In this document: piece by piece, positions 1 to 42,996 of the stretch
How positions within the stretch are numbered: position 1 is the first letter of the stretch
Layout: every line of letters starts with the position of its first letter
Source of the DNA: Alphaproteobacteria bacterium
GTDB lineage: Bacteria; Pseudomonadota; Alphaproteobacteria; Micropepsales; Micropepsaceae
Direction: 5' to 3'
Assembly: GCA_016792645.1 (NCBI GenBank)
Contig: JAEUMM010000052.1
Span: 1-42,996, forward strand
Length of the DNA: 42,996 nt
Made by a program: the position numbers and the translations under genes
The notes under the pieces: generated by a model
What the model was told of the DNA's origin: nothing
Databases searched by the model: none
What the model saw: only the letters and a program-made list of their open reading frames with translations

Positions 1-26
1 GGGCGAAAAGCAAACGCAAAACCTGA

Positions 27-953
27 TTACTGCGCCGCGCGTCGCAACATCACTTCCGGCGTGCGCGCCTTGATGAACGCGGCTGCGCGCGTGATCGAGA
101 CCTTGGATTCCGACAGTTCCGGCAAACCCTGGAACAGATGCGGCATCCCTTCATAGACCTCGACGTTGACGTTCACGTTGGCCGCCGCCGCACGCTCACC
201 GATCCGGCTGCCGTCGTCGCGCAGAACTTCCAGGCTGCCCGCATGGATCATCATCGGCGGCAGACCCTTGAAGTCGCCATAGATGGGCGAAGCAAACGGA
301 TCCGCCGGCGAAGCGCCCTTCAGATAATGCCGCGAACAGGTGGCCAACAGCTCCCAGCTCAACGCATCATCCGTCGGCCGGTTCTTCAGCATCGACCAAC
401 CCGACAACGTCATGTCCGCCCACGGCGAGAACGCGACCGTCGCGGCCGGCAAGGGTAGGCCCGCATTGCGCAGGGCGAGCAACGTCGCCAGCGCCAAACC
501 GCCGCCCGATCCGTCGCCTGCGAAAATAATATTGTTCGGCGTAATCCCCTGGGTCAGCAACCAACGGTAGGCATCAGCATCATCGCGCAACGCACCCGGT
601 AAGGGGACTTCCGGGGACAGTCGATACTGCGGCACCAGCGCGCGCGCGCTCGCCGCATGCGCCAACCGCGACACCAGCGGCCGATGCGTCTCCGGCGATC
701 CGGCGATGAAGCCGCCGCCGTGGAAATAGAGGATCACGCGCCGACCGGTTGCCGATTCAGGAACGACCCACTCGCCCCGAATAGCGCTGATCAGCACAGG
801 TTGAACATCGACGCCTTTGATTTGCGGCCCGAACCCAACCCAGAATTGCTGTATTTGATCGCGCAACTCTTCGATGGTGGCATTCGGGTCAAACGATGTT
901 TGACGCCGCACCAAGGTCGGTCGACGATTAAATGTACGCGGCCAATTCATCAT
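27..953 (-). CDS. alpha/beta-hydrolase fold-3 (HSL-type) esterase/lipase
   Basis: ORF 27..1037. Oxyanion-hole motif HGGGF (YFHGGGFIAGS), elbow region AGDGSGGGLA, C-terminal DDG...EGMPHLF (Asp/His). Start placed at Met29 (MMNWPR) because the first 28 codons are Gly/Ala/Val-rich; 1037 remains possible. Confidence 0.8.
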   Translation of the reverse strand: MMNWPRTFNRRPTLVRRQTSFDPNATIEELRDQIQQFWVGFGPQIKGVDVQPVLISAIRGEWVVPESATGRRVILYFHGGGFIAGSPETHRPLVSRLAHAASARALVPQYRLSPEVPLPGALRDDADAYRWLLTQGITPNNIIFAGDGSGGGLALATLLALRNAGLPLPAATVAFSPWADMTLSGWSMLKNRPTDDALSWELLATCSRHYLKGASPADPFASPIYGDFKGLPPMMIHAGSLEVLRDDGSRIGERAAAANVNVNVEVYEGMPHLFQGLPELSESKVSITRAAAFIKARTPEVMLRRAAQ

Positions 954-1072
954 ACTGGAGCTGCCCCGAACAGCGAACGCGACGACGGCTCCCCCCGTGC
1001 GAGATACCGCTGCCCCCATCGCAACGCCCCCACACAACGCACAATGTACATCACGCCGTCGCGGTTGAGAAT

Positions 1073-1101
1073 CATTTTTTCAACAGCGGGTGGAAAAAAT
1101 G
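1073..1101. repeat. perfect 9-bp inverted repeat CATTTTTTC-N11-GAAAAAATG
   Basis: Read directly: 1073-1081 CATTTTTTC, 1093-1101 GAAAAAATG. AT-rich island in the divergent intergenic region between the esterase and the acyl-CoA synthetase/GNAT gene. Confidence 0.6.
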
Positions 1102-1284
1102 CAAGCACGCTCGAACATGCACGCGCACGGCTCTTGTGGAGAAACTGAACCTGTGAACGGGCCTGTGGACGACCTGACGATAAGCATTTTACAGGTTGTT
1201 CCGCCGCGTCCGCACACCTCGCTCGATCGACGGCGCTTTCGTGCTAGAGCCCGCACCCGTTAACCGGGCTCGTGGAGCAACGAC

Positions 1285-3969
1285 ATGTCCGTCCGCAATC
1301 TGAACTCGTTCTTCGCCCCCAAGAGCGTCGCGCTGATCGGCGCCAGCCGTACGCCCTCGGCCGTCGGCGGCGTCGTCGCCCACAACCTCGTCGACGGCGG
1401 CTTCCCGGGCGAGATCATGTTCGTGAACCCGCACGCCGGCGAACTGTTGGGCCGCCAGGTCTTCGAGACGGTGGCCTCCCTCCCGCACGCGCCCGAACTC
1501 GCGATTATCGCGACCCCGCCAGCCCCCATCCCCGACCTCATCGCCGAACTCGGCGCCCGCGGCACCAAGGCGGTCGTAGTCCTGACCGCAGGCTTCGCTG
1601 AAATGGGCGAGGCCGGCCGCGCCGCCCAGCAACGCATGCTGGAACTGGCCCAGCCCAACGTCCTGCGTATCGTCGGCCCGAACTGCATCGGCGTCCTGTC
1701 GCCCGCGAACAAGCTGAACGCCAGTTTCGCCCACCGCATGCCGGTCGCCGGCAAGACCGCCTTCGTGACCCAATCGGGCGCGATGATGACGGCGGTCATC
1801 GACTGGGCGGTCGCTCGCGAAATCGGCTTCTCCCATCTCGTCTCGATGGGCGGCATGTGCGACGTCGACTTCGGCGACATGCTCGACTTCCTCGCCGCCG
1901 ACAACGCCACCACCGCCGTGCTGCTCTACGTCGAAAGCATCACCTACGCGCGCAAGTTCATGTCCGCCGCCCGCCGCTGCGCCCGCCTCAAACCGGTGAT
2001 CGTCGTCAAGGCCGGCCGCCACGAGGAAGGCGCGCGCGCCGCGCGCTCCCACACCGGCGCACTCGCCGGCTCCGACGCCGTCTACGACGCAGCCTTCCGC
2101 CGAGCGGGCCTCCTCCGTGTGCTGACGATCGACAGCCTCTTCGACGCACTAGAAGCGGTGGCCAGCGGCCCGCGCATGCTGGGCGATCGCGTCGCTATCG
2201 TCACGAACGGCGGCGGCGCAGGCGTGCTGGCCACCGACCACCTGATCGACGAAGGCGGTAAACTCGCGGCGCTATCGGCATCAACGATGGAAACGCTGAA
2301 CGCGGCGCTCCCCGCGAGTTGGAGCCACGCCAATCCCGTCGACATTATCGGGGACGCCGGCCCTGAGCGTTACCGTGCCGCCCTCGAAGCGCTCCTCGCC
2401 GACGACAATGCTGACGCCGTGCTGGTGCTGAACTGCCCCGTCGCCGTCGCGAACCCGACGGCCGCAGCAGACGCCGCAATCGCGGTCGTCGCTGCCGCCC
2501 GCGAAGCCGGCAACACCAAACCCGTGTTCGCCTCGTGGCTCGGCGATGCCGCGGCAGCCGAGGGACGCAAACATCTCGACGCGGCAGGCCTGCCCGTCTA
2601 CGCGACGCCCGAACGCGCCGTCACCGCCATGATGCAACTCGTTCGCCGCAGGCAGGCGCAAGAGCTGCTGATGCAGATCCCGCGCGCGGTGCAGGTCTCG
2701 GGCGAACGCGACGTAAAGCCGGCGCGCGAAGCGGTCGACGCAGCCCTCGCCACCGGCCGCCAATGGCTGACGGCGGTCGAAGCCAATACGGTGCTGCAAG
2801 CTTACGGCATCCCAACCGTCGAAATCCGCGTCGCCAAAACACCGGAAGAGGCGCATCGCACGGCGGTCGCCTTGGGCTTCCCCGTCGCGCTCAAAATCCT
2901 CTCCTCGGAAGTCATTCACAAGTCCGACGTCGGCGCGGTGATGCTGAACCTGAAGGACGGCCCGTCGGTCGCCCGCGCCGCTGCGACGATGCAGTTGCGC
3001 GTCGGCAAAATCCAACCGGACGCGCAGATCGACGGCTTCATGGTCCAGCCGATGGCGACCCGCCCCGGCGCGCACGAACTCATCGTTGGTATCTCCGAAG
3101 ACAAACTCTTTGGCCCGGTCATCCTCTTCGGCCAAGGCGGCACGTCCGTCGAAGTCGTCAACGACCGCGCGCTCGGCTTGCCGCCGCTGAACGCGCTGCT
3201 TGCGCGCGACCTCATCGACCGCACCCGTGTCGCTCGCCTTCTGAAGGGCTATCGCAATCGCCCGCCGTCCAATATGGATGCGATCGTGAAGGTGATCCTC
3301 GCGCTCCAGGACATCGCGATCGATCTGCCGGAGGTGAAGGAACTCGACATCAACCCGCTATGGGCCGACGATCAAGGCGTGCTGGCCCTCGACGCCCGCA
3401 TCCGCGTCGCCAAGGAAGATCGCCCCGGCACCGAACGCTTCGCCATAAAACCTTATCCGGCCGAACTCTCGCACGACATCGTCGACCGCAACGGCAAGCA
3501 CTACCTCTTGCGGCCGATCAGGCCCGAAGACGCCCCCGGCATCCAAGCCGCCATCGCCTCCAGCGACCCCGAAGACGTGCGCATGCGCTTCTTCTCAGGC
3601 CTGCGCCAACTCCCCGACGCGCTGGCAAAGCGCCTGACGCAAATCGACTACGATCGCGAGATGGCCTTCACGGTCGTCGAAACCGTCGACAATCGCGAGA
3701 CAGGCGTCGGCGTCGTGCGCCTGGCCCTCGACCCCGACCGCGCGCGCGGCGAATACGCGGTGATGGTGCGAAGCGATCGCATCGGCACGGGGCTGGGTCT
3801 GCGGATGATGGAAGAAATCATCGCCTACGCGCGCAGCATCGGCCTCAAGCAAGTCTTCGGCGATGTCCTTGCCGAAAACACGCGCATGCTCGACATGTGC
3901 GCCAAACTCGGCTTCAACCGCACCGGCTCGCCCGAGCCCGGCGTCGTCGAAGTGACGCTCAATCTCTGA
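1285..3969 (+). CDS. ADP-forming acyl-CoA synthetase-like / GNAT fusion (Pat-type protein acetyltransferase architecture)
   Basis: 894-aa ORF. N-terminal CoA-binding/succinyl-CoA-synthetase-like region (FAPKSVALIGASR, FVTQSGA), ATP-grasp-like middle, C-terminal GNAT (YLLRPIRPEDAPG..., RIGTGLGLRMMEEIIAYARSIGL). Length and domain order match Pat/PatZ-type lysine acetyltransferases. Confidence 0.85.
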   Translation: MSVRNLNSFFAPKSVALIGASRTPSAVGGVVAHNLVDGGFPGEIMFVNPHAGELLGRQVFETVASLPHAPELAIIATPPAPIPDLIAELGARGTKAVVVLTAGFAEMGEAGRAAQQRMLELAQPNVLRIVGPNCIGVLSPANKLNASFAHRMPVAGKTAFVTQSGAMMTAVIDWAVAREIGFSHLVSMGGMCDVDFGDMLDFLAADNATTAVLLYVESITYARKFMSAARRCARLKPVIVVKAGRHEEGARAARSHTGALAGSDAVYDAAFRRAGLLRVLTIDSLFDALEAVASGPRMLGDRVAIVTNGGGAGVLATDHLIDEGGKLAALSASTMETLNAALPASWSHANPVDIIGDAGPERYRAALEALLADDNADAVLVLNCPVAVANPTAAADAAIAVVAAAREAGNTKPVFASWLGDAAAAEGRKHLDAAGLPVYATPERAVTAMMQLVRRRQAQELLMQIPRAVQVSGERDVKPAREAVDAALATGRQWLTAVEANTVLQAYGIPTVEIRVAKTPEEAHRTAVALGFPVALKILSSEVIHKSDVGAVMLNLKDGPSVARAAATMQLRVGKIQPDAQIDGFMVQPMATRPGAHELIVGISEDKLFGPVILFGQGGTSVEVVNDRALGLPPLNALLARDLIDRTRVARLLKGYRNRPPSNMDAIVKVILALQDIAIDLPEVKELDINPLWADDQGVLALDARIRVAKEDRPGTERFAIKPYPAELSHDIVDRNGKHYLLRPIRPEDAPGIQAAIASSDPEDVRMRFFSGLRQLPDALAKRLTQIDYDREMAFTVVETVDNRETGVGVVRLALDPDRARGEYAVMVRSDRIGTGLGLRMMEEIIAYARSIGLKQVFGDVLAENTRMLDMCAKLGFNRTGSPEPGVVEVTLNL

Positions 3970-4049
3970 CCCTTGCCAAGCTGCTGACACAATGCTGTCA
4001 GCAGCAACGGCGCATCGTCTGGCCGTCAACCCGCAAGGAGGCAAGACCG

Positions 4050-4406
4050 ATGGATACGAAAGCAGTCGCGAAGATTTTCACCGACCTATGCGCAAAGGGC
4101 GAATTCGACGCCGCCGGCCAAAAATTCTGGTCCGACGATGTCGTGAGCCTCGAGCCCGGCACCGGCGACATGGCCCGCGCCGAAGGCCGCAAGGCCGTGC
4201 TCGGCAAAGGCGAATGGTGGTACGCCAACCACACCGTTCACGACAGCAAGGTCGAAGGCCCCTACGTGCACGGCAACCAATTCGCCGTGCGCTTCAAATT
4301 CGACATCACGCCGAAGGGCGGCCAACGCACGCAGATGGACGAAGTCGCGCTCTTCACGGTCGCGAACGGCAAGATCGTCGAAGAACGCTTCTTCTACAGC
4401 GAATAG
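4050..4406 (+). CDS. SnoaL/NTF2-like small protein
   Basis: Only the last 118 codons of ORF 2535..4406 look real. ATG at 4050 is preceded by AAGGAGG (4035-4041). Sequence MDTKAVAKIFTDLCAKGEFDAAGQKFWSDDVVSLEP...GKIVEERFFY is typical of SnoaL-like polyketide-cyclase-fold proteins. Confidence 0.75.
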   Translation: MDTKAVAKIFTDLCAKGEFDAAGQKFWSDDVVSLEPGTGDMARAEGRKAVLGKGEWWYANHTVHDSKVEGPYVHGNQFAVRFKFDITPKGGQRTQMDEVALFTVANGKIVEERFFYSE

Positions 4407-4414
4407 AAACGCGA

Positions 4415-4452
4415 ACGGCGCCGAGATCGCTCTCGGCGCCGTCGCCATTTTC
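4415..4452. terminator. GC-rich hairpin between convergent genes (probable bidirectional terminator)
   Basis: ACGGCGCCGAGA-TCGC-TCTCGGCGCCGT (4415-4442) followed by CGCCATTTTCATT. Sits between the stop of the SnoaL-like gene (4406) and the stop of ibpA (4461). Confidence 0.6.
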
Positions 4453-4460
4453 ATTCAGGC

Positions 4461-4934
4461 CTAAGCCGCGTCGGCGACTTTGGACTCGACGATCTTCGGC
4501 TGCTCCGGCCCTTTGCCGATCGAAATCTTCCGCGCCTTCTTCTCTTCCGGAATCACGCGCGCGATGTCGACATGCAGCAAGCCGTGCTCAAGCCGCGCTC
4601 CGCGGACTTCCATATGGTCCGCCAACTGGAAGCGGCGTTCGAAGCTGCGGCCGGCGATGCCCTGGTGGAGGAAACGCGTCTTTGGCTCCTCGCCGCCGTC
4701 ACGCTTGCCGGTGATCGCAAGCACGCCTTCCTTCACCTCGATCGAAAGCTCTCTGTCCGAGAAGCCGGCGACCGCCATCGAAATGCGGTAGTCGTTTTCG
4801 GCCAACTGTTCGATGTTGTAGGGCGGATAGCTCGTCGTCGACGGGTCGAACTGGGTCACGGTCTCAAGCAAATTGGCGAGACGGTCGAAGCCGACGGTCG
4901 AACGATAGAGCGGGCTAAAATCAAAACTGCGCAT
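4461..4934 (-). CDS. ibpA: small heat-shock protein, Hsp20/alpha-crystallin family (IbpA-like, class A)
   Basis: 157 aa. MRSFDFSPLYRSTVGFDRL...YPPYNIEQLAENDYRISMAVAGF...GIAGRSFERRFQLADHMEVRGARLEHGLLHVDI aligns by eye almost end to end with E. coli IbpA. Confidence 0.92.
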   Translation of the reverse strand: MRSFDFSPLYRSTVGFDRLANLLETVTQFDPSTTSYPPYNIEQLAENDYRISMAVAGFSDRELSIEVKEGVLAITGKRDGGEEPKTRFLHQGIAGRSFERRFQLADHMEVRGARLEHGLLHVDIARVIPEEKKARKISIGKGPEQPKIVESKVADAA

Positions 4935-5037
4935 GGCTGTTCATCCTCTCAAGCGATGATCTAGAATCCGCCGAAACGGCCGGATTCGGGTTCCAAAAAT
5001 GCCCGTAACGGAACCCCAAAAGGGCGTCCCTAGGCGA
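4935..5037 (-). promoter_or_regulatory. ROSE-like 5' leader (candidate RNA thermometer)
   Basis: About 100-nt leader between the sigma32-type -10 element and the ATG. Hairpins GGGUUCC...GGAACCC and AAUCCG(G)CC-GUUU-CGGCGGAUU (bulged G). The last segment GAUCAUCGCUUGAGAGGAUGAACAGCCAUG lets UCAUC pair with GAUGA overlapping the SD. Confidence 0.55.
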
Positions 5038-5043
5038 CTTTTG

Positions 5044-5072
5044 AGATGGGGATAGGGCGCAACGCCGTCAAG
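5044..5072 (-). promoter_or_regulatory. sigma32 (RpoH)-type promoter
   Basis: The minus strand reads CTTGAC-N15-CCCCATCT (-35 at 5072-5067, -10 at 5051-5044), close to CTTGAA-N13-17-CCCCATnT. Confidence 0.7.
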
Positions 5073-5177
5073 ACCGCTTGGGCCTCAAACGTGCTACATG
5101 TTAACCCATCGATTCTGACGGCCTGCCGTCGAAATCGGCCGCCCGCGCCCCGTTCGTTCACGCTCCGAGAGTGACCC

Positions 5178-6839
5178 ATGTCCCAGCCCCCGTCTCCGCG
5201 CCTCCCAGGCCTCGGCACGCCGATGCAGCAACGCGGCGGCACGGCCGGCTGGAACTACCCGGTCAACCCGTTTGAGTTGCAGAAGCAGTTGGAACAGGGC
5301 ATCGAGCATCACAAGGCCGGCCGCGGCGAAGAAGCGGAGAGAGTATATCGCGCGGTTCTAGCCAAAGTGCCGAACCAGCCCGACGCTCTGAACCTCTTGG
5401 GTGTCCTCGCCATGGAAGCGGGCAGCCATGAGGCGGCATTCGATTTTCTCGAACGCGCCGTGGCCGCGCGCCCGAAGGATCCTGCGATCCTCAACAACTA
5501 CGGCAACGCGCTGTCGCTTGTGCGCCGCTATGAAGATGCGATCAAGCACCTCGAACGCGCGCTCGCGATCAAGCCCGACATGGCCGACGCGTGGCTCAAC
5601 CTCGGCCGCACGCTGAACTTGTCGGGGCAGGGCGAGCGTGCGTTGAAGTGCTTCGAACGCCTCGTAAAGCTGCGCCCCGACAGTCAAGCCGCGAAGTCCG
5701 GCATCAGCCGCGCTTACCTCAGCTTGGGCCGCACCAAGGACGCCGAAGACACCGCGCGCGACCTCATCGCAACGGCGCCGGGCACGTCCTCAGGGTACGT
5801 AAATCTCAGCAACGCCGTAAAGTTCAAGCCGGGCGCGCCGGAAATTGAGCAGGTCGAGGCGCTGATCGCCAGCAAGGAAACCAGTTCCAAGGAACTGCGC
5901 GGTCTTCAGTTTGCGGCGGCCAAAATGTACGACGACGTCGGCCGCTACGACGACGCTTTCCGCTATTTCGATCTCGCAAACAAATCGGCTGCCGGCAAGT
6001 ACGATCCCAAAGCCATTGAGACATCCTATGCCGAACTCAAGAAGACCTACACGCGGAAGTTCTTTGAAGAGCGTGCGAACACTGGCCTCGACAGCGAGCG
6101 TCCGGTCTTCATCGTCGGGATGCCACGCTCGGGGACCACGCTGACCGAAACGATCATCGGTGCGCATCCTCTGGCGCATGCTGCCGGCGAACTTGAAACG
6201 ATCAAACGCTGTGAACGCGAAATGGCGGACCTCGTCTTCCGCGACGAAGGTGTGCAGAAGAACGCGCGCACACTGTCGTGGGTCGGCGTCGAAGTGTTGG
6301 CGCAACGCTACCTCGATGCCATCGACGCCAAAACGCGCAATGCCGGCGCCAAGCGCATCACCGACAAGATGCCCCACAACTTTCAGGGCGTTGGCTTCAT
6401 CGCGATGCTGTTCCCCAACGCGCGCATTATCCACACCAAGCGCAGCCCCTTCGACACGTGCTTGTCGATCTGGCAGCAGAACTTCAACGATGCGCACTCC
6501 TACGCGCGCAACCTTGCCGACCTTGGCCACCATTACGCTCACTATCTGCACCTGATGCAGCATTGGCGCGAGGTGCTGCCCGGCCGCCTGCTTGAGATCG
6601 AATATGAAGACCTGGTCGAAAACCAGGAAGCGGTCTCGCGCAAGCTGATCGACTTCGTCGGTCTGCCCTGGGACGACGCGTGCCTGCGTCCGCAGGACGT
6701 CAAACGCACGGTTCTGACCGCCAGCGTCTGGCAGGTACGCCAACCCGTCTACAAGCGCTCGGCCGGCCGCTGGAAGAACTACGAGCAGCATCTAGGGCCA
6801 CTTCGCGATGCGCTCAAAGCGGCCGGAGCAGACGTCTAG
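5178..6839 (+). CDS. TPR-repeat / sulfotransferase-domain protein
   Basis: 553 aa. N-terminal half has TPR-like repeats (AERVYRAVLAKVPNQPDALNLLGVLA..., AIKHLERALAIKPDMADAWLNLG...). C-terminal half has the PAPS-binding 5'-PSB motif (VGMPRSGTTLTE) and sulfotransferase-like RSPFDTCLS. Alternative start at 5223. Confidence 0.8.
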   Translation: MSQPPSPRLPGLGTPMQQRGGTAGWNYPVNPFELQKQLEQGIEHHKAGRGEEAERVYRAVLAKVPNQPDALNLLGVLAMEAGSHEAAFDFLERAVAARPKDPAILNNYGNALSLVRRYEDAIKHLERALAIKPDMADAWLNLGRTLNLSGQGERALKCFERLVKLRPDSQAAKSGISRAYLSLGRTKDAEDTARDLIATAPGTSSGYVNLSNAVKFKPGAPEIEQVEALIASKETSSKELRGLQFAAAKMYDDVGRYDDAFRYFDLANKSAAGKYDPKAIETSYAELKKTYTRKFFEERANTGLDSERPVFIVGMPRSGTTLTETIIGAHPLAHAAGELETIKRCEREMADLVFRDEGVQKNARTLSWVGVEVLAQRYLDAIDAKTRNAGAKRITDKMPHNFQGVGFIAMLFPNARIIHTKRSPFDTCLSIWQQNFNDAHSYARNLADLGHHYAHYLHLMQHWREVLPGRLLEIEYEDLVENQEAVSRKLIDFVGLPWDDACLRPQDVKRTVLTASVWQVRQPVYKRSAGRWKNYEQHLGPLRDALKAAGADV

Positions 6840-6905
6840 ACCTGCCCAAAACGCCTCAAACATGTGACTCCAAAGCCACGGAGCCGCGGCGAACGGCCGG
6901 ATTAC

Positions 6906-6995
6906 ACACAATCCATTGTGTCACTGGAGTCCCGGTTCCCTATATTCCACCTTGGTTAACCAAAAGATTCGCGTGGTAAACGCGTTGTTAACCAA
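6906..6995. promoter_or_regulatory. cluster of palindromes / TTAACCAA motifs upstream of OMP gene
   Basis: ACACAAT-CC-ATTGTGT (6906-6921). Perfect 12-bp palindrome TTGGTTAACCAA (6952-6963). TTAACCAA at 6956-6963 and again at 6988-6995, 32 bp apart; it is 7/8 to the CtrA 8-mer TTAACCAT. Confidence 0.4.
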
Positions 6996-7063
6996 CGGGG
7001 TGTCCTTCTGGGGCGGACGTGCGGGGCCTAAGCCCGCGCTACGGCGAGTTCAGGAGGAGAAAG

Positions 7064-7939
7064 ATGTTGTTGAAGAAGTTGGGACTGGCGACCACTGCGC
7101 TCGTGGCGTTGGGATACGTGGCAGTTGTTCCGTCCGCTGGCGCAGCCGCGCCGATCTATGGGCAGGTCAATCTTGCGGTGGGCGGCACTTGGCAAGACCA
7201 GGAAGATGGGCTCGGCAACAGCCTGGACGATGAGTTTGCAGGCATGGCGGGCGGCGCTCGCGTGGCTGTGCCCTACTCGTCGGACGTGAGGATTGAAGTC
7301 GGCGTTGCGGGCGACTCCACGTTTGCGAACGAGGACGACAGCGATAACTACGCCGGGGGCTTCGGCGCCAACCTGCACATCAATTGGCACGACGCGTCCG
7401 AGGGTACGCTGGGCATTTTTGGTGCCGTCGGGCGCAGCACGTCTGTCGACGACGAGTCGACACCGTTCTTTGCCGCCGGCTTTTCCGGCCAGTACTTTTG
7501 CGATCAGTGGACGTTCTTCGGCCAGCTTGGTTACATCGACTCAAGCGACGATCCGGACTTCCTTCACAACGCAGGATTCGCGCGCGCGGGCGCCGCATAC
7601 TATGCGACCACTCGTCTGAAGTTGTCAGCGGACCTGGCTTATGCTGATGGCGAGCAGGACAGCAACGACGGCGACGCAGATCTCTTCGCCTGGGGTGCGG
7701 CTGCTGAGTACTGGTTCGGCGTAAGCGTTCCGGCATCCGTCTTCGTCGAATACCGCGGGTTGAACTCCGAAACGAACGCCGACGTGGCGAGTGGAGAGGG
7801 GCTTACCAGCCACACCGTGAGCCTCGGCGTGAGGTTCCATTTCAACGGTGCTGACCAGGCGGACTCGGATCGTCAGTTCAACGCCGAACTTCCCAACTTC
7901 AGCCGCTGGATTCACGAAGGCGGCAAGTCCATCGACTGA
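7064..7939 (+). CDS. outer-membrane beta-barrel protein
   Basis: ATG at 7064 preceded by CAGGAGGAGA. Signal peptide MLLKKLGLATTALVALGYVAVVPSAGAAA. Alternating Gly/aromatic beta-strand pattern and terminal ...LGVRFHF... The 15-codon extension to 7019 was rejected. Confidence 0.8.
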   Translation: MLLKKLGLATTALVALGYVAVVPSAGAAAPIYGQVNLAVGGTWQDQEDGLGNSLDDEFAGMAGGARVAVPYSSDVRIEVGVAGDSTFANEDDSDNYAGGFGANLHINWHDASEGTLGIFGAVGRSTSVDDESTPFFAAGFSGQYFCDQWTFFGQLGYIDSSDDPDFLHNAGFARAGAAYYATTRLKLSADLAYADGEQDSNDGDADLFAWGAAAEYWFGVSVPASVFVEYRGLNSETNADVASGEGLTSHTVSLGVRFHFNGADQADSDRQFNAELPNFSRWIHEGGKSID

Positions 7940-8103
7940 TCAAACGATCCGTCCGAGAGTGGTTGGTCGCGAGCGATTTGCTGGTCGCTCGCGGCAAGAT
8001 TTCGAGAAGAGGCACAGAGGCGAGAAACGCCCGTGCCGGGGTGTCCGGCCTGACGAAGACCCAAGTCTGCAGCTTGGAAACAACGAATTGTCAGGAGGCA
8101 TGC

Positions 8104-8832
8104 ATGCAATTGAAACGAGTTTTGCTGGCGTCGTCGGCGCTAGCGCTGCTCGCGGGGGCCAACCCGGCTCAGGCGGACGGCTTATACATTAGCGTTTTCG
8201 GCGGCGCGAACTGGGTCGCGGACTCATCCGCGTCGATCTTCGTGACTGATGGCGTCTATTCGTCTGGAAATCTGAGTTGGGCCACCGACGCCGATACCGG
8301 ATTTGTGGTCGGCGGCGCCGTAGGCACGCATCTCGACAAGTGGGTTAAGGGCCTGCGCGTCGAAATCGAGGCATCCTATCGGCGGAACGATGTTGGTGGC
8401 GTTTGGGCGACGGCGGGGACAAGCTTCTTCGGCTCGGGCTCGTCCAGCGGCACGATCGACGCAAACCTGTCGACGTTCGCGGTCATGGCCAACGTCTGGT
8501 ACGAACACGACATGGGATGGAAGGTCCGTCCCTATGTCGGCGGCGGCATCGGTTGGGCACGCACGAATCTAAATGGTGCGCTGTTGACGACGACCACGGC
8601 CTTCACGACGTTTGATCGCGACCATGACGGCTTCGCGTGGCAGCTGGGCGCGGGCTTCAACTACGAGGCAGCTCCAGGCGTCAATGTCGGCCTCGGCTAC
8701 CGCTATTTCAGCGGACCGGACGTCACCGAGCCGTTCTTGCTCGACCCATTCTTTGCCGGCAAGCAAGCCTTCGGCACGGTCGACAACGACAACCACTCAG
8801 TGATGTTGAACCTCACCATCGACGTGAACTAG
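8104..8832 (+). CDS. Omp25/Omp31/RopB-type porin-family outer-membrane protein
   Basis: ATG at 8104 after CAGGAGG. Signal peptide MQLKRVLLASSALALLAGANPAQA. YISVFGGANW, RPYVGGGIGWAR, FAWQLGAGFNYE, GLGYRYF are typical of alphaproteobacterial 8-10-strand OMPs. Confidence 0.85.
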   Translation: MQLKRVLLASSALALLAGANPAQADGLYISVFGGANWVADSSASIFVTDGVYSSGNLSWATDADTGFVVGGAVGTHLDKWVKGLRVEIEASYRRNDVGGVWATAGTSFFGSGSSSGTIDANLSTFAVMANVWYEHDMGWKVRPYVGGGIGWARTNLNGALLTTTTAFTTFDRDHDGFAWQLGAGFNYEAAPGVNVGLGYRYFSGPDVTEPFLLDPFFAGKQAFGTVDNDNHSVMLNLTIDVN

Positions 8833-8860
8833 CTCCCGTCAATATCTAGAGTGACGCTAC

Positions 8861-8892
8861 GGCGGGCCTCCCGGGCCCGCCGTTTCTTTTTT
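8861..8892 (+). terminator. Rho-independent terminator
   Basis: GGCGGGCC-TCCCG-GGCCCGCC stem-loop (8861-8881) followed by GTTTCTTTTTT. Confidence 0.85.
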
Positions 8893-9022
8893 GGGGAACT
8901 GGCTGCAAGCCAAGGCACGCCCTGCTATAACCGGCCCAGCCGGTAGGTGTGCGCTTTACGGGCGTCGCCAGGGCCAGTATGAGTCCGCCCGGTTCCGATC
9001 AATTCCAGGAAGGAAACGCCCC

Positions 9023-9340
9023 ATGGACGCAGACGTCGCCGCTTTCACCGCTGGCTTGAAGAACGCCATCGGCTCGCAATCCGGTCTCAATTCGACCCTG
9101 AAGTTCGACTTCGAAGGCAAAGGCCACATTTTTGTGGACGGCAAATCGACGCCCAACACGGTGTCGAACGACGACAAGCCTGCCGACTGCACGATCACGG
9201 TCTCGACCGACACGTTCAAGAAGATGGTCGCCCGCGAGCTCGATGGCACCACCGCCTTCATGCAGGGCAAGCTGAAGGTCGCCGGCGACATGAGCGTCGC
9301 GATGAAGTTGGGCCCGATCCTCGCCAAAGCCGCCGGCTAA
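9023..9340 (+). CDS. SCP2 sterol-carrier-like domain protein
   Basis: 105 aa from ATG 9023. LKFDFEGKGHIFVDGK...DCTITVSTDTFKKMVARELDGTTAFMQGKLKVAGDMSVAMKL is the SCP-2 signature region. Confidence 0.85.
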   Translation: MDADVAAFTAGLKNAIGSQSGLNSTLKFDFEGKGHIFVDGKSTPNTVSNDDKPADCTITVSTDTFKKMVARELDGTTAFMQGKLKVAGDMSVAMKLGPILAKAAG

Positions 9341-9347
9341 CACCGAC

Positions 9348-10352
9348 GTGGCCCGCATCGGGCCTGAGGCTGAATTGGTGGCGGTGCCGGGTTATCCGGC
9401 ACCCCCTGGCGCTGTTGCCGAATGGCTGACGCTGGCGGACGGCGTCAATCTGCGCACAGCGCGCTGGATTTTGCCGCCGAGCGAAACGCACGGCACAGTG
9501 GTCCTGATCCAGGGTCGCACTGAATTCGTCGAAAAATACTTCGAGGTCGTGGGCGAACTTCTCGCCCGCGGCCTTTCCGTCATCACCTTCGACTGGCGCG
9601 GCCAGGGCCTGTCGACGCGCGTGTTCCCCGAAACGCTCAAAGGCCACGTCGCCGACTTCTCGGAGTTCGACGCCGACCTCGCCGCAGTGATGAACAAGAT
9701 CGTGCATGAGCACGGCACGAAGCCCTACCACGCGCTCGCGCATTCGATGGGCGGCAACGTCTTGCTGCGCTATCTGCATGATAACCCGCACGAATTCGAA
9801 CGCGCAGTGCTCACCGCGCCAATGCTTGCGATCAAGACGGCGCCATATCCGGAATGGGTCGCCCGTTCGCTAGCCGTGTGCTCGGCGGCGGCCGGCGGAC
9901 GCAATGCCTTCGTGTTCGGCGGCGCAGCTCAAAGTCCGCTTAAGCTAACGTTCGAAACCAACGGCGTGACCAGCGATGTCCGCCGCTTCGAACGGTTCAT
10001 GTCATGCCTAAAAGCTGAGCCGAAACTCGCGCTTGGCGCGCCGACCTTCGGCTGGCTTGAGGCCGCCTTCCGCTCGATGCATCTCGTCGCCAGCGAAGAC
10101 TTCGCACAGGCCATCGAAACGCCGGTGCTCCTCATCGGCGCGGCCCACGATCAGATCGTGGTCCCCGGCGCCGACCTCGCGCTCGTCAAACGCATCAAGC
10201 GCGGCATGTATGTGATGCTGAAGGCCGAGCACGAAATCATGATGGAGTCGGACGAAATCCGCCGCGCCTTCTGGGCCTGCTTCGATCCGTTCGTGGGCCT
10301 GACGAACTCGGCCTACCGCACCGCGCCCAAGGCCTCCAGCACCGCAGCGTGA
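9348..10352 (+). CDS. alpha/beta hydrolase, lysophospholipase L2 (PldB)-like
   Basis: 334 aa, GTG start 8 nt after the SCP2 stop. FDWRGQGLS, nucleophile elbow HSMGG, late catalytic region AAHDQIV...EHEIMME. Confidence 0.75.
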   Translation: MARIGPEAELVAVPGYPAPPGAVAEWLTLADGVNLRTARWILPPSETHGTVVLIQGRTEFVEKYFEVVGELLARGLSVITFDWRGQGLSTRVFPETLKGHVADFSEFDADLAAVMNKIVHEHGTKPYHALAHSMGGNVLLRYLHDNPHEFERAVLTAPMLAIKTAPYPEWVARSLAVCSAAAGGRNAFVFGGAAQSPLKLTFETNGVTSDVRRFERFMSCLKAEPKLALGAPTFGWLEAAFRSMHLVASEDFAQAIETPVLLIGAAHDQIVVPGADLALVKRIKRGMYVMLKAEHEIMMESDEIRRAFWACFDPFVGLTNSAYRTAPKASSTAA

Positions 10353-11128
10353 AGCGCCGCGTCGCCGCACGCCACGACGCGCCCGCCGTTCTGGGCCGAT
10401 CCGCCTGCCCAGGTCGTCATCACACCACCCGCGTTCTCGACGATGGGAATCAGCGCCTGGACATCCCAAGGCTGCAACGACGACTCGACGATCAGATCAA
10501 TGAACCCCATCGCAAGTAGCCCATAGGCGTAGCAATCGCCGCCGAACCGGGTAAGCCGCGCCTGCGCTGACAAGGCCCAAAACGCCGCTTGTTCGGCATC
10601 GCTGAAATAGCCGACGGGTGAGGTCGTCGACATCACGGCAGCGCTCAGCGAAGGGCAGGGCCGGGTTTTCAACGCGACCTGACGCCCTTGCCCGTCGCGA
10701 AACGACGAACGGCCTGCCGAAGCGACCCACCGCTCGCGCGTATAAGGCTGATCAAGCACGCCGATAACCGGCCGCTGCCCGTCGTTGAGCGCAATCAGCG
10801 TCCCCCATTGCGCCATGCCGCACATGAACGCGCGCGTGCCGTCGATCGGATCGATCACCCACGTCAGCGGCGATGAACCGCGCTCGGCGCCGTGCTCTTC
10901 GCCCATCACGCCGTGGGCGGGATAGCGCTCCCTGACCCGCGCGCGGATCACATCCTCGGCCGCGCGATCGGCCTCGGTCACGGGATCGAACCCCGCGTCG
11001 CCCAACTTGTTGTGAACGGCAATGCGCTCGCGAAAATGCGGCAGAATGGTCTTGCCGCTCAGATCGGCAAGCTCCTCCGCAAATTGCGTCAGTTCGGAAA
11101 GTTCGGCGGCGCTGGGTGTCGCGGTCAT
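10313..11128 (-). CDS. hisN: inositol-monophosphatase-family phosphatase (histidinol-phosphatase HisN-like)
   Basis: 271 aa. FDPVTEADRAAE, GEEHG, WVIDPIDGTRAF, WDVQALIPIVENAGG. Family membership is certain; the histidinol-phosphatase assignment is from recall of alphaproteobacterial HisN. Confidence 0.7.
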   Translation of the reverse strand: MTATPSAAELSELTQFAEELADLSGKTILPHFRERIAVHNKLGDAGFDPVTEADRAAEDVIRARVRERYPAHGVMGEEHGAERGSSPLTWVIDPIDGTRAFMCGMAQWGTLIALNDGQRPVIGVLDQPYTRERWVASAGRSSFRDGQGRQVALKTRPCPSLSAAVMSTTSPVGYFSDAEQAAFWALSAQARLTRFGGDCYAYGLLAMGFIDLIVESSLQPWDVQALIPIVENAGGVMTTWAGGSAQNGGRVVACGDAALHAAVLEALGAVR

Positions 11129-11173
11129 CCGCGAAAGTCGCGGACCGCGGCACCCAGTGTCAATTGCGCCTGA

Positions 11174-11545
11174 TCAGGAACGCGGTTCCGAACCGCTCAG
11201 AGCCTTGGCGAGATCCAGAAGCCGGCGGCGCGGGCCTTCATCCAGCCCGTAATAGGCGCGGATAAGATCCATCGTTTCCTTGTTCTGGAGCAAACCATCA
11301 TCGGTCGCGCCTTGGCCATCCTTGCCCGCCCCAAGTCCTTCGAAGAAGAACGAGATGGGCATGTCCAACGCACGCGCGAGATCCCAAAGGCGGGAGGCCG
11401 AAATTCGGTTCGCCCCGCTCTCGTATTTTTGAATCTGTTGGAAGCGGATCCCCACCGCCTGAGCCAGCTGTTGCTGAGTCATTCCCAGAAGCCAACGACG
11501 ATGACGCACGCGTTGACCGATATGTAGATCTATTGGGTTCTTCAC
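11174..11545 (-). CDS. XRE-family helix-turn-helix transcriptional regulator
   Basis: IGQRVRHRRWLLGMTQQQLAQAVGIRFQQIQKYESGANRISASRLWDLARAL. Start set at GTG 11545 (GGAGG 3 nt upstream) rather than ATG 11608. Confidence 0.8.
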   Translation of the reverse strand: MKNPIDLHIGQRVRHRRWLLGMTQQQLAQAVGIRFQQIQKYESGANRISASRLWDLARALDMPISFFFEGLGAGKDGQGATDDGLLQNKETMDLIRAYYGLDEGPRRRLLDLAKALSGSEPRS

Positions 11546-11783
11546 GAGCCTCCCCCGAATGCCACGCGATCCCCAGTTCTTCTCGCACACCCAATGCGAG
11601 CGAACCAATCTTGGCGCTCTACTTCCAGGCGATCAACCATCGGTTGGTGCCTGAATGTCACACCAACTTTGCCCCGAAAACCAAGAGAAAGCAAACGCTT
11701 ATGGACGTAACCTCAGACGACACTCAACCAAAACGGGCGGTTTGGCGAGTGGCCGGAAGTCCACACTGTGGCAAAAACCACGG

Positions 11784-13619
11784 CTATCCCTCGCCGCTGG
11801 CCCGGCTGTAGCGCTTGCGGTCGTTCGGATCGAGCCACCGCTTACGCAGGCGGATGGACTTGGGCGTCACCTCAACCAGCTCGTCGTCGCCGATATAGGC
11901 GATGGCCTGCTCCAGGGTCAGAAGCTTCGGCGGCGTGAGGCGGACGGCTTCATCCTTACCCGCGGCCCGGAAGTTGGTCAGCTGCTTGGCTTTCAGCGCG
12001 TTCACGTCCAGGTCGTTCTCCCGGCTGTGCTCGCCGATGATCATGCCCTGGTAAACCTTGGTGCCGGATTCGATGAACATGAAGCCGCGCTCTTCCAGAT
12101 ACCAAAGCGCATAGGTCTGCGCCTCGCCGTCGCGATCGGCGATCAACACGCCCACGCGTCGGCCTTCGATCGGTCCCCGATGCGGGCCGAATTCCTGGAA
12201 CACGCGGTTCATGATGCCGGTGCCGCGCGTGTCGGTCAGGAATTGCCCGTGATACCCGATGAGGCCGCGCGACGGCGCCAGGAAGGTAAGGCGCGTCTTG
12301 CCGCCGCCCGACGGACGCATGTCCGTCATCTCGCCTTTGCGCAGCGACATCTGCTCGATCACGGTGCCGGTATAGGCGTCGTCGACGTCGATGGTGACTT
12401 CCTCGATCGGCTCAAGCTTTTCGCCGTTGGGCCCGTTGCGGAACAACACCCGCGGACGCGAAATCGAAAGCTCGAACCCTTCGCGGCGCATCGTTTCGAT
12501 CAAGACGCCCAACTGCAATTCGCCGCGCCCGGCAACTTCGTAGGCGTCGGCGCTTTCCGTTTCGCGAACCTTGATCGTGACGTTGCTCTCGGCTTCGCGG
12601 AACAGGCGCTCGCGAATGACGCGGCTCTGCACCTTCGAACCCTCACGGCCCGCATACGGCGAATCGTTGATGCCGATCGTGATCGCAATCGTCGGCGGAT
12701 CGATCGGGTTCGCCGGAATAGGGATCAGAACCTCGGCATCGCACAGCGTGTCGGCCACGCCAGCGATCGTCAAACCGGCGATCGCAACAATGTCGCCGGC
12801 GCCGGCTTCGTCCACCGGAACGCGCTGAAGTCCGCGAAAAGCCAACACTTTCGTGATGCGGCCACGCTCGATCAACTCGCCCTCGCGCGACAAAGCCTTG
12901 ATCGACCGGTTCGCTTCGACGACACCCGATTCGATGCGCCCGGTCAAAATGCGGCCCAGATACGGATCCGACTGAATCACGCGGACCAGCATGGCGAACG
13001 GATATTGCGAACTCGCTTTCGACGCGATCGTCGGCGGCCGAACGTGTGAAATGATCGTCTCGAACAGCGGCGTCAAATCCTTGCGCTCGTCGTTCTCTAA
13101 GTCGCGCACCGCCCAGCCCGCGCGTCCGCTGGCATAGAGCGTCGGGAAGTCCAGTTGTTCGTCGTTCGCGTCCAGCGATGCGAACAGGTCGAACACGTCG
13201 GAATGAACCTCGTGCGCCCGCGCGTCCTGCCGGTCGATCTTGTTGATGACGACAATAGGCTTCAAGCCCAGCTTGAGCGCCTTCGACGTCACGAACTTCG
13301 TCTGCGGCATTGCCCCTTCGGCCGAGTCGACCAAAAGGACCACGCCGTCGACCATCGACAAGATGCGCTCGACCTCGCCGCCGAAGTCGGCGTGACCGGG
13401 CGTATCGATGATGTTGATGCGCGTGCCGTTCCACTCGACGCTCGTGCACTTGGCGAGGATGGTGATCCCGCGCTCGCGCTCCAACTCGTTGGAGTCCATG
13501 GCGCGCTCCATGACCTGCTGATTTTCGCGGAAGGTTCCGCTTTGGCGCAGCAGTTGATCGACGAGCGTTGTTTTCCCATGGTCGACATGGGCAATAATGG
13601 CGATATTGCGCAGGTTCAT
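11784..13619 (-). CDS. typA: translational GTPase TypA/BipA
   Basis: 611 aa from [24 protein letters not shown] (G1), [12 protein letters not shown] (G3), NKIDR (G4). The 223-codon upstream extension of ORF 11784..14288 is Arg/Ala/Pro-rich and was rejected. Confidence 0.95.
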
Positions 13620-13788
13620 TTTCGGTTTTTCAGCTGAAGGCCCGTCTCGGCGCGAGCGCGCGGGATATAGCCCGTTCGCTGCATTGCAGCAAGGAGAGCG
13701 CCGCGGCCGTGTGGTCGCGGGGCCAAAGCCTGGGCTTACATCGATATTAACGGCCGCCGCGTACCCTTGTTCTGTGGGGAACGCGAAG

Positions 13789-15051
13789 ATGAAACCGAAA
13801 GCCTCCTTCAGCTTTTCATCGACCGCGGGCGGCGGACAGTCGCCCGGTCTGGGGGCCCTCTTGCTCGCGGTCGGCGCATTCATCTGCGCGATCGCGCTGG
13901 GCTGGATCCCGTCACCGCCGGAGAGCTTCAACGCGCCGCGTGAGATTGTCTTGGCCGCAGGCCTCCTTTTCGCGCTCGCCGGGCTGCTCTTTGCGATCAA
14001 CGGCCGCGCACCAGCCTGGGTGATGGGTTTCGTTGGCGCCTGCATCTGGACGGCCTTCGCTCTGATCCCAAGCTGGATTGCCTGGGGCGCGGGGCCGCGA
14101 AACTTCTCCGGTGACGGCCTTTGGCTTCTCGCTCTGGTCGGCCTCGACTTCCAGACCCTGGGGCGCACCGTCTTCGGCCTCAGCGCGTTGATCCTCTGGG
14201 TCGGCGCTCTTGCAGCCTGGTTCGCGTGGCTCAAGAGTCTGCCGCGCATCGGCCAAGCGCCAGCGGTTCTCGCCCTTCTCGCTTTCACGATCTGGATGGC
14301 GTGGGGACGCTATCTCGAACCGGCAGCCGTTACGGGAAGCAGCGACGCCGACCGCCTGGCCCAATACATCGCCGCAAGACACCTGAACATCGACGCCTCC
14401 AGCGACAACGAATTTCTTGAGCCGCGTGAGGAACTCTGGATAAAGCGTGCCCGCGCCCGCATTGCCGCCGGGCGCACACCCCCGCTTGGCAGCGCAGTCA
14501 TCGATGTGCCGGAAGCTGGCGCCGCGCCAGACATCGACGGCGTGATCGGCGAGGCGGAATGGCGCGCCGCCCGCGCGCTCGCCGCCCCCGCGCCGGGCCG
14601 CGGTGGCCGCGTCCTGGTTATGCGCAGCCGGGACAAGCTCTATGTGGCAGGCGAAGCCTTCGCCGACCGCAGCAGCGCCGGCTTCGATCAAATGCGCGTC
14701 TACTTCCATATCGATCTGGCGCAGGCGTTCGCCAACGAACGCGTCTTCGTCTCGGGCAGCGGCGGTGCCACAAGCTTACGCTCGGTCCGCCTGCCTGGAT
14801 CGCAATACGAAAAGACAGAGTGGACGATCCTGCACGGCATCCAAGGTGCGAGCGCAGTAACCCGTCATCGGCAATTCGAGCTTTCGCTCGACATGGCGGA
14901 AGCTGGCCTACCTGCGGGCGGCGCATTCCCGGTCTTTGTGGAGATCGAGGGCGATCCGCTCCGCACGTCGGCTGGAAAGTTCAAGGCGCGCCGAATCGAA
15001 GGCCGCGTGGGCTCGTATCAGACGCCGATTTGGCTGCGCCTGCCGGAATAG
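13789..15051 (+). CDS. membrane protein with C-terminal CBM9/DOMON-like domain (hypothetical)
   Basis: Start at MKPKASF (13789). Several hydrophobic helices follow (LLLAVGAFICAIALGW, LAAGLLFALAGLLFAI, VMGFVGACIWTAFALIPSWIAW, ...). Then PDIDGVIGEAEWRAARAL...LYVAGEAF...FELSLDMAE resembles carbohydrate-binding family 9-like folds. Confidence 0.6.
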   Translation: MKPKASFSFSSTAGGGQSPGLGALLLAVGAFICAIALGWIPSPPESFNAPREIVLAAGLLFALAGLLFAINGRAPAWVMGFVGACIWTAFALIPSWIAWGAGPRNFSGDGLWLLALVGLDFQTLGRTVFGLSALILWVGALAAWFAWLKSLPRIGQAPAVLALLAFTIWMAWGRYLEPAAVTGSSDADRLAQYIAARHLNIDASSDNEFLEPREELWIKRARARIAAGRTPPLGSAVIDVPEAGAAPDIDGVIGEAEWRAARALAAPAPGRGGRVLVMRSRDKLYVAGEAFADRSSAGFDQMRVYFHIDLAQAFANERVFVSGSGGATSLRSVRLPGSQYEKTEWTILHGIQGASAVTRHRQFELSLDMAEAGLPAGGAFPVFVEIEGDPLRTSAGKFKARRIEGRVGSYQTPIWLRLPE

Positions 15052-15183
15052 TGTGCGATTTCACACTGTCCCCGCAAAGCCGTCGCCGGGGTGGAAGATG
15101 TTGCTGAGACCTTAATCCGCCAATTCTTAAGCGGCTTGCGTTAGGGTGACCGCTCACCAAGAGCGCGCCGCTAAGTCAACGCC

Positions 15184-16575
15184 ATGACGCCACCGACACC
15201 GCCTCTAATCCGCGATCGCGCATTGAAGCCGCTCGTAGAGTTGGTGTTGGGGTCATTGCCGCTGACGATGGTTTTGAATCCCATCTGGGCCGCGCTGTCG
15301 ATCATTCCACTGGGCGGCGGCTTTCCCTCGTTCGGCATCGTTCCGTTCGAGATTCTGATCGCCGTCGTCGCGCTGCACGTGCTGAATTCATGTGTGGCGG
15401 GGTGCGTGTATTTGTGGGCGGCGCGCGCTCGGCCGACTCCGGAAGCGATTTTTCGCGTTCTCCTGATATTGCAGCTATGGCTAAGCGTCTCGTGGGGCGC
15501 CGGCGCCCTCGCTTGCTGGGAAGACGGCAACACGACCAACAACACGTTCCTTGCGCTGCTTGTCATCGGCATGACTTGGGCGCTCGCGATCACGCGCTCT
15601 GTGCATCCCGTGCTGTTCGCCCTTGGCGTCATGCCGATGATGACCATGTTCTGGCTGCGCGCGACCTTCGCGCCGGGCGAGGCGGCGGGAGTCTTCATGA
15701 TCTTCGCGCCGGTCTTTGCGGCTTACGCTTGGTTCTTGGGGACTTCGGCGCGCGACCGGGTGAGTCAAATGCTGGCTGCGCGCTTCGAACTCGAAGACAT
15801 GGCCACCGCGCTTGAGGCCGCGCGCAGCGACGCTGTGACCAAGACCATTGAGGCCGAAGCGGCGAGCGCTTCGAAATCAGCCTTCGTTGCCAACATGAGC
15901 CACGAACTTCGCACGCCGTTGAACGCAATCTTGGGCTTTGCCGAACTGATTCAAAGCGCGGGCGTTGGTGGTGATGTCCCAACACAGTATCGCGCCTACG
16001 CCGGCGATATCCGCGAGTCCGGTGCGCATCTCCTGAGCCTGATCAATGATATGCTCGACATCGCCAAAATCGAAGCCGGCAAGATGGAGATTGACCGCCA
16101 AGTCCTGGACGCCTCGGCTTCAATCGAAGGTGCGGTGCGCTTCATCGCTCACCGCGCCGACGACAAACGGCAATCCATAGAGGTCCGCATCGATCCGCAT
16201 GTTCGCCTCGTCGCCGACGAGCGCGCCTTCAAGCAAGTCCTTCTGAACTTGCTGTCGAATGCCGTAAAATTCTCGCCGCCGGGCGGCAAGATCATGATCT
16301 CATGCGCCAGACAACTCGAGGGCGGCACGTGTTTGACCGTCTCCGACGATGGCCCCGGCATTCCCCTCGACAAGATCAAGCAACTGTTCCGCCCGTTCTC
16401 GCGCGTCGACAACCGCTACGACCGGGACACCAATGGAACGGGGCTTGGCCTCGCGCTCGTGCGCGGTCTCGTCGCGCTGCACGGCGGCAAGGTGTGGCTG
16501 GAAAACCGGCCGACGGGCGGCCTCGTGGCCGGCGTCGAATTCCCCGGCCCGAGCGAAACCGCGCAAGCCGCGTAG
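15184..16575 (+). CDS. membrane sensor histidine kinase
   Basis: N-terminal TM segments. H-box FVANMSHELRTPLNAILGF, N-box LLNLLSNAVKFSP, G-boxes SDDGPGIP and GTGLGLALV. Confidence 0.9.
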   Translation: MTPPTPPLIRDRALKPLVELVLGSLPLTMVLNPIWAALSIIPLGGGFPSFGIVPFEILIAVVALHVLNSCVAGCVYLWAARARPTPEAIFRVLLILQLWLSVSWGAGALACWEDGNTTNNTFLALLVIGMTWALAITRSVHPVLFALGVMPMMTMFWLRATFAPGEAAGVFMIFAPVFAAYAWFLGTSARDRVSQMLAARFELEDMATALEAARSDAVTKTIEAEAASASKSAFVANMSHELRTPLNAILGFAELIQSAGVGGDVPTQYRAYAGDIRESGAHLLSLINDMLDIAKIEAGKMEIDRQVLDASASIEGAVRFIAHRADDKRQSIEVRIDPHVRLVADERAFKQVLLNLLSNAVKFSPPGGKIMISCARQLEGGTCLTVSDDGPGIPLDKIKQLFRPFSRVDNRYDRDTNGTGLGLALVRGLVALHGGKVWLENRPTGGLVAGVEFPGPSETAQAA

Positions 16576-16578
16576 CAT

Positions 16579-17265
16579 TCAGGTGGGCAATGGCCCCGTC
16601 ATCGCCTTGAAAACTTTTGCGCGAGTTTCGCCCTCCGCGCGTTGCGCCGGCGTCAGGCGTTTCTTTAGAAGGCCCAACGGCGTTTCGTCCGGCCCCAACA
16701 CCTGGTTCGTTTTCGCGTCGTACCCCACGCCTTGCACGCCCTGCGCCGCCGCAAGCAGGTAGTACATATAGGCTTCGATCTCGTCCTTCCGTCCGGCATC
16801 GCCCGTTTCAATCATGGTCGCGAAATTGTACTGCGCCGGCCCATAGCCGTACTTCGCAGACCATTCGTACCACCGCGCCGCTTCGACCAAGCTCGCCTCG
16901 ACGCCAAGCCCGTGCTCGTAGATCGTGCCCAGATCCATCATCGAGCGCCGCTCGCCGCCCATCGCGGCCTGCTGGTGGTACTTGCGCGCCTTCTCATAGT
17001 CGCGCTCGACCACGCCGCCCTTGCCGTCCATGTACTCGATGCCCAGCCGGCGGGCGGATTCGATGTCGCCCTTCGCCGCTTGCTCCGTCCACCACGCGAT
17101 CGCTTCAGGATAGAGCCCGCGACGATAGAGATCCTCGCCCTCCGATCGCGCTGGCTGCGTCTGTGGATCGGGCGAGCCCGCGACCGTCGAAATTCCGAAC
17201 ACCGCGACAGGCGCCGCCAGCGCGACTGCAACCAAGACGGCCAACCGGCCCCAAAACCGTGACAT
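16579..17265 (-). CDS. secreted Sel1-repeat (TPR-like) protein
   Basis: Signal peptide MSRFWGRLAVLVAVALAAPVAVFG. Repeated A..W...AA..G...A...LG..Y..G.GV units (AAKGDIESARRLGIEYMDGKGGV; AAMGGERRSMMDLGTIYEHGLGV; SAKYGYGPAQYNFATMIETGD). Confidence 0.85.
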   Translation of the reverse strand: MSRFWGRLAVLVAVALAAPVAVFGISTVAGSPDPQTQPARSEGEDLYRRGLYPEAIAWWTEQAAKGDIESARRLGIEYMDGKGGVVERDYEKARKYHQQAAMGGERRSMMDLGTIYEHGLGVEASLVEAARWYEWSAKYGYGPAQYNFATMIETGDAGRKDEIEAYMYYLLAAAQGVQGVGYDAKTNQVLGPDETPLGLLKKRLTPAQRAEGETRAKVFKAMTGPLPT

Positions 17266-17277
17266 GTAATGCGTGCT

Positions 17278-17376
17278 CTAAGTCGTCTGCAGCAACAGAC
17301 CGGCGCCCAACAACAGAGCAGAACACAAAGCGAGCAGAAGCTTGGTTCGCAGAGGCAGGCGCATGAAGTTGTGCAT
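17278..17376 (-). CDS. candidate 32-aa hydrophobic small ORF (MHNFMRLPLRTKLLLALCSALLLGAGLLLQTT)
   Basis: Hand translation of the minus strand. GGAG lies 8 nt upstream of the ATG. The stop is 12 nt before the Sel1 start codon, which has no SD of its own. Below the ORF-track length cutoff. Confidence 0.25.
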   Translation of the reverse strand: MHNFMRLPLRTKLLLALCSALLLGAGLLLQTT

Positions 17377-17422
17377 GACAAGGCTCCGGTTGGCGGTCAC
17401 CGGTGAACGCTAACCCGGCGCC

Positions 17423-18076
17423 TCAGGTAACGACAACCCACTCGCCGCTTTCGTGGTCGATGCGCGTTAACTTCCCGTCGTGGATGTCGAAATGCCAGCC
17501 GTGAAGCTTCAGCGCGCCGTTTTCCAACCGTTCGCGCACCCACGGATAGCCCGAAAGATTCATGATGCTGTTCTGGATCACGGCGAATTCGGACGCGCGC
17601 CGCTTTCCATTGTCGTCAAGGGCATCAAAGTTAGTGGGCAGCAGCGCACGCGCGGGCGCCGCCACCTCGACCCACGCCTTCAGATAGTCGGTCTCAGGCA
17701 AGCCTTCGCCGTGATTGACCAGCGCTTTGACGCCGCCGCAATGCGCGTGCCCTTTGACGATGATGTCAGAGATGTTCAGCACCTTGATCGCGTATTCGAC
17801 GGCCGCGCCGATTGAGCGCGGGCGTCCGTCCGGATTGTGCGGCGGGACGATGTTGGCAATATTGCGCGCGACAAAGATCGCGCCCGGCGGCGTGTTGAAC
17901 ACGACGCTCGGCGACACGCGGCTGTCTGAGCAGGCGATGATCAGTATCTTCGGCTTCTGGCCCTTTTGGGCCAAACGCTCGTACCGGCTGCGCTCGCGGG
18001 CGAAAGTGGTGCGGCGAAACTTGCGATAGCCGTCGACAAGTTTGTCGACCGGTTTAGCCTTGCCCCAAAACAGCAT
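17423..18076 (-). CDS. beta-class carbonic anhydrase
   Basis: Start at MLFWGKAKPVDKLVDGYRKF. Zinc ligands in CSDSRV and HAHCGG. 217 aa. Confidence 0.9.
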   Translation of the reverse strand: MLFWGKAKPVDKLVDGYRKFRRTTFARERSRYERLAQKGQKPKILIIACSDSRVSPSVVFNTPPGAIFVARNIANIVPPHNPDGRPRSIGAAVEYAIKVLNISDIIVKGHAHCGGVKALVNHGEGLPETDYLKAWVEVAAPARALLPTNFDALDDNGKRRASEFAVIQNSIMNLSGYPWVRERLENGALKLHGWHFDIHDGKLTRIDHESGEWVVVT

Positions 18077-18176
18077 TCCAGGCGCCCCTCGCAGTATCGT
18101 TCGTGTCGATGGTTCAAAGTCGGAACGAGGGCGATACGAAAGTCGCGCGCGGCGCGCAACACGCCCGCAACGGAAC

Positions 18177-18198
18177 CGCGCGCGTGCGCACGCGCGCG
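18177..18198. repeat. perfect 22-bp alternating-GC palindrome CGCGCGCGTGCGCACGCGCGCG
   Basis: Read directly. Lies between the SulP stop (18331) and the carbonic anhydrase start (18076). Confidence 0.7.
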
Positions 18199-18330
18199 AC
18201 ACCCAATTGCAACAGCCGGGTTGGTCACATTCCCCTGGTCAGCGAAGGGAAAAAACGAAGATGCGCGCCCGGCGCTTTATAACACCTTCGTATTGTGGAA
18301 TCGGCGACGTACATGCCGTGGACGGACAAT

Positions 18331-20010
18331 CTAGGAGCGTGCGGCGATCAACGCCTTCTGCAGGTTCTTCACGACCGAGACGGTCGGCTTCTTCGCGATG
18401 CCCATCGTCTCAAGAACCTTGAGAACGTCCGGTTGCACGTTCGACAAGATAGTCCGTGTACCCCGCCCTGCCGTATCGTCGATGAACTTCTCAAGCGCTG
18501 CCGCGCCGGACGCGTCGATCAACGGCACATTGCCCATGCGCAGGATGAAGGCCCTCGGCGGCGCGCGAAGGTGTTCCAGAACCTCGCCGAGACGTGCCGC
18601 CGCGCCGAAGAAGAAGGGGCCGTTGATGCGAAACACTTCCACGTCGGCCGGAATGTCGCCGCGGCCCTCGTAGATTTTCCGTTCGCTCGAGAAGTCGTCG
18701 ACGTCCTCGTCGATCATGCGCGCGGCCGTCGAAATCTCCACGGCGTTCGCCATCCGGTGCATGAAGAACAGCGCCGCCAGCAGAACGCCGATCTCGATGG
18801 CCGTCGTCAAATCGGCGATTAACGTGAGAGCGAAGGTGGTCAGCAGCACCGCCCGGTCGCCGGGCGGCGCCTTCATCAGATGCTGGAAGTTCTTGAGCTC
18901 GGCCATGTTCCACGCGACGACGATCAGAACCGCGCCCAGACTGGCCAGCGGCACGTAGCTGGCGAGCGGCGCGAGAAACACCATGAACACCAGCAGGAAC
19001 GCCGCATGCATCATGCCCGCGACCGGCGAATAGGCGCCGGCGCGAATGTTCGTTGCCGTTCGCGCGATGGCGCCCGTCGCCGGAATGCCGCCGAACACGG
19101 ACGACCCGATGTTCGCCACGCCTTGCGCGACGAGTTCGCAATTCGATCGATGCCGCCGTCCCGTCATCCCGTCGGCAACCACCGCCGACAGCAGCGACTC
19201 GACACCGGCAAGGAATGCGATCGTAAACGCCGACGGCAACAGTTCGCGCACGCGCGCCAGCGTGATCTCCGGGAGGTGCGGAGCGGGCAGGGTGCTGGGC
19301 AAGGCGCCGAAGCGTTCGCCGATGGTCATCACCGGCAAGTCCGACAGCCAGACGAGAGCGGCGCCGGCCACAATGGCGATCAGGAACATCGGCCACTGCG
19401 GCCGCCACAGCCGGCACCCGACAATGATGGCCAGCGACGTCATCGCGACGGCGAAAGTGGCGGGCTGAAGCGTGCCGGCGGCCTGCGTGTACGCGATCCA
19501 CTTCTCGATGAAGCCCGCGGGATTCTCGGCAAGACGCAGTCCAAGCACCTCCGCGACCTGGCTTGAGAAGATGATCAGCGCGATACCGGTGGTGAATCCG
19601 GTCACCACCGGGTGCGGCACATATTTGATGAACGTGCCGAGCTTCGCGAACCCGGCCAGGATCAGCATGAGCCCAGCCATCAGCGTCGCGATCACCAAGC
19701 CGTCGTAGCCGTGCGTCGCGGTGACGTTGAAGACGACGACGACGAAAGCGCCGGTTGGTCCGCCGATCTGGAACCGGCTCCCGCCGAACGCCGAGATCAA
19801 AAAGCCGGCGACGATCGCGGTGTAGAGACCGCGATCCGGCGTGACCCCGCTCGCGATCGCAAGCGCCATGGACAGCGGCAGTGCAACGATCGCGACGGTC
19901 AGGCCCGCGGTCGCGTCCGCAAGGAAGCGCTTAAGGTCATACCCCTCCCGCAGCACCGTCACGAGTTTCGGTACGTAAAGTCTCCAATACGGCGGCGCCT
20001 GCGAGGGCAT
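18331..20010 (-). CDS. SulP-family anion transporter with C-terminal STAS domain
   Basis: 559 aa. N-terminus MPSQAPPYWRLYVPKLVTVLREGYDLKRFLADATAGLTVAIVALPLSMALAIASG is typical of SulP. About 11 TM segments, then STAS (VEVFRINGPFFFGAA...LRMGNVPLIDASGAAALEKF). Confidence 0.9.
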   Translation of the reverse strand: MPSQAPPYWRLYVPKLVTVLREGYDLKRFLADATAGLTVAIVALPLSMALAIASGVTPDRGLYTAIVAGFLISAFGGSRFQIGGPTGAFVVVVFNVTATHGYDGLVIATLMAGLMLILAGFAKLGTFIKYVPHPVVTGFTTGIALIIFSSQVAEVLGLRLAENPAGFIEKWIAYTQAAGTLQPATFAVAMTSLAIIVGCRLWRPQWPMFLIAIVAGAALVWLSDLPVMTIGERFGALPSTLPAPHLPEITLARVRELLPSAFTIAFLAGVESLLSAVVADGMTGRRHRSNCELVAQGVANIGSSVFGGIPATGAIARTATNIRAGAYSPVAGMMHAAFLLVFMVFLAPLASYVPLASLGAVLIVVAWNMAELKNFQHLMKAPPGDRAVLLTTFALTLIADLTTAIEIGVLLAALFFMHRMANAVEISTAARMIDEDVDDFSSERKIYEGRGDIPADVEVFRINGPFFFGAAARLGEVLEHLRAPPRAFILRMGNVPLIDASGAAALEKFIDDTAGRGTRTILSNVQPDVLKVLETMGIAKKPTVSVVKNLQKALIAARS

Positions 20011-20216
20011 GTTCTTGCGCTCAAATTACGATAGCGAATCGTAGTATGGTCCCTCACCCACATGCGAAGCGAGCGAAGCGTTGCCGCAGCGCGTGTTTGC
20101 GAAACCTGATTCTCATTCACGCAAGAGTCGCCCGCGCAACAGTCGTGCGTTTGACACCTGACTCCCCTGACAGCGAGGATTCCCGCGCGTCGCGAGTGAT
20201 TCGCTAGAGGGGAATT

Positions 20217-21578
20217 TTGCGTATGTTTGAATCGGATCGTTTGGCCGAGATTTTCGGCCGCCTTGGAGAACCCGTCTTCCTGGCCCGCCATGCGGAACAG
20301 AATGGGCGTCACGAAATCACGCTGCACACAATGGATCGCAGAAGCGCCGCGCGCCTAGGCGTGCGCGTGCGCGATGCTCTGCGCCGGGAAGGTGCCGAGG
20401 CTACGTGCCGCGTCGTGGCTCACAATCCGCGCGCTTTGCGTCGCGTGCGCTCGCTTGAAGCGCTGGCCCGCCGCTTTGGCGATGGCCGCGTGGTCTACGA
20501 CCCGACCGGTTTTGTCGCGCGCAGTGAAGCTGTCACCGATTGCGCGCGCAAGCTTCGTGCGACGATTGGCGATGCAGTGCAGAGCATTCTCCTCGATACC
20601 GCGCGCCGCACCCTCTACGTCATCGTGCCGGAAACCGCCGTCGCCGATCGCGCCGACATTGTTCGCCGCGCCGGTGTCATGATGACCGAATGGCAGCAAA
20701 GCGTCGACCCGCGCTTCGCGCTCGCCGTCCGCATCGGCGTTGAGCCGCCGCGCGGATTGCGTTTGGTCAGCGTCGACGCGCACTCCACCGCGCAAACCAT
20801 TCGCCGCCAGCTCATTGAGCGCAAAGGCTGGGTCCGCGGCGCCATTGCCGTCGGCGCCGCAGCGCTCTTTGGCGCGGCCGTCGTGGTGCCCGCAGCGGCC
20901 GATCCGGCCGTTTCGAAGACGAACGGCTCCATCTTCGTGCGCGGTGGCGCTTACGACGAAACGGGCAGCGACAGCAACGGTGAAGGCGAAATCCTTGGCA
21001 AGGTGACGTTCCCAATCGGGCAAAGCTTCGGCGCGCAAGCCGAAGCGGCGGTCGGCACCGAAGAATACTACGGCTTCGGCGGCCACCTCTTCTGGCGTGA
21101 CCCCAGCTGGGCGATGGCCGGCGTGTTTGTCTCGTATGACGACACCAACGGCGTCGAGATGACCCGCTACGGCGGTGAAGTCGACGTCTACCTCGGCCAA
21201 TTCACGGCCGGTGGCCGCATCGGTCAGCAAGAAGGCGATGTCGGCGAAGGCACCTTCGGCAGCGTCGACGTCAGCTTCTATGCGACCCCGAACCTGGCCC
21301 TGCGCGCCGGCGTCGAATTCGAACCCGATGACGGCCGTGACGAAGTCGGCCGCGTCGGCTTCGAGTGGCAACCGGCGCTCGACTCGTCGCCCGGCCTCTC
21401 CGTCTTCGCCGACGGCGAATGGGGCGACGATTACGAACACATCCGCGCGGGTCTGAAGATCCACTTCGGCACCGACGGCATGAGCCTGATCGATCGCGAA
21501 CGCAAAGCCGACCCGACGACCGTGACCGGCAACCGCCGCCACGGCTACGGCGGCTACGGCTACACGCCGCCGTCCTAA
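20217..21578 (+). CDS. hypothetical protein: ~200-aa N-terminal domain + hydrophobic segment + OMP-like beta-barrel domain
   Basis: The C-terminal ~230 aa align by eye with the OMP at 7064..7939 (GFGGHLFWRDPSWAMAGVF / GFGANLHINWHDASEGTLGIF; FYATPNLALRAGVEF / YYATTRLKLSADLAY; AGLKIHFG / LGVRFHF). This supports the + strand over antisense ORF 20355..21587. The true start is uncertain. Confidence 0.6.
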   Translation: MRMFESDRLAEIFGRLGEPVFLARHAEQNGRHEITLHTMDRRSAARLGVRVRDALRREGAEATCRVVAHNPRALRRVRSLEALARRFGDGRVVYDPTGFVARSEAVTDCARKLRATIGDAVQSILLDTARRTLYVIVPETAVADRADIVRRAGVMMTEWQQSVDPRFALAVRIGVEPPRGLRLVSVDAHSTAQTIRRQLIERKGWVRGAIAVGAAALFGAAVVVPAAADPAVSKTNGSIFVRGGAYDETGSDSNGEGEILGKVTFPIGQSFGAQAEAAVGTEEYYGFGGHLFWRDPSWAMAGVFVSYDDTNGVEMTRYGGEVDVYLGQFTAGGRIGQQEGDVGEGTFGSVDVSFYATPNLALRAGVEFEPDDGRDEVGRVGFEWQPALDSSPGLSVFADGEWGDDYEHIRAGLKIHFGTDGMSLIDRERKADPTTVTGNRRHGYGGYGYTPPS

Positions 21579-21602
21579 CATCAACAATGGCAGTGAGGAC
21601 TC

Positions 21603-22868
21603 GTGAACCCATCAACGCCTGACCTCACTGCCAAATCGATTCTGTTCGCCTGGGAACTGGGCGCCAACCTCGGACATATCAAACCGATGTCGGCGCTCGC
21701 CCGGGCGCTTTCTTTGCGCGGCGCCCGCGCCACCTTCGCGGTGCGCGATCTGACCAACGTCCGTCAGATCGGCAAGCGCGGCGAATTCTCGATCCTTCAA
21801 GCCCCGGTCTGGCCCGATCACGAACACAAGGGCCACAATCCCGTCTTCGCAAGTTACGCCGACGTGCTCACCGGCATCGGCTTTGCCGACCCGAACAAGC
21901 TCGGCGCCGTCGTCGACGCATGGGAAGCCGTACTCGATCTCGTGAAGCCGGATATCGTCGTCGCTGATCACGCCCCCGCGTTGCAGGTGGCGTTGCTCGG
22001 CCGGCCGCAGCCGTTGGTCCTTGTCGGCACGCCGTTCACGATGCCGCCGCTCAACCTCGATCGCCTGCCGCCGATCCGCGCCGATCAAGCGCCGGCGCTC
22101 CCCGAGGCGCGCCTGCTGCAATCGGTGAAGTCGGTTCTCGCGTTGCGCGGTCGGCAAAGCCCCGCGCGCCTCGTCGATGTGCTGAAGGCCGACGAACGTC
22201 TGACCTTCGGGTTACCCGAACTCGATCCCTACCGCGCGTATCGGCAGGAACCGGTGCTCCTGCCGCCGGAACCGCTGCCCGCCTTCGTCGCACCGCCGCT
22301 CAAGCCGCGCCTCTTCGTCTACGCCGGTGCCGAAGTCCCGCACCTCGAAAAGATTATCCAGGTCCTGGTTACGATGGACATCGACGTCGTCGCCTATCTG
22401 CGCGGCGATGTCGGGCCGCTGCCGCATTTCTTGAAGCACCGCGGTCACGAAGTTTTCGACACACCGCCGCCGCTCAACGAAATCCTGCCGCGCGTGTCGC
22501 ATGTTCTGTCGCAAGGCGGTGCATTTACCTGCCAAGCGGCGCTCGCCGCCGGACGTCCGCATCTTATCATGCCGCTGCACAACGAGACGGAACTCAACCT
22601 CATGAACTCCGGCGCGCTCGGCGTGGCGCGCCGGATGGATCCGCCGAAAAATGAAAAAGAAGAAAAGGCCATGATCAAGAAGATCGACGCCTTCCTCACC
22701 GACGCACAGATGATGCAAAACGCACGGCAATGGGCGATGACGCTGCAGACGCGCCAGCAACCCGATGGGTTGGGTGCGGCGGTCGCCGCCGTGGAACGCT
22801 GTTTGACGCGCGATCAGATGCGCAGTTCGCGCCTGCGCTCCGCCGCCGCCGCCGCGCAGCCGTCGTAG
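21603..22868 (+). CDS. GT-B glycosyltransferase, GT1/MGT (UDP-glycosyltransferase/MurG-like) type
   Basis: 421 aa. N-terminal ILFAWELGANLGHIKPMSALARAL and C-terminal HVLSQGGAFTCQAALAAGRPHLIMPL resemble the UDP-glycosyltransferase nucleotide-sugar signature. Begins 24 nt after the previous gene. Confidence 0.7.
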   Translation: MNPSTPDLTAKSILFAWELGANLGHIKPMSALARALSLRGARATFAVRDLTNVRQIGKRGEFSILQAPVWPDHEHKGHNPVFASYADVLTGIGFADPNKLGAVVDAWEAVLDLVKPDIVVADHAPALQVALLGRPQPLVLVGTPFTMPPLNLDRLPPIRADQAPALPEARLLQSVKSVLALRGRQSPARLVDVLKADERLTFGLPELDPYRAYRQEPVLLPPEPLPAFVAPPLKPRLFVYAGAEVPHLEKIIQVLVTMDIDVVAYLRGDVGPLPHFLKHRGHEVFDTPPPLNEILPRVSHVLSQGGAFTCQAALAAGRPHLIMPLHNETELNLMNSGALGVARRMDPPKNEKEEKAMIKKIDAFLTDAQMMQNARQWAMTLQTRQQPDGLGAAVAAVERCLTRDQMRSSRLRSAAAAAQPS

Positions 22869-23785
22869 AAGGCGGCCATCACCAAACTCGCCGCGCCCGC
22901 CGACAGCCACCGCATCGGCGTCCAGCTCGAAAACCCTTTGGACATCTCCAGGTGATCCTTCATCAGGCTCACTGTATGCACCGGCAGCCACCAGCGCCGC
23001 GCCGTCATCATGCGCGCGTTATGCAGCGGCGCCGTCGTCACGCGGCACATCCACGCATTCGCATAGCCATAGCGCCAATAACGCCGCATCTGCGTGCGCA
23101 GGCCGTCCGACACGTCATGGCGCACATACCAATTGAAGTCGACGACGGTGCGCGAGCCGGCCGAAGCCAACCGGCACGCAAGCTCCGTGTCCTCGCCCGC
23201 GCCCGGGAAGTCCGGACCGAACCCAAACCCGCCCAGCTTCTCGAAGAGCGTGCGCCGAATGGCGACATTCGCCGTCACGAACAGCGGCGCGTCGGGCTGC
23301 GGCACAGGTTGCGGGATGAGCTCATAATGACCGTTCACGCGCTCGAAGAACCGCGGCCGTTTGGGCATGTTCGGCAACGTCGTCCCAACCACGACGTCGA
23401 GTTCCGGATTCGCGTCCAGCCGCGCCTCCAGCCAATCCAGCCAGAACGGCGGCGGCACGCAGTCGTCGTCCGTGTAGACGATGTAGTCGCCGCGCGCACG
23501 CGCCGCACACTCATTGCGCGCCCGTGCGATACCCACGTTCTGCGGCAACGGATGGTACGAAACGATGTCCGCGAACCGCGCCACGGCCTCCGCATAACGC
23601 GCATCGTGACTGCCGTCGTTGATGGCGACCAGTTCTCGCCCGCGATGACCCTCAATCTGAGGTCGCAAGCTCTCGAGAAGTCGCGCAAGTCCTTGGGGAC
23701 GGCGAAACGTCGAAACCGCAACCGAAATCCGTGGGGTGTCGGACAAGCGTGATCCTGTCAGAATCGCAAGCAACGCACACAGCAT
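22814..23785 (-). CDS. GT-A glycosyltransferase family 2
   Basis: ISVAVSTFRRPQGLARLLESL..., LVAINDGSHD, YIVYTDDDCVPPP. Alternative TTG start at 23746 (MSDTPRISVAV). 3' end overlaps the convergent GT1-like gene by 55 nt. Confidence 0.85.
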   Translation of the reverse strand: MLCALLAILTGSRLSDTPRISVAVSTFRRPQGLARLLESLRPQIEGHRGRELVAINDGSHDARYAEAVARFADIVSYHPLPQNVGIARARNECAARARGDYIVYTDDDCVPPPFWLDWLEARLDANPELDVVVGTTLPNMPKRPRFFERVNGHYELIPQPVPQPDAPLFVTANVAIRRTLFEKLGGFGFGPDFPGAGEDTELACRLASAGSRTVVDFNWYVRHDVSDGLRTQMRRYWRYGYANAWMCRVTTAPLHNARMMTARRWWLPVHTVSLMKDHLEMSKGFSSWTPMRWLSAGAASLVMAAFYDGCAAAAAERRRELRI

Positions 23786-23915
23786 AGGCCCGATCGGAAC
23801 TTACGGCATGCGTGCCGCGCGGTTCGTCCACGGCTTTTCGCGCGCCAGGTCTTTGCCCGCGGGCGATCAACGCTCCATTCTGAACCGCGATTCGCAAATC
23901 CACTCGGACCGGGCA

Positions 23916-24899
23916 ATGCCATACGACAGCGATCACGCCGGAACAGTGATCTCCGCCGATCCGCTCGTCATCTATGCGATGCACGCACCCGGCCGGCCGC
24001 TCGGTATCGCGCCGGCACATGCCGCTGCGCTGCGTGGCCGCAAAGCGCTGCTCCTGCTGGCCCTCGACGCGACGATCGAAGTTGAGGGTGCCGCCGGCGA
24101 ACTCGCGCGCGATCTGAAATCCGCACAAGCCGATCTCCCGGACGTCAACGTTGTCGTCCTGGCCAACACGCCATTCGAAGCCTACCTGCTCGCCGATCTA
24201 AGGATCTCCGCGATGCCGGGAAGCAGATCGATCTTCGTCGACGAAAGCGTCTTCAAGCCCTGGGACGGGCCGGCTGAGTTTGATGCCGTCTATAACGCCA
24301 GCCTCACGCCCGCGAACCGGCACGAACTCGCGCGCGACGTGACGCGCCTCGCGCTCATCTACGACCGCGACCGCTCGAACGATCCGAACCGGTTGGATGA
24401 GTTGAAAGCAAAACTGCCGCGCGCAACCTTCGTCAATCACGCCGAGGGGCAGGGGGCTTACCGCCATCTGTCACCGGAAGAATGCGACCGTCACATCAAT
24501 CGCGCGCGTGTCGGCCTCTGCCTTTCGCGGACCGGCGCGACGGTCGCCGCCATGGAGTACATGCTCGCGGGCCTACCGATCGTCTCGACGCCCAGCCGCG
24601 GCGGACGCGAACGCTATTTGCTGCCGCCCTTCTGCCGCCTCGTCGACGACAATCCCCCCGCCGTCGCGGACGCCGTCGACGTCTTCGTGCGCAAGCCTGT
24701 CCCTAAAGCTGTGATCCGCAATCACGCGCTGCATATGCTGCAGTTCGAGCGCACCAATTTTCTGATCGCGATCAACAATCTCGCGAAAGAGTTTTTCGGC
24801 GTCGAGACGCTGTTCGCCTCGTTCGCGCCGTTTCAAATAGGACTGATCAGTCCGCGCGACCCCCTTCCAATGCAGGCACCGGAGAAGGCCGCGTCATGA
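23916..24899 (+). CDS. GT-B/EX7E-like paralogue 1 (subtype A, degenerate motif)
   Basis: Start moved to MPYDSDHAGTVISADP (23916) by alignment with the four paralogues. Shares LANTPFEAYLL, PPFCRLV and FERTNFLIAINNLAKEFFGV with copy 3. The shared motif reads LSRTGATVAAMEY (first Glu lost). Confidence 0.75.
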   Translation: MPYDSDHAGTVISADPLVIYAMHAPGRPLGIAPAHAAALRGRKALLLLALDATIEVEGAAGELARDLKSAQADLPDVNVVVLANTPFEAYLLADLRISAMPGSRSIFVDESVFKPWDGPAEFDAVYNASLTPANRHELARDVTRLALIYDRDRSNDPNRLDELKAKLPRATFVNHAEGQGAYRHLSPEECDRHINRARVGLCLSRTGATVAAMEYMLAGLPIVSTPSRGGRERYLLPPFCRLVDDNPPAVADAVDVFVRKPVPKAVIRNHALHMLQFERTNFLIAINNLAKEFFGVETLFASFAPFQIGLISPRDPLPMQAPEKAAS

Positions 24900-25894
24900 G
24901 GCTCGACGTCCCGTTGGCCAAACGGCGCGCTGCAGGCGCAATCGTCAGCACCGACCCGTTGATCACCATCGGCAAGCACGAGGACGGTCTGCCGATGGGC
25001 CTCGCGTCGCTTTTCCCCGAACGTTTCGAGAGCAAGCCGTCGCTTCATTTCATGGGCCTCGACTGGACCGCGGAACCGCCCGACGAGGTCGCGTTGATCG
25101 CCGAAGAACTCGCAGACGCGCGCCGCCGTCTCCCCCTGGCCCGCTTCGTCTTCAACGTCAACACGCACTACGAGGCGGCATTGTTTTCGCGCGCCGGAAT
25201 ACCGAACATTGTCGCGAATGGAATGTCGTTCGTCGACGAGCGGACGTTCGTGCCGCCGCCCGCACCGTTCGCAGAGCGCCGCTACGACGCCGTCTACACG
25301 GCCCGCCTCGATCCCTTCAAACGCCACGAACTCGCCGCAAAAATTCCGACCCTGATGCTCGTCTACGGCACGCCCGAGGAAGGCGAGTTGGAGCACGTGA
25401 AGAGCATCCTCCCGCATGCGTACTACGCCAACCACGATGTAGAACCCGGCCGCTATCAGCACATCCATCACAGCAAGATGAGCGCATTGCTCAATCAGTG
25501 CAGCGTAGGGCTTTGCCTCTCGGCCGAAGAGGGCGCGATGCGCAGCGCGATGGAATACCTGCTGTGCGGTCTGCCCGTCGTATCGACGGAAAGCGTCGGC
25601 GGCCGGGACCGCTATTTCATCGGCCCGCACACGCGCGTCGTCCCGCCCGACCCCGACGCCGTCGCGAGCGCCGTGGCGGACCTCAAGGCGCGCGCCTTCC
25701 ACCCTATCGCGGTACGCGAATACGTCAGCCGCCTGGTCGCGTTTGACCGCCACAACTTTCTCACCAGCGCCAACAAGATCATCGAGCGCGAACTGGGCGT
25801 GCGCGATCGCTTCCGGTCGTTCGCGCCCTTCGCAGGCGCCGCGGTGCGCTGGCGCCTCGTTTCCGAAATCGAAGAGGAGTTCGACCGCCGTTGA
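24896..25894 (+). CDS. GT-B/EX7E-like paralogue 2 (subtype B)
   Basis: ATGA overlap with copy 1. VGLCLSAEEGAMRSAMEYLLCGLPVVSTESVGGRDRYF, SRAGIPNIVAN, YDAVYTARLDPFKRHELA, AVREYVSRLVAFDRHNFL. Confidence 0.8.
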   Translation: MRLDVPLAKRRAAGAIVSTDPLITIGKHEDGLPMGLASLFPERFESKPSLHFMGLDWTAEPPDEVALIAEELADARRRLPLARFVFNVNTHYEAALFSRAGIPNIVANGMSFVDERTFVPPPAPFAERRYDAVYTARLDPFKRHELAAKIPTLMLVYGTPEEGELEHVKSILPHAYYANHDVEPGRYQHIHHSKMSALLNQCSVGLCLSAEEGAMRSAMEYLLCGLPVVSTESVGGRDRYFIGPHTRVVPPDPDAVASAVADLKARAFHPIAVREYVSRLVAFDRHNFLTSANKIIERELGVRDRFRSFAPFAGAAVRWRLVSEIEEEFDRR

Positions 25895-26886
25895 GCGAGG
25901 CGCTGAACACGGACCCCTATGTCGGCGGACTGGTCGTCTCGGCCGACCCGGTCATAACCTATTCGAAGCGCAGCACCGATGCGCCCCTGGGTCTCGCAAG
26001 CGCGTGCCCCGAAGCTTTCCGCGGACGAAAGGCGCTGCATCTCATCGGCCTTTCCTACACGATTGAGCCGCGCCGACTCTTTGCCGAGCTCGCCGCGCAC
26101 CTCAAGGCTCTCGCGCCCGAACTGCCCGACAGCCGCTTCGCCGTCTTGGCCAACAGCGAGTTCGAAGCCTATCTGCTGTCGACGATGGGCGTCCCCTCGA
26201 TGCTGTCGAGCCAAGCGGTCTTCATCGACGACAACATCTTCCGCCCGCAGGAGGCGGAGCCGCGCTTCGACGCCATGTACAACGCTCGTCTCCTGCCGAT
26301 GAAACGTCACGAGCTAGCGCGCGACGTGAAGAGCTTGGGCCTTCTCTACGATATCGGTGCGGCGGAAGAGCCGCCGCAATACGACCATGTAAAGGCGCTC
26401 TTGCCTCACGCGACCTTCGTCAATCACGAGGTCGGCGGCGGAACGTACCGTCAGCTTAAGGTCGAGGAATGCGCCGCGCAGCTTAACACGGCGCGTGTAG
26501 GCCTCTGCTTGTCGGCCGAAGAGGGTCTAATGCAGGCCGCACTCGAATATCTCTTGTGCGGGCTGCCGGTCGTCTCGACGCGCAGCATCGGCGGTCGCGA
26601 CCGCTACTTCATGCCGCCGTTCTGCCGCGTCGTCCCCGACGATGCGGCAGCGATCGCCGACGCCGTCGCCACGCTGGCCGGCGCGCGTATCCGTAAGGCC
26701 GCGGTGCGCGGCTACATCATGCATCTACTCAAGTTCGAGCGGCACAATTTCCTCATCGCCGTGAATCGTCTGGCCAAAGAGACGTTCGGCGTCGACGATC
26801 TCTTCACCTCCTTCGCGCCGTTCGAACGCGGCCTCACGCGTTGGCGCAAGCTTGACGATGCCCTCGCGCCGCTGGCGGCCGCATGA
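25891..26886 (+). CDS. GT-B/EX7E-like paralogue 3 (subtype A)
   Basis: TTG start in a TTGA overlap with copy 2. VGLCLSAEEGLMQAALEYLLCGLPVVSTRSIGGRDRYF, LANSEFEAYLL, PPFCRVV, FERHNFLIAVNRLAKETFGV. Confidence 0.8.
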   Translation: MSEALNTDPYVGGLVVSADPVITYSKRSTDAPLGLASACPEAFRGRKALHLIGLSYTIEPRRLFAELAAHLKALAPELPDSRFAVLANSEFEAYLLSTMGVPSMLSSQAVFIDDNIFRPQEAEPRFDAMYNARLLPMKRHELARDVKSLGLLYDIGAAEEPPQYDHVKALLPHATFVNHEVGGGTYRQLKVEECAAQLNTARVGLCLSAEEGLMQAALEYLLCGLPVVSTRSIGGRDRYFMPPFCRVVPDDAAAIADAVATLAGARIRKAAVRGYIMHLLKFERHNFLIAVNRLAKETFGVDDLFTSFAPFERGLTRWRKLDDALAPLAAA

Positions 26887-27890
26887 GCGCTTTTGCCGGA
26901 CCCAAGCCCGGCATCGCGGCCGGCTGCGTGGTCAGCGCATCGCCGCTCGTCACCGTCTCGAAGCGTGAAGCGCCGCTCCCGCTGGGGCTCGCTTCACTCG
27001 CGCCGGAGCGCTTCGCCGACCAACCGTCGCTGAACTTCATCGGCCTCACGTGGTCCCACGAAACGACAGAACTCGTCGAGAAAGTCGCACGTGACTTTGC
27101 CGAAGCTGAGCGGGTGCTGTCCAAGGCGCGCTTCGTGATGCTGGCGAACACGCCGACAGAACAGGTTCAGTTTTCGCGCGCGGGCGTTCCGAACATCCTC
27201 GCCAACGAACTCATCTTCGTCGACGAGCGAGCGTTCGTTCCGCCGCCGCCGGGCGCCAAGCGCCGCCGCCGCTTCGACGCGGTTTACACCGCGCGCCTAC
27301 GAGAACTGAAACGCCACGACCTCGCGAAAGGCGTCGATAATCTGCTGCTCGTCTACGCCGATCCCGAACCCGCCGATTTCGCGCGCGTAAAGTTGGAACT
27401 GCCGAATGCGGTCTTTGCCAATCACGACCTCGGACAAGGCGTGTACCGACACATCGACCAGAAAACGCTACGCGACCTGCTCGGCGCATGCGGCGTAGGA
27501 CTCTGCCTGTCGCCGGTCGAAGGGGCGATGCGCGCATCGATCGAATACAGACTGTGCGGCATGCCGGTCGTGTCCATCCGCAGCGCCGGCGGACGCGATC
27601 GCTACTTGCTCGGTCCCCATGTCCGCGTCGTGGACGCCGACCCGGACGCAATCGCAAGCGCGGTGCGAGACCTCAACGCAACCGTCTTCGACCCCCTCGC
27701 GGTACGCGAGTTTGCGGGCAGCCTCATCGCGTTCGACCGGCACAACTTCCTCGGCGCCGTGAACAAGTTGGTGGAGCACGTATTCGGCGTCCATCACGCC
27801 TTCACGTCCTTCCGCCCCTTCGCTCGTTTCCCGGTGTCATGGCGGCAGCCGGCGGAGATCTTCGCGCCGCTCGACGCGAGGGCCGCATGA
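26883..27890 (+). CDS. GT-B/EX7E-like paralogue 4 (subtype B)
   Basis: ATGA overlap. VGLCLSPVEGAMRASIEYRLCGMPVVSIRSAGGRDRYL, SRAGVPNILAN, FDAVYTARLRELKRHDLA, AVREFAGSLIAFDRHNFL. Confidence 0.8.
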   Translation: MSAFAGPKPGIAAGCVVSASPLVTVSKREAPLPLGLASLAPERFADQPSLNFIGLTWSHETTELVEKVARDFAEAERVLSKARFVMLANTPTEQVQFSRAGVPNILANELIFVDERAFVPPPPGAKRRRRFDAVYTARLRELKRHDLAKGVDNLLLVYADPEPADFARVKLELPNAVFANHDLGQGVYRHIDQKTLRDLLGACGVGLCLSPVEGAMRASIEYRLCGMPVVSIRSAGGRDRYLLGPHVRVVDADPDAIASAVRDLNATVFDPLAVREFAGSLIAFDRHNFLGAVNKLVEHVFGVHHAFTSFRPFARFPVSWRQPAEIFAPLDARAA

Positions 27891-28885
27891 GCGCGGGTGC
27901 CGACCTTGCTGCCGGCTGCATCGCAAGCCTCGATCCGCTGATCACGATGACAAAGCGCGAGCCGCATTTGCCGATGGGGCTCGCGCCGTCGCGGCCGGAC
28001 CTCTTTGCCGACAAGCCCGGGCTTCACCTCGTCGGTCTCACCTGGACGTGCGAATCAGATTGGCTGACGCGCGAGATCGCGGCCGACTTCGCGCGCGCGG
28101 CGGCGACCCTCCCGCGCGCCACGATCGTCGTCGTTGCCAACACGCAGATGGAGTCGTTCTATCTCTCGCGCGCCGGCATCCCGAACCTGTTCGCGAACGA
28201 GCTCATTTTCACCGACGAACGCCTGTTCACAGTCGTGCCGCGACAGCCGCAGGATCTCGCGCGCTTCGACGCCATTTACGTCGCCCGCCTCGAACCTGAA
28301 AAGCGCCACGAACTCGCGGCCGCGATTCCAAGCCTCGTGCTGACCCACGGGCGACCGCCGCCAGGCGGCGAAGCGCGCGTGCGCCGCACGCTGCCTAAGG
28401 CCCGCTTCGCGAACTTCGAGGGCACGGGCGGAACTTACCGCTACCTCGAAGACGCCGAACTCGTGAGCCTGATGAACCGATCCGCCGTCGGCCTCTGCCT
28501 CTCGGCGATCGAAGGATCGATGCGGGTGTCGATGGAGTACCGCCTCGCCGGCACGCCGGTCGTCTCGACGCGCAGCGTCGGCGGCCGCGACCGCTACTTC
28601 ATGGGCCCCCACATCCGCGTCGTCGACGACGACGCGGATGCCGTCGCCGCCGCCGTGCGCGAGCTGAAGGCGCAACGCTTCGACCGGCAGGCGGTACGTG
28701 AATACGTCGGCCAGCTCGTCGCCTTCGACCGTCAGAGCTTCCTGCTCAACCTGAACAAGCTGATCGAATGGCACCTCGGCGTCCGCGACCGCTTTCGCAC
28801 ATTCGCGCCGTTTATGTCACATCCGGTGGCCTGGCGCAGCGCCGCGCAAATCCTGGCGCCTCTCGCCGCCGCTTCAGCGGGCTGA
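27887..28885 (+). CDS. GT-B/EX7E-like paralogue 5 (subtype B)
   Basis: ATGA overlap. Internal start of ORF 27488..28885 chosen by paralogue alignment (MSAGADLAAGCIASLDPLIT). VGLCLSAIEGSMRVSMEYRLAGTPVVSTRSVGGRDRYF, SRAGIPNLFAN, FDAIYVARLEPEKRHELA. Confidence 0.8.
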   Translation: MSAGADLAAGCIASLDPLITMTKREPHLPMGLAPSRPDLFADKPGLHLVGLTWTCESDWLTREIAADFARAAATLPRATIVVVANTQMESFYLSRAGIPNLFANELIFTDERLFTVVPRQPQDLARFDAIYVARLEPEKRHELAAAIPSLVLTHGRPPPGGEARVRRTLPKARFANFEGTGGTYRYLEDAELVSLMNRSAVGLCLSAIEGSMRVSMEYRLAGTPVVSTRSVGGRDRYFMGPHIRVVDDDADAVAAAVRELKAQRFDRQAVREYVGQLVAFDRQSFLLNLNKLIEWHLGVRDRFRTFAPFMSHPVAWRSAAQILAPLAAASAG

Positions 28886-29893
28886 CAAGTGCTCGTCGGG
28901 CGTGGCGAGGTTCATCAAGAACTGCCGCGTGCAGGCTTCCCAGGAAAAGTTCATGGCGAACAAGCGGCACGCTTGTGGACTGAGCCGCTGCGCGCGCAGC
29001 GCTGCTTGCTGCAAATCCTCGCTCAGCGCGCCCACGGCCGCATTGTCGCCAATGATGTCGATCGGACCTTGCACCGGGTGCGCGGCAACGGGAAGGCCGC
29101 TCGCCAACGCTTCAAGTACGACAAGGCCGAACGTGTCGGTGCGCGAGGGAAACACGAACACGTCGCTCGCGCCGTAGTACCGTGCCAGATCGGCGCCGAA
29201 CTTCGGTCCTGCGAAATGCACGTGCGGATAGCGTGCGCGCAATTCCCCCAGCTGCGGCCCGTCGCCCACCACCAGCTTCGATCCCGGCAGATCCAGCTTC
29301 AAGAATTCCTCGACGCTCTTCTCGATCGCGACGCGCCCCACGTAGAGGAACACCGGCCGCGGTAAATCGAGCCAATCCTTCGCGCCCGGCTTGAACAAAT
29401 CCGTGTCCACGCCGCGCGACCACAGCCGAAGGTTCTTGAAGCCCCGCGTCGTGAGATCGCGCTCGAGTGTTCGCGTCGCCACCATCACCGCGGTCGCCGG
29501 TCCGTGAAACCAGCGCAAGCCCGCGTAAGACCACGCTGTCGGCACACCGAAGCGGGCCTGGATATATTCGGGAAAGCGCGTGTGGAACGACGTTGTGAAC
29601 GAGATCCCGCGCCGCATGCAGTTGCGCCGTGTCGCCAAACCCAGCGGACCTTCTGTCGCGATGTGAATGGCGTCAGGCTTGAACTGATCGATCACCCGTC
29701 CGACCGCACGCCGCGCAAATAACGCAAGCTTGATCTCGGGATAGGTTGGCATCGGCACGGTGCGAAAACCGTCCGGCGTCACGAACTTCACGTCGTGTCC
29801 CAGGCGAACGAGTTGCCTACCCAAGGTCTCGAGCGTGCGCACCACGCCGTTGACCTGCGGCGCCCACGCGTCGGTTGCGATTAAGACCCGCAT
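28874..29893 (-). CDS. GT4 glycosyltransferase (Agt-like glycolipid glycosyltransferase candidate)
   Basis: MRVLIATDAWAPQVNGVVRTLETL..., ...VFVFPSRTDTFGLVVLEALASGLPVAA. Directly downstream of the PlcP-like gene. An ATG at 29992 would give a 33-codon longer form. Confidence 0.85.
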   Translation of the reverse strand: MRVLIATDAWAPQVNGVVRTLETLGRQLVRLGHDVKFVTPDGFRTVPMPTYPEIKLALFARRAVGRVIDQFKPDAIHIATEGPLGLATRRNCMRRGISFTTSFHTRFPEYIQARFGVPTAWSYAGLRWFHGPATAVMVATRTLERDLTTRGFKNLRLWSRGVDTDLFKPGAKDWLDLPRPVFLYVGRVAIEKSVEEFLKLDLPGSKLVVGDGPQLGELRARYPHVHFAGPKFGADLARYYGASDVFVFPSRTDTFGLVVLEALASGLPVAAHPVQGPIDIIGDNAAVGALSEDLQQAALRAQRLSPQACRLFAMNFSWEACTRQFLMNLATPDEHLSAR

Positions 29894-29993
29894 CGGGCGC
29901 CGCCAACGCGGGAATGAAAGCGTCTCATCTGCCTCTTGCAGGCGCTCGTCGACGGGACGCGCCGCCGCCCGCGGCATCGTGCGCGGGGCCATC

Positions 29994-30878
29994 CTACTCG
30001 GCCGCCTGCGGCAGCAAGGCCTGCGGCTGGTGCGTGGGAAGTGCTTGAGTCCACGTCACAATTTGCAGCTTTCCAGCAAAGTCTTCAACCAGCGCCGTAC
30101 AACTCTCGACCCAGTCGCCGTCGTTGCAGTAGAGGATGGAGCCGATCTGCCGCATCTCGGCCTTGTGGATATGGCCGCAAACGACGCCATGCACCTGGCG
30201 CCGCTCCGCTTCAAGCGCCACCGCCTGCTCAAAGCGCCCGATATACTCGACCGCGTTCTTGACGTGATCTTTGAGCCAGCGCGATAGCGACCAATACGGC
30301 ATTCCAAGACGCCGTCGCGTCGCCGCCACGACATCGTTGAGCCGGAGCGCCAGCGCATAGGCCCAATCGCCGGCCAGCGCCAGCCAGCGCGCATATGTCA
30401 CGATCCCGTCGAAATGGTCGCCATGCAGCACCAAGAGCCGGCGCCCGTCAGCCGTCTGATGAATGGCGTCGCCGGCAAGCTCGATGCCCGCAAAGCAAAG
30501 CCCTGCGTAGTCGCGAAACGCCTCATCATGATTGCCGGGAATGTAAATGACGCGCGTGCCCGCTTGCGCTTTGCGCAGGATCTCGTCGATCACCGCGTTG
30601 TGGCTCTTGTGCCAAAACCACGATCGGCTGAGGCGCCAGCCGTCGACGATATCGCCGACGAGATAGAGCATGTCGCAGTCGTTATGGAGGAGGAAGTTCA
30701 GGAGCAACTCGGCCTTGCACCCGCGCGTGCCCAAATGCGTGTCCGAGATCCAGATTGTACGATGCCGCCGAGGCGGTTGTGCCCACGGCCGCGGTGACGG
30801 CGTTCCGCCGGTTTGCTTCCACCGCTCGAAGAATGCGCCCGCATCAGCGATGCGGCCTAATGCGCCCACGCCCGACAT
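29994..30878 (-). CDS. calcineurin-like metallophosphoesterase of the LpxH/PlcP branch (phospholipase C PlcP candidate)
   Basis: IWISDTHLG, YLVGDIVDGW, IPGNHDE, VLHGDHFD, CGHIH. The ORF is open to a TTG at 30956; the ATG at 30878 (MSGVGAL) is preferred. Confidence 0.8.
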   Translation of the reverse strand: MSGVGALGRIADAGAFFERWKQTGGTPSPRPWAQPPRRHRTIWISDTHLGTRGCKAELLLNFLLHNDCDMLYLVGDIVDGWRLSRSWFWHKSHNAVIDEILRKAQAGTRVIYIPGNHDEAFRDYAGLCFAGIELAGDAIHQTADGRRLLVLHGDHFDGIVTYARWLALAGDWAYALALRLNDVVAATRRRLGMPYWSLSRWLKDHVKNAVEYIGRFEQAVALEAERRQVHGVVCGHIHKAEMRQIGSILYCNDGDWVESCTALVEDFAGKLQIVTWTQALPTHQPQALLPQAAE

Positions 30879-31017
30879 TTTGGACCCCCGAAACACGTCA
30901 CGGCGCCGCGCCGCGAATCTGCCGTTTTCCACAGCCACCGGGGTGCCAACAGGCAATGAAACTTTGATGTCGAGGCGATGATTTATTTATGGAAGCCGCC
31001 AACCGTCAAAGCATCGG

Positions 31018-31036
31018 CAAGTAATTTACCAAGTAA
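31018..31036. repeat. direct repeat CAAGTAA-N5-CAAGTAA (12-bp period) upstream of the PlcP-like gene
   Basis: Read directly: 31018-31024 and 31030-31036. This geometry fits a winged-helix response-regulator site, but the sequence is not a canonical Pho box. Confidence 0.3.
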
Positions 31037-31264
31037 AGCCGAGCACCTGCGGAAACCTCACGCAGGGATTCCATCGAGTTCTGCCCCGCCCGCCGCAGCG
31101 AGGGTGCGACCTTCCGCGAACGTAACTTCGGCAGTGCAACAAAACGTGAGAGCAACACTTTCAGGCCATTTAGCCCAGCGCAGCCAAGCGCCGCCCGAAT
31201 CGAAACGCTAGGGAAATCAACAAGATGCGTGCGGGCTGCTGTCCAGGCGCTGAACGTTTAACAC

Positions 31265-31293
31265 TTGATTTATTCCCGCAGCCCGGGCATATT
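31265..31293 (+). promoter_or_regulatory. sigma70-like promoter TTGATT-N17-CATATT
   Basis: -35 at 31265-31270, -10 at 31288-31293. No protein gene lies downstream on this strand before the terminator at 31360-31394. Confidence 0.45.
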
Positions 31294-31298
31294 TGTGC

Positions 31299-31394
31299 AG
31301 CGCAGTAAGGCTTTTGGCTTTGCTCCGCAGCCCTTCCTGGGCGTTTCCTCCCTTAACTTGGGCCGCTTGGCACCCGCCTCGCGGTCCTTTTTTT
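31299..31394 (+). ncRNA. candidate ~95-nt trans-acting sRNA with exposed CCUCCC (anti-SD) motif
   Basis: Bounded by the promoter-like hexamers and an intrinsic terminator. Small hairpins AAGGC-UUUUG-GCUUU and GCCC-UUCCU-GGGC. CCUCCC at 31347-31352 lies in the linker before the terminator stem. The region has no convincing ORF. Confidence 0.45.
31360..31394 (+). terminator. Rho-independent terminator
   Basis: GGGCCGC (31360-31366) pairs with GCGGTCC (31381-31387, one G-U pair). It is followed by seven T (31388-31394). Confidence 0.7.
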
Positions 31395-31403
31395 ATCTGC
31401 AGG

Positions 31404-31952
31404 TCAAAGCGAACGCCACGCGCCCAACGTCGGTGGCGGCGATCCGTCGCCTCCGTTCAGCGCCCGCTGCATGAAAACGATATCGACCCAACGGCCAAGC
31501 TTGAAGCCGACGGCCTTCACAGTGCCTGCGTGCGCGTAGCCCGCCTTCGCGTGCAAGCCGATTGATCCCGCATTCTGCGAGTCTCCGATCACGGCAACGA
31601 CCTGCCGGGCGCCCACCGCCGCGCACCGTTCGACCAAGGGTGCAAGCAACGCCGATCCGACGCCGCAGCCGCGCCGGTCGTCGCGAACATAGACGGAGTC
31701 TTCCAGCGTATAACGATATCCGCTGCGCGGCCTGAACGCCGAGGCATAGGCAAATCCGACAACCGCTTCGCCTTCGACCGCCACAAGCCACGGCAATCCC
31801 ATTCCAACGACCTCGCGCCACTTCGCGCTGTAGTCGCCAAGCGAAGGCGGCACCTCGTCGAAGGTGCCGAAACCGTGCAGCACGTGATGGGAATAGATCG
31901 CGTGAACAGCCGCCAAATCGTTGCCGTTCGCGACGCGAACGGCCGGCGTCAT
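31404..31952 (-). CDS. GNAT N-acetyltransferase, phosphinothricin/amino-acid acetyltransferase (PAT/YncA)-like
   Basis: VRVANGNDLAAVHAIYSHHVLHGFGTFDEVPPS...WLVAVEGEAVVGFAYASAFRPRSGYRYTLEDSVYV...RGCGVGSALL. Start at 31952 forms an ATGA overlap with the upstream gene. Confidence 0.8.
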   Translation of the reverse strand: MTPAVRVANGNDLAAVHAIYSHHVLHGFGTFDEVPPSLGDYSAKWREVVGMGLPWLVAVEGEAVVGFAYASAFRPRSGYRYTLEDSVYVRDDRRGCGVGSALLAPLVERCAAVGARQVVAVIGDSQNAGSIGLHAKAGYAHAGTVKAVGFKLGRWVDIVFMQRALNGGDGSPPPTLGAWRSL

Positions 31953-32869
31953 TGCGCCGCTTGGCTGGACGACAACGCCGAACGCAGGAAACGCCAATCG
32001 ACTTCGCCCAGCGCCCTGGTCAACGTCGTCATCGCGTGCGTCACGCGCTTGATGCCGGCCGACCGCTCAATGCGCTCTTCGTCCATATAAAGCGCGCGAT
32101 TGATCTCGATTTGCAGGGCGTGAAGGCCAAGCGCCGGACGTCCGTAGTGTTCCGTCGAGAACCCGCCGGCGTACGGATTGTTGCGCACCACCGCGAAGCC
32201 TTGCATCGCCAGCGCACGTTCCATCATGTCGGTCAGCCTGCGCGCGCAGGACGTACCAAACCGATCGCCCAGCACGATATCGGGACGCGTCGCGCCGATA
32301 TCTTGATCCAACGGGCCGCCGACGGAGGGCATCGAATGGCAATCCACTAGCACCGAACATCCGAACCGCTTGTGCGTCGACTCCATCAGTCCGCGCAGCG
32401 TCGCATGATAGGGTTTGTAATAGGCGTCGATGCGCGCCTGCACTTCGCTGAAACTGATCTTGCGCGGATAGATCTCGGCGCCGTCGCGCACCACCCGCGC
32501 GATCGTGCCCAGGCCCGCCATCACCCGTGGGCTGCGGCTGTTCACGAACTGCGGCAGCGGCCCGTCGAACATCGCCGGATCCAGTTCGTAAGCTTCACGA
32601 TTAGGGTCAACGAAGGCGCGCGGGAAATGAGCTTTCAGAAGCGGCGCGCCTAGGGCCGGGGCCGCCCCGAAAATCTCGTCGACGAAACTGTCTTCCGACC
32701 GCCGGATAACCGTACCGTCCAGGCGCGTCGCCTGCAGGAAGGACTTGGGGTAAACGCGGCCGGAATGCGGGGAAGCGAACACAAACGGCAGAGTTTGCTC
32801 ACTCGGCGCCACAACCTCAAAAGGGGGATCGATCGCCAATCCCCGCTTTTCACCGCCCGTCAGCCGCAC
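31949..32869 (-). CDS. N-formylglutamate amidohydrolase-family protein
   Basis: 306 aa. LPFVFASPHSGRVYP, FVDPNRE, VLVDCHSMPS are typical of the FGase family. GTG start at 32869 is uncertain. Confidence 0.8.
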   Translation of the reverse strand: MRLTGGEKRGLAIDPPFEVVAPSEQTLPFVFASPHSGRVYPKSFLQATRLDGTVIRRSEDSFVDEIFGAAPALGAPLLKAHFPRAFVDPNREAYELDPAMFDGPLPQFVNSRSPRVMAGLGTIARVVRDGAEIYPRKISFSEVQARIDAYYKPYHATLRGLMESTHKRFGCSVLVDCHSMPSVGGPLDQDIGATRPDIVLGDRFGTSCARRLTDMMERALAMQGFAVVRNNPYAGGFSTEHYGRPALGLHALQIEINRALYMDEERIERSAGIKRVTHAMTTLTRALGEVDWRFLRSALSSSQAAQ

Positions 32870-33069
32870 GATTTAACCTTTGTTTGACACCAAGAGTGGA
32901 GCATCGAAGCCGGACGCGATCAAGACCGCCGTCGCTTGCCGCAGGTTGCAAAAATAACCGAACAACGGCAAAGCCTTGGCTGTTGCAGGGATTCCGCCGT
33001 AAATTCATTCGTACGCGTTGACAGCTGGATTGCGGGCTGTTGCCGTCGAAACCGGGGGCTAAAGGAACC

Positions 33070-33435
33070 ATGGCGAAAATTCTTCTCGCCGAAGACGACG
33101 AATCAATGCGCCGTTTCCTGGCAAGCGCCCTGGAGAAGGCCGGTCACGAAGTCGCATCCTTTTCACAAGGCGATGAGGCGTTTGACTGTCTCCAAGGCAG
33201 CGACGGCTTCGACCTTCTGCTCACCGACATCGTCATGCCGGTGATGGACGGCATCGAGCTCGCGCGCAAGGCGGCCGATGTCGCCCCCAAAATGAAGATC
33301 ATGTTCATCACGGGCTTTGCCGCCGTTGCGCTCAATCCGAAAAGCAACGCGCCGAAAGACGCCAAGGTTCTCTCGAAGCCCTTCCACCTGCGCGACCTCG
33401 TCAACGAGGTCGAACGCTTCATGGCAGCCGCCTGA
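33070..33435 (+). CDS. cpdR: single-domain response regulator CpdR
   Basis: MAKILLAEDDESMRRFLASALEKAGHEV...LLLTDIVMPVMDGIELARKA...IMFITGFAAVALNPKSNAPKDAKVLSKPFHLRDLVNEVERF closely matches my recollection of Caulobacter/Sinorhizobium CpdR. ATG at 33070 after AAAGGAA. Confidence 0.88.
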   Translation: MAKILLAEDDESMRRFLASALEKAGHEVASFSQGDEAFDCLQGSDGFDLLLTDIVMPVMDGIELARKAADVAPKMKIMFITGFAAVALNPKSNAPKDAKVLSKPFHLRDLVNEVERFMAAA

Positions 33436-33545
33436 ACGGCACGCATTCGCCCAGGTTTCCGCCCCTTGTCTTGGGCAAGTCCCACCGCTATAGGGTTGCC
33501 CCCGGCGCGGGTGGGCCTCGGCTCGCCTCGCGCGCGACAAGAAGT

Positions 33546-33620
<75 letters not shown>

Positions 33621-33674
33621 TTTCCTTCAATGACTTAGCCCGCCGCCATTAACGTCATCGTCGTACGTGACGAT

Positions 33675-36600
33675 GTGCGGAGCTATTTGCCCACTAGCCA
33701 TAAGCGGCAAGTCGTGCATTTTGTCACATCTAGTCTGGCCGCCGGAGCGCAGGTGGACGGCATGGTTGTGGACTTGATTGACCGGCAGCGAAGCGGCGGC
33801 GACGGCACGCCCGCAATGGCGACGGTCGTCTTCTTCGACGTCGTCGGATCGACCGAGGCTCTGGCGCGCCTCGAAGACGAGGATTGGCGAGATGCGTTGG
33901 AAGACGCGCGCGATCTGCTCGATCCGCAAATCGACTTCATCATCGATACGGTGCGCGATCTCGGCGGCACCATCGCGCGCGTGCAAGGCGACGGCGTGAT
34001 GGCGGTATTCGGCGCGCCCAAGCCGCTGGAAAGACACGCGGTCAACGCTTGCCTGGCCGCGCTCAAGGTTCGCGATCACTTTCGAGACCGCATGCTTATG
34101 CTGGGTCCGGGGATGTTCGCGGCCATTCGCATCGGCATGCACTTCGGCCGCATCCTGATCCGCAATCGCAAGAATGACATCGGCGGCGTCCTCGACATCG
34201 TCGGTCACGCCGTCCATCGCGCCAAAAAAGTCGAAGCGCTGTGTCCGCCGAATGCGGTTTTGGTCACACGCGAGACGTTGCAGCTGGCCGGCGCCGCGGT
34301 CGACGCCAGACACTGGGAGGCGGGCCTCTTCGAACTCGTCGCCGTGGCGCCGCATCATGATCTGGAACGTCAGTTCCCGGGTGATTTGCTTGAGCCGTTC
34401 GTAGGTCGCGCCGAGATCCTGTCGCGCCTGGTCGCCAACATGGGCGAGGCCTACGCTCACAAAGCCAAGGCGCTCGCATTGGTGGGCGCCGCGGGCCTCG
34501 GCAAAAGCCGCATCCTGTTTGAACTGTCGCGCAAGCTGGAATCGCAAGGCGTGCGCGTCATCGAAATGCGCGGACACGCGGTGCACAGCTTGACGCCGTT
34601 CGCGCCCGTGAAGTCGCTTGTCGCGACGCTCTTGCAGCGCGATGCCGACGATCTGGCCGAGCGTCCGCTGCCGCCCTCGCTGACACAGGGCATCCAAGAA
34701 CTCATGGGTGCGCCGACGGACGATGAGTGGAACAAGCTCGACGCACCCTCGCGCCGCCGCGTTATGATCGAAGCCGCTTGCATGCTGATTGCGCGCGCCG
34801 CGACCAAAGACCCGCTGCTGATCGTCGCCGACGACACTCAGGATTTCGACGCGGAAACGCACGACTTTATTTCGCGCCTAAAGACGTTGGCCGCCGACAC
34901 CCAAATCGCCATCGTCGCAACCGCCCGCACCGCGGCAGCGCTCCCTCCGGCCGTCGACGATATCATCCGCCTCGATCTCTTGAACGAACAGCAGTCCTGG
35001 CAATTCGCGCGCTCGACCGCGGCCGGCGCGCCCATCGAAGAAGCCGATATGGCGCAGGCGATTCGCAATGCGGCGGGCAATCCGCTGTTCCTGCAGTCGC
35101 TGATCCGTCACCTGCGCAGCGGCAAGAAGGGCGGAGCGACGCCGGCCGAATTGGCAAGCCTCGTCCAGTCGCGAATGGATGAACTCAGCGGTCTTTCGAA
35201 GACGGTCTTGTGGGCCGTTGCCGTCCTGCGCGCCAACGTCGCCAAAACCACCCTGGCCGCGACTGTCGATGTCGACGAAGCGGCGCTTGAACCGTTGCTG
35301 GTCGAACTTGAACGCCACGACCTCGTGGCGATCGATGCCGGCGGCGTACGCTTCCGGCATGATCTGTTCCGCGGCGCTGTCGATGCGCTGCTCGTGCGCT
35401 GGCAGCGCAACGAACTGCATCGCCGCGCGCGGCGAGCGCTTGAATCGCAGCCGCAGACGGCCGAGCTGCTCGATCAGTTGACGTACCACGCCGATGAGGC
35501 GGCCGATTTCACCGGCGCGCTTGGATATGTGCTGAAGGCGGTCCAGCTCGCCAAACGCACATCCTCGCTCAAAACGATCCGTGCGCTTTATGACCGCGCG
35601 CAGATGCTCCGGGAGAAGGCGGGCGCCGATGCTGTGCCGGCCTTGTCCGGCGTCACCATCGAAAGCCTCGACGCGCTGCAACAATCGGGCGATCGCGAGG
35701 AATATCGCAAGGCGCTGGAATTCGTCGCCGCATATGCGGCCCGTACCGGCGACCTCCCCAACGAGGGTCTGGCGCGCGCACACTTGGCGCTGCAATGCTG
35801 GATGAACGCTGAGCACGAAGTCGGCCTCGAACACGCCCGCGCGGCGCTTGCGATCGCCGATAAGTTAAACGCTACCGCCGGCCTGGCCCTGCGTGCTCTG
35901 GCCCAACCTCATCTCGCCAACATCGAACATGCGCGGGGCAATCTCGACCGCGCGATCGCGCTGCACCAAGAAATCGTGGCGGCGCTCGAAGGTGAGTATG
36001 AGAAGACGACCCTCGGCCGCATGATCGTCCCCAGCGTGCGTTCCCGCGCCTTCTTGGCTTGGTTCATGATCGACCGCGGCCGTTTCGATGACGCGCAGGC
36101 GCAGATCGCACGCGGCGAGGAAGTGCTGCGCGCGATCGAGCAGCCCTATTCGCGCGTACTGCTCAATGCCGCACGCGGCTATCTGGCTCTGCGCACGGGT
36201 CGCCCGCAAGACGCGATCGCACCGCTGGAACAAGCGCGGACCTTCTGTTTGCAGCAGTTTCTGGTGATGGAGCCGTGCGTTACCGGTTGGCTCGCGAACG
36301 CGTTGGTCGAACGCGGCGACTATCAGCGAGCCGCCGAGGTGGCGACTCATTCGATAAAGTCAAAGCTCTATACCCACGGCGGGCGGTACACCTGGGTGTT
36401 CGTTCACAACGCTCTCGCCGACGCCCTGTTCTTCTGCGGCGACACGCCGAAGAGCATTGAGATGGCCGAAACCGCGCTCTCGATCGCGCGAGAGAGCAAC
36501 GAGCCCATTCAGATCGCCCAAGCCCTGTTCGTTCGTGGTCGCCTCTTCGCCAGGGCTGGCGACCCCGACCGCGGGCTCCCCGATATTCACGCGGCCCAAG

Positions 36601-36677
36601 CGCTCGCCGAGCGCCACGGCCTTGATCCGCTTGCGCGTGACTGCCGCGGCGCTCTACGCGAGTTCGCTGTGGCCTAG
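33675..36677 (+). CDS. class III nucleotidyl cyclase - STAND/AAA NTPase - TPR-like multidomain protein
   Basis: Cyclase domain (ATVVFFDVVGSTE..., GGTIARVQGDGVMAVFGAP, IRIGMHFGRI). Walker A LVGAAGLGKSRILFEL, Walker B PLLIVADDTQDFD. About 450-aa helical-repeat C-terminus. The start may be 33762 (MVVDL). Confidence 0.85.
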   Translation: MRSYLPTSHKRQVVHFVTSSLAAGAQVDGMVVDLIDRQRSGGDGTPAMATVVFFDVVGSTEALARLEDEDWRDALEDARDLLDPQIDFIIDTVRDLGGTIARVQGDGVMAVFGAPKPLERHAVNACLAALKVRDHFRDRMLMLGPGMFAAIRIGMHFGRILIRNRKNDIGGVLDIVGHAVHRAKKVEALCPPNAVLVTRETLQLAGAAVDARHWEAGLFELVAVAPHHDLERQFPGDLLEPFVGRAEILSRLVANMGEAYAHKAKALALVGAAGLGKSRILFELSRKLESQGVRVIEMRGHAVHSLTPFAPVKSLVATLLQRDADDLAERPLPPSLTQGIQELMGAPTDDEWNKLDAPSRRRVMIEAACMLIARAATKDPLLIVADDTQDFDAETHDFISRLKTLAADTQIAIVATARTAAALPPAVDDIIRLDLLNEQQSWQFARSTAAGAPIEEADMAQAIRNAAGNPLFLQSLIRHLRSGKKGGATPAELASLVQSRMDELSGLSKTVLWAVAVLRANVAKTTLAATVDVDEAALEPLLVELERHDLVAIDAGGVRFRHDLFRGAVDALLVRWQRNELHRRARRALESQPQTAELLDQLTYHADEAADFTGALGYVLKAVQLAKRTSSLKTIRALYDRAQMLREKAGADAVPALSGVTIESLDALQQSGDREEYRKALEFVAAYAARTGDLPNEGLARAHLALQCWMNAEHEVGLEHARAALAIADKLNATAGLALRALAQPHLANIEHARGNLDRAIALHQEIVAALEGEYEKTTLGRMIVPSVRSRAFLAWFMIDRGRFDDAQAQIARGEEVLRAIEQPYSRVLLNAARGYLALRTGRPQDAIAPLEQARTFCLQQFLVMEPCVTGWLANALVERGDYQRAAEVATHSIKSKLYTHGGRYTWVFVHNALADALFFCGDTPKSIEMAETALSIARESNEPIQIAQALFVRGRLFARAGDPDRGLPDIHAAQALAERHGLDPLARDCRGALREFAVA

Positions 36678-39600
36678 CCGGACAACTGCGTCGGCGAAAA
36701 CCGCACATGCAGACTATTGGGCAGTCCCAGCAACGGCGTTGTGTCGCCCTTCGGTCCCGCGGCGCGTCGCATGAGTTTCAGCTGCGCGCATGCCTTCAGC
36801 ATCTCACGCACGAGCAGCAGCCCGATCCGTTCACCCCAGCAATGATGCAAAGCCATGCGCTCTGCGGAAGCGTCCTTGTCCCCGCCGGGATGCGGCGCGT
36901 CCGCATTCTTCGGTCCGCCGAACGTGAGATAGGCGTTCGCATCGCGCGAAAGCGAAAACTCGTCGGGCGGCGGATTGCCGAACACACGCCAATCGCGGTT
37001 CGCCGCCATCACCATCAGCACCACAAGATCGCCGTCTTCGACGGAGGCGCCCGAAGGCAGCTTGTTCCAGTTGGGATCGTCCGGGTTGGCTTTCACAGTC
37101 CGGAATTGAATCGCGCCGGCCGGATTGAGCCGAAGCGCCTCCTCGATGAACCGCGAGAGCAGCCGATCGTCGGTGGCGCCCTGCGCCGCGATGAGCTCGC
37201 TCGTGTCCATACTGTGATCGATGACAAGCTCCATCACGCGGCAGAACGGCGAACCCACGTTGACCATCAGCGCACCCAGAAGATCCGTGATGATCAGCCG
37301 CGTGCGCCGCATCTTGTCGTCCAAATTGCCGGGCGCCGTCGGCCACTGCTCGACAAGCTTGGCCAGCAGATTGCACGCGCCCGACGGTGAGGCGGCTTCC
37401 TTGGCGATCAGTTGGTCGATGTACAGCTGCATTTCGACCGCCGCTTGCCGAGCCATACCGGCAAGGTCGCCGCGCCGGTTGATGTTCGTGAAAACCTCCG
37501 CGAAGGCAAAGCGCGTCCAAGTTTGCAGCGTAAGATAGGGCCACGAACTCTCCGGAACAGACGGCGCGCGCTGCAGCCATTCGCGCGGCGTTTCGGCGGC
37601 GTTCGTGCGTCCGTATTTCGCGGCAATGGCGACGGGCGTCAGCCAGTTAGGCCCCGTCACGCCGAAGAACTGATGCACGAACAAGAACGGCACCAGGAAT
37701 CCGAACTGCTGCAGCAAGTCCATGCGTCCGGTAGGCCCCACGCGCGCCAGCACCTGACGCGCCGTCTGCGCCGTGAACGCGACCATCTCCTTATGCAGAT
37801 CGTTCACGCCGGTCGGGCAGATTGCACTGTACGCACGCCACAGCATCTCAGTGCGGATCTTACGGTCGGCATCGCCGTCGGGCAGGCCGATGATCACCGT
37901 ATCGGCGGTCAGATGCTTGCCGATATCGAGATAGTGCTTCTCCGTGAACACGGTACTGTTGGTCTGCGCATGCGCAACGTCCGCATGTCGCCCCAAGAAC
38001 ACGACGCCGCGCTCCTGCCCCGTGCTCGACGGCGACAGCTTCAAGCGCTGCGTTGATGGCAGAGTCGCGCCGGGCTTGGCGATGATGATCTTGGCGTAGT
38101 CCTGAAGCCTCTCCTTCGAGATGAGCTCAAAACCCGGCCGTATAGATCCTTCACCCGGTCGGTAGGCTGCGTTCGTCTCCGGCGGCAGCCTATCCTTCTC
38201 GTCCGCGATCGCCCCCAATTCCTTCAGAGCGCCAAGCGCATCGAGGCTGGGAACGAAGAAGTAGTCGCCGCCGCGCGTCGTTACAAAGCGCGGCAAGTGG
38301 GTTTCGGGGGCCGTGCGCCCGCTTTCCTGGAACGCATCTGTATGCCGCTGTTCCGACGCGCCGGTCAGAGGGCACAGTCCGGCGCCGGCCCTGCCGAACA
38401 CCTCGCCCGTGTTGATCCAGTCGCGCTGAATGAACTCGAACTGCAAATCAATGCGCGCGTTCAGCGCCACAAACAACAGGCCACGCGGCTCGCCGTCGCC
38501 GTTCGTCCCCGGCGGCAACAAAGAGCCGCCATAGGAAATGCCGCGTCTCAAGATGCGATGCCGCCGCGCCGCCTCGCCGTCCAGATGGTCGCGCGGATTC
38601 GTGCGCCGCACATGCGCGCCGATCGGGCACTTCTGCCCATGCACATCTTCCGCCTCGAAGCGGAAGTCGTTGATGGTATTCGCGTCGTTCTTGGCCGTTG
38701 CCGCTTGCGCATCGGGATGGCGCACGATCGGCGTTCCGTTCGGCCAGCGTCCCATCATCTGCGCGCCAAGCCGCGCGCGTTCCTCCGGGTCGCGCCGCCG
38801 CTCCTCCAAGAAGGCATGAAAACCCGCGACGTCTTGCTCCAGCTTGCGCCACACAAGATACGTACCGCCGTCGCGCAGTCTCGCGTTTGCGGGCTCGACG
38901 GCAACCAGGCGGTCTTCGTCCTTGAAGCCGAGGAACAGTTCGCCCGTCGCCACTGGCGCCCACGTCCCGTCCGGCATCGGACGTCCGCCGCCGGGCGGTG
39001 GCGGGGAGGGCAGCGCGCCGCCATGCACGTCGGTCAGCACGAACGGCTGACTGATGCCGTCGCGAAAGCCAAAATGCTCCAAGCGCCACGGATAGTCGTG
39101 GATCTGGCCGTCTTGTTCCGTGAACGGATCTTCCCCCATCTCGATGTGGAGGATCTCAGCGCCGATGGCATCGATCGCGATCTCGTTGATTTGCTCGCGA
39201 AGACGGCTTGCGGCGCCGTTCGCCGCCATGCCTCGATTGAACTCGCGCACCGCCGCGCGAAGCTTCGTGCGCTCGCGCGCATCCCGCGCAATCAGCTGCG
39301 CGCTGGACAGCATCAGCAACGCATGCACGCGCCGGTCGCCAAGCGCCCCGTGCCAATTCTCAGGTGCGGACTCGCCGTTGTCGGCCAAGAGATGCGCGCG
39401 CGCCGCCATGCCTTGTTGGAACGCCTCGGGGAACGTCCGCAGCGTGTCGCCGTTGACGCCCAATGTTTTGAGTCCATTGAACGTGAACGACAGCGTCGAT
39501 CGCCAAACGAGGCCGTCCAGAGCAGGCGCGACATCGGCGAACGACGTGGATTGTCCCTTCGCGATTGCGTCGAGGGTCAGCACAATCCGTCCCGCGCGAT

Positions 39601-39874
39601 CCTCCGCCGCCTTCCTGCTCTCGCGCAACGCTTTGGTGTTGCGCGTCTCGTCCGCCGAGTTGGTTCGCAGCACAAACTCGATCAGATCCTTCGCGTCGCC
39701 GGGCCCGTCGTTCGACGAACCGTCCAGGCCCGAGAGGACGAACCGCGCGCGGTTCTTCTTTTCGCTCTTCGACAAGAATCGCAGAAACAGAAACAGCGCC
39801 AAGCCGCGGTGCGCCGCAGTCGTCGTGTGCGATTGAAGATGCGAAACATCGACCGCTATGTTTGGCGTCGCCAT
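36674..39874 (-). CDS. DyP-type peroxidase :: cytochrome P450 fusion protein
   Basis: 1066 aa. DyP motifs in aa ~180-550: HFGFRDGISQP (GXXDG), CPIGAHVRRTNPRD (proximal His), RRGISYGG, GLLFVALNARIDLQFEFIQ. P450 motifs in aa ~600-1066: FIEEALRLNP (ExxR), MAANRDWRVFGNPPPDEFSLSRD, YLTFGG...(insertion)...HHCWGERIG (Cys codon at 36839-36841). GGAG lies 9 nt before the ATG. Confidence 0.85.
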   Translation of the reverse strand: MATPNIAVDVSHLQSHTTTAAHRGLALFLFLRFLSKSEKKNRARFVLSGLDGSSNDGPGDAKDLIEFVLRTNSADETRNTKALRESRKAAEDRAGRIVLTLDAIAKGQSTSFADVAPALDGLVWRSTLSFTFNGLKTLGVNGDTLRTFPEAFQQGMAARAHLLADNGESAPENWHGALGDRRVHALLMLSSAQLIARDARERTKLRAAVREFNRGMAANGAASRLREQINEIAIDAIGAEILHIEMGEDPFTEQDGQIHDYPWRLEHFGFRDGISQPFVLTDVHGGALPSPPPPGGGRPMPDGTWAPVATGELFLGFKDEDRLVAVEPANARLRDGGTYLVWRKLEQDVAGFHAFLEERRRDPEERARLGAQMMGRWPNGTPIVRHPDAQAATAKNDANTINDFRFEAEDVHGQKCPIGAHVRRTNPRDHLDGEAARRHRILRRGISYGGSLLPPGTNGDGEPRGLLFVALNARIDLQFEFIQRDWINTGEVFGRAGAGLCPLTGASEQRHTDAFQESGRTAPETHLPRFVTTRGGDYFFVPSLDALGALKELGAIADEKDRLPPETNAAYRPGEGSIRPGFELISKERLQDYAKIIIAKPGATLPSTQRLKLSPSSTGQERGVVFLGRHADVAHAQTNSTVFTEKHYLDIGKHLTADTVIIGLPDGDADRKIRTEMLWRAYSAICPTGVNDLHKEMVAFTAQTARQVLARVGPTGRMDLLQQFGFLVPFLFVHQFFGVTGPNWLTPVAIAAKYGRTNAAETPREWLQRAPSVPESSWPYLTLQTWTRFAFAEVFTNINRRGDLAGMARQAAVEMQLYIDQLIAKEAASPSGACNLLAKLVEQWPTAPGNLDDKMRRTRLIITDLLGALMVNVGSPFCRVMELVIDHSMDTSELIAAQGATDDRLLSRFIEEALRLNPAGAIQFRTVKANPDDPNWNKLPSGASVEDGDLVVLMVMAANRDWRVFGNPPPDEFSLSRDANAYLTFGGPKNADAPHPGGDKDASAERMALHHCWGERIGLLLVREMLKACAQLKLMRRAAGPKGDTTPLLGLPNSLHVRFSPTQLSG

Positions 39875-40689
39875 TTTCTAAGCTCCGAAAATCGGTCAGT
39901 CTGTTCGTTGTCGTAAAGTCCCGCCTCGTCCGGAAAGTCCTTGGTGTAGGCCTGCTGTTCGATGACGAATTCGTCGAACAAGGCCGCGATATCCGCGACC
40001 GACTTGCCGTCCGGGCCGCGCGTTCGCACGACAAAGGCGTCGAACTGATCTTTGAACACACGCAGTTGCTGCACGCGCGCGACCGAAAGATCCGGATAGG
40101 CCGCAAAGAACGCGTTTGTCTCGATCTGATGCGCGCGCACATAGAGCCAAAACCGCTCGAAGTCTCTGGCGCCGGCGCGCGGATAGCCCTCGCAATTGCT
40201 CCAGATGCGATCCATCTCGGATGCGATCCGTTCCGAGAACATGCGGATATAGGCCTTAAGATCGCCGTCGTAGTTTGACGTGAACACCAGCCACGACGGC
40301 AACACCGGCGCGTCGGGCGGCGGCATCTTGTCGGCCGGGCGATAGTCGGGCGAATAGGGCGCCGGAACATTTGCGGGCAAAGTTGGCGGCGAGGCATGCG
40401 GATCTACGCCTGCGGGCGGCGCTGCCTCATACTCGACGCCCTTGACCGCGGAGTACCTCAAATACTGCTCGGGTCGCACGATGAACCAGCGCGCAAAATG
40501 GATCGTGGCGATGGCGCTGATCGGCGTTGGGATACCGGCGTTCGCCCGCTCGTTCAGCGACGCCAGCAACGACCTCAGCCGTTCTTCATAGGTGCGGTAT
40601 TCGCCCGGGATGAAGCCGCGCTTGATCGGCGTCAGCACGGTGACCTCCGTTACCCTGCCGCGGGCGGTCGATGTGGCCCAAGGATGCAT
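39856..40689 (-). CDS. hypothetical 277-aa protein, first gene of the DyP::P450 operon
   Basis: Clean ORF with balanced composition (VTVLTPIKRGFIPGEYRTYEERL..., TIHFARWFIV, DGDLKAYIRMFSERIASEMDRIWSNCEGYP). I recognise no motif with confidence. Its 3' end overlaps the fusion gene start by 19 nt. Confidence 0.65.
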   Translation of the reverse strand: MHPWATSTARGRVTEVTVLTPIKRGFIPGEYRTYEERLRSLLASLNERANAGIPTPISAIATIHFARWFIVRPEQYLRYSAVKGVEYEAAPPAGVDPHASPPTLPANVPAPYSPDYRPADKMPPPDAPVLPSWLVFTSNYDGDLKAYIRMFSERIASEMDRIWSNCEGYPRAGARDFERFWLYVRAHQIETNAFFAAYPDLSVARVQQLRVFKDQFDAFVVRTRGPDGKSVADIAALFDEFVIEQQAYTKDFPDEAGLYDNEQTDRFSELRKWRRQT

Positions 40690-41006
40690 GGTGGATCACT
40701 CTCTGGTCGCGCAACTACCGGAGTATGTTGCTACCAAATAATGGCGCACTTGTTGAATGTTGTGTTATGTAGAATATTTTCAGAGAAGATTTGACAACGA
40801 TAAGGATTATTTGGATCAAAGATCAATACAGACGCGAGAGGGTCAGAAGAATAATTGCGTGGATCGATCGCTGGGTGCGCGCCGCAGGCAAATGTCTTGC
40901 GCATCGCTGTCGTTTCTTGTGTACGGCGAATTGGGTCAGGCTTGCCAAACGTGGCACGCCTGCCAATAGTCGGCACCAATCCTGTTCTCGTAGCAGTTGC
41001 GCACGG
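40690..41006. promoter_or_regulatory. AT-rich divergent control region
   Basis: Visibly lower GC than its surroundings (e.g. TTGTTGAATGTTGTGTTATGTAGAATATTTTCAGAGAAGATTTGACAACGATAAGGATTATTTGGATCAAAGATCAATAC). sigma70-like TTGAAT-N16-TATTTT (40753-40780), TTGACA at 40791, tandem GATCAA-A-GATCAA (40814-40826). Confidence 0.5.
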
Positions 41007-41750
41007 ATGATCTTACCGGACTTCATATCTCGCCTGACGCCCGACCAGCGGAAGCTATGGGAGACCCCTCCCGTCGCCGTCGTTGAAAAGCAAGTCGTCG
41101 TCAGCCCCGACATGCCCAGCACCGACGTGTTTTTCGTTGTGAAGGGCGAGTTCGAAGTATCGACCTACTCGGAACGCGGGAAGATCGTCTTCTACCGTGT
41201 GATCGGCCCAGGCGATTTGTTCGGCGAACTCGCGGCAATCGACGGCGGGCTGCGCTCGGCGACCGTCACCTCGCTCGGCGAGGGCCTGTTGATCCGTATC
41301 GGGGGCGCCGACTTCAAGAACTTGGTGGAAACGTCCCCCGATGTGGCGATGTGGTTGGTGCGAAGGCACACAGCGCTCATCCGCACCCTGACGGAGCGGC
41401 TCTATCAGCAGATCGCCTACGATGTCGCGACGCGAATCTTGGCCGAGTTGATTCGCCTCGCGGAGGTCGCGGGCGTGACCGACAACCGCGCCCACATTTT
41501 GCGCTTCCCGCCGCACCATGTTCTGGCGACGCGTCTCGGCACAACGCGCGAGGCCGTGACGCGCGAGCTGAATTACTTAGGCCCAAAGGAACAGGACGCG
41601 GCGCCCGGCAACGACGCCGACAACGAGAAGCCCAAGAAGGGCGACAAGAAAGAGAATCTGAATCTCATCGAACAAACGGGGCGAGAATTGATCGTCTACG
41701 ACTTCGCCGCCCTAAGGCGCCTCTTGAGAGAGCGCACGACGATTCCGTGA
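41007..41750 (+). CDS. Crp/Fnr-family transcriptional regulator (cNMP-binding domain + HTH)
   Basis: Start at MILPDFISRL (41007). cNMP-binding beta-roll VFFVVKGEFEV...GPGDLFGELAAIDGGLRSATVTSLGEGLLIRI. HTH LATRLGTTREAVTRELNYL, followed by a charged insertion before ...GRELIVYDFAALRRLL. Confidence 0.85.
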   Translation: MILPDFISRLTPDQRKLWETPPVAVVEKQVVVSPDMPSTDVFFVVKGEFEVSTYSERGKIVFYRVIGPGDLFGELAAIDGGLRSATVTSLGEGLLIRIGGADFKNLVETSPDVAMWLVRRHTALIRTLTERLYQQIAYDVATRILAELIRLAEVAGVTDNRAHILRFPPHHVLATRLGTTREAVTRELNYLGPKEQDAAPGNDADNEKPKKGDKKENLNLIEQTGRELIVYDFAALRRLLRERTTIP

Positions 41751-41891
41751 CACAGCGGCGCTGAATTTGCGCGCAGTGTGCGAAAACACACCAATTACCG
41801 TTCGGCTTTGCCCCTAGCCTAGTTTCCAGGCTGAGGAAAGAAGCGCGCGGGCTGCAAGTCACGCGGCTGCAAGGCGCGCTGCGGTTGACGC

Positions 41892-42449
41892 ATGCAAGAA
41901 GACAGGGCTGGACTAGAGAGATCGAATGGCTCCTATCCGAGAGCCAGACCAACCGCGCAACGGCTGAAAGCGCGTGTCCGGCGATGTCCCGAAAGACCTG
42001 CAGCGCCGCCCCTCGAGCACGCGCTTGCCTTCAAGCGGTACCTCTGCCTCCTCCTTGAGGAGCGGAAGGTCGCGCAGCTTCAAGTGAAGCTGAGACCCGA
42101 TCTATCCACCGACGCTCGCATCGGCGTCCTGGCTCTTTTTCGCGCGGCCCGTGTCATGGCGTTTGCTGTTGACGACCGCACGTTGCTGGTCGCCGCAGGC
42201 CTGCCGATGAGCCGCGCGTTCGCTGCGTTCGCCCGCAGCTACGGCGTTCTCGGCCGAAGGCTTCAAGCGCGCCTGAAAAGAGACTTCGGCCCCGACAGAC
42301 CGGTGCTTTCAGCGGATGAGCAGCAGCGCTTGATCCTCTTGGAGCGTGCGCTTGCGTCTGTCACGCGCGTTGACTTGCCGCCGCCAAACGCTTTCGCGAC
42401 CGCGGGCTTCGATCTGGCTACGATTTATAGCAGCCGACAATCCCGGTAA
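41892..42449 (+). CDS. hypothetical protein (weak call)
   Basis: 185-aa ORF. The 5' third uses many AGA/AGG codons and may be non-coding. The 3' two-thirds look protein-like (helical, LEHALAFKRYLCLLLEERK...). No recognisable motif. Overlaps the convergent protease gene end by 32 nt. Confidence 0.3.
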   Translation: MQEDRAGLERSNGSYPRARPTAQRLKARVRRCPERPAAPPLEHALAFKRYLCLLLEERKVAQLQVKLRPDLSTDARIGVLALFRAARVMAFAVDDRTLLVAAGLPMSRAFAAFARSYGVLGRRLQARLKRDFGPDRPVLSADEQQRLILLERALASVTRVDLPPPNAFATAGFDLATIYSSRQSR

Positions 42450-42996
42450 ATTTGGACGCCTCGCTGCCGACATCCGCGGCCGTCTGTGGCTGCGTCGTCG
42501 CCGCATCCGACCGCGCATAGGTCACGTTGTTCCCGTCCAGGAACGCGCGCAGCACCGATTGCTTCAGGGCGAAGTTCACATTCTGCGAAATGTCGCCCGT
42601 CGTCTTCAACTCGCGCGCCGCGTTGAGCTTGTAGGTGACGATGCCGGCCACGCGCCCGCTTTGGTTCAACACAGGCCCGCCGGAATTGCCGAGCTGAATC
42701 GGCGCCGACATCTGGAAATAGCGCGCGTCATCCCGCAGACCCGACAGGGCGGTCACCGACCCGCGCGTACGATTCCCGCTGCTGGCCAACTGCCCGAGAA
42801 GCGGGTAGCCGAAGACGATGATGTCGTCGCCCGCGCGCAGCTTCTCAGGTTCCTGAAACACGGCAGCCGCCTTCGTTCCGGTCGAAAGTTTGAGCAGCGC
42901 AAGGTCGTTGACCGGGTCGCTTGCCACGACCTTCGCGTCGGCCGAGTTGTTGCTGCCCAGCAGGAAAGAAACCGACCCGCACGACTGCACGACATG
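42418..42996 (-). CDS. trypsin-like (S1/S1C-type) serine protease, 5'-truncated by the window edge
   Basis: DLALLKL (Asp region) and catalytic Ser context PIQLGNSGGPVLNQSGRVAGIVTY. The ORF runs off the right end. Confidence 0.8.
   Translation of the reverse strand, partial: HVVQSCGSVSFLLGSNNSADAKVVASDPVNDLALLKLSTGTKAAAVFQEPEKLRAGDDIIVFGYPLLGQLASSGNRTRGSVTALSGLRDDARYFQMSAPIQLGNSGGPVLNQSGRVAGIVTYKLNAARELKTTGDISQNVNFALKQSVLRAFLDGNNVTYARSDAATTQPQTAADVGSEASKFTGIVGCYKS

Follow-up and report, generated by a model that had tools for sequence, protein, structure and literature searches.

Five diverged GT4-like paralogues in an alphaproteobacterial gene array and their possible role in stepwise glycan assembly

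What five related glycosyltransferase-like genes do side by side was the question raised by one locus of a Micropepsaceae genome, which was analyzed in a 42,996-nt stretch of DNA (hereafter, the window). The host is an alphaproteobacterium from soil or freshwater. Five mutually homologous ORFs (c1 to c5) were found on the + strand at 23916-28885, each encoding 327-335 aa (Table 1). ORF calls and pairwise BLASTP among c1-c5 (E 1e-50 to 1e-122, identity 35-54%) bore out the initial annotation of five consecutive, alignable proteins of ~330 aa on the same strand. The 4-nt overlap that it had noted at each junction (three ATGA and one TTGA) was confirmed at all four, in the order ATGA (c1/c2), TTGA (c2/c3), ATGA (c3/c4), and ATGA (c4/c5). 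A longer GTG-initiated ORF from 23736 was considered for c1 and disfavored, since metagenome contigs of near-identical sequence, with their genes called independently, yielded the matching set of five products (327, 333, 331, 335, and 332 aa) and thus favored a start at 23916.

Table 1. Features of the array and its flanks (positions in the window)
Feature	Position	Strand	Description
Barrel protein	20217..21578	+	Uncharacterized 453-aa barrel protein; AF2 model pLDDT 81
GT1-like	21603..22868	+	GT1-like (MGT / EryCIII-like) GT-B glycosyltransferase; weak profile matches
GT2	22814..23785	-	GT2-family glycosyltransferase, divergent from c1; Pfam Glycos_transf_2 E 1e-22
c1	23916..24899	+	Subtype A', 327 aa, ATG start; GT4-like GT-B paralogue, degenerate donor-binding residues
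c2	24896..25894	+	Subtype B, 332 aa, ATG start; GT4-like glycosyltransferase
c3	25891..26886	+	Subtype A, 331 aa, TTG start; GT4-like, catalytic motifs intact
c4	26883..27890	+	Subtype B, 335 aa, ATG start; GT4-like, catalytic motifs intact
c5	27887..28885	+	Subtype B-last, 332 aa, ATG start; GT4-like
GT4	28874..29992	-	Canonical GT4 glycosyltransferase, Agt-like; Pfam Glyco_transf_4 and Glycos_transf_1; 3' end convergent with c5
Metallophosphoesterase	29994..30956	-	LpxH-like, directly upstream of GT4; Pfam Metallophos, weak LpxH match

The suggested division into two subtypes ordered A-B-A-B-B agreed with the identities: c1 and c3 (A) were 50% identical and c2, c4, and c5 (B) 52-54%, against 35-45% across the two subtypes. 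In a tree including homologues, the A clade received 100% bootstrap support, and c3 formed a clade with L005_8793, L002_8991, and L003_7454 (100% bootstrap). Identity of the N-domain was 30-37% between A and B and 49-55% among the B copies, and that of the donor domain was 50-58% across all of c2-c5. Of the motifs thought to mark subtype B, FDAxYxARLxxxKRHxLA was also carried by c3 and is not specific, and LxFxGL held except in c5, where the F position is L. At the DNA level, c1-c5 were 49-63% identical with a longest common exact word of 22 nt, which rules out recent duplication or gene conversion; the array consists of old, diverged paralogues. That it is maintained, and not a recent amplification, was sustained by the tree, in which each copy had its own orthologues in other genomes, and by dN/dS values of 0.05-0.18 obtained at dS ~0.6-0.8 (c1, ~0.17; c2, 0.05-0.07; c3, 0.07-0.10; c4, 0.15-0.18; c5, 0.09-0.13).

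Pfam and Foldseek searches both pointed to GT4-type GT-B glycosyltransferases. Pfam Glyco_trans_1_4 and Glycos_transf_1 matched only residues ~185-265 of the array proteins and did not match the N-terminal domain, and gathering scores were exceeded by only two of the five copies, c2 (33.6 bits with Glyco_trans_1_4; cutoff, 27) and c3. When the AlphaFold2 model of c2 (pLDDT 95, pTM 0.92) was compared with the PDB by Foldseek, the top matches were all GT4-type GT-B glycosyltransferases, including BGluT (9v0l; E 6e-9), MMP mannosyltransferase (7qsg), SdgB, HepE, LmbT, BshA, MshA, SenB, and TarM, at 13-18% identity and TM ~0.45-0.53. Sequence and profile-versus-PDB searches with the array family gave no significant match; with this and the weak Pfam scores, the family assignment comes mainly from predicted structure and motifs. 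E212-x7-E220 and R137-x4-K142 were nearly invariant among 60 family members, and both are intact in c2. The EX7E and R-x4-K of c2-c5 fit the EX7E and Arg/Lys donor-binding features of GT4 enzymes (PMC8760489). The initial annotation had likened the common C-terminal block to the EX7E region of GT4-type GT-B enzymes, and this was supported; the previously unrecognized N-terminal half is modeled as the N-terminal Rossmann (acceptor) domain of that fold in shortened form. The enzymes are presumably retaining and NDP-sugar-dependent, and are predicted to be soluble and cytoplasmic.

By fold, the array was nearest to the retaining GT-B enzymes of CAZy GT4 (PF00534, PF13692), with BGluT (9v0l, 5zer), BshA (3mbo, 6n1x), MshA (3c4q), SenB (8jjn), and MMP mannosyltransferase (7qsg) as the closest compact structures. 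These share with the array the two-Rossmann GT-B fold (predicted for the array), a C-terminal domain that carries EX7E, with an R-x4-K basic pair ahead of the motif, and a soluble chain of ~320-360 aa. The array differs from them in its low identity and TM, its lack of a significant PDB sequence match, and its shortened, Pfam-invisible N-terminal domain.

The altered copy was c1, which scored under Pfam gathering. At the motif it reads LSRTGATVAAMEY, lacking the first Glu of EX7E and showing a one-residue deletion, and R137 and K142 are substituted by S and N. The motif VGLCLSxxEGxM..., attributed to all five proteins, is therefore not shared by c1, and the designation of five glycosyltransferases stands for c2-c5 and fails for c1; with three donor-binding residues lost, there are probably four enzymes and one altered or non-catalytic paralogue. 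The first Glu was missing in all c1 orthologues (P0281-P0288, 62-99% identity), and c1 was under purifying selection. Its residues suggest that c1 is probably non-catalytic or mechanistically altered, although it could retain some activity, as the need for the first Glu varies among GT4 enzymes (PMC8760489).

The identical five-gene order with NTGA overlaps was found in L036-L043, L046-L048, and L049-L050; the five-gene array and its overlaps recurred in at least two further species-level lineages, and all five ORFs were intact in at least three. Copy number varied across genomes, with arrays of five, three, and two copies and a single family copy in most other lineages, so that working in several steps is no inherent property of the family. 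The two types co-occurred in every Micropepsaceae-type array, all of which carried at least one A gene and the conserved last B gene; c5 was the sole copy with an orthologue closing every related array (65-72% identity to the final gene of L001-L005). Flanking dS was ~0.55-0.9 against L001, L005, L046, and L049 alike, whereas array orthologues were 75-94% identical in five-copy genomes and 55-70% (dN 0.22-0.35) in three- and two-copy genomes. Since equally related genomes carry three- and two-copy versions with far more diverged genes, the locus exists as distinct 5-, 3-, and 2-copy haplotypes. The GT2 gene diverged along with the array (76% identity between haplotypes versus 92-93%). Further afield, ~892 clusters among 1.84 billion representatives belonged to the subfamily (E<=1e-30), whose domain also occurs in fusions with GT2, sulfotransferase, methyltransferase, and DUF6492 domains. 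Two family domains were fused in single chains in P0146, P0156, and P0216; in the second domain of P0156, EX7E is degenerate with a 1-aa deletion at the position of that in c1. Relatives on a Gemmobacter plasmid had Wzx, DegT, FdtA, GT2, and GT61 genes as neighbors.

Upstream of the array, genes for the barrel protein, the GT1-like enzyme, and the GT2 accompanied family copies in L001-L003 and L005-L009. Matches of the GT1-like protein were weak (NCBIfam TIGR04516, E 2.5e-8; MGT, E 5e-7; Pfam EryCIII-like_C, E 6e-4). The 453-aa protein matched no Pfam family and had only 25 homologues; an alpha/beta domain at its N-terminus is followed by a hydrophobic, signal-like stretch (204-228) and a C-terminal predicted 12-stranded outer-membrane beta-barrel. 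With its model, Foldseek ranked KdgM first (TM 0.77), ahead of NanC and the invasin/intimin beta-domain. We consider it reasonably likely that these three genes and one to five family copies constitute a conserved glycan-assembly locus with the array as its variable core. The 43-kb window was found to contain neither a priming phosphoglycosyl transferase nor a flippase, a polymerase, or an ABC exporter, so that an exported surface glycan can be called only a possible product.

Downstream, c5 overlapped by 12 nt at its 3' end with the convergent GT4 gene, whose product had its top NCBIfam similarities to the glycolipid synthases GlcN-PG synthase and MGlcDAG synthase. The metallophosphoesterase directly upstream of this same-strand GT4 (28874-30956) resembles the plcP-agt arrangement (PMC4796936), a likeness of arrangement and profiles; the link of such an operon to the five paralogues is positional only. 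Synteny of the GT4 with the array was confined to the closest relatives. The GT4 is probably a separate unit, and the metallophosphoesterase probably lies outside the pathway of the array.

The array is best explained, with a probability of roughly 60%, as carrying out stepwise glycan assembly by compact GT4-type paralogues. All five copies would be expressed from one translationally coupled operon; c2-c5, with complete donor-binding residues, would extend a growing oligosaccharide or glycoconjugate by one sugar apiece, in a set order, with specificity set mainly by the diverged N-terminal (acceptor) domains, and c1 would be a non-catalytic or altered partner and not a standard transferase. 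The fold (as modeled), motifs, homology, orthology, selection, and synteny come from the analysis itself, whereas we infer that the enzymes act in succession, what kind of product they make, and what c1 does. Polymannose O-antigen of Escherichia coli O8/O9a is made by WbdC, WbdB, and the two-GT4-domain WbdA, GT4 paralogues with adjacent genes that work one after another. The array is alike in its adjoining paralogous GT4 genes (sequential action being proposed here), in the two-GT4-domain chains of its family, and in a locus that varies among strains; it differs in that its proteins form a separate small subfamily and that an ABC transporter, a chain terminator, and an undecaprenyl-phosphate priming enzyme are all missing from the window.

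The absence from the window of a flippase, an exporter, and a priming transferase also fits a cytoplasmic product, that is, a glycoside of a small molecule or an oligosaccharide that is soluble or serves as a storage compound or compatible solute, modeled on the compact GT4 enzymes BGluT, BshA, MshA, SenB, and GlgM and the mycobacterial methylmannose polysaccharide system. Many of the closest structural matches act on small or soluble cytoplasmic acceptors, which argues against a surface glycan; no GT of the locus has a transmembrane segment, and fusions to methyltransferases and sulfotransferases are typical for decorated oligosaccharides. We regard such a product as possible, if on balance unlikely, because the co-conserved predicted outer-membrane barrel is similar to KdgM and NanC, which are oligosaccharide channels, haplotype-like replacement of GT genes among equally related genomes is typical of surface-antigen loci, and a Gemmobacter relative adjoins an O-antigen translocase gene. 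It is quite improbable that the array elongates glycolipids of the adjacent PlcP-Agt-like operon from mono- to oligo-glycosyl DAG in membrane lipid remodeling. The pair is arranged as plcP-agt and abuts the array in all close relatives (L001-L005, L036-L050), usually with convergently overlapping 3' ends, and plcP lies upstream of GTs making di- and tri-glycosyl DAG elsewhere (PMC4796936). However, the pair and the array converge and are not co-transcribed, L006-L009 keep the module of barrel, GT1-like, GT2, and family genes without the pair, the pair is 90-94% conserved across haplotypes in which the array is replaced, and a Pho box search gave none above chance.

An obligate hetero-oligomeric A/B enzyme including c1, some subunits of which would bind or present the acceptor while others catalyze, seems doubtful. 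It would account for the A and last B genes in each Micropepsaceae-type array, the NTGA overlap kept at all junctions (favoring equimolar co-translation), the conservation of the c1 clade despite its missing Glu, and the two-domain fusions, of which P0156 has a second domain degenerate like c1. A precedent is the glycosylation of Gram-positive SRRP, in which GtfA is catalytic and GtfB a chaperone (PMC6973325): a catalytic GT4-like GT-B enzyme (O-GlcNAc transferase, 4pqg) has an adjoining non-catalytic paralogous partner, as c2 may have in the neighboring c1 with its missing donor-binding residues. GtfA was among the fold matches of the c2 model, but its sequence match to the array was non-significant (E 0.44), and the array is accompanied by neither an SRRP substrate nor an accessory Sec system. 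A Pfam search detected no DUF1975-type interaction domain, the A-type c3 and its orthologues retain every catalytic residue, the fused domains of P0146 look mutually similar by eye and not like an A/B pair, and the single copy in most lineages indicates that the family can work without a distinct partner. Redundant dosage amplification or decay of duplicates without distinct functions is very improbable and effectively refuted: c1 lost donor-binding residues and its dN/dS was called the highest of the five, but the copies are merely 35-54% identical and have separate orthologues, their ORFs are all intact in those three or more species-level lineages, and dN/dS is low even counting c1.

Tandem GT4 paralogues are common in glycan loci, and the array represents a fairly ordinary cluster type. 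Under stepwise assembly, copy number and type would determine which glycan is made, and this would account for the alternative two-, three-, and five-gene haplotypes in equally related genomes.

Five consecutive genes encoding homologous proteins (c1 to c5) were confirmed on the same strand by ORF listing, translation, and pairwise BLASTP (E 1e-50 to 1e-122), as the initial annotation had described. Each gene overlapped the next by four nucleotides, and the overlaps from c1 to c5 (ATGA, TTGA, ATGA, and ATGA, from the ORF listing and direct translation) agreed with the three ATGA and one TTGA junctions reported earlier. Longer ORFs also enclosed c1 and c5, and independent gene calls on near-identical contigs gave products of 327, 333, 331, 335, and 332 aa. 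The coordinates of the array and of other features are listed in the table.

Features of the window, in order of position
Feature	Position	Strand	Remarks
NDP-forming acyl-CoA synthetase domains with C-terminal GNAT	1285-3969	+	894 aa; Pat-type protein acetyltransferase-like; unrelated to array
TPR and sulfotransferase protein	5178-6839	+	Sulfotransfer_3, E 1e-45; 17 kb upstream
453-aa protein, uncharacterised	20217-21578	+	upstream of array
GT1/MGT-like GT-B enzyme	21603-22868	+	upstream of array
GT2 enzyme	22814-23785	-	upstream of array
c1 (subtype A)	23916-24899	+	327 aa
c2 (subtype B)	24896-25894	+	332 aa
c3 (subtype A)	25891-26886	+	331 aa, TTG start
c4 (subtype B)	26883-27890	+	335 aa
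c5 (subtype B)	27887-28885	+	332 aa
LpxH-like metallophosphoesterase and canonical GT4 gene	28874-30956	-	downstream, convergent with array
suhB/mmgR sRNA match (Rfam)	31323-31401	+	53 bits, gathering 41; intergenic, just upstream of GNAT gene end
tRNA-Val (GAC)	33546-33620	+	only tRNA in window; no sign of adjoining integrated element

The five copies were alignable from the first residue onward. Amino acid identity was 50% between c1 and c3, 52-54% among c2, c4, and c5, and 35-45% between A and B, which upheld the subtype grouping made by eye. The motifs assigned to the subtypes were essentially correct, except that the motif described as common to all copies is not intact in c1, that FDA..ARL...KRH, listed for subtype B only, is also carried by c3, and that c5 has L in place of the F of LxFxGL in subtype B. 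DNA identity among the genes was 49-63% and the longest exact word in common was only 22 nt; therefore, recent amplification or gene conversion was ruled out.

Pfam matches (Glyco_trans_1_4 and Glycos_transf_1, ~75 residues each) were confined to residues about 185-265. The glycosyltransferase-type domains matched all copies, with scores above gathering in c2 (33.6 against 27 and 26.9 against 26.4) and c3 (28.9 against 27) and below it in c1 (21.4), c4 (18.8), and c5 (23.8). An NCBIfam scan gave only generic GT4 matches, all sub-threshold, and PDB sequence searches with c2 and with a 60-sequence profile gave no significant match, so that the fold search was the sole informative PDB comparison. 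The AlphaFold2 model of c2, which shares 35-54% identity with the remaining copies, was built from the 60-sequence alignment (pLDDT 95, pTM 0.92). Its 50 best Foldseek matches in the PDB were GT-B enzymes, almost all of GT4 type, in line with the fold proposed in the initial annotation; they included BGluT, methylmannose-polysaccharide mannosyltransferase, SdgB, HepE, LmbT, BshA, MshA, SenB, GlgM, and TarM (E 6e-9 to 1e-6, TM about 0.45-0.53, 13-18% identity). Since the alignments (256-427 columns) extended over both domains, the N-terminal half of the copies is predicted to be the N-terminal Rossmann domain of the GT-B fold in shortened form.

The pair E212-x7-E220 (c2 numbering) was present in c2, c3, c4, and c5 and nearly invariant among 60 homologues. 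The same four copies carry ARLxPxKRH with R137 and K142, and R137-x4-K142 is likewise nearly invariant in the family. In GT4 enzymes, the donor sugar is contacted by the first Glu of EX7E and the ribose by the second, and an Arg/Lys pair contacts the nucleotide sugar, stabilising the phosphates; Arg406/Lys411 of TviE have the same R-x4-K spacing (PMC8760489). E212-x7-E220 and R137-x4-K142 are the counterparts of these donor-binding elements. The array proteins are almost certainly GT4-like GT-B glycosyltransferases. No transmembrane segment was found in any glycosyltransferase of the locus.

The family is a small, specific one: a search of 1.84 billion representatives at E<=1e-30 gave 892 clusters. 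These roughly 900 clusters were almost all metagenomic and mostly alphaproteobacterial, and in reference genomes all 35 family loci were alphaproteobacterial, most of them in MAGs. A role in anti-phage defence had been considered from weak matches of the array proteins to Pfam GT4-conflict (below threshold, E 1e-4 to 0.03), and was dropped because PADLOC models matched neither c1-c5 nor the three co-conserved upstream neighbours (the genes for the 453-aa, GT1-like, and GT2 proteins). Literature searches on DUF6492 and on Micropepsaceae glycosyltransferases found no papers.

The first copy departs from the family. Its motif regions read YNASLTPANRH and LSRT-GATVAAMEY, with S in place of R137, N in place of K142, and the first Glu of EX7E lost together with a one-residue deletion. 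A dedicated search placed c1 in a clade (P0281-P0288, at 62-99% identity) in which the first Glu is missing throughout and Gly, Asp, or Asn stands at the same shortened spacing; Lys142 is replaced by Asn in most members. None of these proteins had a precomputed Pfam match. The canonical residues are kept in the next relatives outside the clade (P0289, P0092, and others). In P0156, a natural fusion of two family domains, the EX7E of the second domain is likewise degenerate and carries a deletion at the position where c1 has one. The dN/dS of c1 was 0.17 at dS 0.7-0.9, indicating purifying selection, and the most economical reading of c1 is as a paralogue that is maintained but non-catalytic or altered in mechanism. 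The initial annotation had placed a GT-B/GT4 EX7E region in all copies; its core stands for c2-c5 (by motifs, with the fold from the c2 model), whereas an intact catalytic motif in all five copies does not, c1 being degenerate.

Family copy number was one in most lineages, two in L003, L005, L006, and L014, three in L001, L002, and L025 (loci of other genomes or metagenomes), four in L018, and five in the window. In a neighbour-joining (distance) tree of c1-c5 with homologues, an A clade (100% bootstrap) united c3 with the genes that open the L002, L003, and L005 arrays; within it, c1 and the opening gene of L001 formed a sub-clade (98%). A B-mid clade (89%) contained c2 with L001_9977 (100%), and c4 near L002_9929; apart from these two nodes, bootstraps inside the B group were weak (2-53%), including the B-last group, in which c5 is joined by the gene that closes each array, at 65-72% identity. 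By these assignments the window array has the order A'-Bmid-A-Bmid-Blast, and at least one A gene and the B-last gene are present in every Micropepsaceae-type array, so that the A/B co-occurrence raised in the initial annotation was recovered in each of them.

Three contig sets carry the same five genes in the same arrangement, each junction again being an NTGA overlap: contigs of several metagenomes that are 99.5% identical (L036-L043), and two more distant lineages (L046-L048 and L049-L050). Between the window and L046 or L049, dS was about 0.6-0.8 both in the array and in its flanks, and orthologues of the array genes were 75-94% identical (dN/dS 0.05-0.18). The flanks of L001 (three copies) and L005 (two copies) were equally close (dS 0.55-0.9, 89-97% amino acid identity), but the shared array genes were only 55-70% identical, with dN 0.22-0.35 and dS 1.0-1.4. 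The GT1-like and GT2 proteins were 82% and 76% identical to those of L001/L005, against 90-93% in the five-gene genomes, and the 453-aa protein was 94% conserved between haplotypes. Equally close flanks around diverged array genes show alternative haplotypes of two, three, or five genes in equally related genomes, a pattern typical of loci specifying variable glycans. A view of the genes as uniformly hypervariable or fast drifting, taken from the L001 and L005 comparison, was revised in light of the identity among five-gene orthologues. Strains that are 99.5% identical differed at 97 sites, of which 46 fell inside the 5-kb array (about 23 expected), comprising a 3-nt indel, 30 synonymous changes, and 13 non-synonymous ones. 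Against L036, 19 of the 97 lay in c2 (14 synonymous, 2 non-synonymous, and the 3-nt indel at 25251), and this cluster may be a recombination tract.

All three upstream neighbours occurred together with family copies in the closest relatives and in L006-L009 (Rhizomicrobium, Aestuariivirga, and a Hyphomicrobiales MAG). The co-conserved GT2 of Rhizomicrobium and Aestuariivirga (L007:3704-5581, L008:5478-7247, L009:7207-9003) has an extra N-terminal domain of ~290 aa, for which Pfam gave no significant match (weak Rhamno_transf, E 0.19). No Pfam domain was found in the 453-aa protein, and with 25 homologues its family is rare. Its AlphaFold2 model (pLDDT 81) consists of an alpha/beta domain at the N-terminus, a hydrophobic signal-like segment modelled as disordered, and a 12-stranded beta-barrel. 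The barrel comes nearest to KdgM (TM 0.77) and NanC, both oligosaccharide channels, and to the barrels of inverse autotransporters. The N-terminal domain is conserved and has no signal peptide; the signal-peptide-like segment lies at residues 204-228 and ends in AAA/DP. In the distant homologues P0143-P0145, the N-terminal domain is absent from the alignment and the aligned sequence begins near the hydrophobic segment. For a predicted cytoplasmic domain and outer-membrane barrel in one chain, internal cleavage would be one possibility.

The 3' end of the downstream GT4 gene overlapped that of c5 by 12 nt in convergent orientation, an overlap kept in L001, L002, L004, L005, L046, and L049 and absent in L003. 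With its metallophosphoesterase directly upstream of the GT4 gene, the pair resembles in gene arrangement the PlcP-Agt operon, which remodels lipids under phosphate stress. A search for Pho boxes (CTGTCAT-N4-CTGTCAT, up to 3 mismatches) gave 2 matches against 1.3 expected, neither in a relevant intergenic region, and Pho regulation had no support. Promoter and terminator consensus scans of 20000-31200 were uninformative, with counts at or below shuffle expectation.

Elsewhere, the family domain was found fused to GT2, Stf0- or TPR-sulfotransferases, methyltransferases, DUF6492, or a second family domain. On a Gemmobacter plasmid, relatives lie within a Wzx/DegT/FdtA/GT2/GT61 cluster, a distant one of them beside an O-antigen translocase gene, and relatives in Agrobacterium and Rhodobacterales lie in condensation-domain/AMP-binding/carrier-protein (NRPS-like) clusters. 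From these fusions and contexts, the family is therefore a general building block of glycoconjugate pathways. In Rhodobacterales loci (L014, L016, L017, L019, L022, and L032), and also in L018 and L029, the family gene has as its neighbour a large NRPS-like protein that combines condensation, AMP-binding, and PP-binding domains and measures about 1500 aa when complete. GT2 and GT32-like proteins (620-1120 aa) are encoded there too, along with several conserved proteins that have no annotation; this setting suggests an amino-acyl or lipid-decorated glycoconjugate. A family member in L009 is fused to an Stf0 sulfotransferase, and P0235 is a GT-TPR-sulfotransferase fusion. A Rosetta-stone link between P0235 and the TPR and sulfotransferase protein of the window was rejected, the similarity being weak and at TPR level alone (E 5e-6).

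The best-supported view, with a probability of about 0.6, is that c2-c5 are active, non-redundant enzymes, each adding successive sugars, with NDP-sugar use and retention presumed, and that c1 would be an accessory or altered paralogue. Specificity would reside mainly in the acceptor (N-terminal) domain, because identity in this domain is 30-37% between A and B and 49-55% within B, while the donor domain is uniform at 50-58% throughout c2-c5. The conserved 4-nt overlaps would fit co-translation in fixed proportions. An array of redundant amplified copies is refuted, and the dN/dS values and the lack of long shared DNA words bore out the earlier claim that the array is maintained and not a recent amplification. 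Chief among the rivals is an obligate A/B hetero-oligomer, for which the co-occurrence of A and B, the natural fusions of family domains, the degenerate c1, and the precedent of GtfA/GtfB (PMC6973325) can be adduced; c1, lacking three donor-binding residues, translationally coupled to c2, and putatively inactive, may be the non-catalytic member of such a pair. Many lineages, however, have a single copy, and the catalytic residues of c3 are intact. DUF1975, which mediates GtfA-GtfB and substrate interactions (PMC6973325), had no Pfam match in c1-c5 at E<=1, in contrast to GtfA/GtfB.

On the location of the product, the evidence points both ways. The barrel protein and the haplotype pattern argue for the envelope, whereas a cytoplasmic product is favoured by the lack of export genes in the window and by structural neighbours that act on small acceptors. 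Among the 30 neighbouring window ORFs scanned, no priming phosphoglycosyl transferase, flippase, polymerase, or ABC exporter was found, in contrast to Wzx/Wzy- or ABC-dependent O-antigen and capsule loci. Elongation of Agt-made glycolipids by the array is possible but poorly supported; the PlcP-Agt-like pair adjoins the array only in the closest relatives and does not co-vary with it. A more elaborate and rather improbable proposal is a serotype-like modular glycan determinant, in which A and B subunits of a compact GT4 subfamily not described before would alternate in a physical assembly line, a conserved EX7E-less c1-type pseudo-glycosyltransferase would present the acceptor, and the product would be handed to the unusual protein in which a signal-like segment links a cytoplasmic domain to a KdgM-like 12-stranded outer-membrane barrel. 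A surface oligosaccharide would then be built and exported by a new, self-contained route that needs no Wzx/Wzy, ABC, or synthase machinery.

The array is an uncharacterised addition to a familiar class, that of tandem GT4 paralogues in variable glycan loci, and current understanding of glycan biosynthesis is unchanged by it. If the reading is right, the locus would define an uncharacterised compact GT4-like subfamily, mostly alphaproteobacterial. Worth following up are the c1 clade, which, without the first EX7E Glu, would be a candidate bacterial pseudo-glycosyltransferase; the 2-, 3-, and 5-gene haplotypes, which with the single-copy lineages form a natural 1-, 2-, 3-, and 5-gene series that could relate glycosyltransferase content to glycan structure; and the co-conserved barrel fusion protein, which might indicate an unrecognised export route.

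Follow-up and report, generated by a model that had tools for sequence, protein, structure and literature searches.

A class V DyP-type peroxidase joined to a divergent cytochrome P450 in a single bacterial polypeptide

A DyP-type peroxidase carrying a P450 domain was recorded as subclass V4 in a 2022 survey, which was confined to sequences and called the subclass "unexplored" (PMC9719856); its first suggestion for V4 function was H2O2 scavenging, the other being a Ppo-like two-step reaction, and it reported that the site-5 Trp is conserved across DyP V1–V4. As described there, V4 has an N-terminal P450, transmembrane regions and a C-terminal DyP (PMC9719856). The fungal Ppo enzymes and linoleate diol synthases (DOX-CYP di-haem fusions) combine an N-terminal peroxidase-type haem domain with a C-terminal P450, have no reductase domain, and provide the precedent for a hydroperoxide being handed over between two haem domains (PMC13049297, PMC4420034). 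Among stand-alone DyPs, the structure 8RE2 is that of a class C enzyme from D. radiodurans (PMC13234801). This enzyme (DrDyP, 8RE2/8RE3), Amycolatopsis DyP2 (4G2C) and AnaPX (5C2I) represent the class C/D DyPs, which share their fold, GXXDG Asp, distal Arg and proximal His with the protein described here, but have no P450 domain. Reductase-independent P450s (CYP74 AOS/HPL, CYP8A/CYP5A and the CYP152 peroxygenases) need no redox partner and do not have the canonical acid-alcohol pair, and CYP74 enzymes also carry an insertion in the Cys loop.

Here, we describe an alphaproteobacterial gene that encodes a complete class V DyP peroxidase joined to a complete, divergent P450, found in a 43-kb window (the whole stretch of 42,996 nucleotides that was analysed). 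The features of the locus are as follows, with conservation counts taken over 120 homologues of the fusion protein.

36674..39874, minus strand: DyP::P450 fusion gene, 1066 codons plus stop, a single uninterrupted ORF with full-length homologues and an AF2 model
38210..39874, minus strand: DyP domain, class V (C/D-type), residues 1–555, from PDB phmmer and Foldseek
39044..39076, minus strand: GXXDG motif HFGFRDGISQP, residues 267–277 (G269-F-R-D272-G273, kept in at least 119/120), coordinates checked
39059–39061, minus strand: distal Asp272, D in 119/120
38612..38614, minus strand: proximal haem ligand His421, H in 120/120
38546..38548, minus strand: distal Arg443, R in 120/120
38417..38419, minus strand: Trp486 in FEFIQxxWxN, invariant in alignment A1 and aligned with the Trp of 7anv
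38060..38209, minus strand: inter-domain linker, residues 556–605 (about 50 residues), with lower pLDDT (50–89 by block)
36677..38059, minus strand: P450 domain, residues about 606–1066, from the domain profile against the PDB and Foldseek
37259..37261, minus strand: Asn872 at the conserved-Thr position of the I helix, with Val871 at the acid position, from the alignment
37130..37141, minus strand: ExxR, E912–R915 (in FIEEALRLNP), E in 120/120 and R in 119/120
36848..36916, minus strand: about 20 residues inserted into the Cys-ligand loop (987–1009), between FG and HxCxG, with gaps here in about 100 or more of the 120
36839..36841, minus strand: haem thiolate ligand Cys1012 in HHCWG (HHCWGERIG), C in 119/120
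39856..40689, minus strand: partner gene for a 277-aa alpha+beta protein, its last 19 nt overlapping the fusion-gene start
33675..36677, plus strand: cyclase-STAND-TPR gene, class III cyclase-homology domain with AAA_16 (STAND) ATPase and TPR (Pfam Guanylate_cyc, AAA_16, TPR_12)
41007..41750, plus strand: divergent Crp/Fnr-type regulator, cNMP-binding and HTH_Crp_2 (Pfam; NCBIfam CRP, 40 bits)

Full-length homologues of the fusion gene, 35–89% identical, come from independent assemblies. The AF2 model of the protein has a mean pLDDT of 83.8, with both folds predicted confidently, and its pTM of 0.88 suggests, for a two-domain chain of 1066 residues, a defined inter-domain arrangement. Neither domain profile matches the linker, and profile searches with Pfam and NCBIfam returned only DyP and P450 families for the whole protein. 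A self-sufficient P450 of the CYP102 or CYP116B type was ruled out, as no flavin or Fe-S reductase domain is fused to it. The protein is probably cytoplasmic, judging from its sequence: it has no transmembrane segment (the peak 19-residue hydropathy, 1.62, falls within the I helix), and no signal peptide is apparent on reading the N-terminus.

The DyP part passes the Pfam profile Dyp_perox_C (PF20628; 28.4 bits, cut-off 20) and falls just under the cut-off of PF21105 (26.5 vs 27.5) and also under that of TIGR01413 (93.8 vs 100.5). Searched against the PDB with phmmer, it retrieved class C/D DyPs (DrDyP 8re3, E=3e-42; also 7anv and DyP2 4g2c), and Foldseek matched the AF2 model to the DyP fold of two ferredoxin-like alpha+beta domains (8re3, target-normalised TM 0.81, E=1.6e-23). 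The proximal His421 is contained in CPIGAHVRRTNPRD (residues 416–429) and the distal Arg443 in RILRRGISYGG (residues 440–450), while LFVALNARIDLQFEFIQ forms residues 467–483 of the fusion protein. Motif spacing indicates that Trp486 is probably equivalent to Trp377, the surface radical site of AauDyP, and haem b binding and H2O2-dependent peroxidase activity are predicted for this domain.

On the fusion sequence alone, the P450 profile PF00067 scores 9.9 bits, under its gathering score of 22.8, yet most homologues have a precomputed PF00067 match. A profile of the domain compared with the PDB recovered CYP125MRCA at E=5e-40, and the P450 sequences it matched at E<=1e-3 number 696. In Foldseek superpositions of the AF2 model, target-normalised TM lies at 0.73–0.77 for three P450s: CalO2 (0.77), P450BioI (0.75–0.77) and CYP134A1 (0.76). 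The matches of the homologues, the profile comparison and the superposition together prove the P450 identity, and the sub-threshold score is thus due to divergence and not to a missing domain. The meander Arg, R977, within AANRDW...SLSRD (residues 957–978), is kept in at least 118/120, as is the whole Cys-ligand set F985-G986...H1010-x-C1012-x-G1014, in which F985 and G1014 are each present in 119/120. Conservation of D272, H421, R443, E912, R915 and C1012 in 119–120 of the homologues, together with the invariant W486, indicates that both active sites are under selection. A 450-nm Fe(II)-CO spectrum would be expected of the P450 domain.

These results bear out the first-pass annotation in its main claim, that one gene holds two complete haem-enzyme domains: the ORF is uninterrupted, the family as a whole keeps the catalytic and ligand residues, and every DyP and P450 motif it quoted lies in the ORF. 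Its expectation that profiles would detect both domains held for Dyp_perox_C but not for PF00067 on the single sequence, where other evidence establishes the P450. The P450 set, said to come about 50 residues after the DyP set, does so only as regards the domain, which starts about 50 residues past the DyP end; the P450 motifs themselves are separated from the last DyP motif by about 430 residues.

The I helix departs from the canonical arrangement, since Val871-Asn872 replaces the acid-alcohol pair (D/E-T). The acid (D or E at position 871) is found in only 21/120 homologues and missing in the other 99; at position 872, T occurs in 71/120 and N in 26/120. Nitrospira forms have a canonical Glu-Thr and split forms a Pro-Thr-Thr, while many alphaproteobacterial members have neither acid nor Thr. 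The Cys-loop insertion is restricted to the close clade of the fusion protein and is modelled with pLDDT <50 at residues 991–1005. The missing acid-alcohol pair resembles reductase-independent P450s in general, and the Cys-loop insertion resembles CYP74; however, the domain shows no specific sequence or fold affinity to CYP74, CYP8A or CYP152 types, its best matches being ordinary class I bacterial P450s.

The fusion protein has more than 570 relatives. Of the 150 nearest clusters at 50% identity, 75 have the order DyP then P450; the reverse order occurs in none of the 150 nearest DyP clusters. Fused forms are found in Alphaproteobacteria, Nitrospira and Gemmatimonadota, and separate adjacent DyP and P450 genes in Acidobacteriota, Solirubrobacterales and one Gemmatimonadaceae genome; 80 species-representative genomes yielded 30 fused loci and 8 loci with adjoining separate genes, the split neighbours whose occurrence had been raised as a point to check. 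The chance that a frameshift or mis-assembly merged two genes is practically nil: nothing was found in its favour, split versions existing only in other phyla, and the same architecture recurs in more than 100 clusters across NCBI, JGI, ENA and Logan assemblies and in several isolate genomes (Reyranella soli NBRC 108950, Nitratireductor sp. XY-223, Hoeflea sp. TYP-13 and Rhodomicrobium, WP_088345800.1), which refutes an artefact and agrees with the earlier reading of an intact ORF.

Like V4, the fusion unites a DyP of class V with a P450 in a single chain, with the DyP active-site residues and site-5 Trp conserved (PMC9719856). In contrast to the V4 description, DyP (1–555) precedes P450 (606–1066) and no membrane segment is present; either that description has the order backwards and took buried P450 helices for membrane helices, or V4 is a different and more distant family. 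The first-pass annotation knew of no characterised DyP::P450 enzyme, and we found no biochemical characterisation of such a fusion in the literature, although its existence had already been recorded as V4 (PMC9719856). Membership in the Ppo/LDS DOX-CYP family was rejected because the N-terminal domain adopts the ferredoxin-like alpha+beta fold of DyPs and not the animal-peroxidase/cyclooxygenase fold of Ppo; moreover, Ppo enzymes are eukaryotic with established substrate and products, whereas the fusion is bacterial. It may nevertheless work like a Ppo, whose P450 domain isomerises the hydroperoxide from its first domain with no reductase; the missing I-helix acid and the lack of a redox partner would fit this indirectly.

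Neither the partner gene nor the cyclase/Crp context had been noted in the first-pass annotation. The partner gene lies upstream of the DyP gene in nearly all related loci, in one or two copies, and GGAG stands 8 nt upstream of the fusion-gene ATG. The partner protein belongs to a family of 230–300 aa with 153 homologues; it has no Pfam, NCBIfam or PADLOC match, and its AF2 model (pLDDT 86.3) finds only a weak best fold match in the PDB, to dimeric alpha+beta-barrel proteins (E=0.27). Many relatives keep DyP and partner protein without any P450, which makes the P450 step an accessory to the core function. On the other side, the cyclase-STAND-TPR gene is convergent with the fusion gene, the two stop codons overlapping, and it is adjacent and convergent in 22/23 evaluable alphaproteobacterial loci; at one locus (L007), the protein has an extra Trans_reg_C domain. 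Its transition-state Asn is replaced by His in 16/25 members and its Arg is not conserved, so cyclic-nucleotide synthesis is uncertain. Crp-type genes occur in 9/23 related loci, and also at L001, L004 and L006. CRP-like sites with 9/10 consensus bases stand upstream of the partner gene in 7/30 loci, vs 0.8% of background windows, and no CRP-consensus site was found in the promoter region of the window's own locus. As previously claimed, no ferredoxin, reductase or CPR partner is encoded among the major ORFs of the window, and the 150 neighbouring ORFs of 23 related loci show no recurrent ferredoxin or reductase family. Ordinary bacterial P450 genes often lack a linked redox partner, so this absence is weak evidence.

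Our leading reading, which we hold tentatively as a whole, is that of a reductase-independent, peroxide-driven two-step oxidase. The protein would be a cytoplasmic two-haem oxidoreductase in which a short linker and a fixed interface connect an H2O2-activating class V DyP with a haem-thiolate P450. The two would act sequentially, independently of any NAD(P)H/ferredoxin system, on one small substrate of hydrophobic or aromatic character. Peroxide would be split at the DyP haem (Asp272/Arg443/His421), the substrate would be oxidised by that haem directly or via the Trp486 radical site, and the P450 haem (Cys1012) would oxygenate, couple or rearrange the product, using peroxide or the oxidised intermediate and not reductively activated O2. 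In favour of this reading are the two conserved active sites, the recurrent pairing of DyP and P450 as fused or neighbouring genes, and the frequent lack of the I-helix acid; the Thr kept in 71/120 and the Glu-Thr pair of the Nitrospira forms count against it. For the earlier proposal of a DyP-made peroxide or radical intermediate rearranged by the P450, the sequence is only suggestive. The translationally coupled 277-aa protein would be an obligatory partner, serving in substrate presentation, cofactor handling or a third step. In Alphaproteobacteria, the abutting cyclase-STAND-TPR sensor may turn the module on, either with a cyclic nucleotide that would act through the Crp-type regulator next door or, where a DNA-binding domain is part of the sensor, directly.

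A rather unlikely but serious alternative is a P450 that works as an ordinary monooxygenase on O2 and NAD(P)H, with electrons drawn from an unlinked housekeeping ferredoxin and ferredoxin reductase. Fusion would then do no more than bring two tailoring or catabolic steps together, for instance hydroxylation or demethylation and then peroxidative oxidation. The closest P450s in sequence and fold (CYP125, PikC, CalO2, BioI) are of class I, and the frequent I-helix Thr, with the Glu-Thr of Nitrospira and the Pro-Thr-Thr of split forms, keeps ordinary O2 activation in play. Against it stand the widespread loss of the I-helix acid, the many alphaproteobacterial members with neither residue and a redox partner recurring in none of the 23 loci. 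Redox partners normally dock on the proximal, Cys-loop face of P450s, and it is there that the clade carries its insertion.

That the fusion follows a Ppo-like oxylipin route, a sub-case of the peroxide-driven two-step reading, is improbable: a DyP Trp/Tyr radical would take a fatty-acid hydrogen, O2 would add, and the P450 would isomerise the hydroperoxide in the manner of CYP74, CYP8A or Ppo-CYP. The domain order matches Ppo/LDS, and Asn at the I-helix position, found in the fusion as Asn872, is catalytic in AOS and PGIS; it is not family-wide, however, and the closest P450 structures are not CYP74 or CYP8A. Patatin-like phospholipase (3/23 and 3/~33 loci) and FadL/TodX (3) neighbours fit a lipid substrate but are rare, and no DyP is known to us to act as a fatty-acid dioxygenase. 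Only slightly less improbable is peroxide detoxification, in which both haem domains would protect against stress simply by scavenging H2O2 or organic hydroperoxides. Peroxides react with both haem types (PMC9719856), and a probably cytoplasmic location and the dedicated, signal-dependent regulation suggested by the neighbour genes would suit this role. Yet a peroxidase requires a reducing co-substrate, no OxyR/PerR-type regulator is among the neighbour families listed for the 23 loci, LysR-type regulators occur at only 3/23, and scavenging leaves unexplained the conserved P450 substrate-binding fold with its Cys ligand, the alpha+beta partner, and the independent maintenance of fused and split forms.

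Compared with the peroxide-driven two-step oxidase, a DyP-powered P450 is a distinctly long shot. The H2O2-splitting Asp/Arg machinery is present in the DyP haem site and lacking in P450s; DyP compound I might relay oxidising equivalents via Trp486 and the interface to the P450 haem or its bound substrate, with the partner protein tuning or gating the relay. If true, this would give P450-type chemistry without a reductase and without a direct peroxide shunt.

The open reading frame at 36674–39874 on the reverse strand is uninterrupted and encodes 1066 residues, and all the motifs that the first-pass annotation had cited for a DyP-type peroxidase fused to a cytochrome P450 were found at their places within it. 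The assignment of the start codon is credible, because a GGAG lies 8 nt upstream, the ATG falls within the final codons of the preceding gene, and Met1, Gln14 and Phe30 hardly vary between full-length homologues. No signal peptide was seen on inspection of the N-terminus, and the fusion contains no transmembrane segment, the highest 19-mer hydropathy (1.62) being that of the buried I helix. The features considered are as follows.

Residues 1–555 of the fusion, reverse strand: DyP half, characterised by Pfam, NCBIfam and PDB sequence matches
Residues about 606–1066 of the fusion, reverse strand: P450 half, characterised by a family profile, model superposition and hallmark residues
39856–40689, reverse strand: partner gene encoding 277 amino acids, overlapping the start of the fusion gene, with 153 homologues

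More than 570 homologues of the fusion were scored, and near-identical proteins occur in independent NCBI, JGI, ENA and Logan assemblies; the fusion is neither an artefact nor rare. The closest named relatives come from alphaproteobacterial metagenome-assembled genomes, one of them a Micropepsaceae genome, and the window itself looks chromosomal and alphaproteobacterial, carrying BipA, CpdR, carbonic anhydrase and SulP. The fusion is carried by 30 of 80 species-representative genomes, in Hyphomicrobiaceae, Rhodomicrobium, Reyranella, Hoeflea, Nitratireductor, Caulobacter, Phenylobacterium, Rhizobiaceae, Nitrospira and Gemmatimonadales, and it is common among soil and freshwater members of the Alphaproteobacteria, Nitrospira and Gemmatimonadota. 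Split versions, which the first-pass annotation had suggested looking for, do exist as neighbours: adjacent separate DyP and P450 genes were found in eight of the 80 genomes (Acidoferrales, Angelobacter, Solirubrobacterales, Gemmatimonadaceae), and about 40 have a DyP with no P450 next to it. A DyP-domain scan over 1.84 billion representatives returned 1233 proteins at E ≤ 1e-30; among the 150 best DyP clusters of this set, the peroxidase precedes the P450 in 75, and the opposite order occurs in none. The family is one of fixed order, peroxidase then P450, in which fused and split forms are both recurrent.

The DyP half is matched by Dyp_perox_C at 28.4 bits (cut-off 20) and by DyP_N at 26.5 bits (cut-off 27.5), and NCBIfam TIGR01413 scores 93.8 bits on the fusion. 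In the PDB, its best relatives by sequence are class C/D enzymes, led by 8RE3 (DrDyP of Deinococcus radiodurans, 3e-42), with 7ANV (an ancestral D-type DyP), 4G2C (DyP2 of Amycolatopsis), fungal AauDyP and AnaPX among the others; 8RE2 appears in PMC13234801 as a class C DyP. Across 120 homologues the active site is preserved almost without exception: distal Asp272 in 119, and proximal His421 and distal Arg443 in all 120. Trp486, in the motif FEFIQxxWxN, is also invariant in the homologue alignment, and its spacing to the distal Phe and its alignment to 7ANV suggest that it would be the equivalent of Trp377 of AauDyP, a surface radical site described as conserved throughout class V (PMC9719856).

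For the P450 half, the plain hmmscan check proposed in the first-pass annotation fails, since PF00067 scores 9.9 bits on the fusion sequence alone, below the cut-off of 22.8. The domain is nevertheless real: a precomputed PF00067 match is present in most fusion homologues, a profile built from 28 P450-domain sequences matches 696 P450 sequences in the PDB (best 5e-40; CYP125 ancestor, PikC, CalO2), and CalO2, P450BioI and CYP134A1 all align structurally with the AlphaFold model, at target-normalised TM scores of 0.73–0.77. The conserved hallmarks are E912 and R915 of the ExxR motif, R925, R977, F985–G986, C1012 and G1014. The I-helix acid is missing, position 871 being Asp or Glu in only 21 of 120 members, and Thr and Asn occupy position 872 in 71 and 26 of the 120, respectively, the fusion studied here having Asn. 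About 20 extra residues, modelled with low confidence, lie in the Cys-ligand loop of the query's close clade; we considered whether this insertion might be a hallmark of the whole family, comparable to that of CYP74, and rejected the idea, as it is confined to 11 close relatives. A further insertion of about 37 residues (743–780; window 37535–37648, reverse strand) lies in the N-terminal half of the P450 domain and contains an invariant Trp766. Fused forms from Alphaproteobacteria have it, whereas those from Nitrospira lack it, as do all split P450s, and it is a candidate for docking the DyP domain or the partner protein.

The AlphaFold model of the entire fusion has a mean pLDDT of 83.8 and a pTM of 0.88, a value that, for two domains of about 500 residues each, implies a defined mutual arrangement in the predicted structure. 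Comparison of this model with the PDB found no chain spanning both halves. Conservation among homologues shows two intact haem sites under purifying selection.

Directly upstream, the partner protein has no Pfam, NCBIfam or PADLOC family, and a sequence search of the PDB gave nothing better than E = 0.29. Its model (pLDDT 86.3) consists of a ferredoxin-like alpha+beta unit followed by C-terminal helices; the best fold match in the PDB, to dimeric alpha+beta-barrel proteins (Dabb/ABM-like), is not significant (E = 0.27), and this likeness suggests a fold class only. Eleven residues are invariant across the 153 homologues (Glu15, Glu30, Glu35, Arg48, His64, Asp143, Tyr147, Asp160, Cys166, Trp181 and Gln188). 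We also considered whether the partner is a diverged piece of the fusion, which was rejected by profile–profile comparison of the two families (probability 0.2%). Members of the partner family measure 230–300 amino acids, span at least five phyla and lie upstream of each DyP in related loci L037–L087. Alphaproteobacteria and Nitrospira have one copy, and Acidobacteriota, Solirubrobacterales and Gemmatimonadota have two, tandem and diverged. Since the partner precedes the DyP in almost every locus, the evolutionary core is the partner, or partners, together with the DyP, to which the P450 was an accessory before it became fused.

On the other side of the fusion, a convergent gene (33675–36677, forward strand) encodes a protein of about 1000 amino acids in which a class III cyclase-homology domain is combined with an AAA_16 STAND ATPase and TPRs, and this cyclase-STAND gene abuts or overlaps the stop of the fusion in 22 of 23 evaluable alphaproteobacterial loci. 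Both metal-binding Asp residues of the cyclase-homology domain (residues about 60–200) are conserved and the STAND Walker A motif is kept. In 16 of 25 orthologues, His stands in place of the transition-state Asn, and the partner Arg is variable, so the domain may be a weak or atypical cyclase. In Hyphomicrobiaceae-type loci, as in L007 (11187–14624, reverse strand), the protein carries an additional OmpR-type Trans_reg_C DNA-binding domain at its N-terminus, which suggests that this form can act directly as a transcription factor for the adjacent operon. A reading of the region as a defence system, with a Pycsar-like cyclase and a cNMP-binding effector, was rejected: the PADLOC matches are weak and at the level of domains (PycC, 30 bits; PycTIR cNMP domain). 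The response regulator adjoining the cyclase gene (33040–33435, forward strand) is not part of the module either; it is the housekeeping CpdR (NCBIfam 198 bits, cut-off 180), a single-domain cell-cycle regulator whose presence marks the region as core alphaproteobacterial chromosome.

Crp-type regulators, the sole other recurrent neighbour, occur in nine of the 23 related loci, and also in the window (41007–41750) and in loci L001, L004 and L006. CRP-like sites matching nine of ten consensus bases (TGTGA-N6-xCACA) precede the partner gene in 7 of the 30 promoter regions, compared with 0.8% of random 380-bp windows; several of the seven loci (L006, L015, L016, L019, L020, L026, L032) are closely related, so these represent fewer than seven independent events. 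A CRP site in the window's own promoter was rejected, the best match there having six of ten consensus bases. The intergenic spacer that separates the crp-like gene from the partner gene contains at 40952–40965 the palindrome TGGCACGCCTGCCA (TGGCA-N4-TGCCA), which, in a footprint against L001, L009 and L010, is conserved in L001 and partly in L009 and could be the operator of the regulator of the query's clade.

Elsewhere in the window, a co-oriented run of open reading frames (20217–28882, forward strand), with GT4 and metallophosphoesterase genes after it on the opposite strand, is syntenic with L001 and is probably a polysaccharide locus; the run includes two weak GT1-type glycosyltransferases, and frames 20217–21575, 21603–22865, 22730–23749, 23736–24896 and 27488–28882 have no Pfam match. 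At 1285–3966 (forward strand), an 894-residue protein joins an ADP-forming acyl-CoA synthetase-like region (CoA_binding, Succ_CoA_lig, ATP-grasp_5) to a C-terminal GNAT domain, an architecture that we take to be that of Pat-type protein lysine acetyltransferases.

A full-text literature search found no study, whether biochemical, structural or genetic, of a DyP::P450 member, in keeping with the first-pass statement that no characterised example was known. Its claim to novelty stands only to that extent, as a 2022 InterPro survey, the one relevant paper, had already described DyP proteins with a P450 domain as the "unexplored" subclass V4, and had suggested that the two domains either scavenge H2O2 jointly or carry out a two-step synthesis like that of Ppo enzymes (PMC9719856). 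The hypotheses put forward in the first-pass annotation were thereby anticipated as well. Section 3.2 of that survey gives the order as N-terminal P450, transmembrane regions and C-terminal DyP, the reverse of all 75 fused clusters found here. The discrepancy may reflect a mistake in the survey or point to a separate family; most likely, V4 and the present family are one and the same, the survey having inverted the domain order and counted hydrophobic helices of the P450 as membrane-spanning. To our knowledge, few natural two-haem fusions have had their chemistry characterised. In fungal DOX-CYP enzymes, one haem domain passes a reactive intermediate to the second (PMC13049297, PMC4420034), and the bacterial protein would be an independent invention of the same logic on a different peroxidase fold. 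The fusion is a variant on this known peroxidase–P450 theme, already catalogued at the sequence level, and is not categorically new.

We infer that the DyP and P450 domains act in one pathway, that the P450 domain is independent of canonical reductive O2 activation, and that peroxide is the oxidant. No ferredoxin or reductase was found in the window, as the first-pass annotation had reported, and neither recurs as a family among the 23 related loci; outside Alphaproteobacteria, the neighbour census found no family in more than three loci. Our tentative preference, held at somewhat below even confidence, is for a reductase-independent, peroxide-driven sequential oxidase. A conventional P450 supplied by unlinked ferredoxins is a rather unlikely reading, and peroxide detoxification, the scavenging role of the survey, an improbable one. 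The specific Ppo-like fatty-acid route is slightly less probable again: patatin-like phospholipase genes lie near the module in 3 of 23 alphaproteobacterial and 3 of about 33 other loci, and FadL/TodX outer-membrane transporters in three loci (examples of such neighbours, from neighbour-protein alignments A4 and A6, are L038:7472–8635 and L050:2489–3538), which hints weakly at a lipid or hydrophobic substrate, but such neighbours are rare. A relay of oxidising equivalents from the DyP to the P450 domain is very doubtful.

If the P450 does run on peroxide, or on oxidising equivalents derived from the DyP, the family would be a template for reductase-free P450 biocatalysis. Beyond the existing catalogue, our analysis adds the partner gene in the operon, the distribution of fused and split forms, and the association with cyclase-STAND and Crp genes, and it offers experimental entry points in the obligatory alpha+beta partner, the fused and split forms across phyla and the dedicated cyclase-STAND/Crp control unit. 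The physiological role of bacterial class V DyPs is still largely obscure; these findings suggest studying the enzymes together with the partner gene, whose family may be key to that role.
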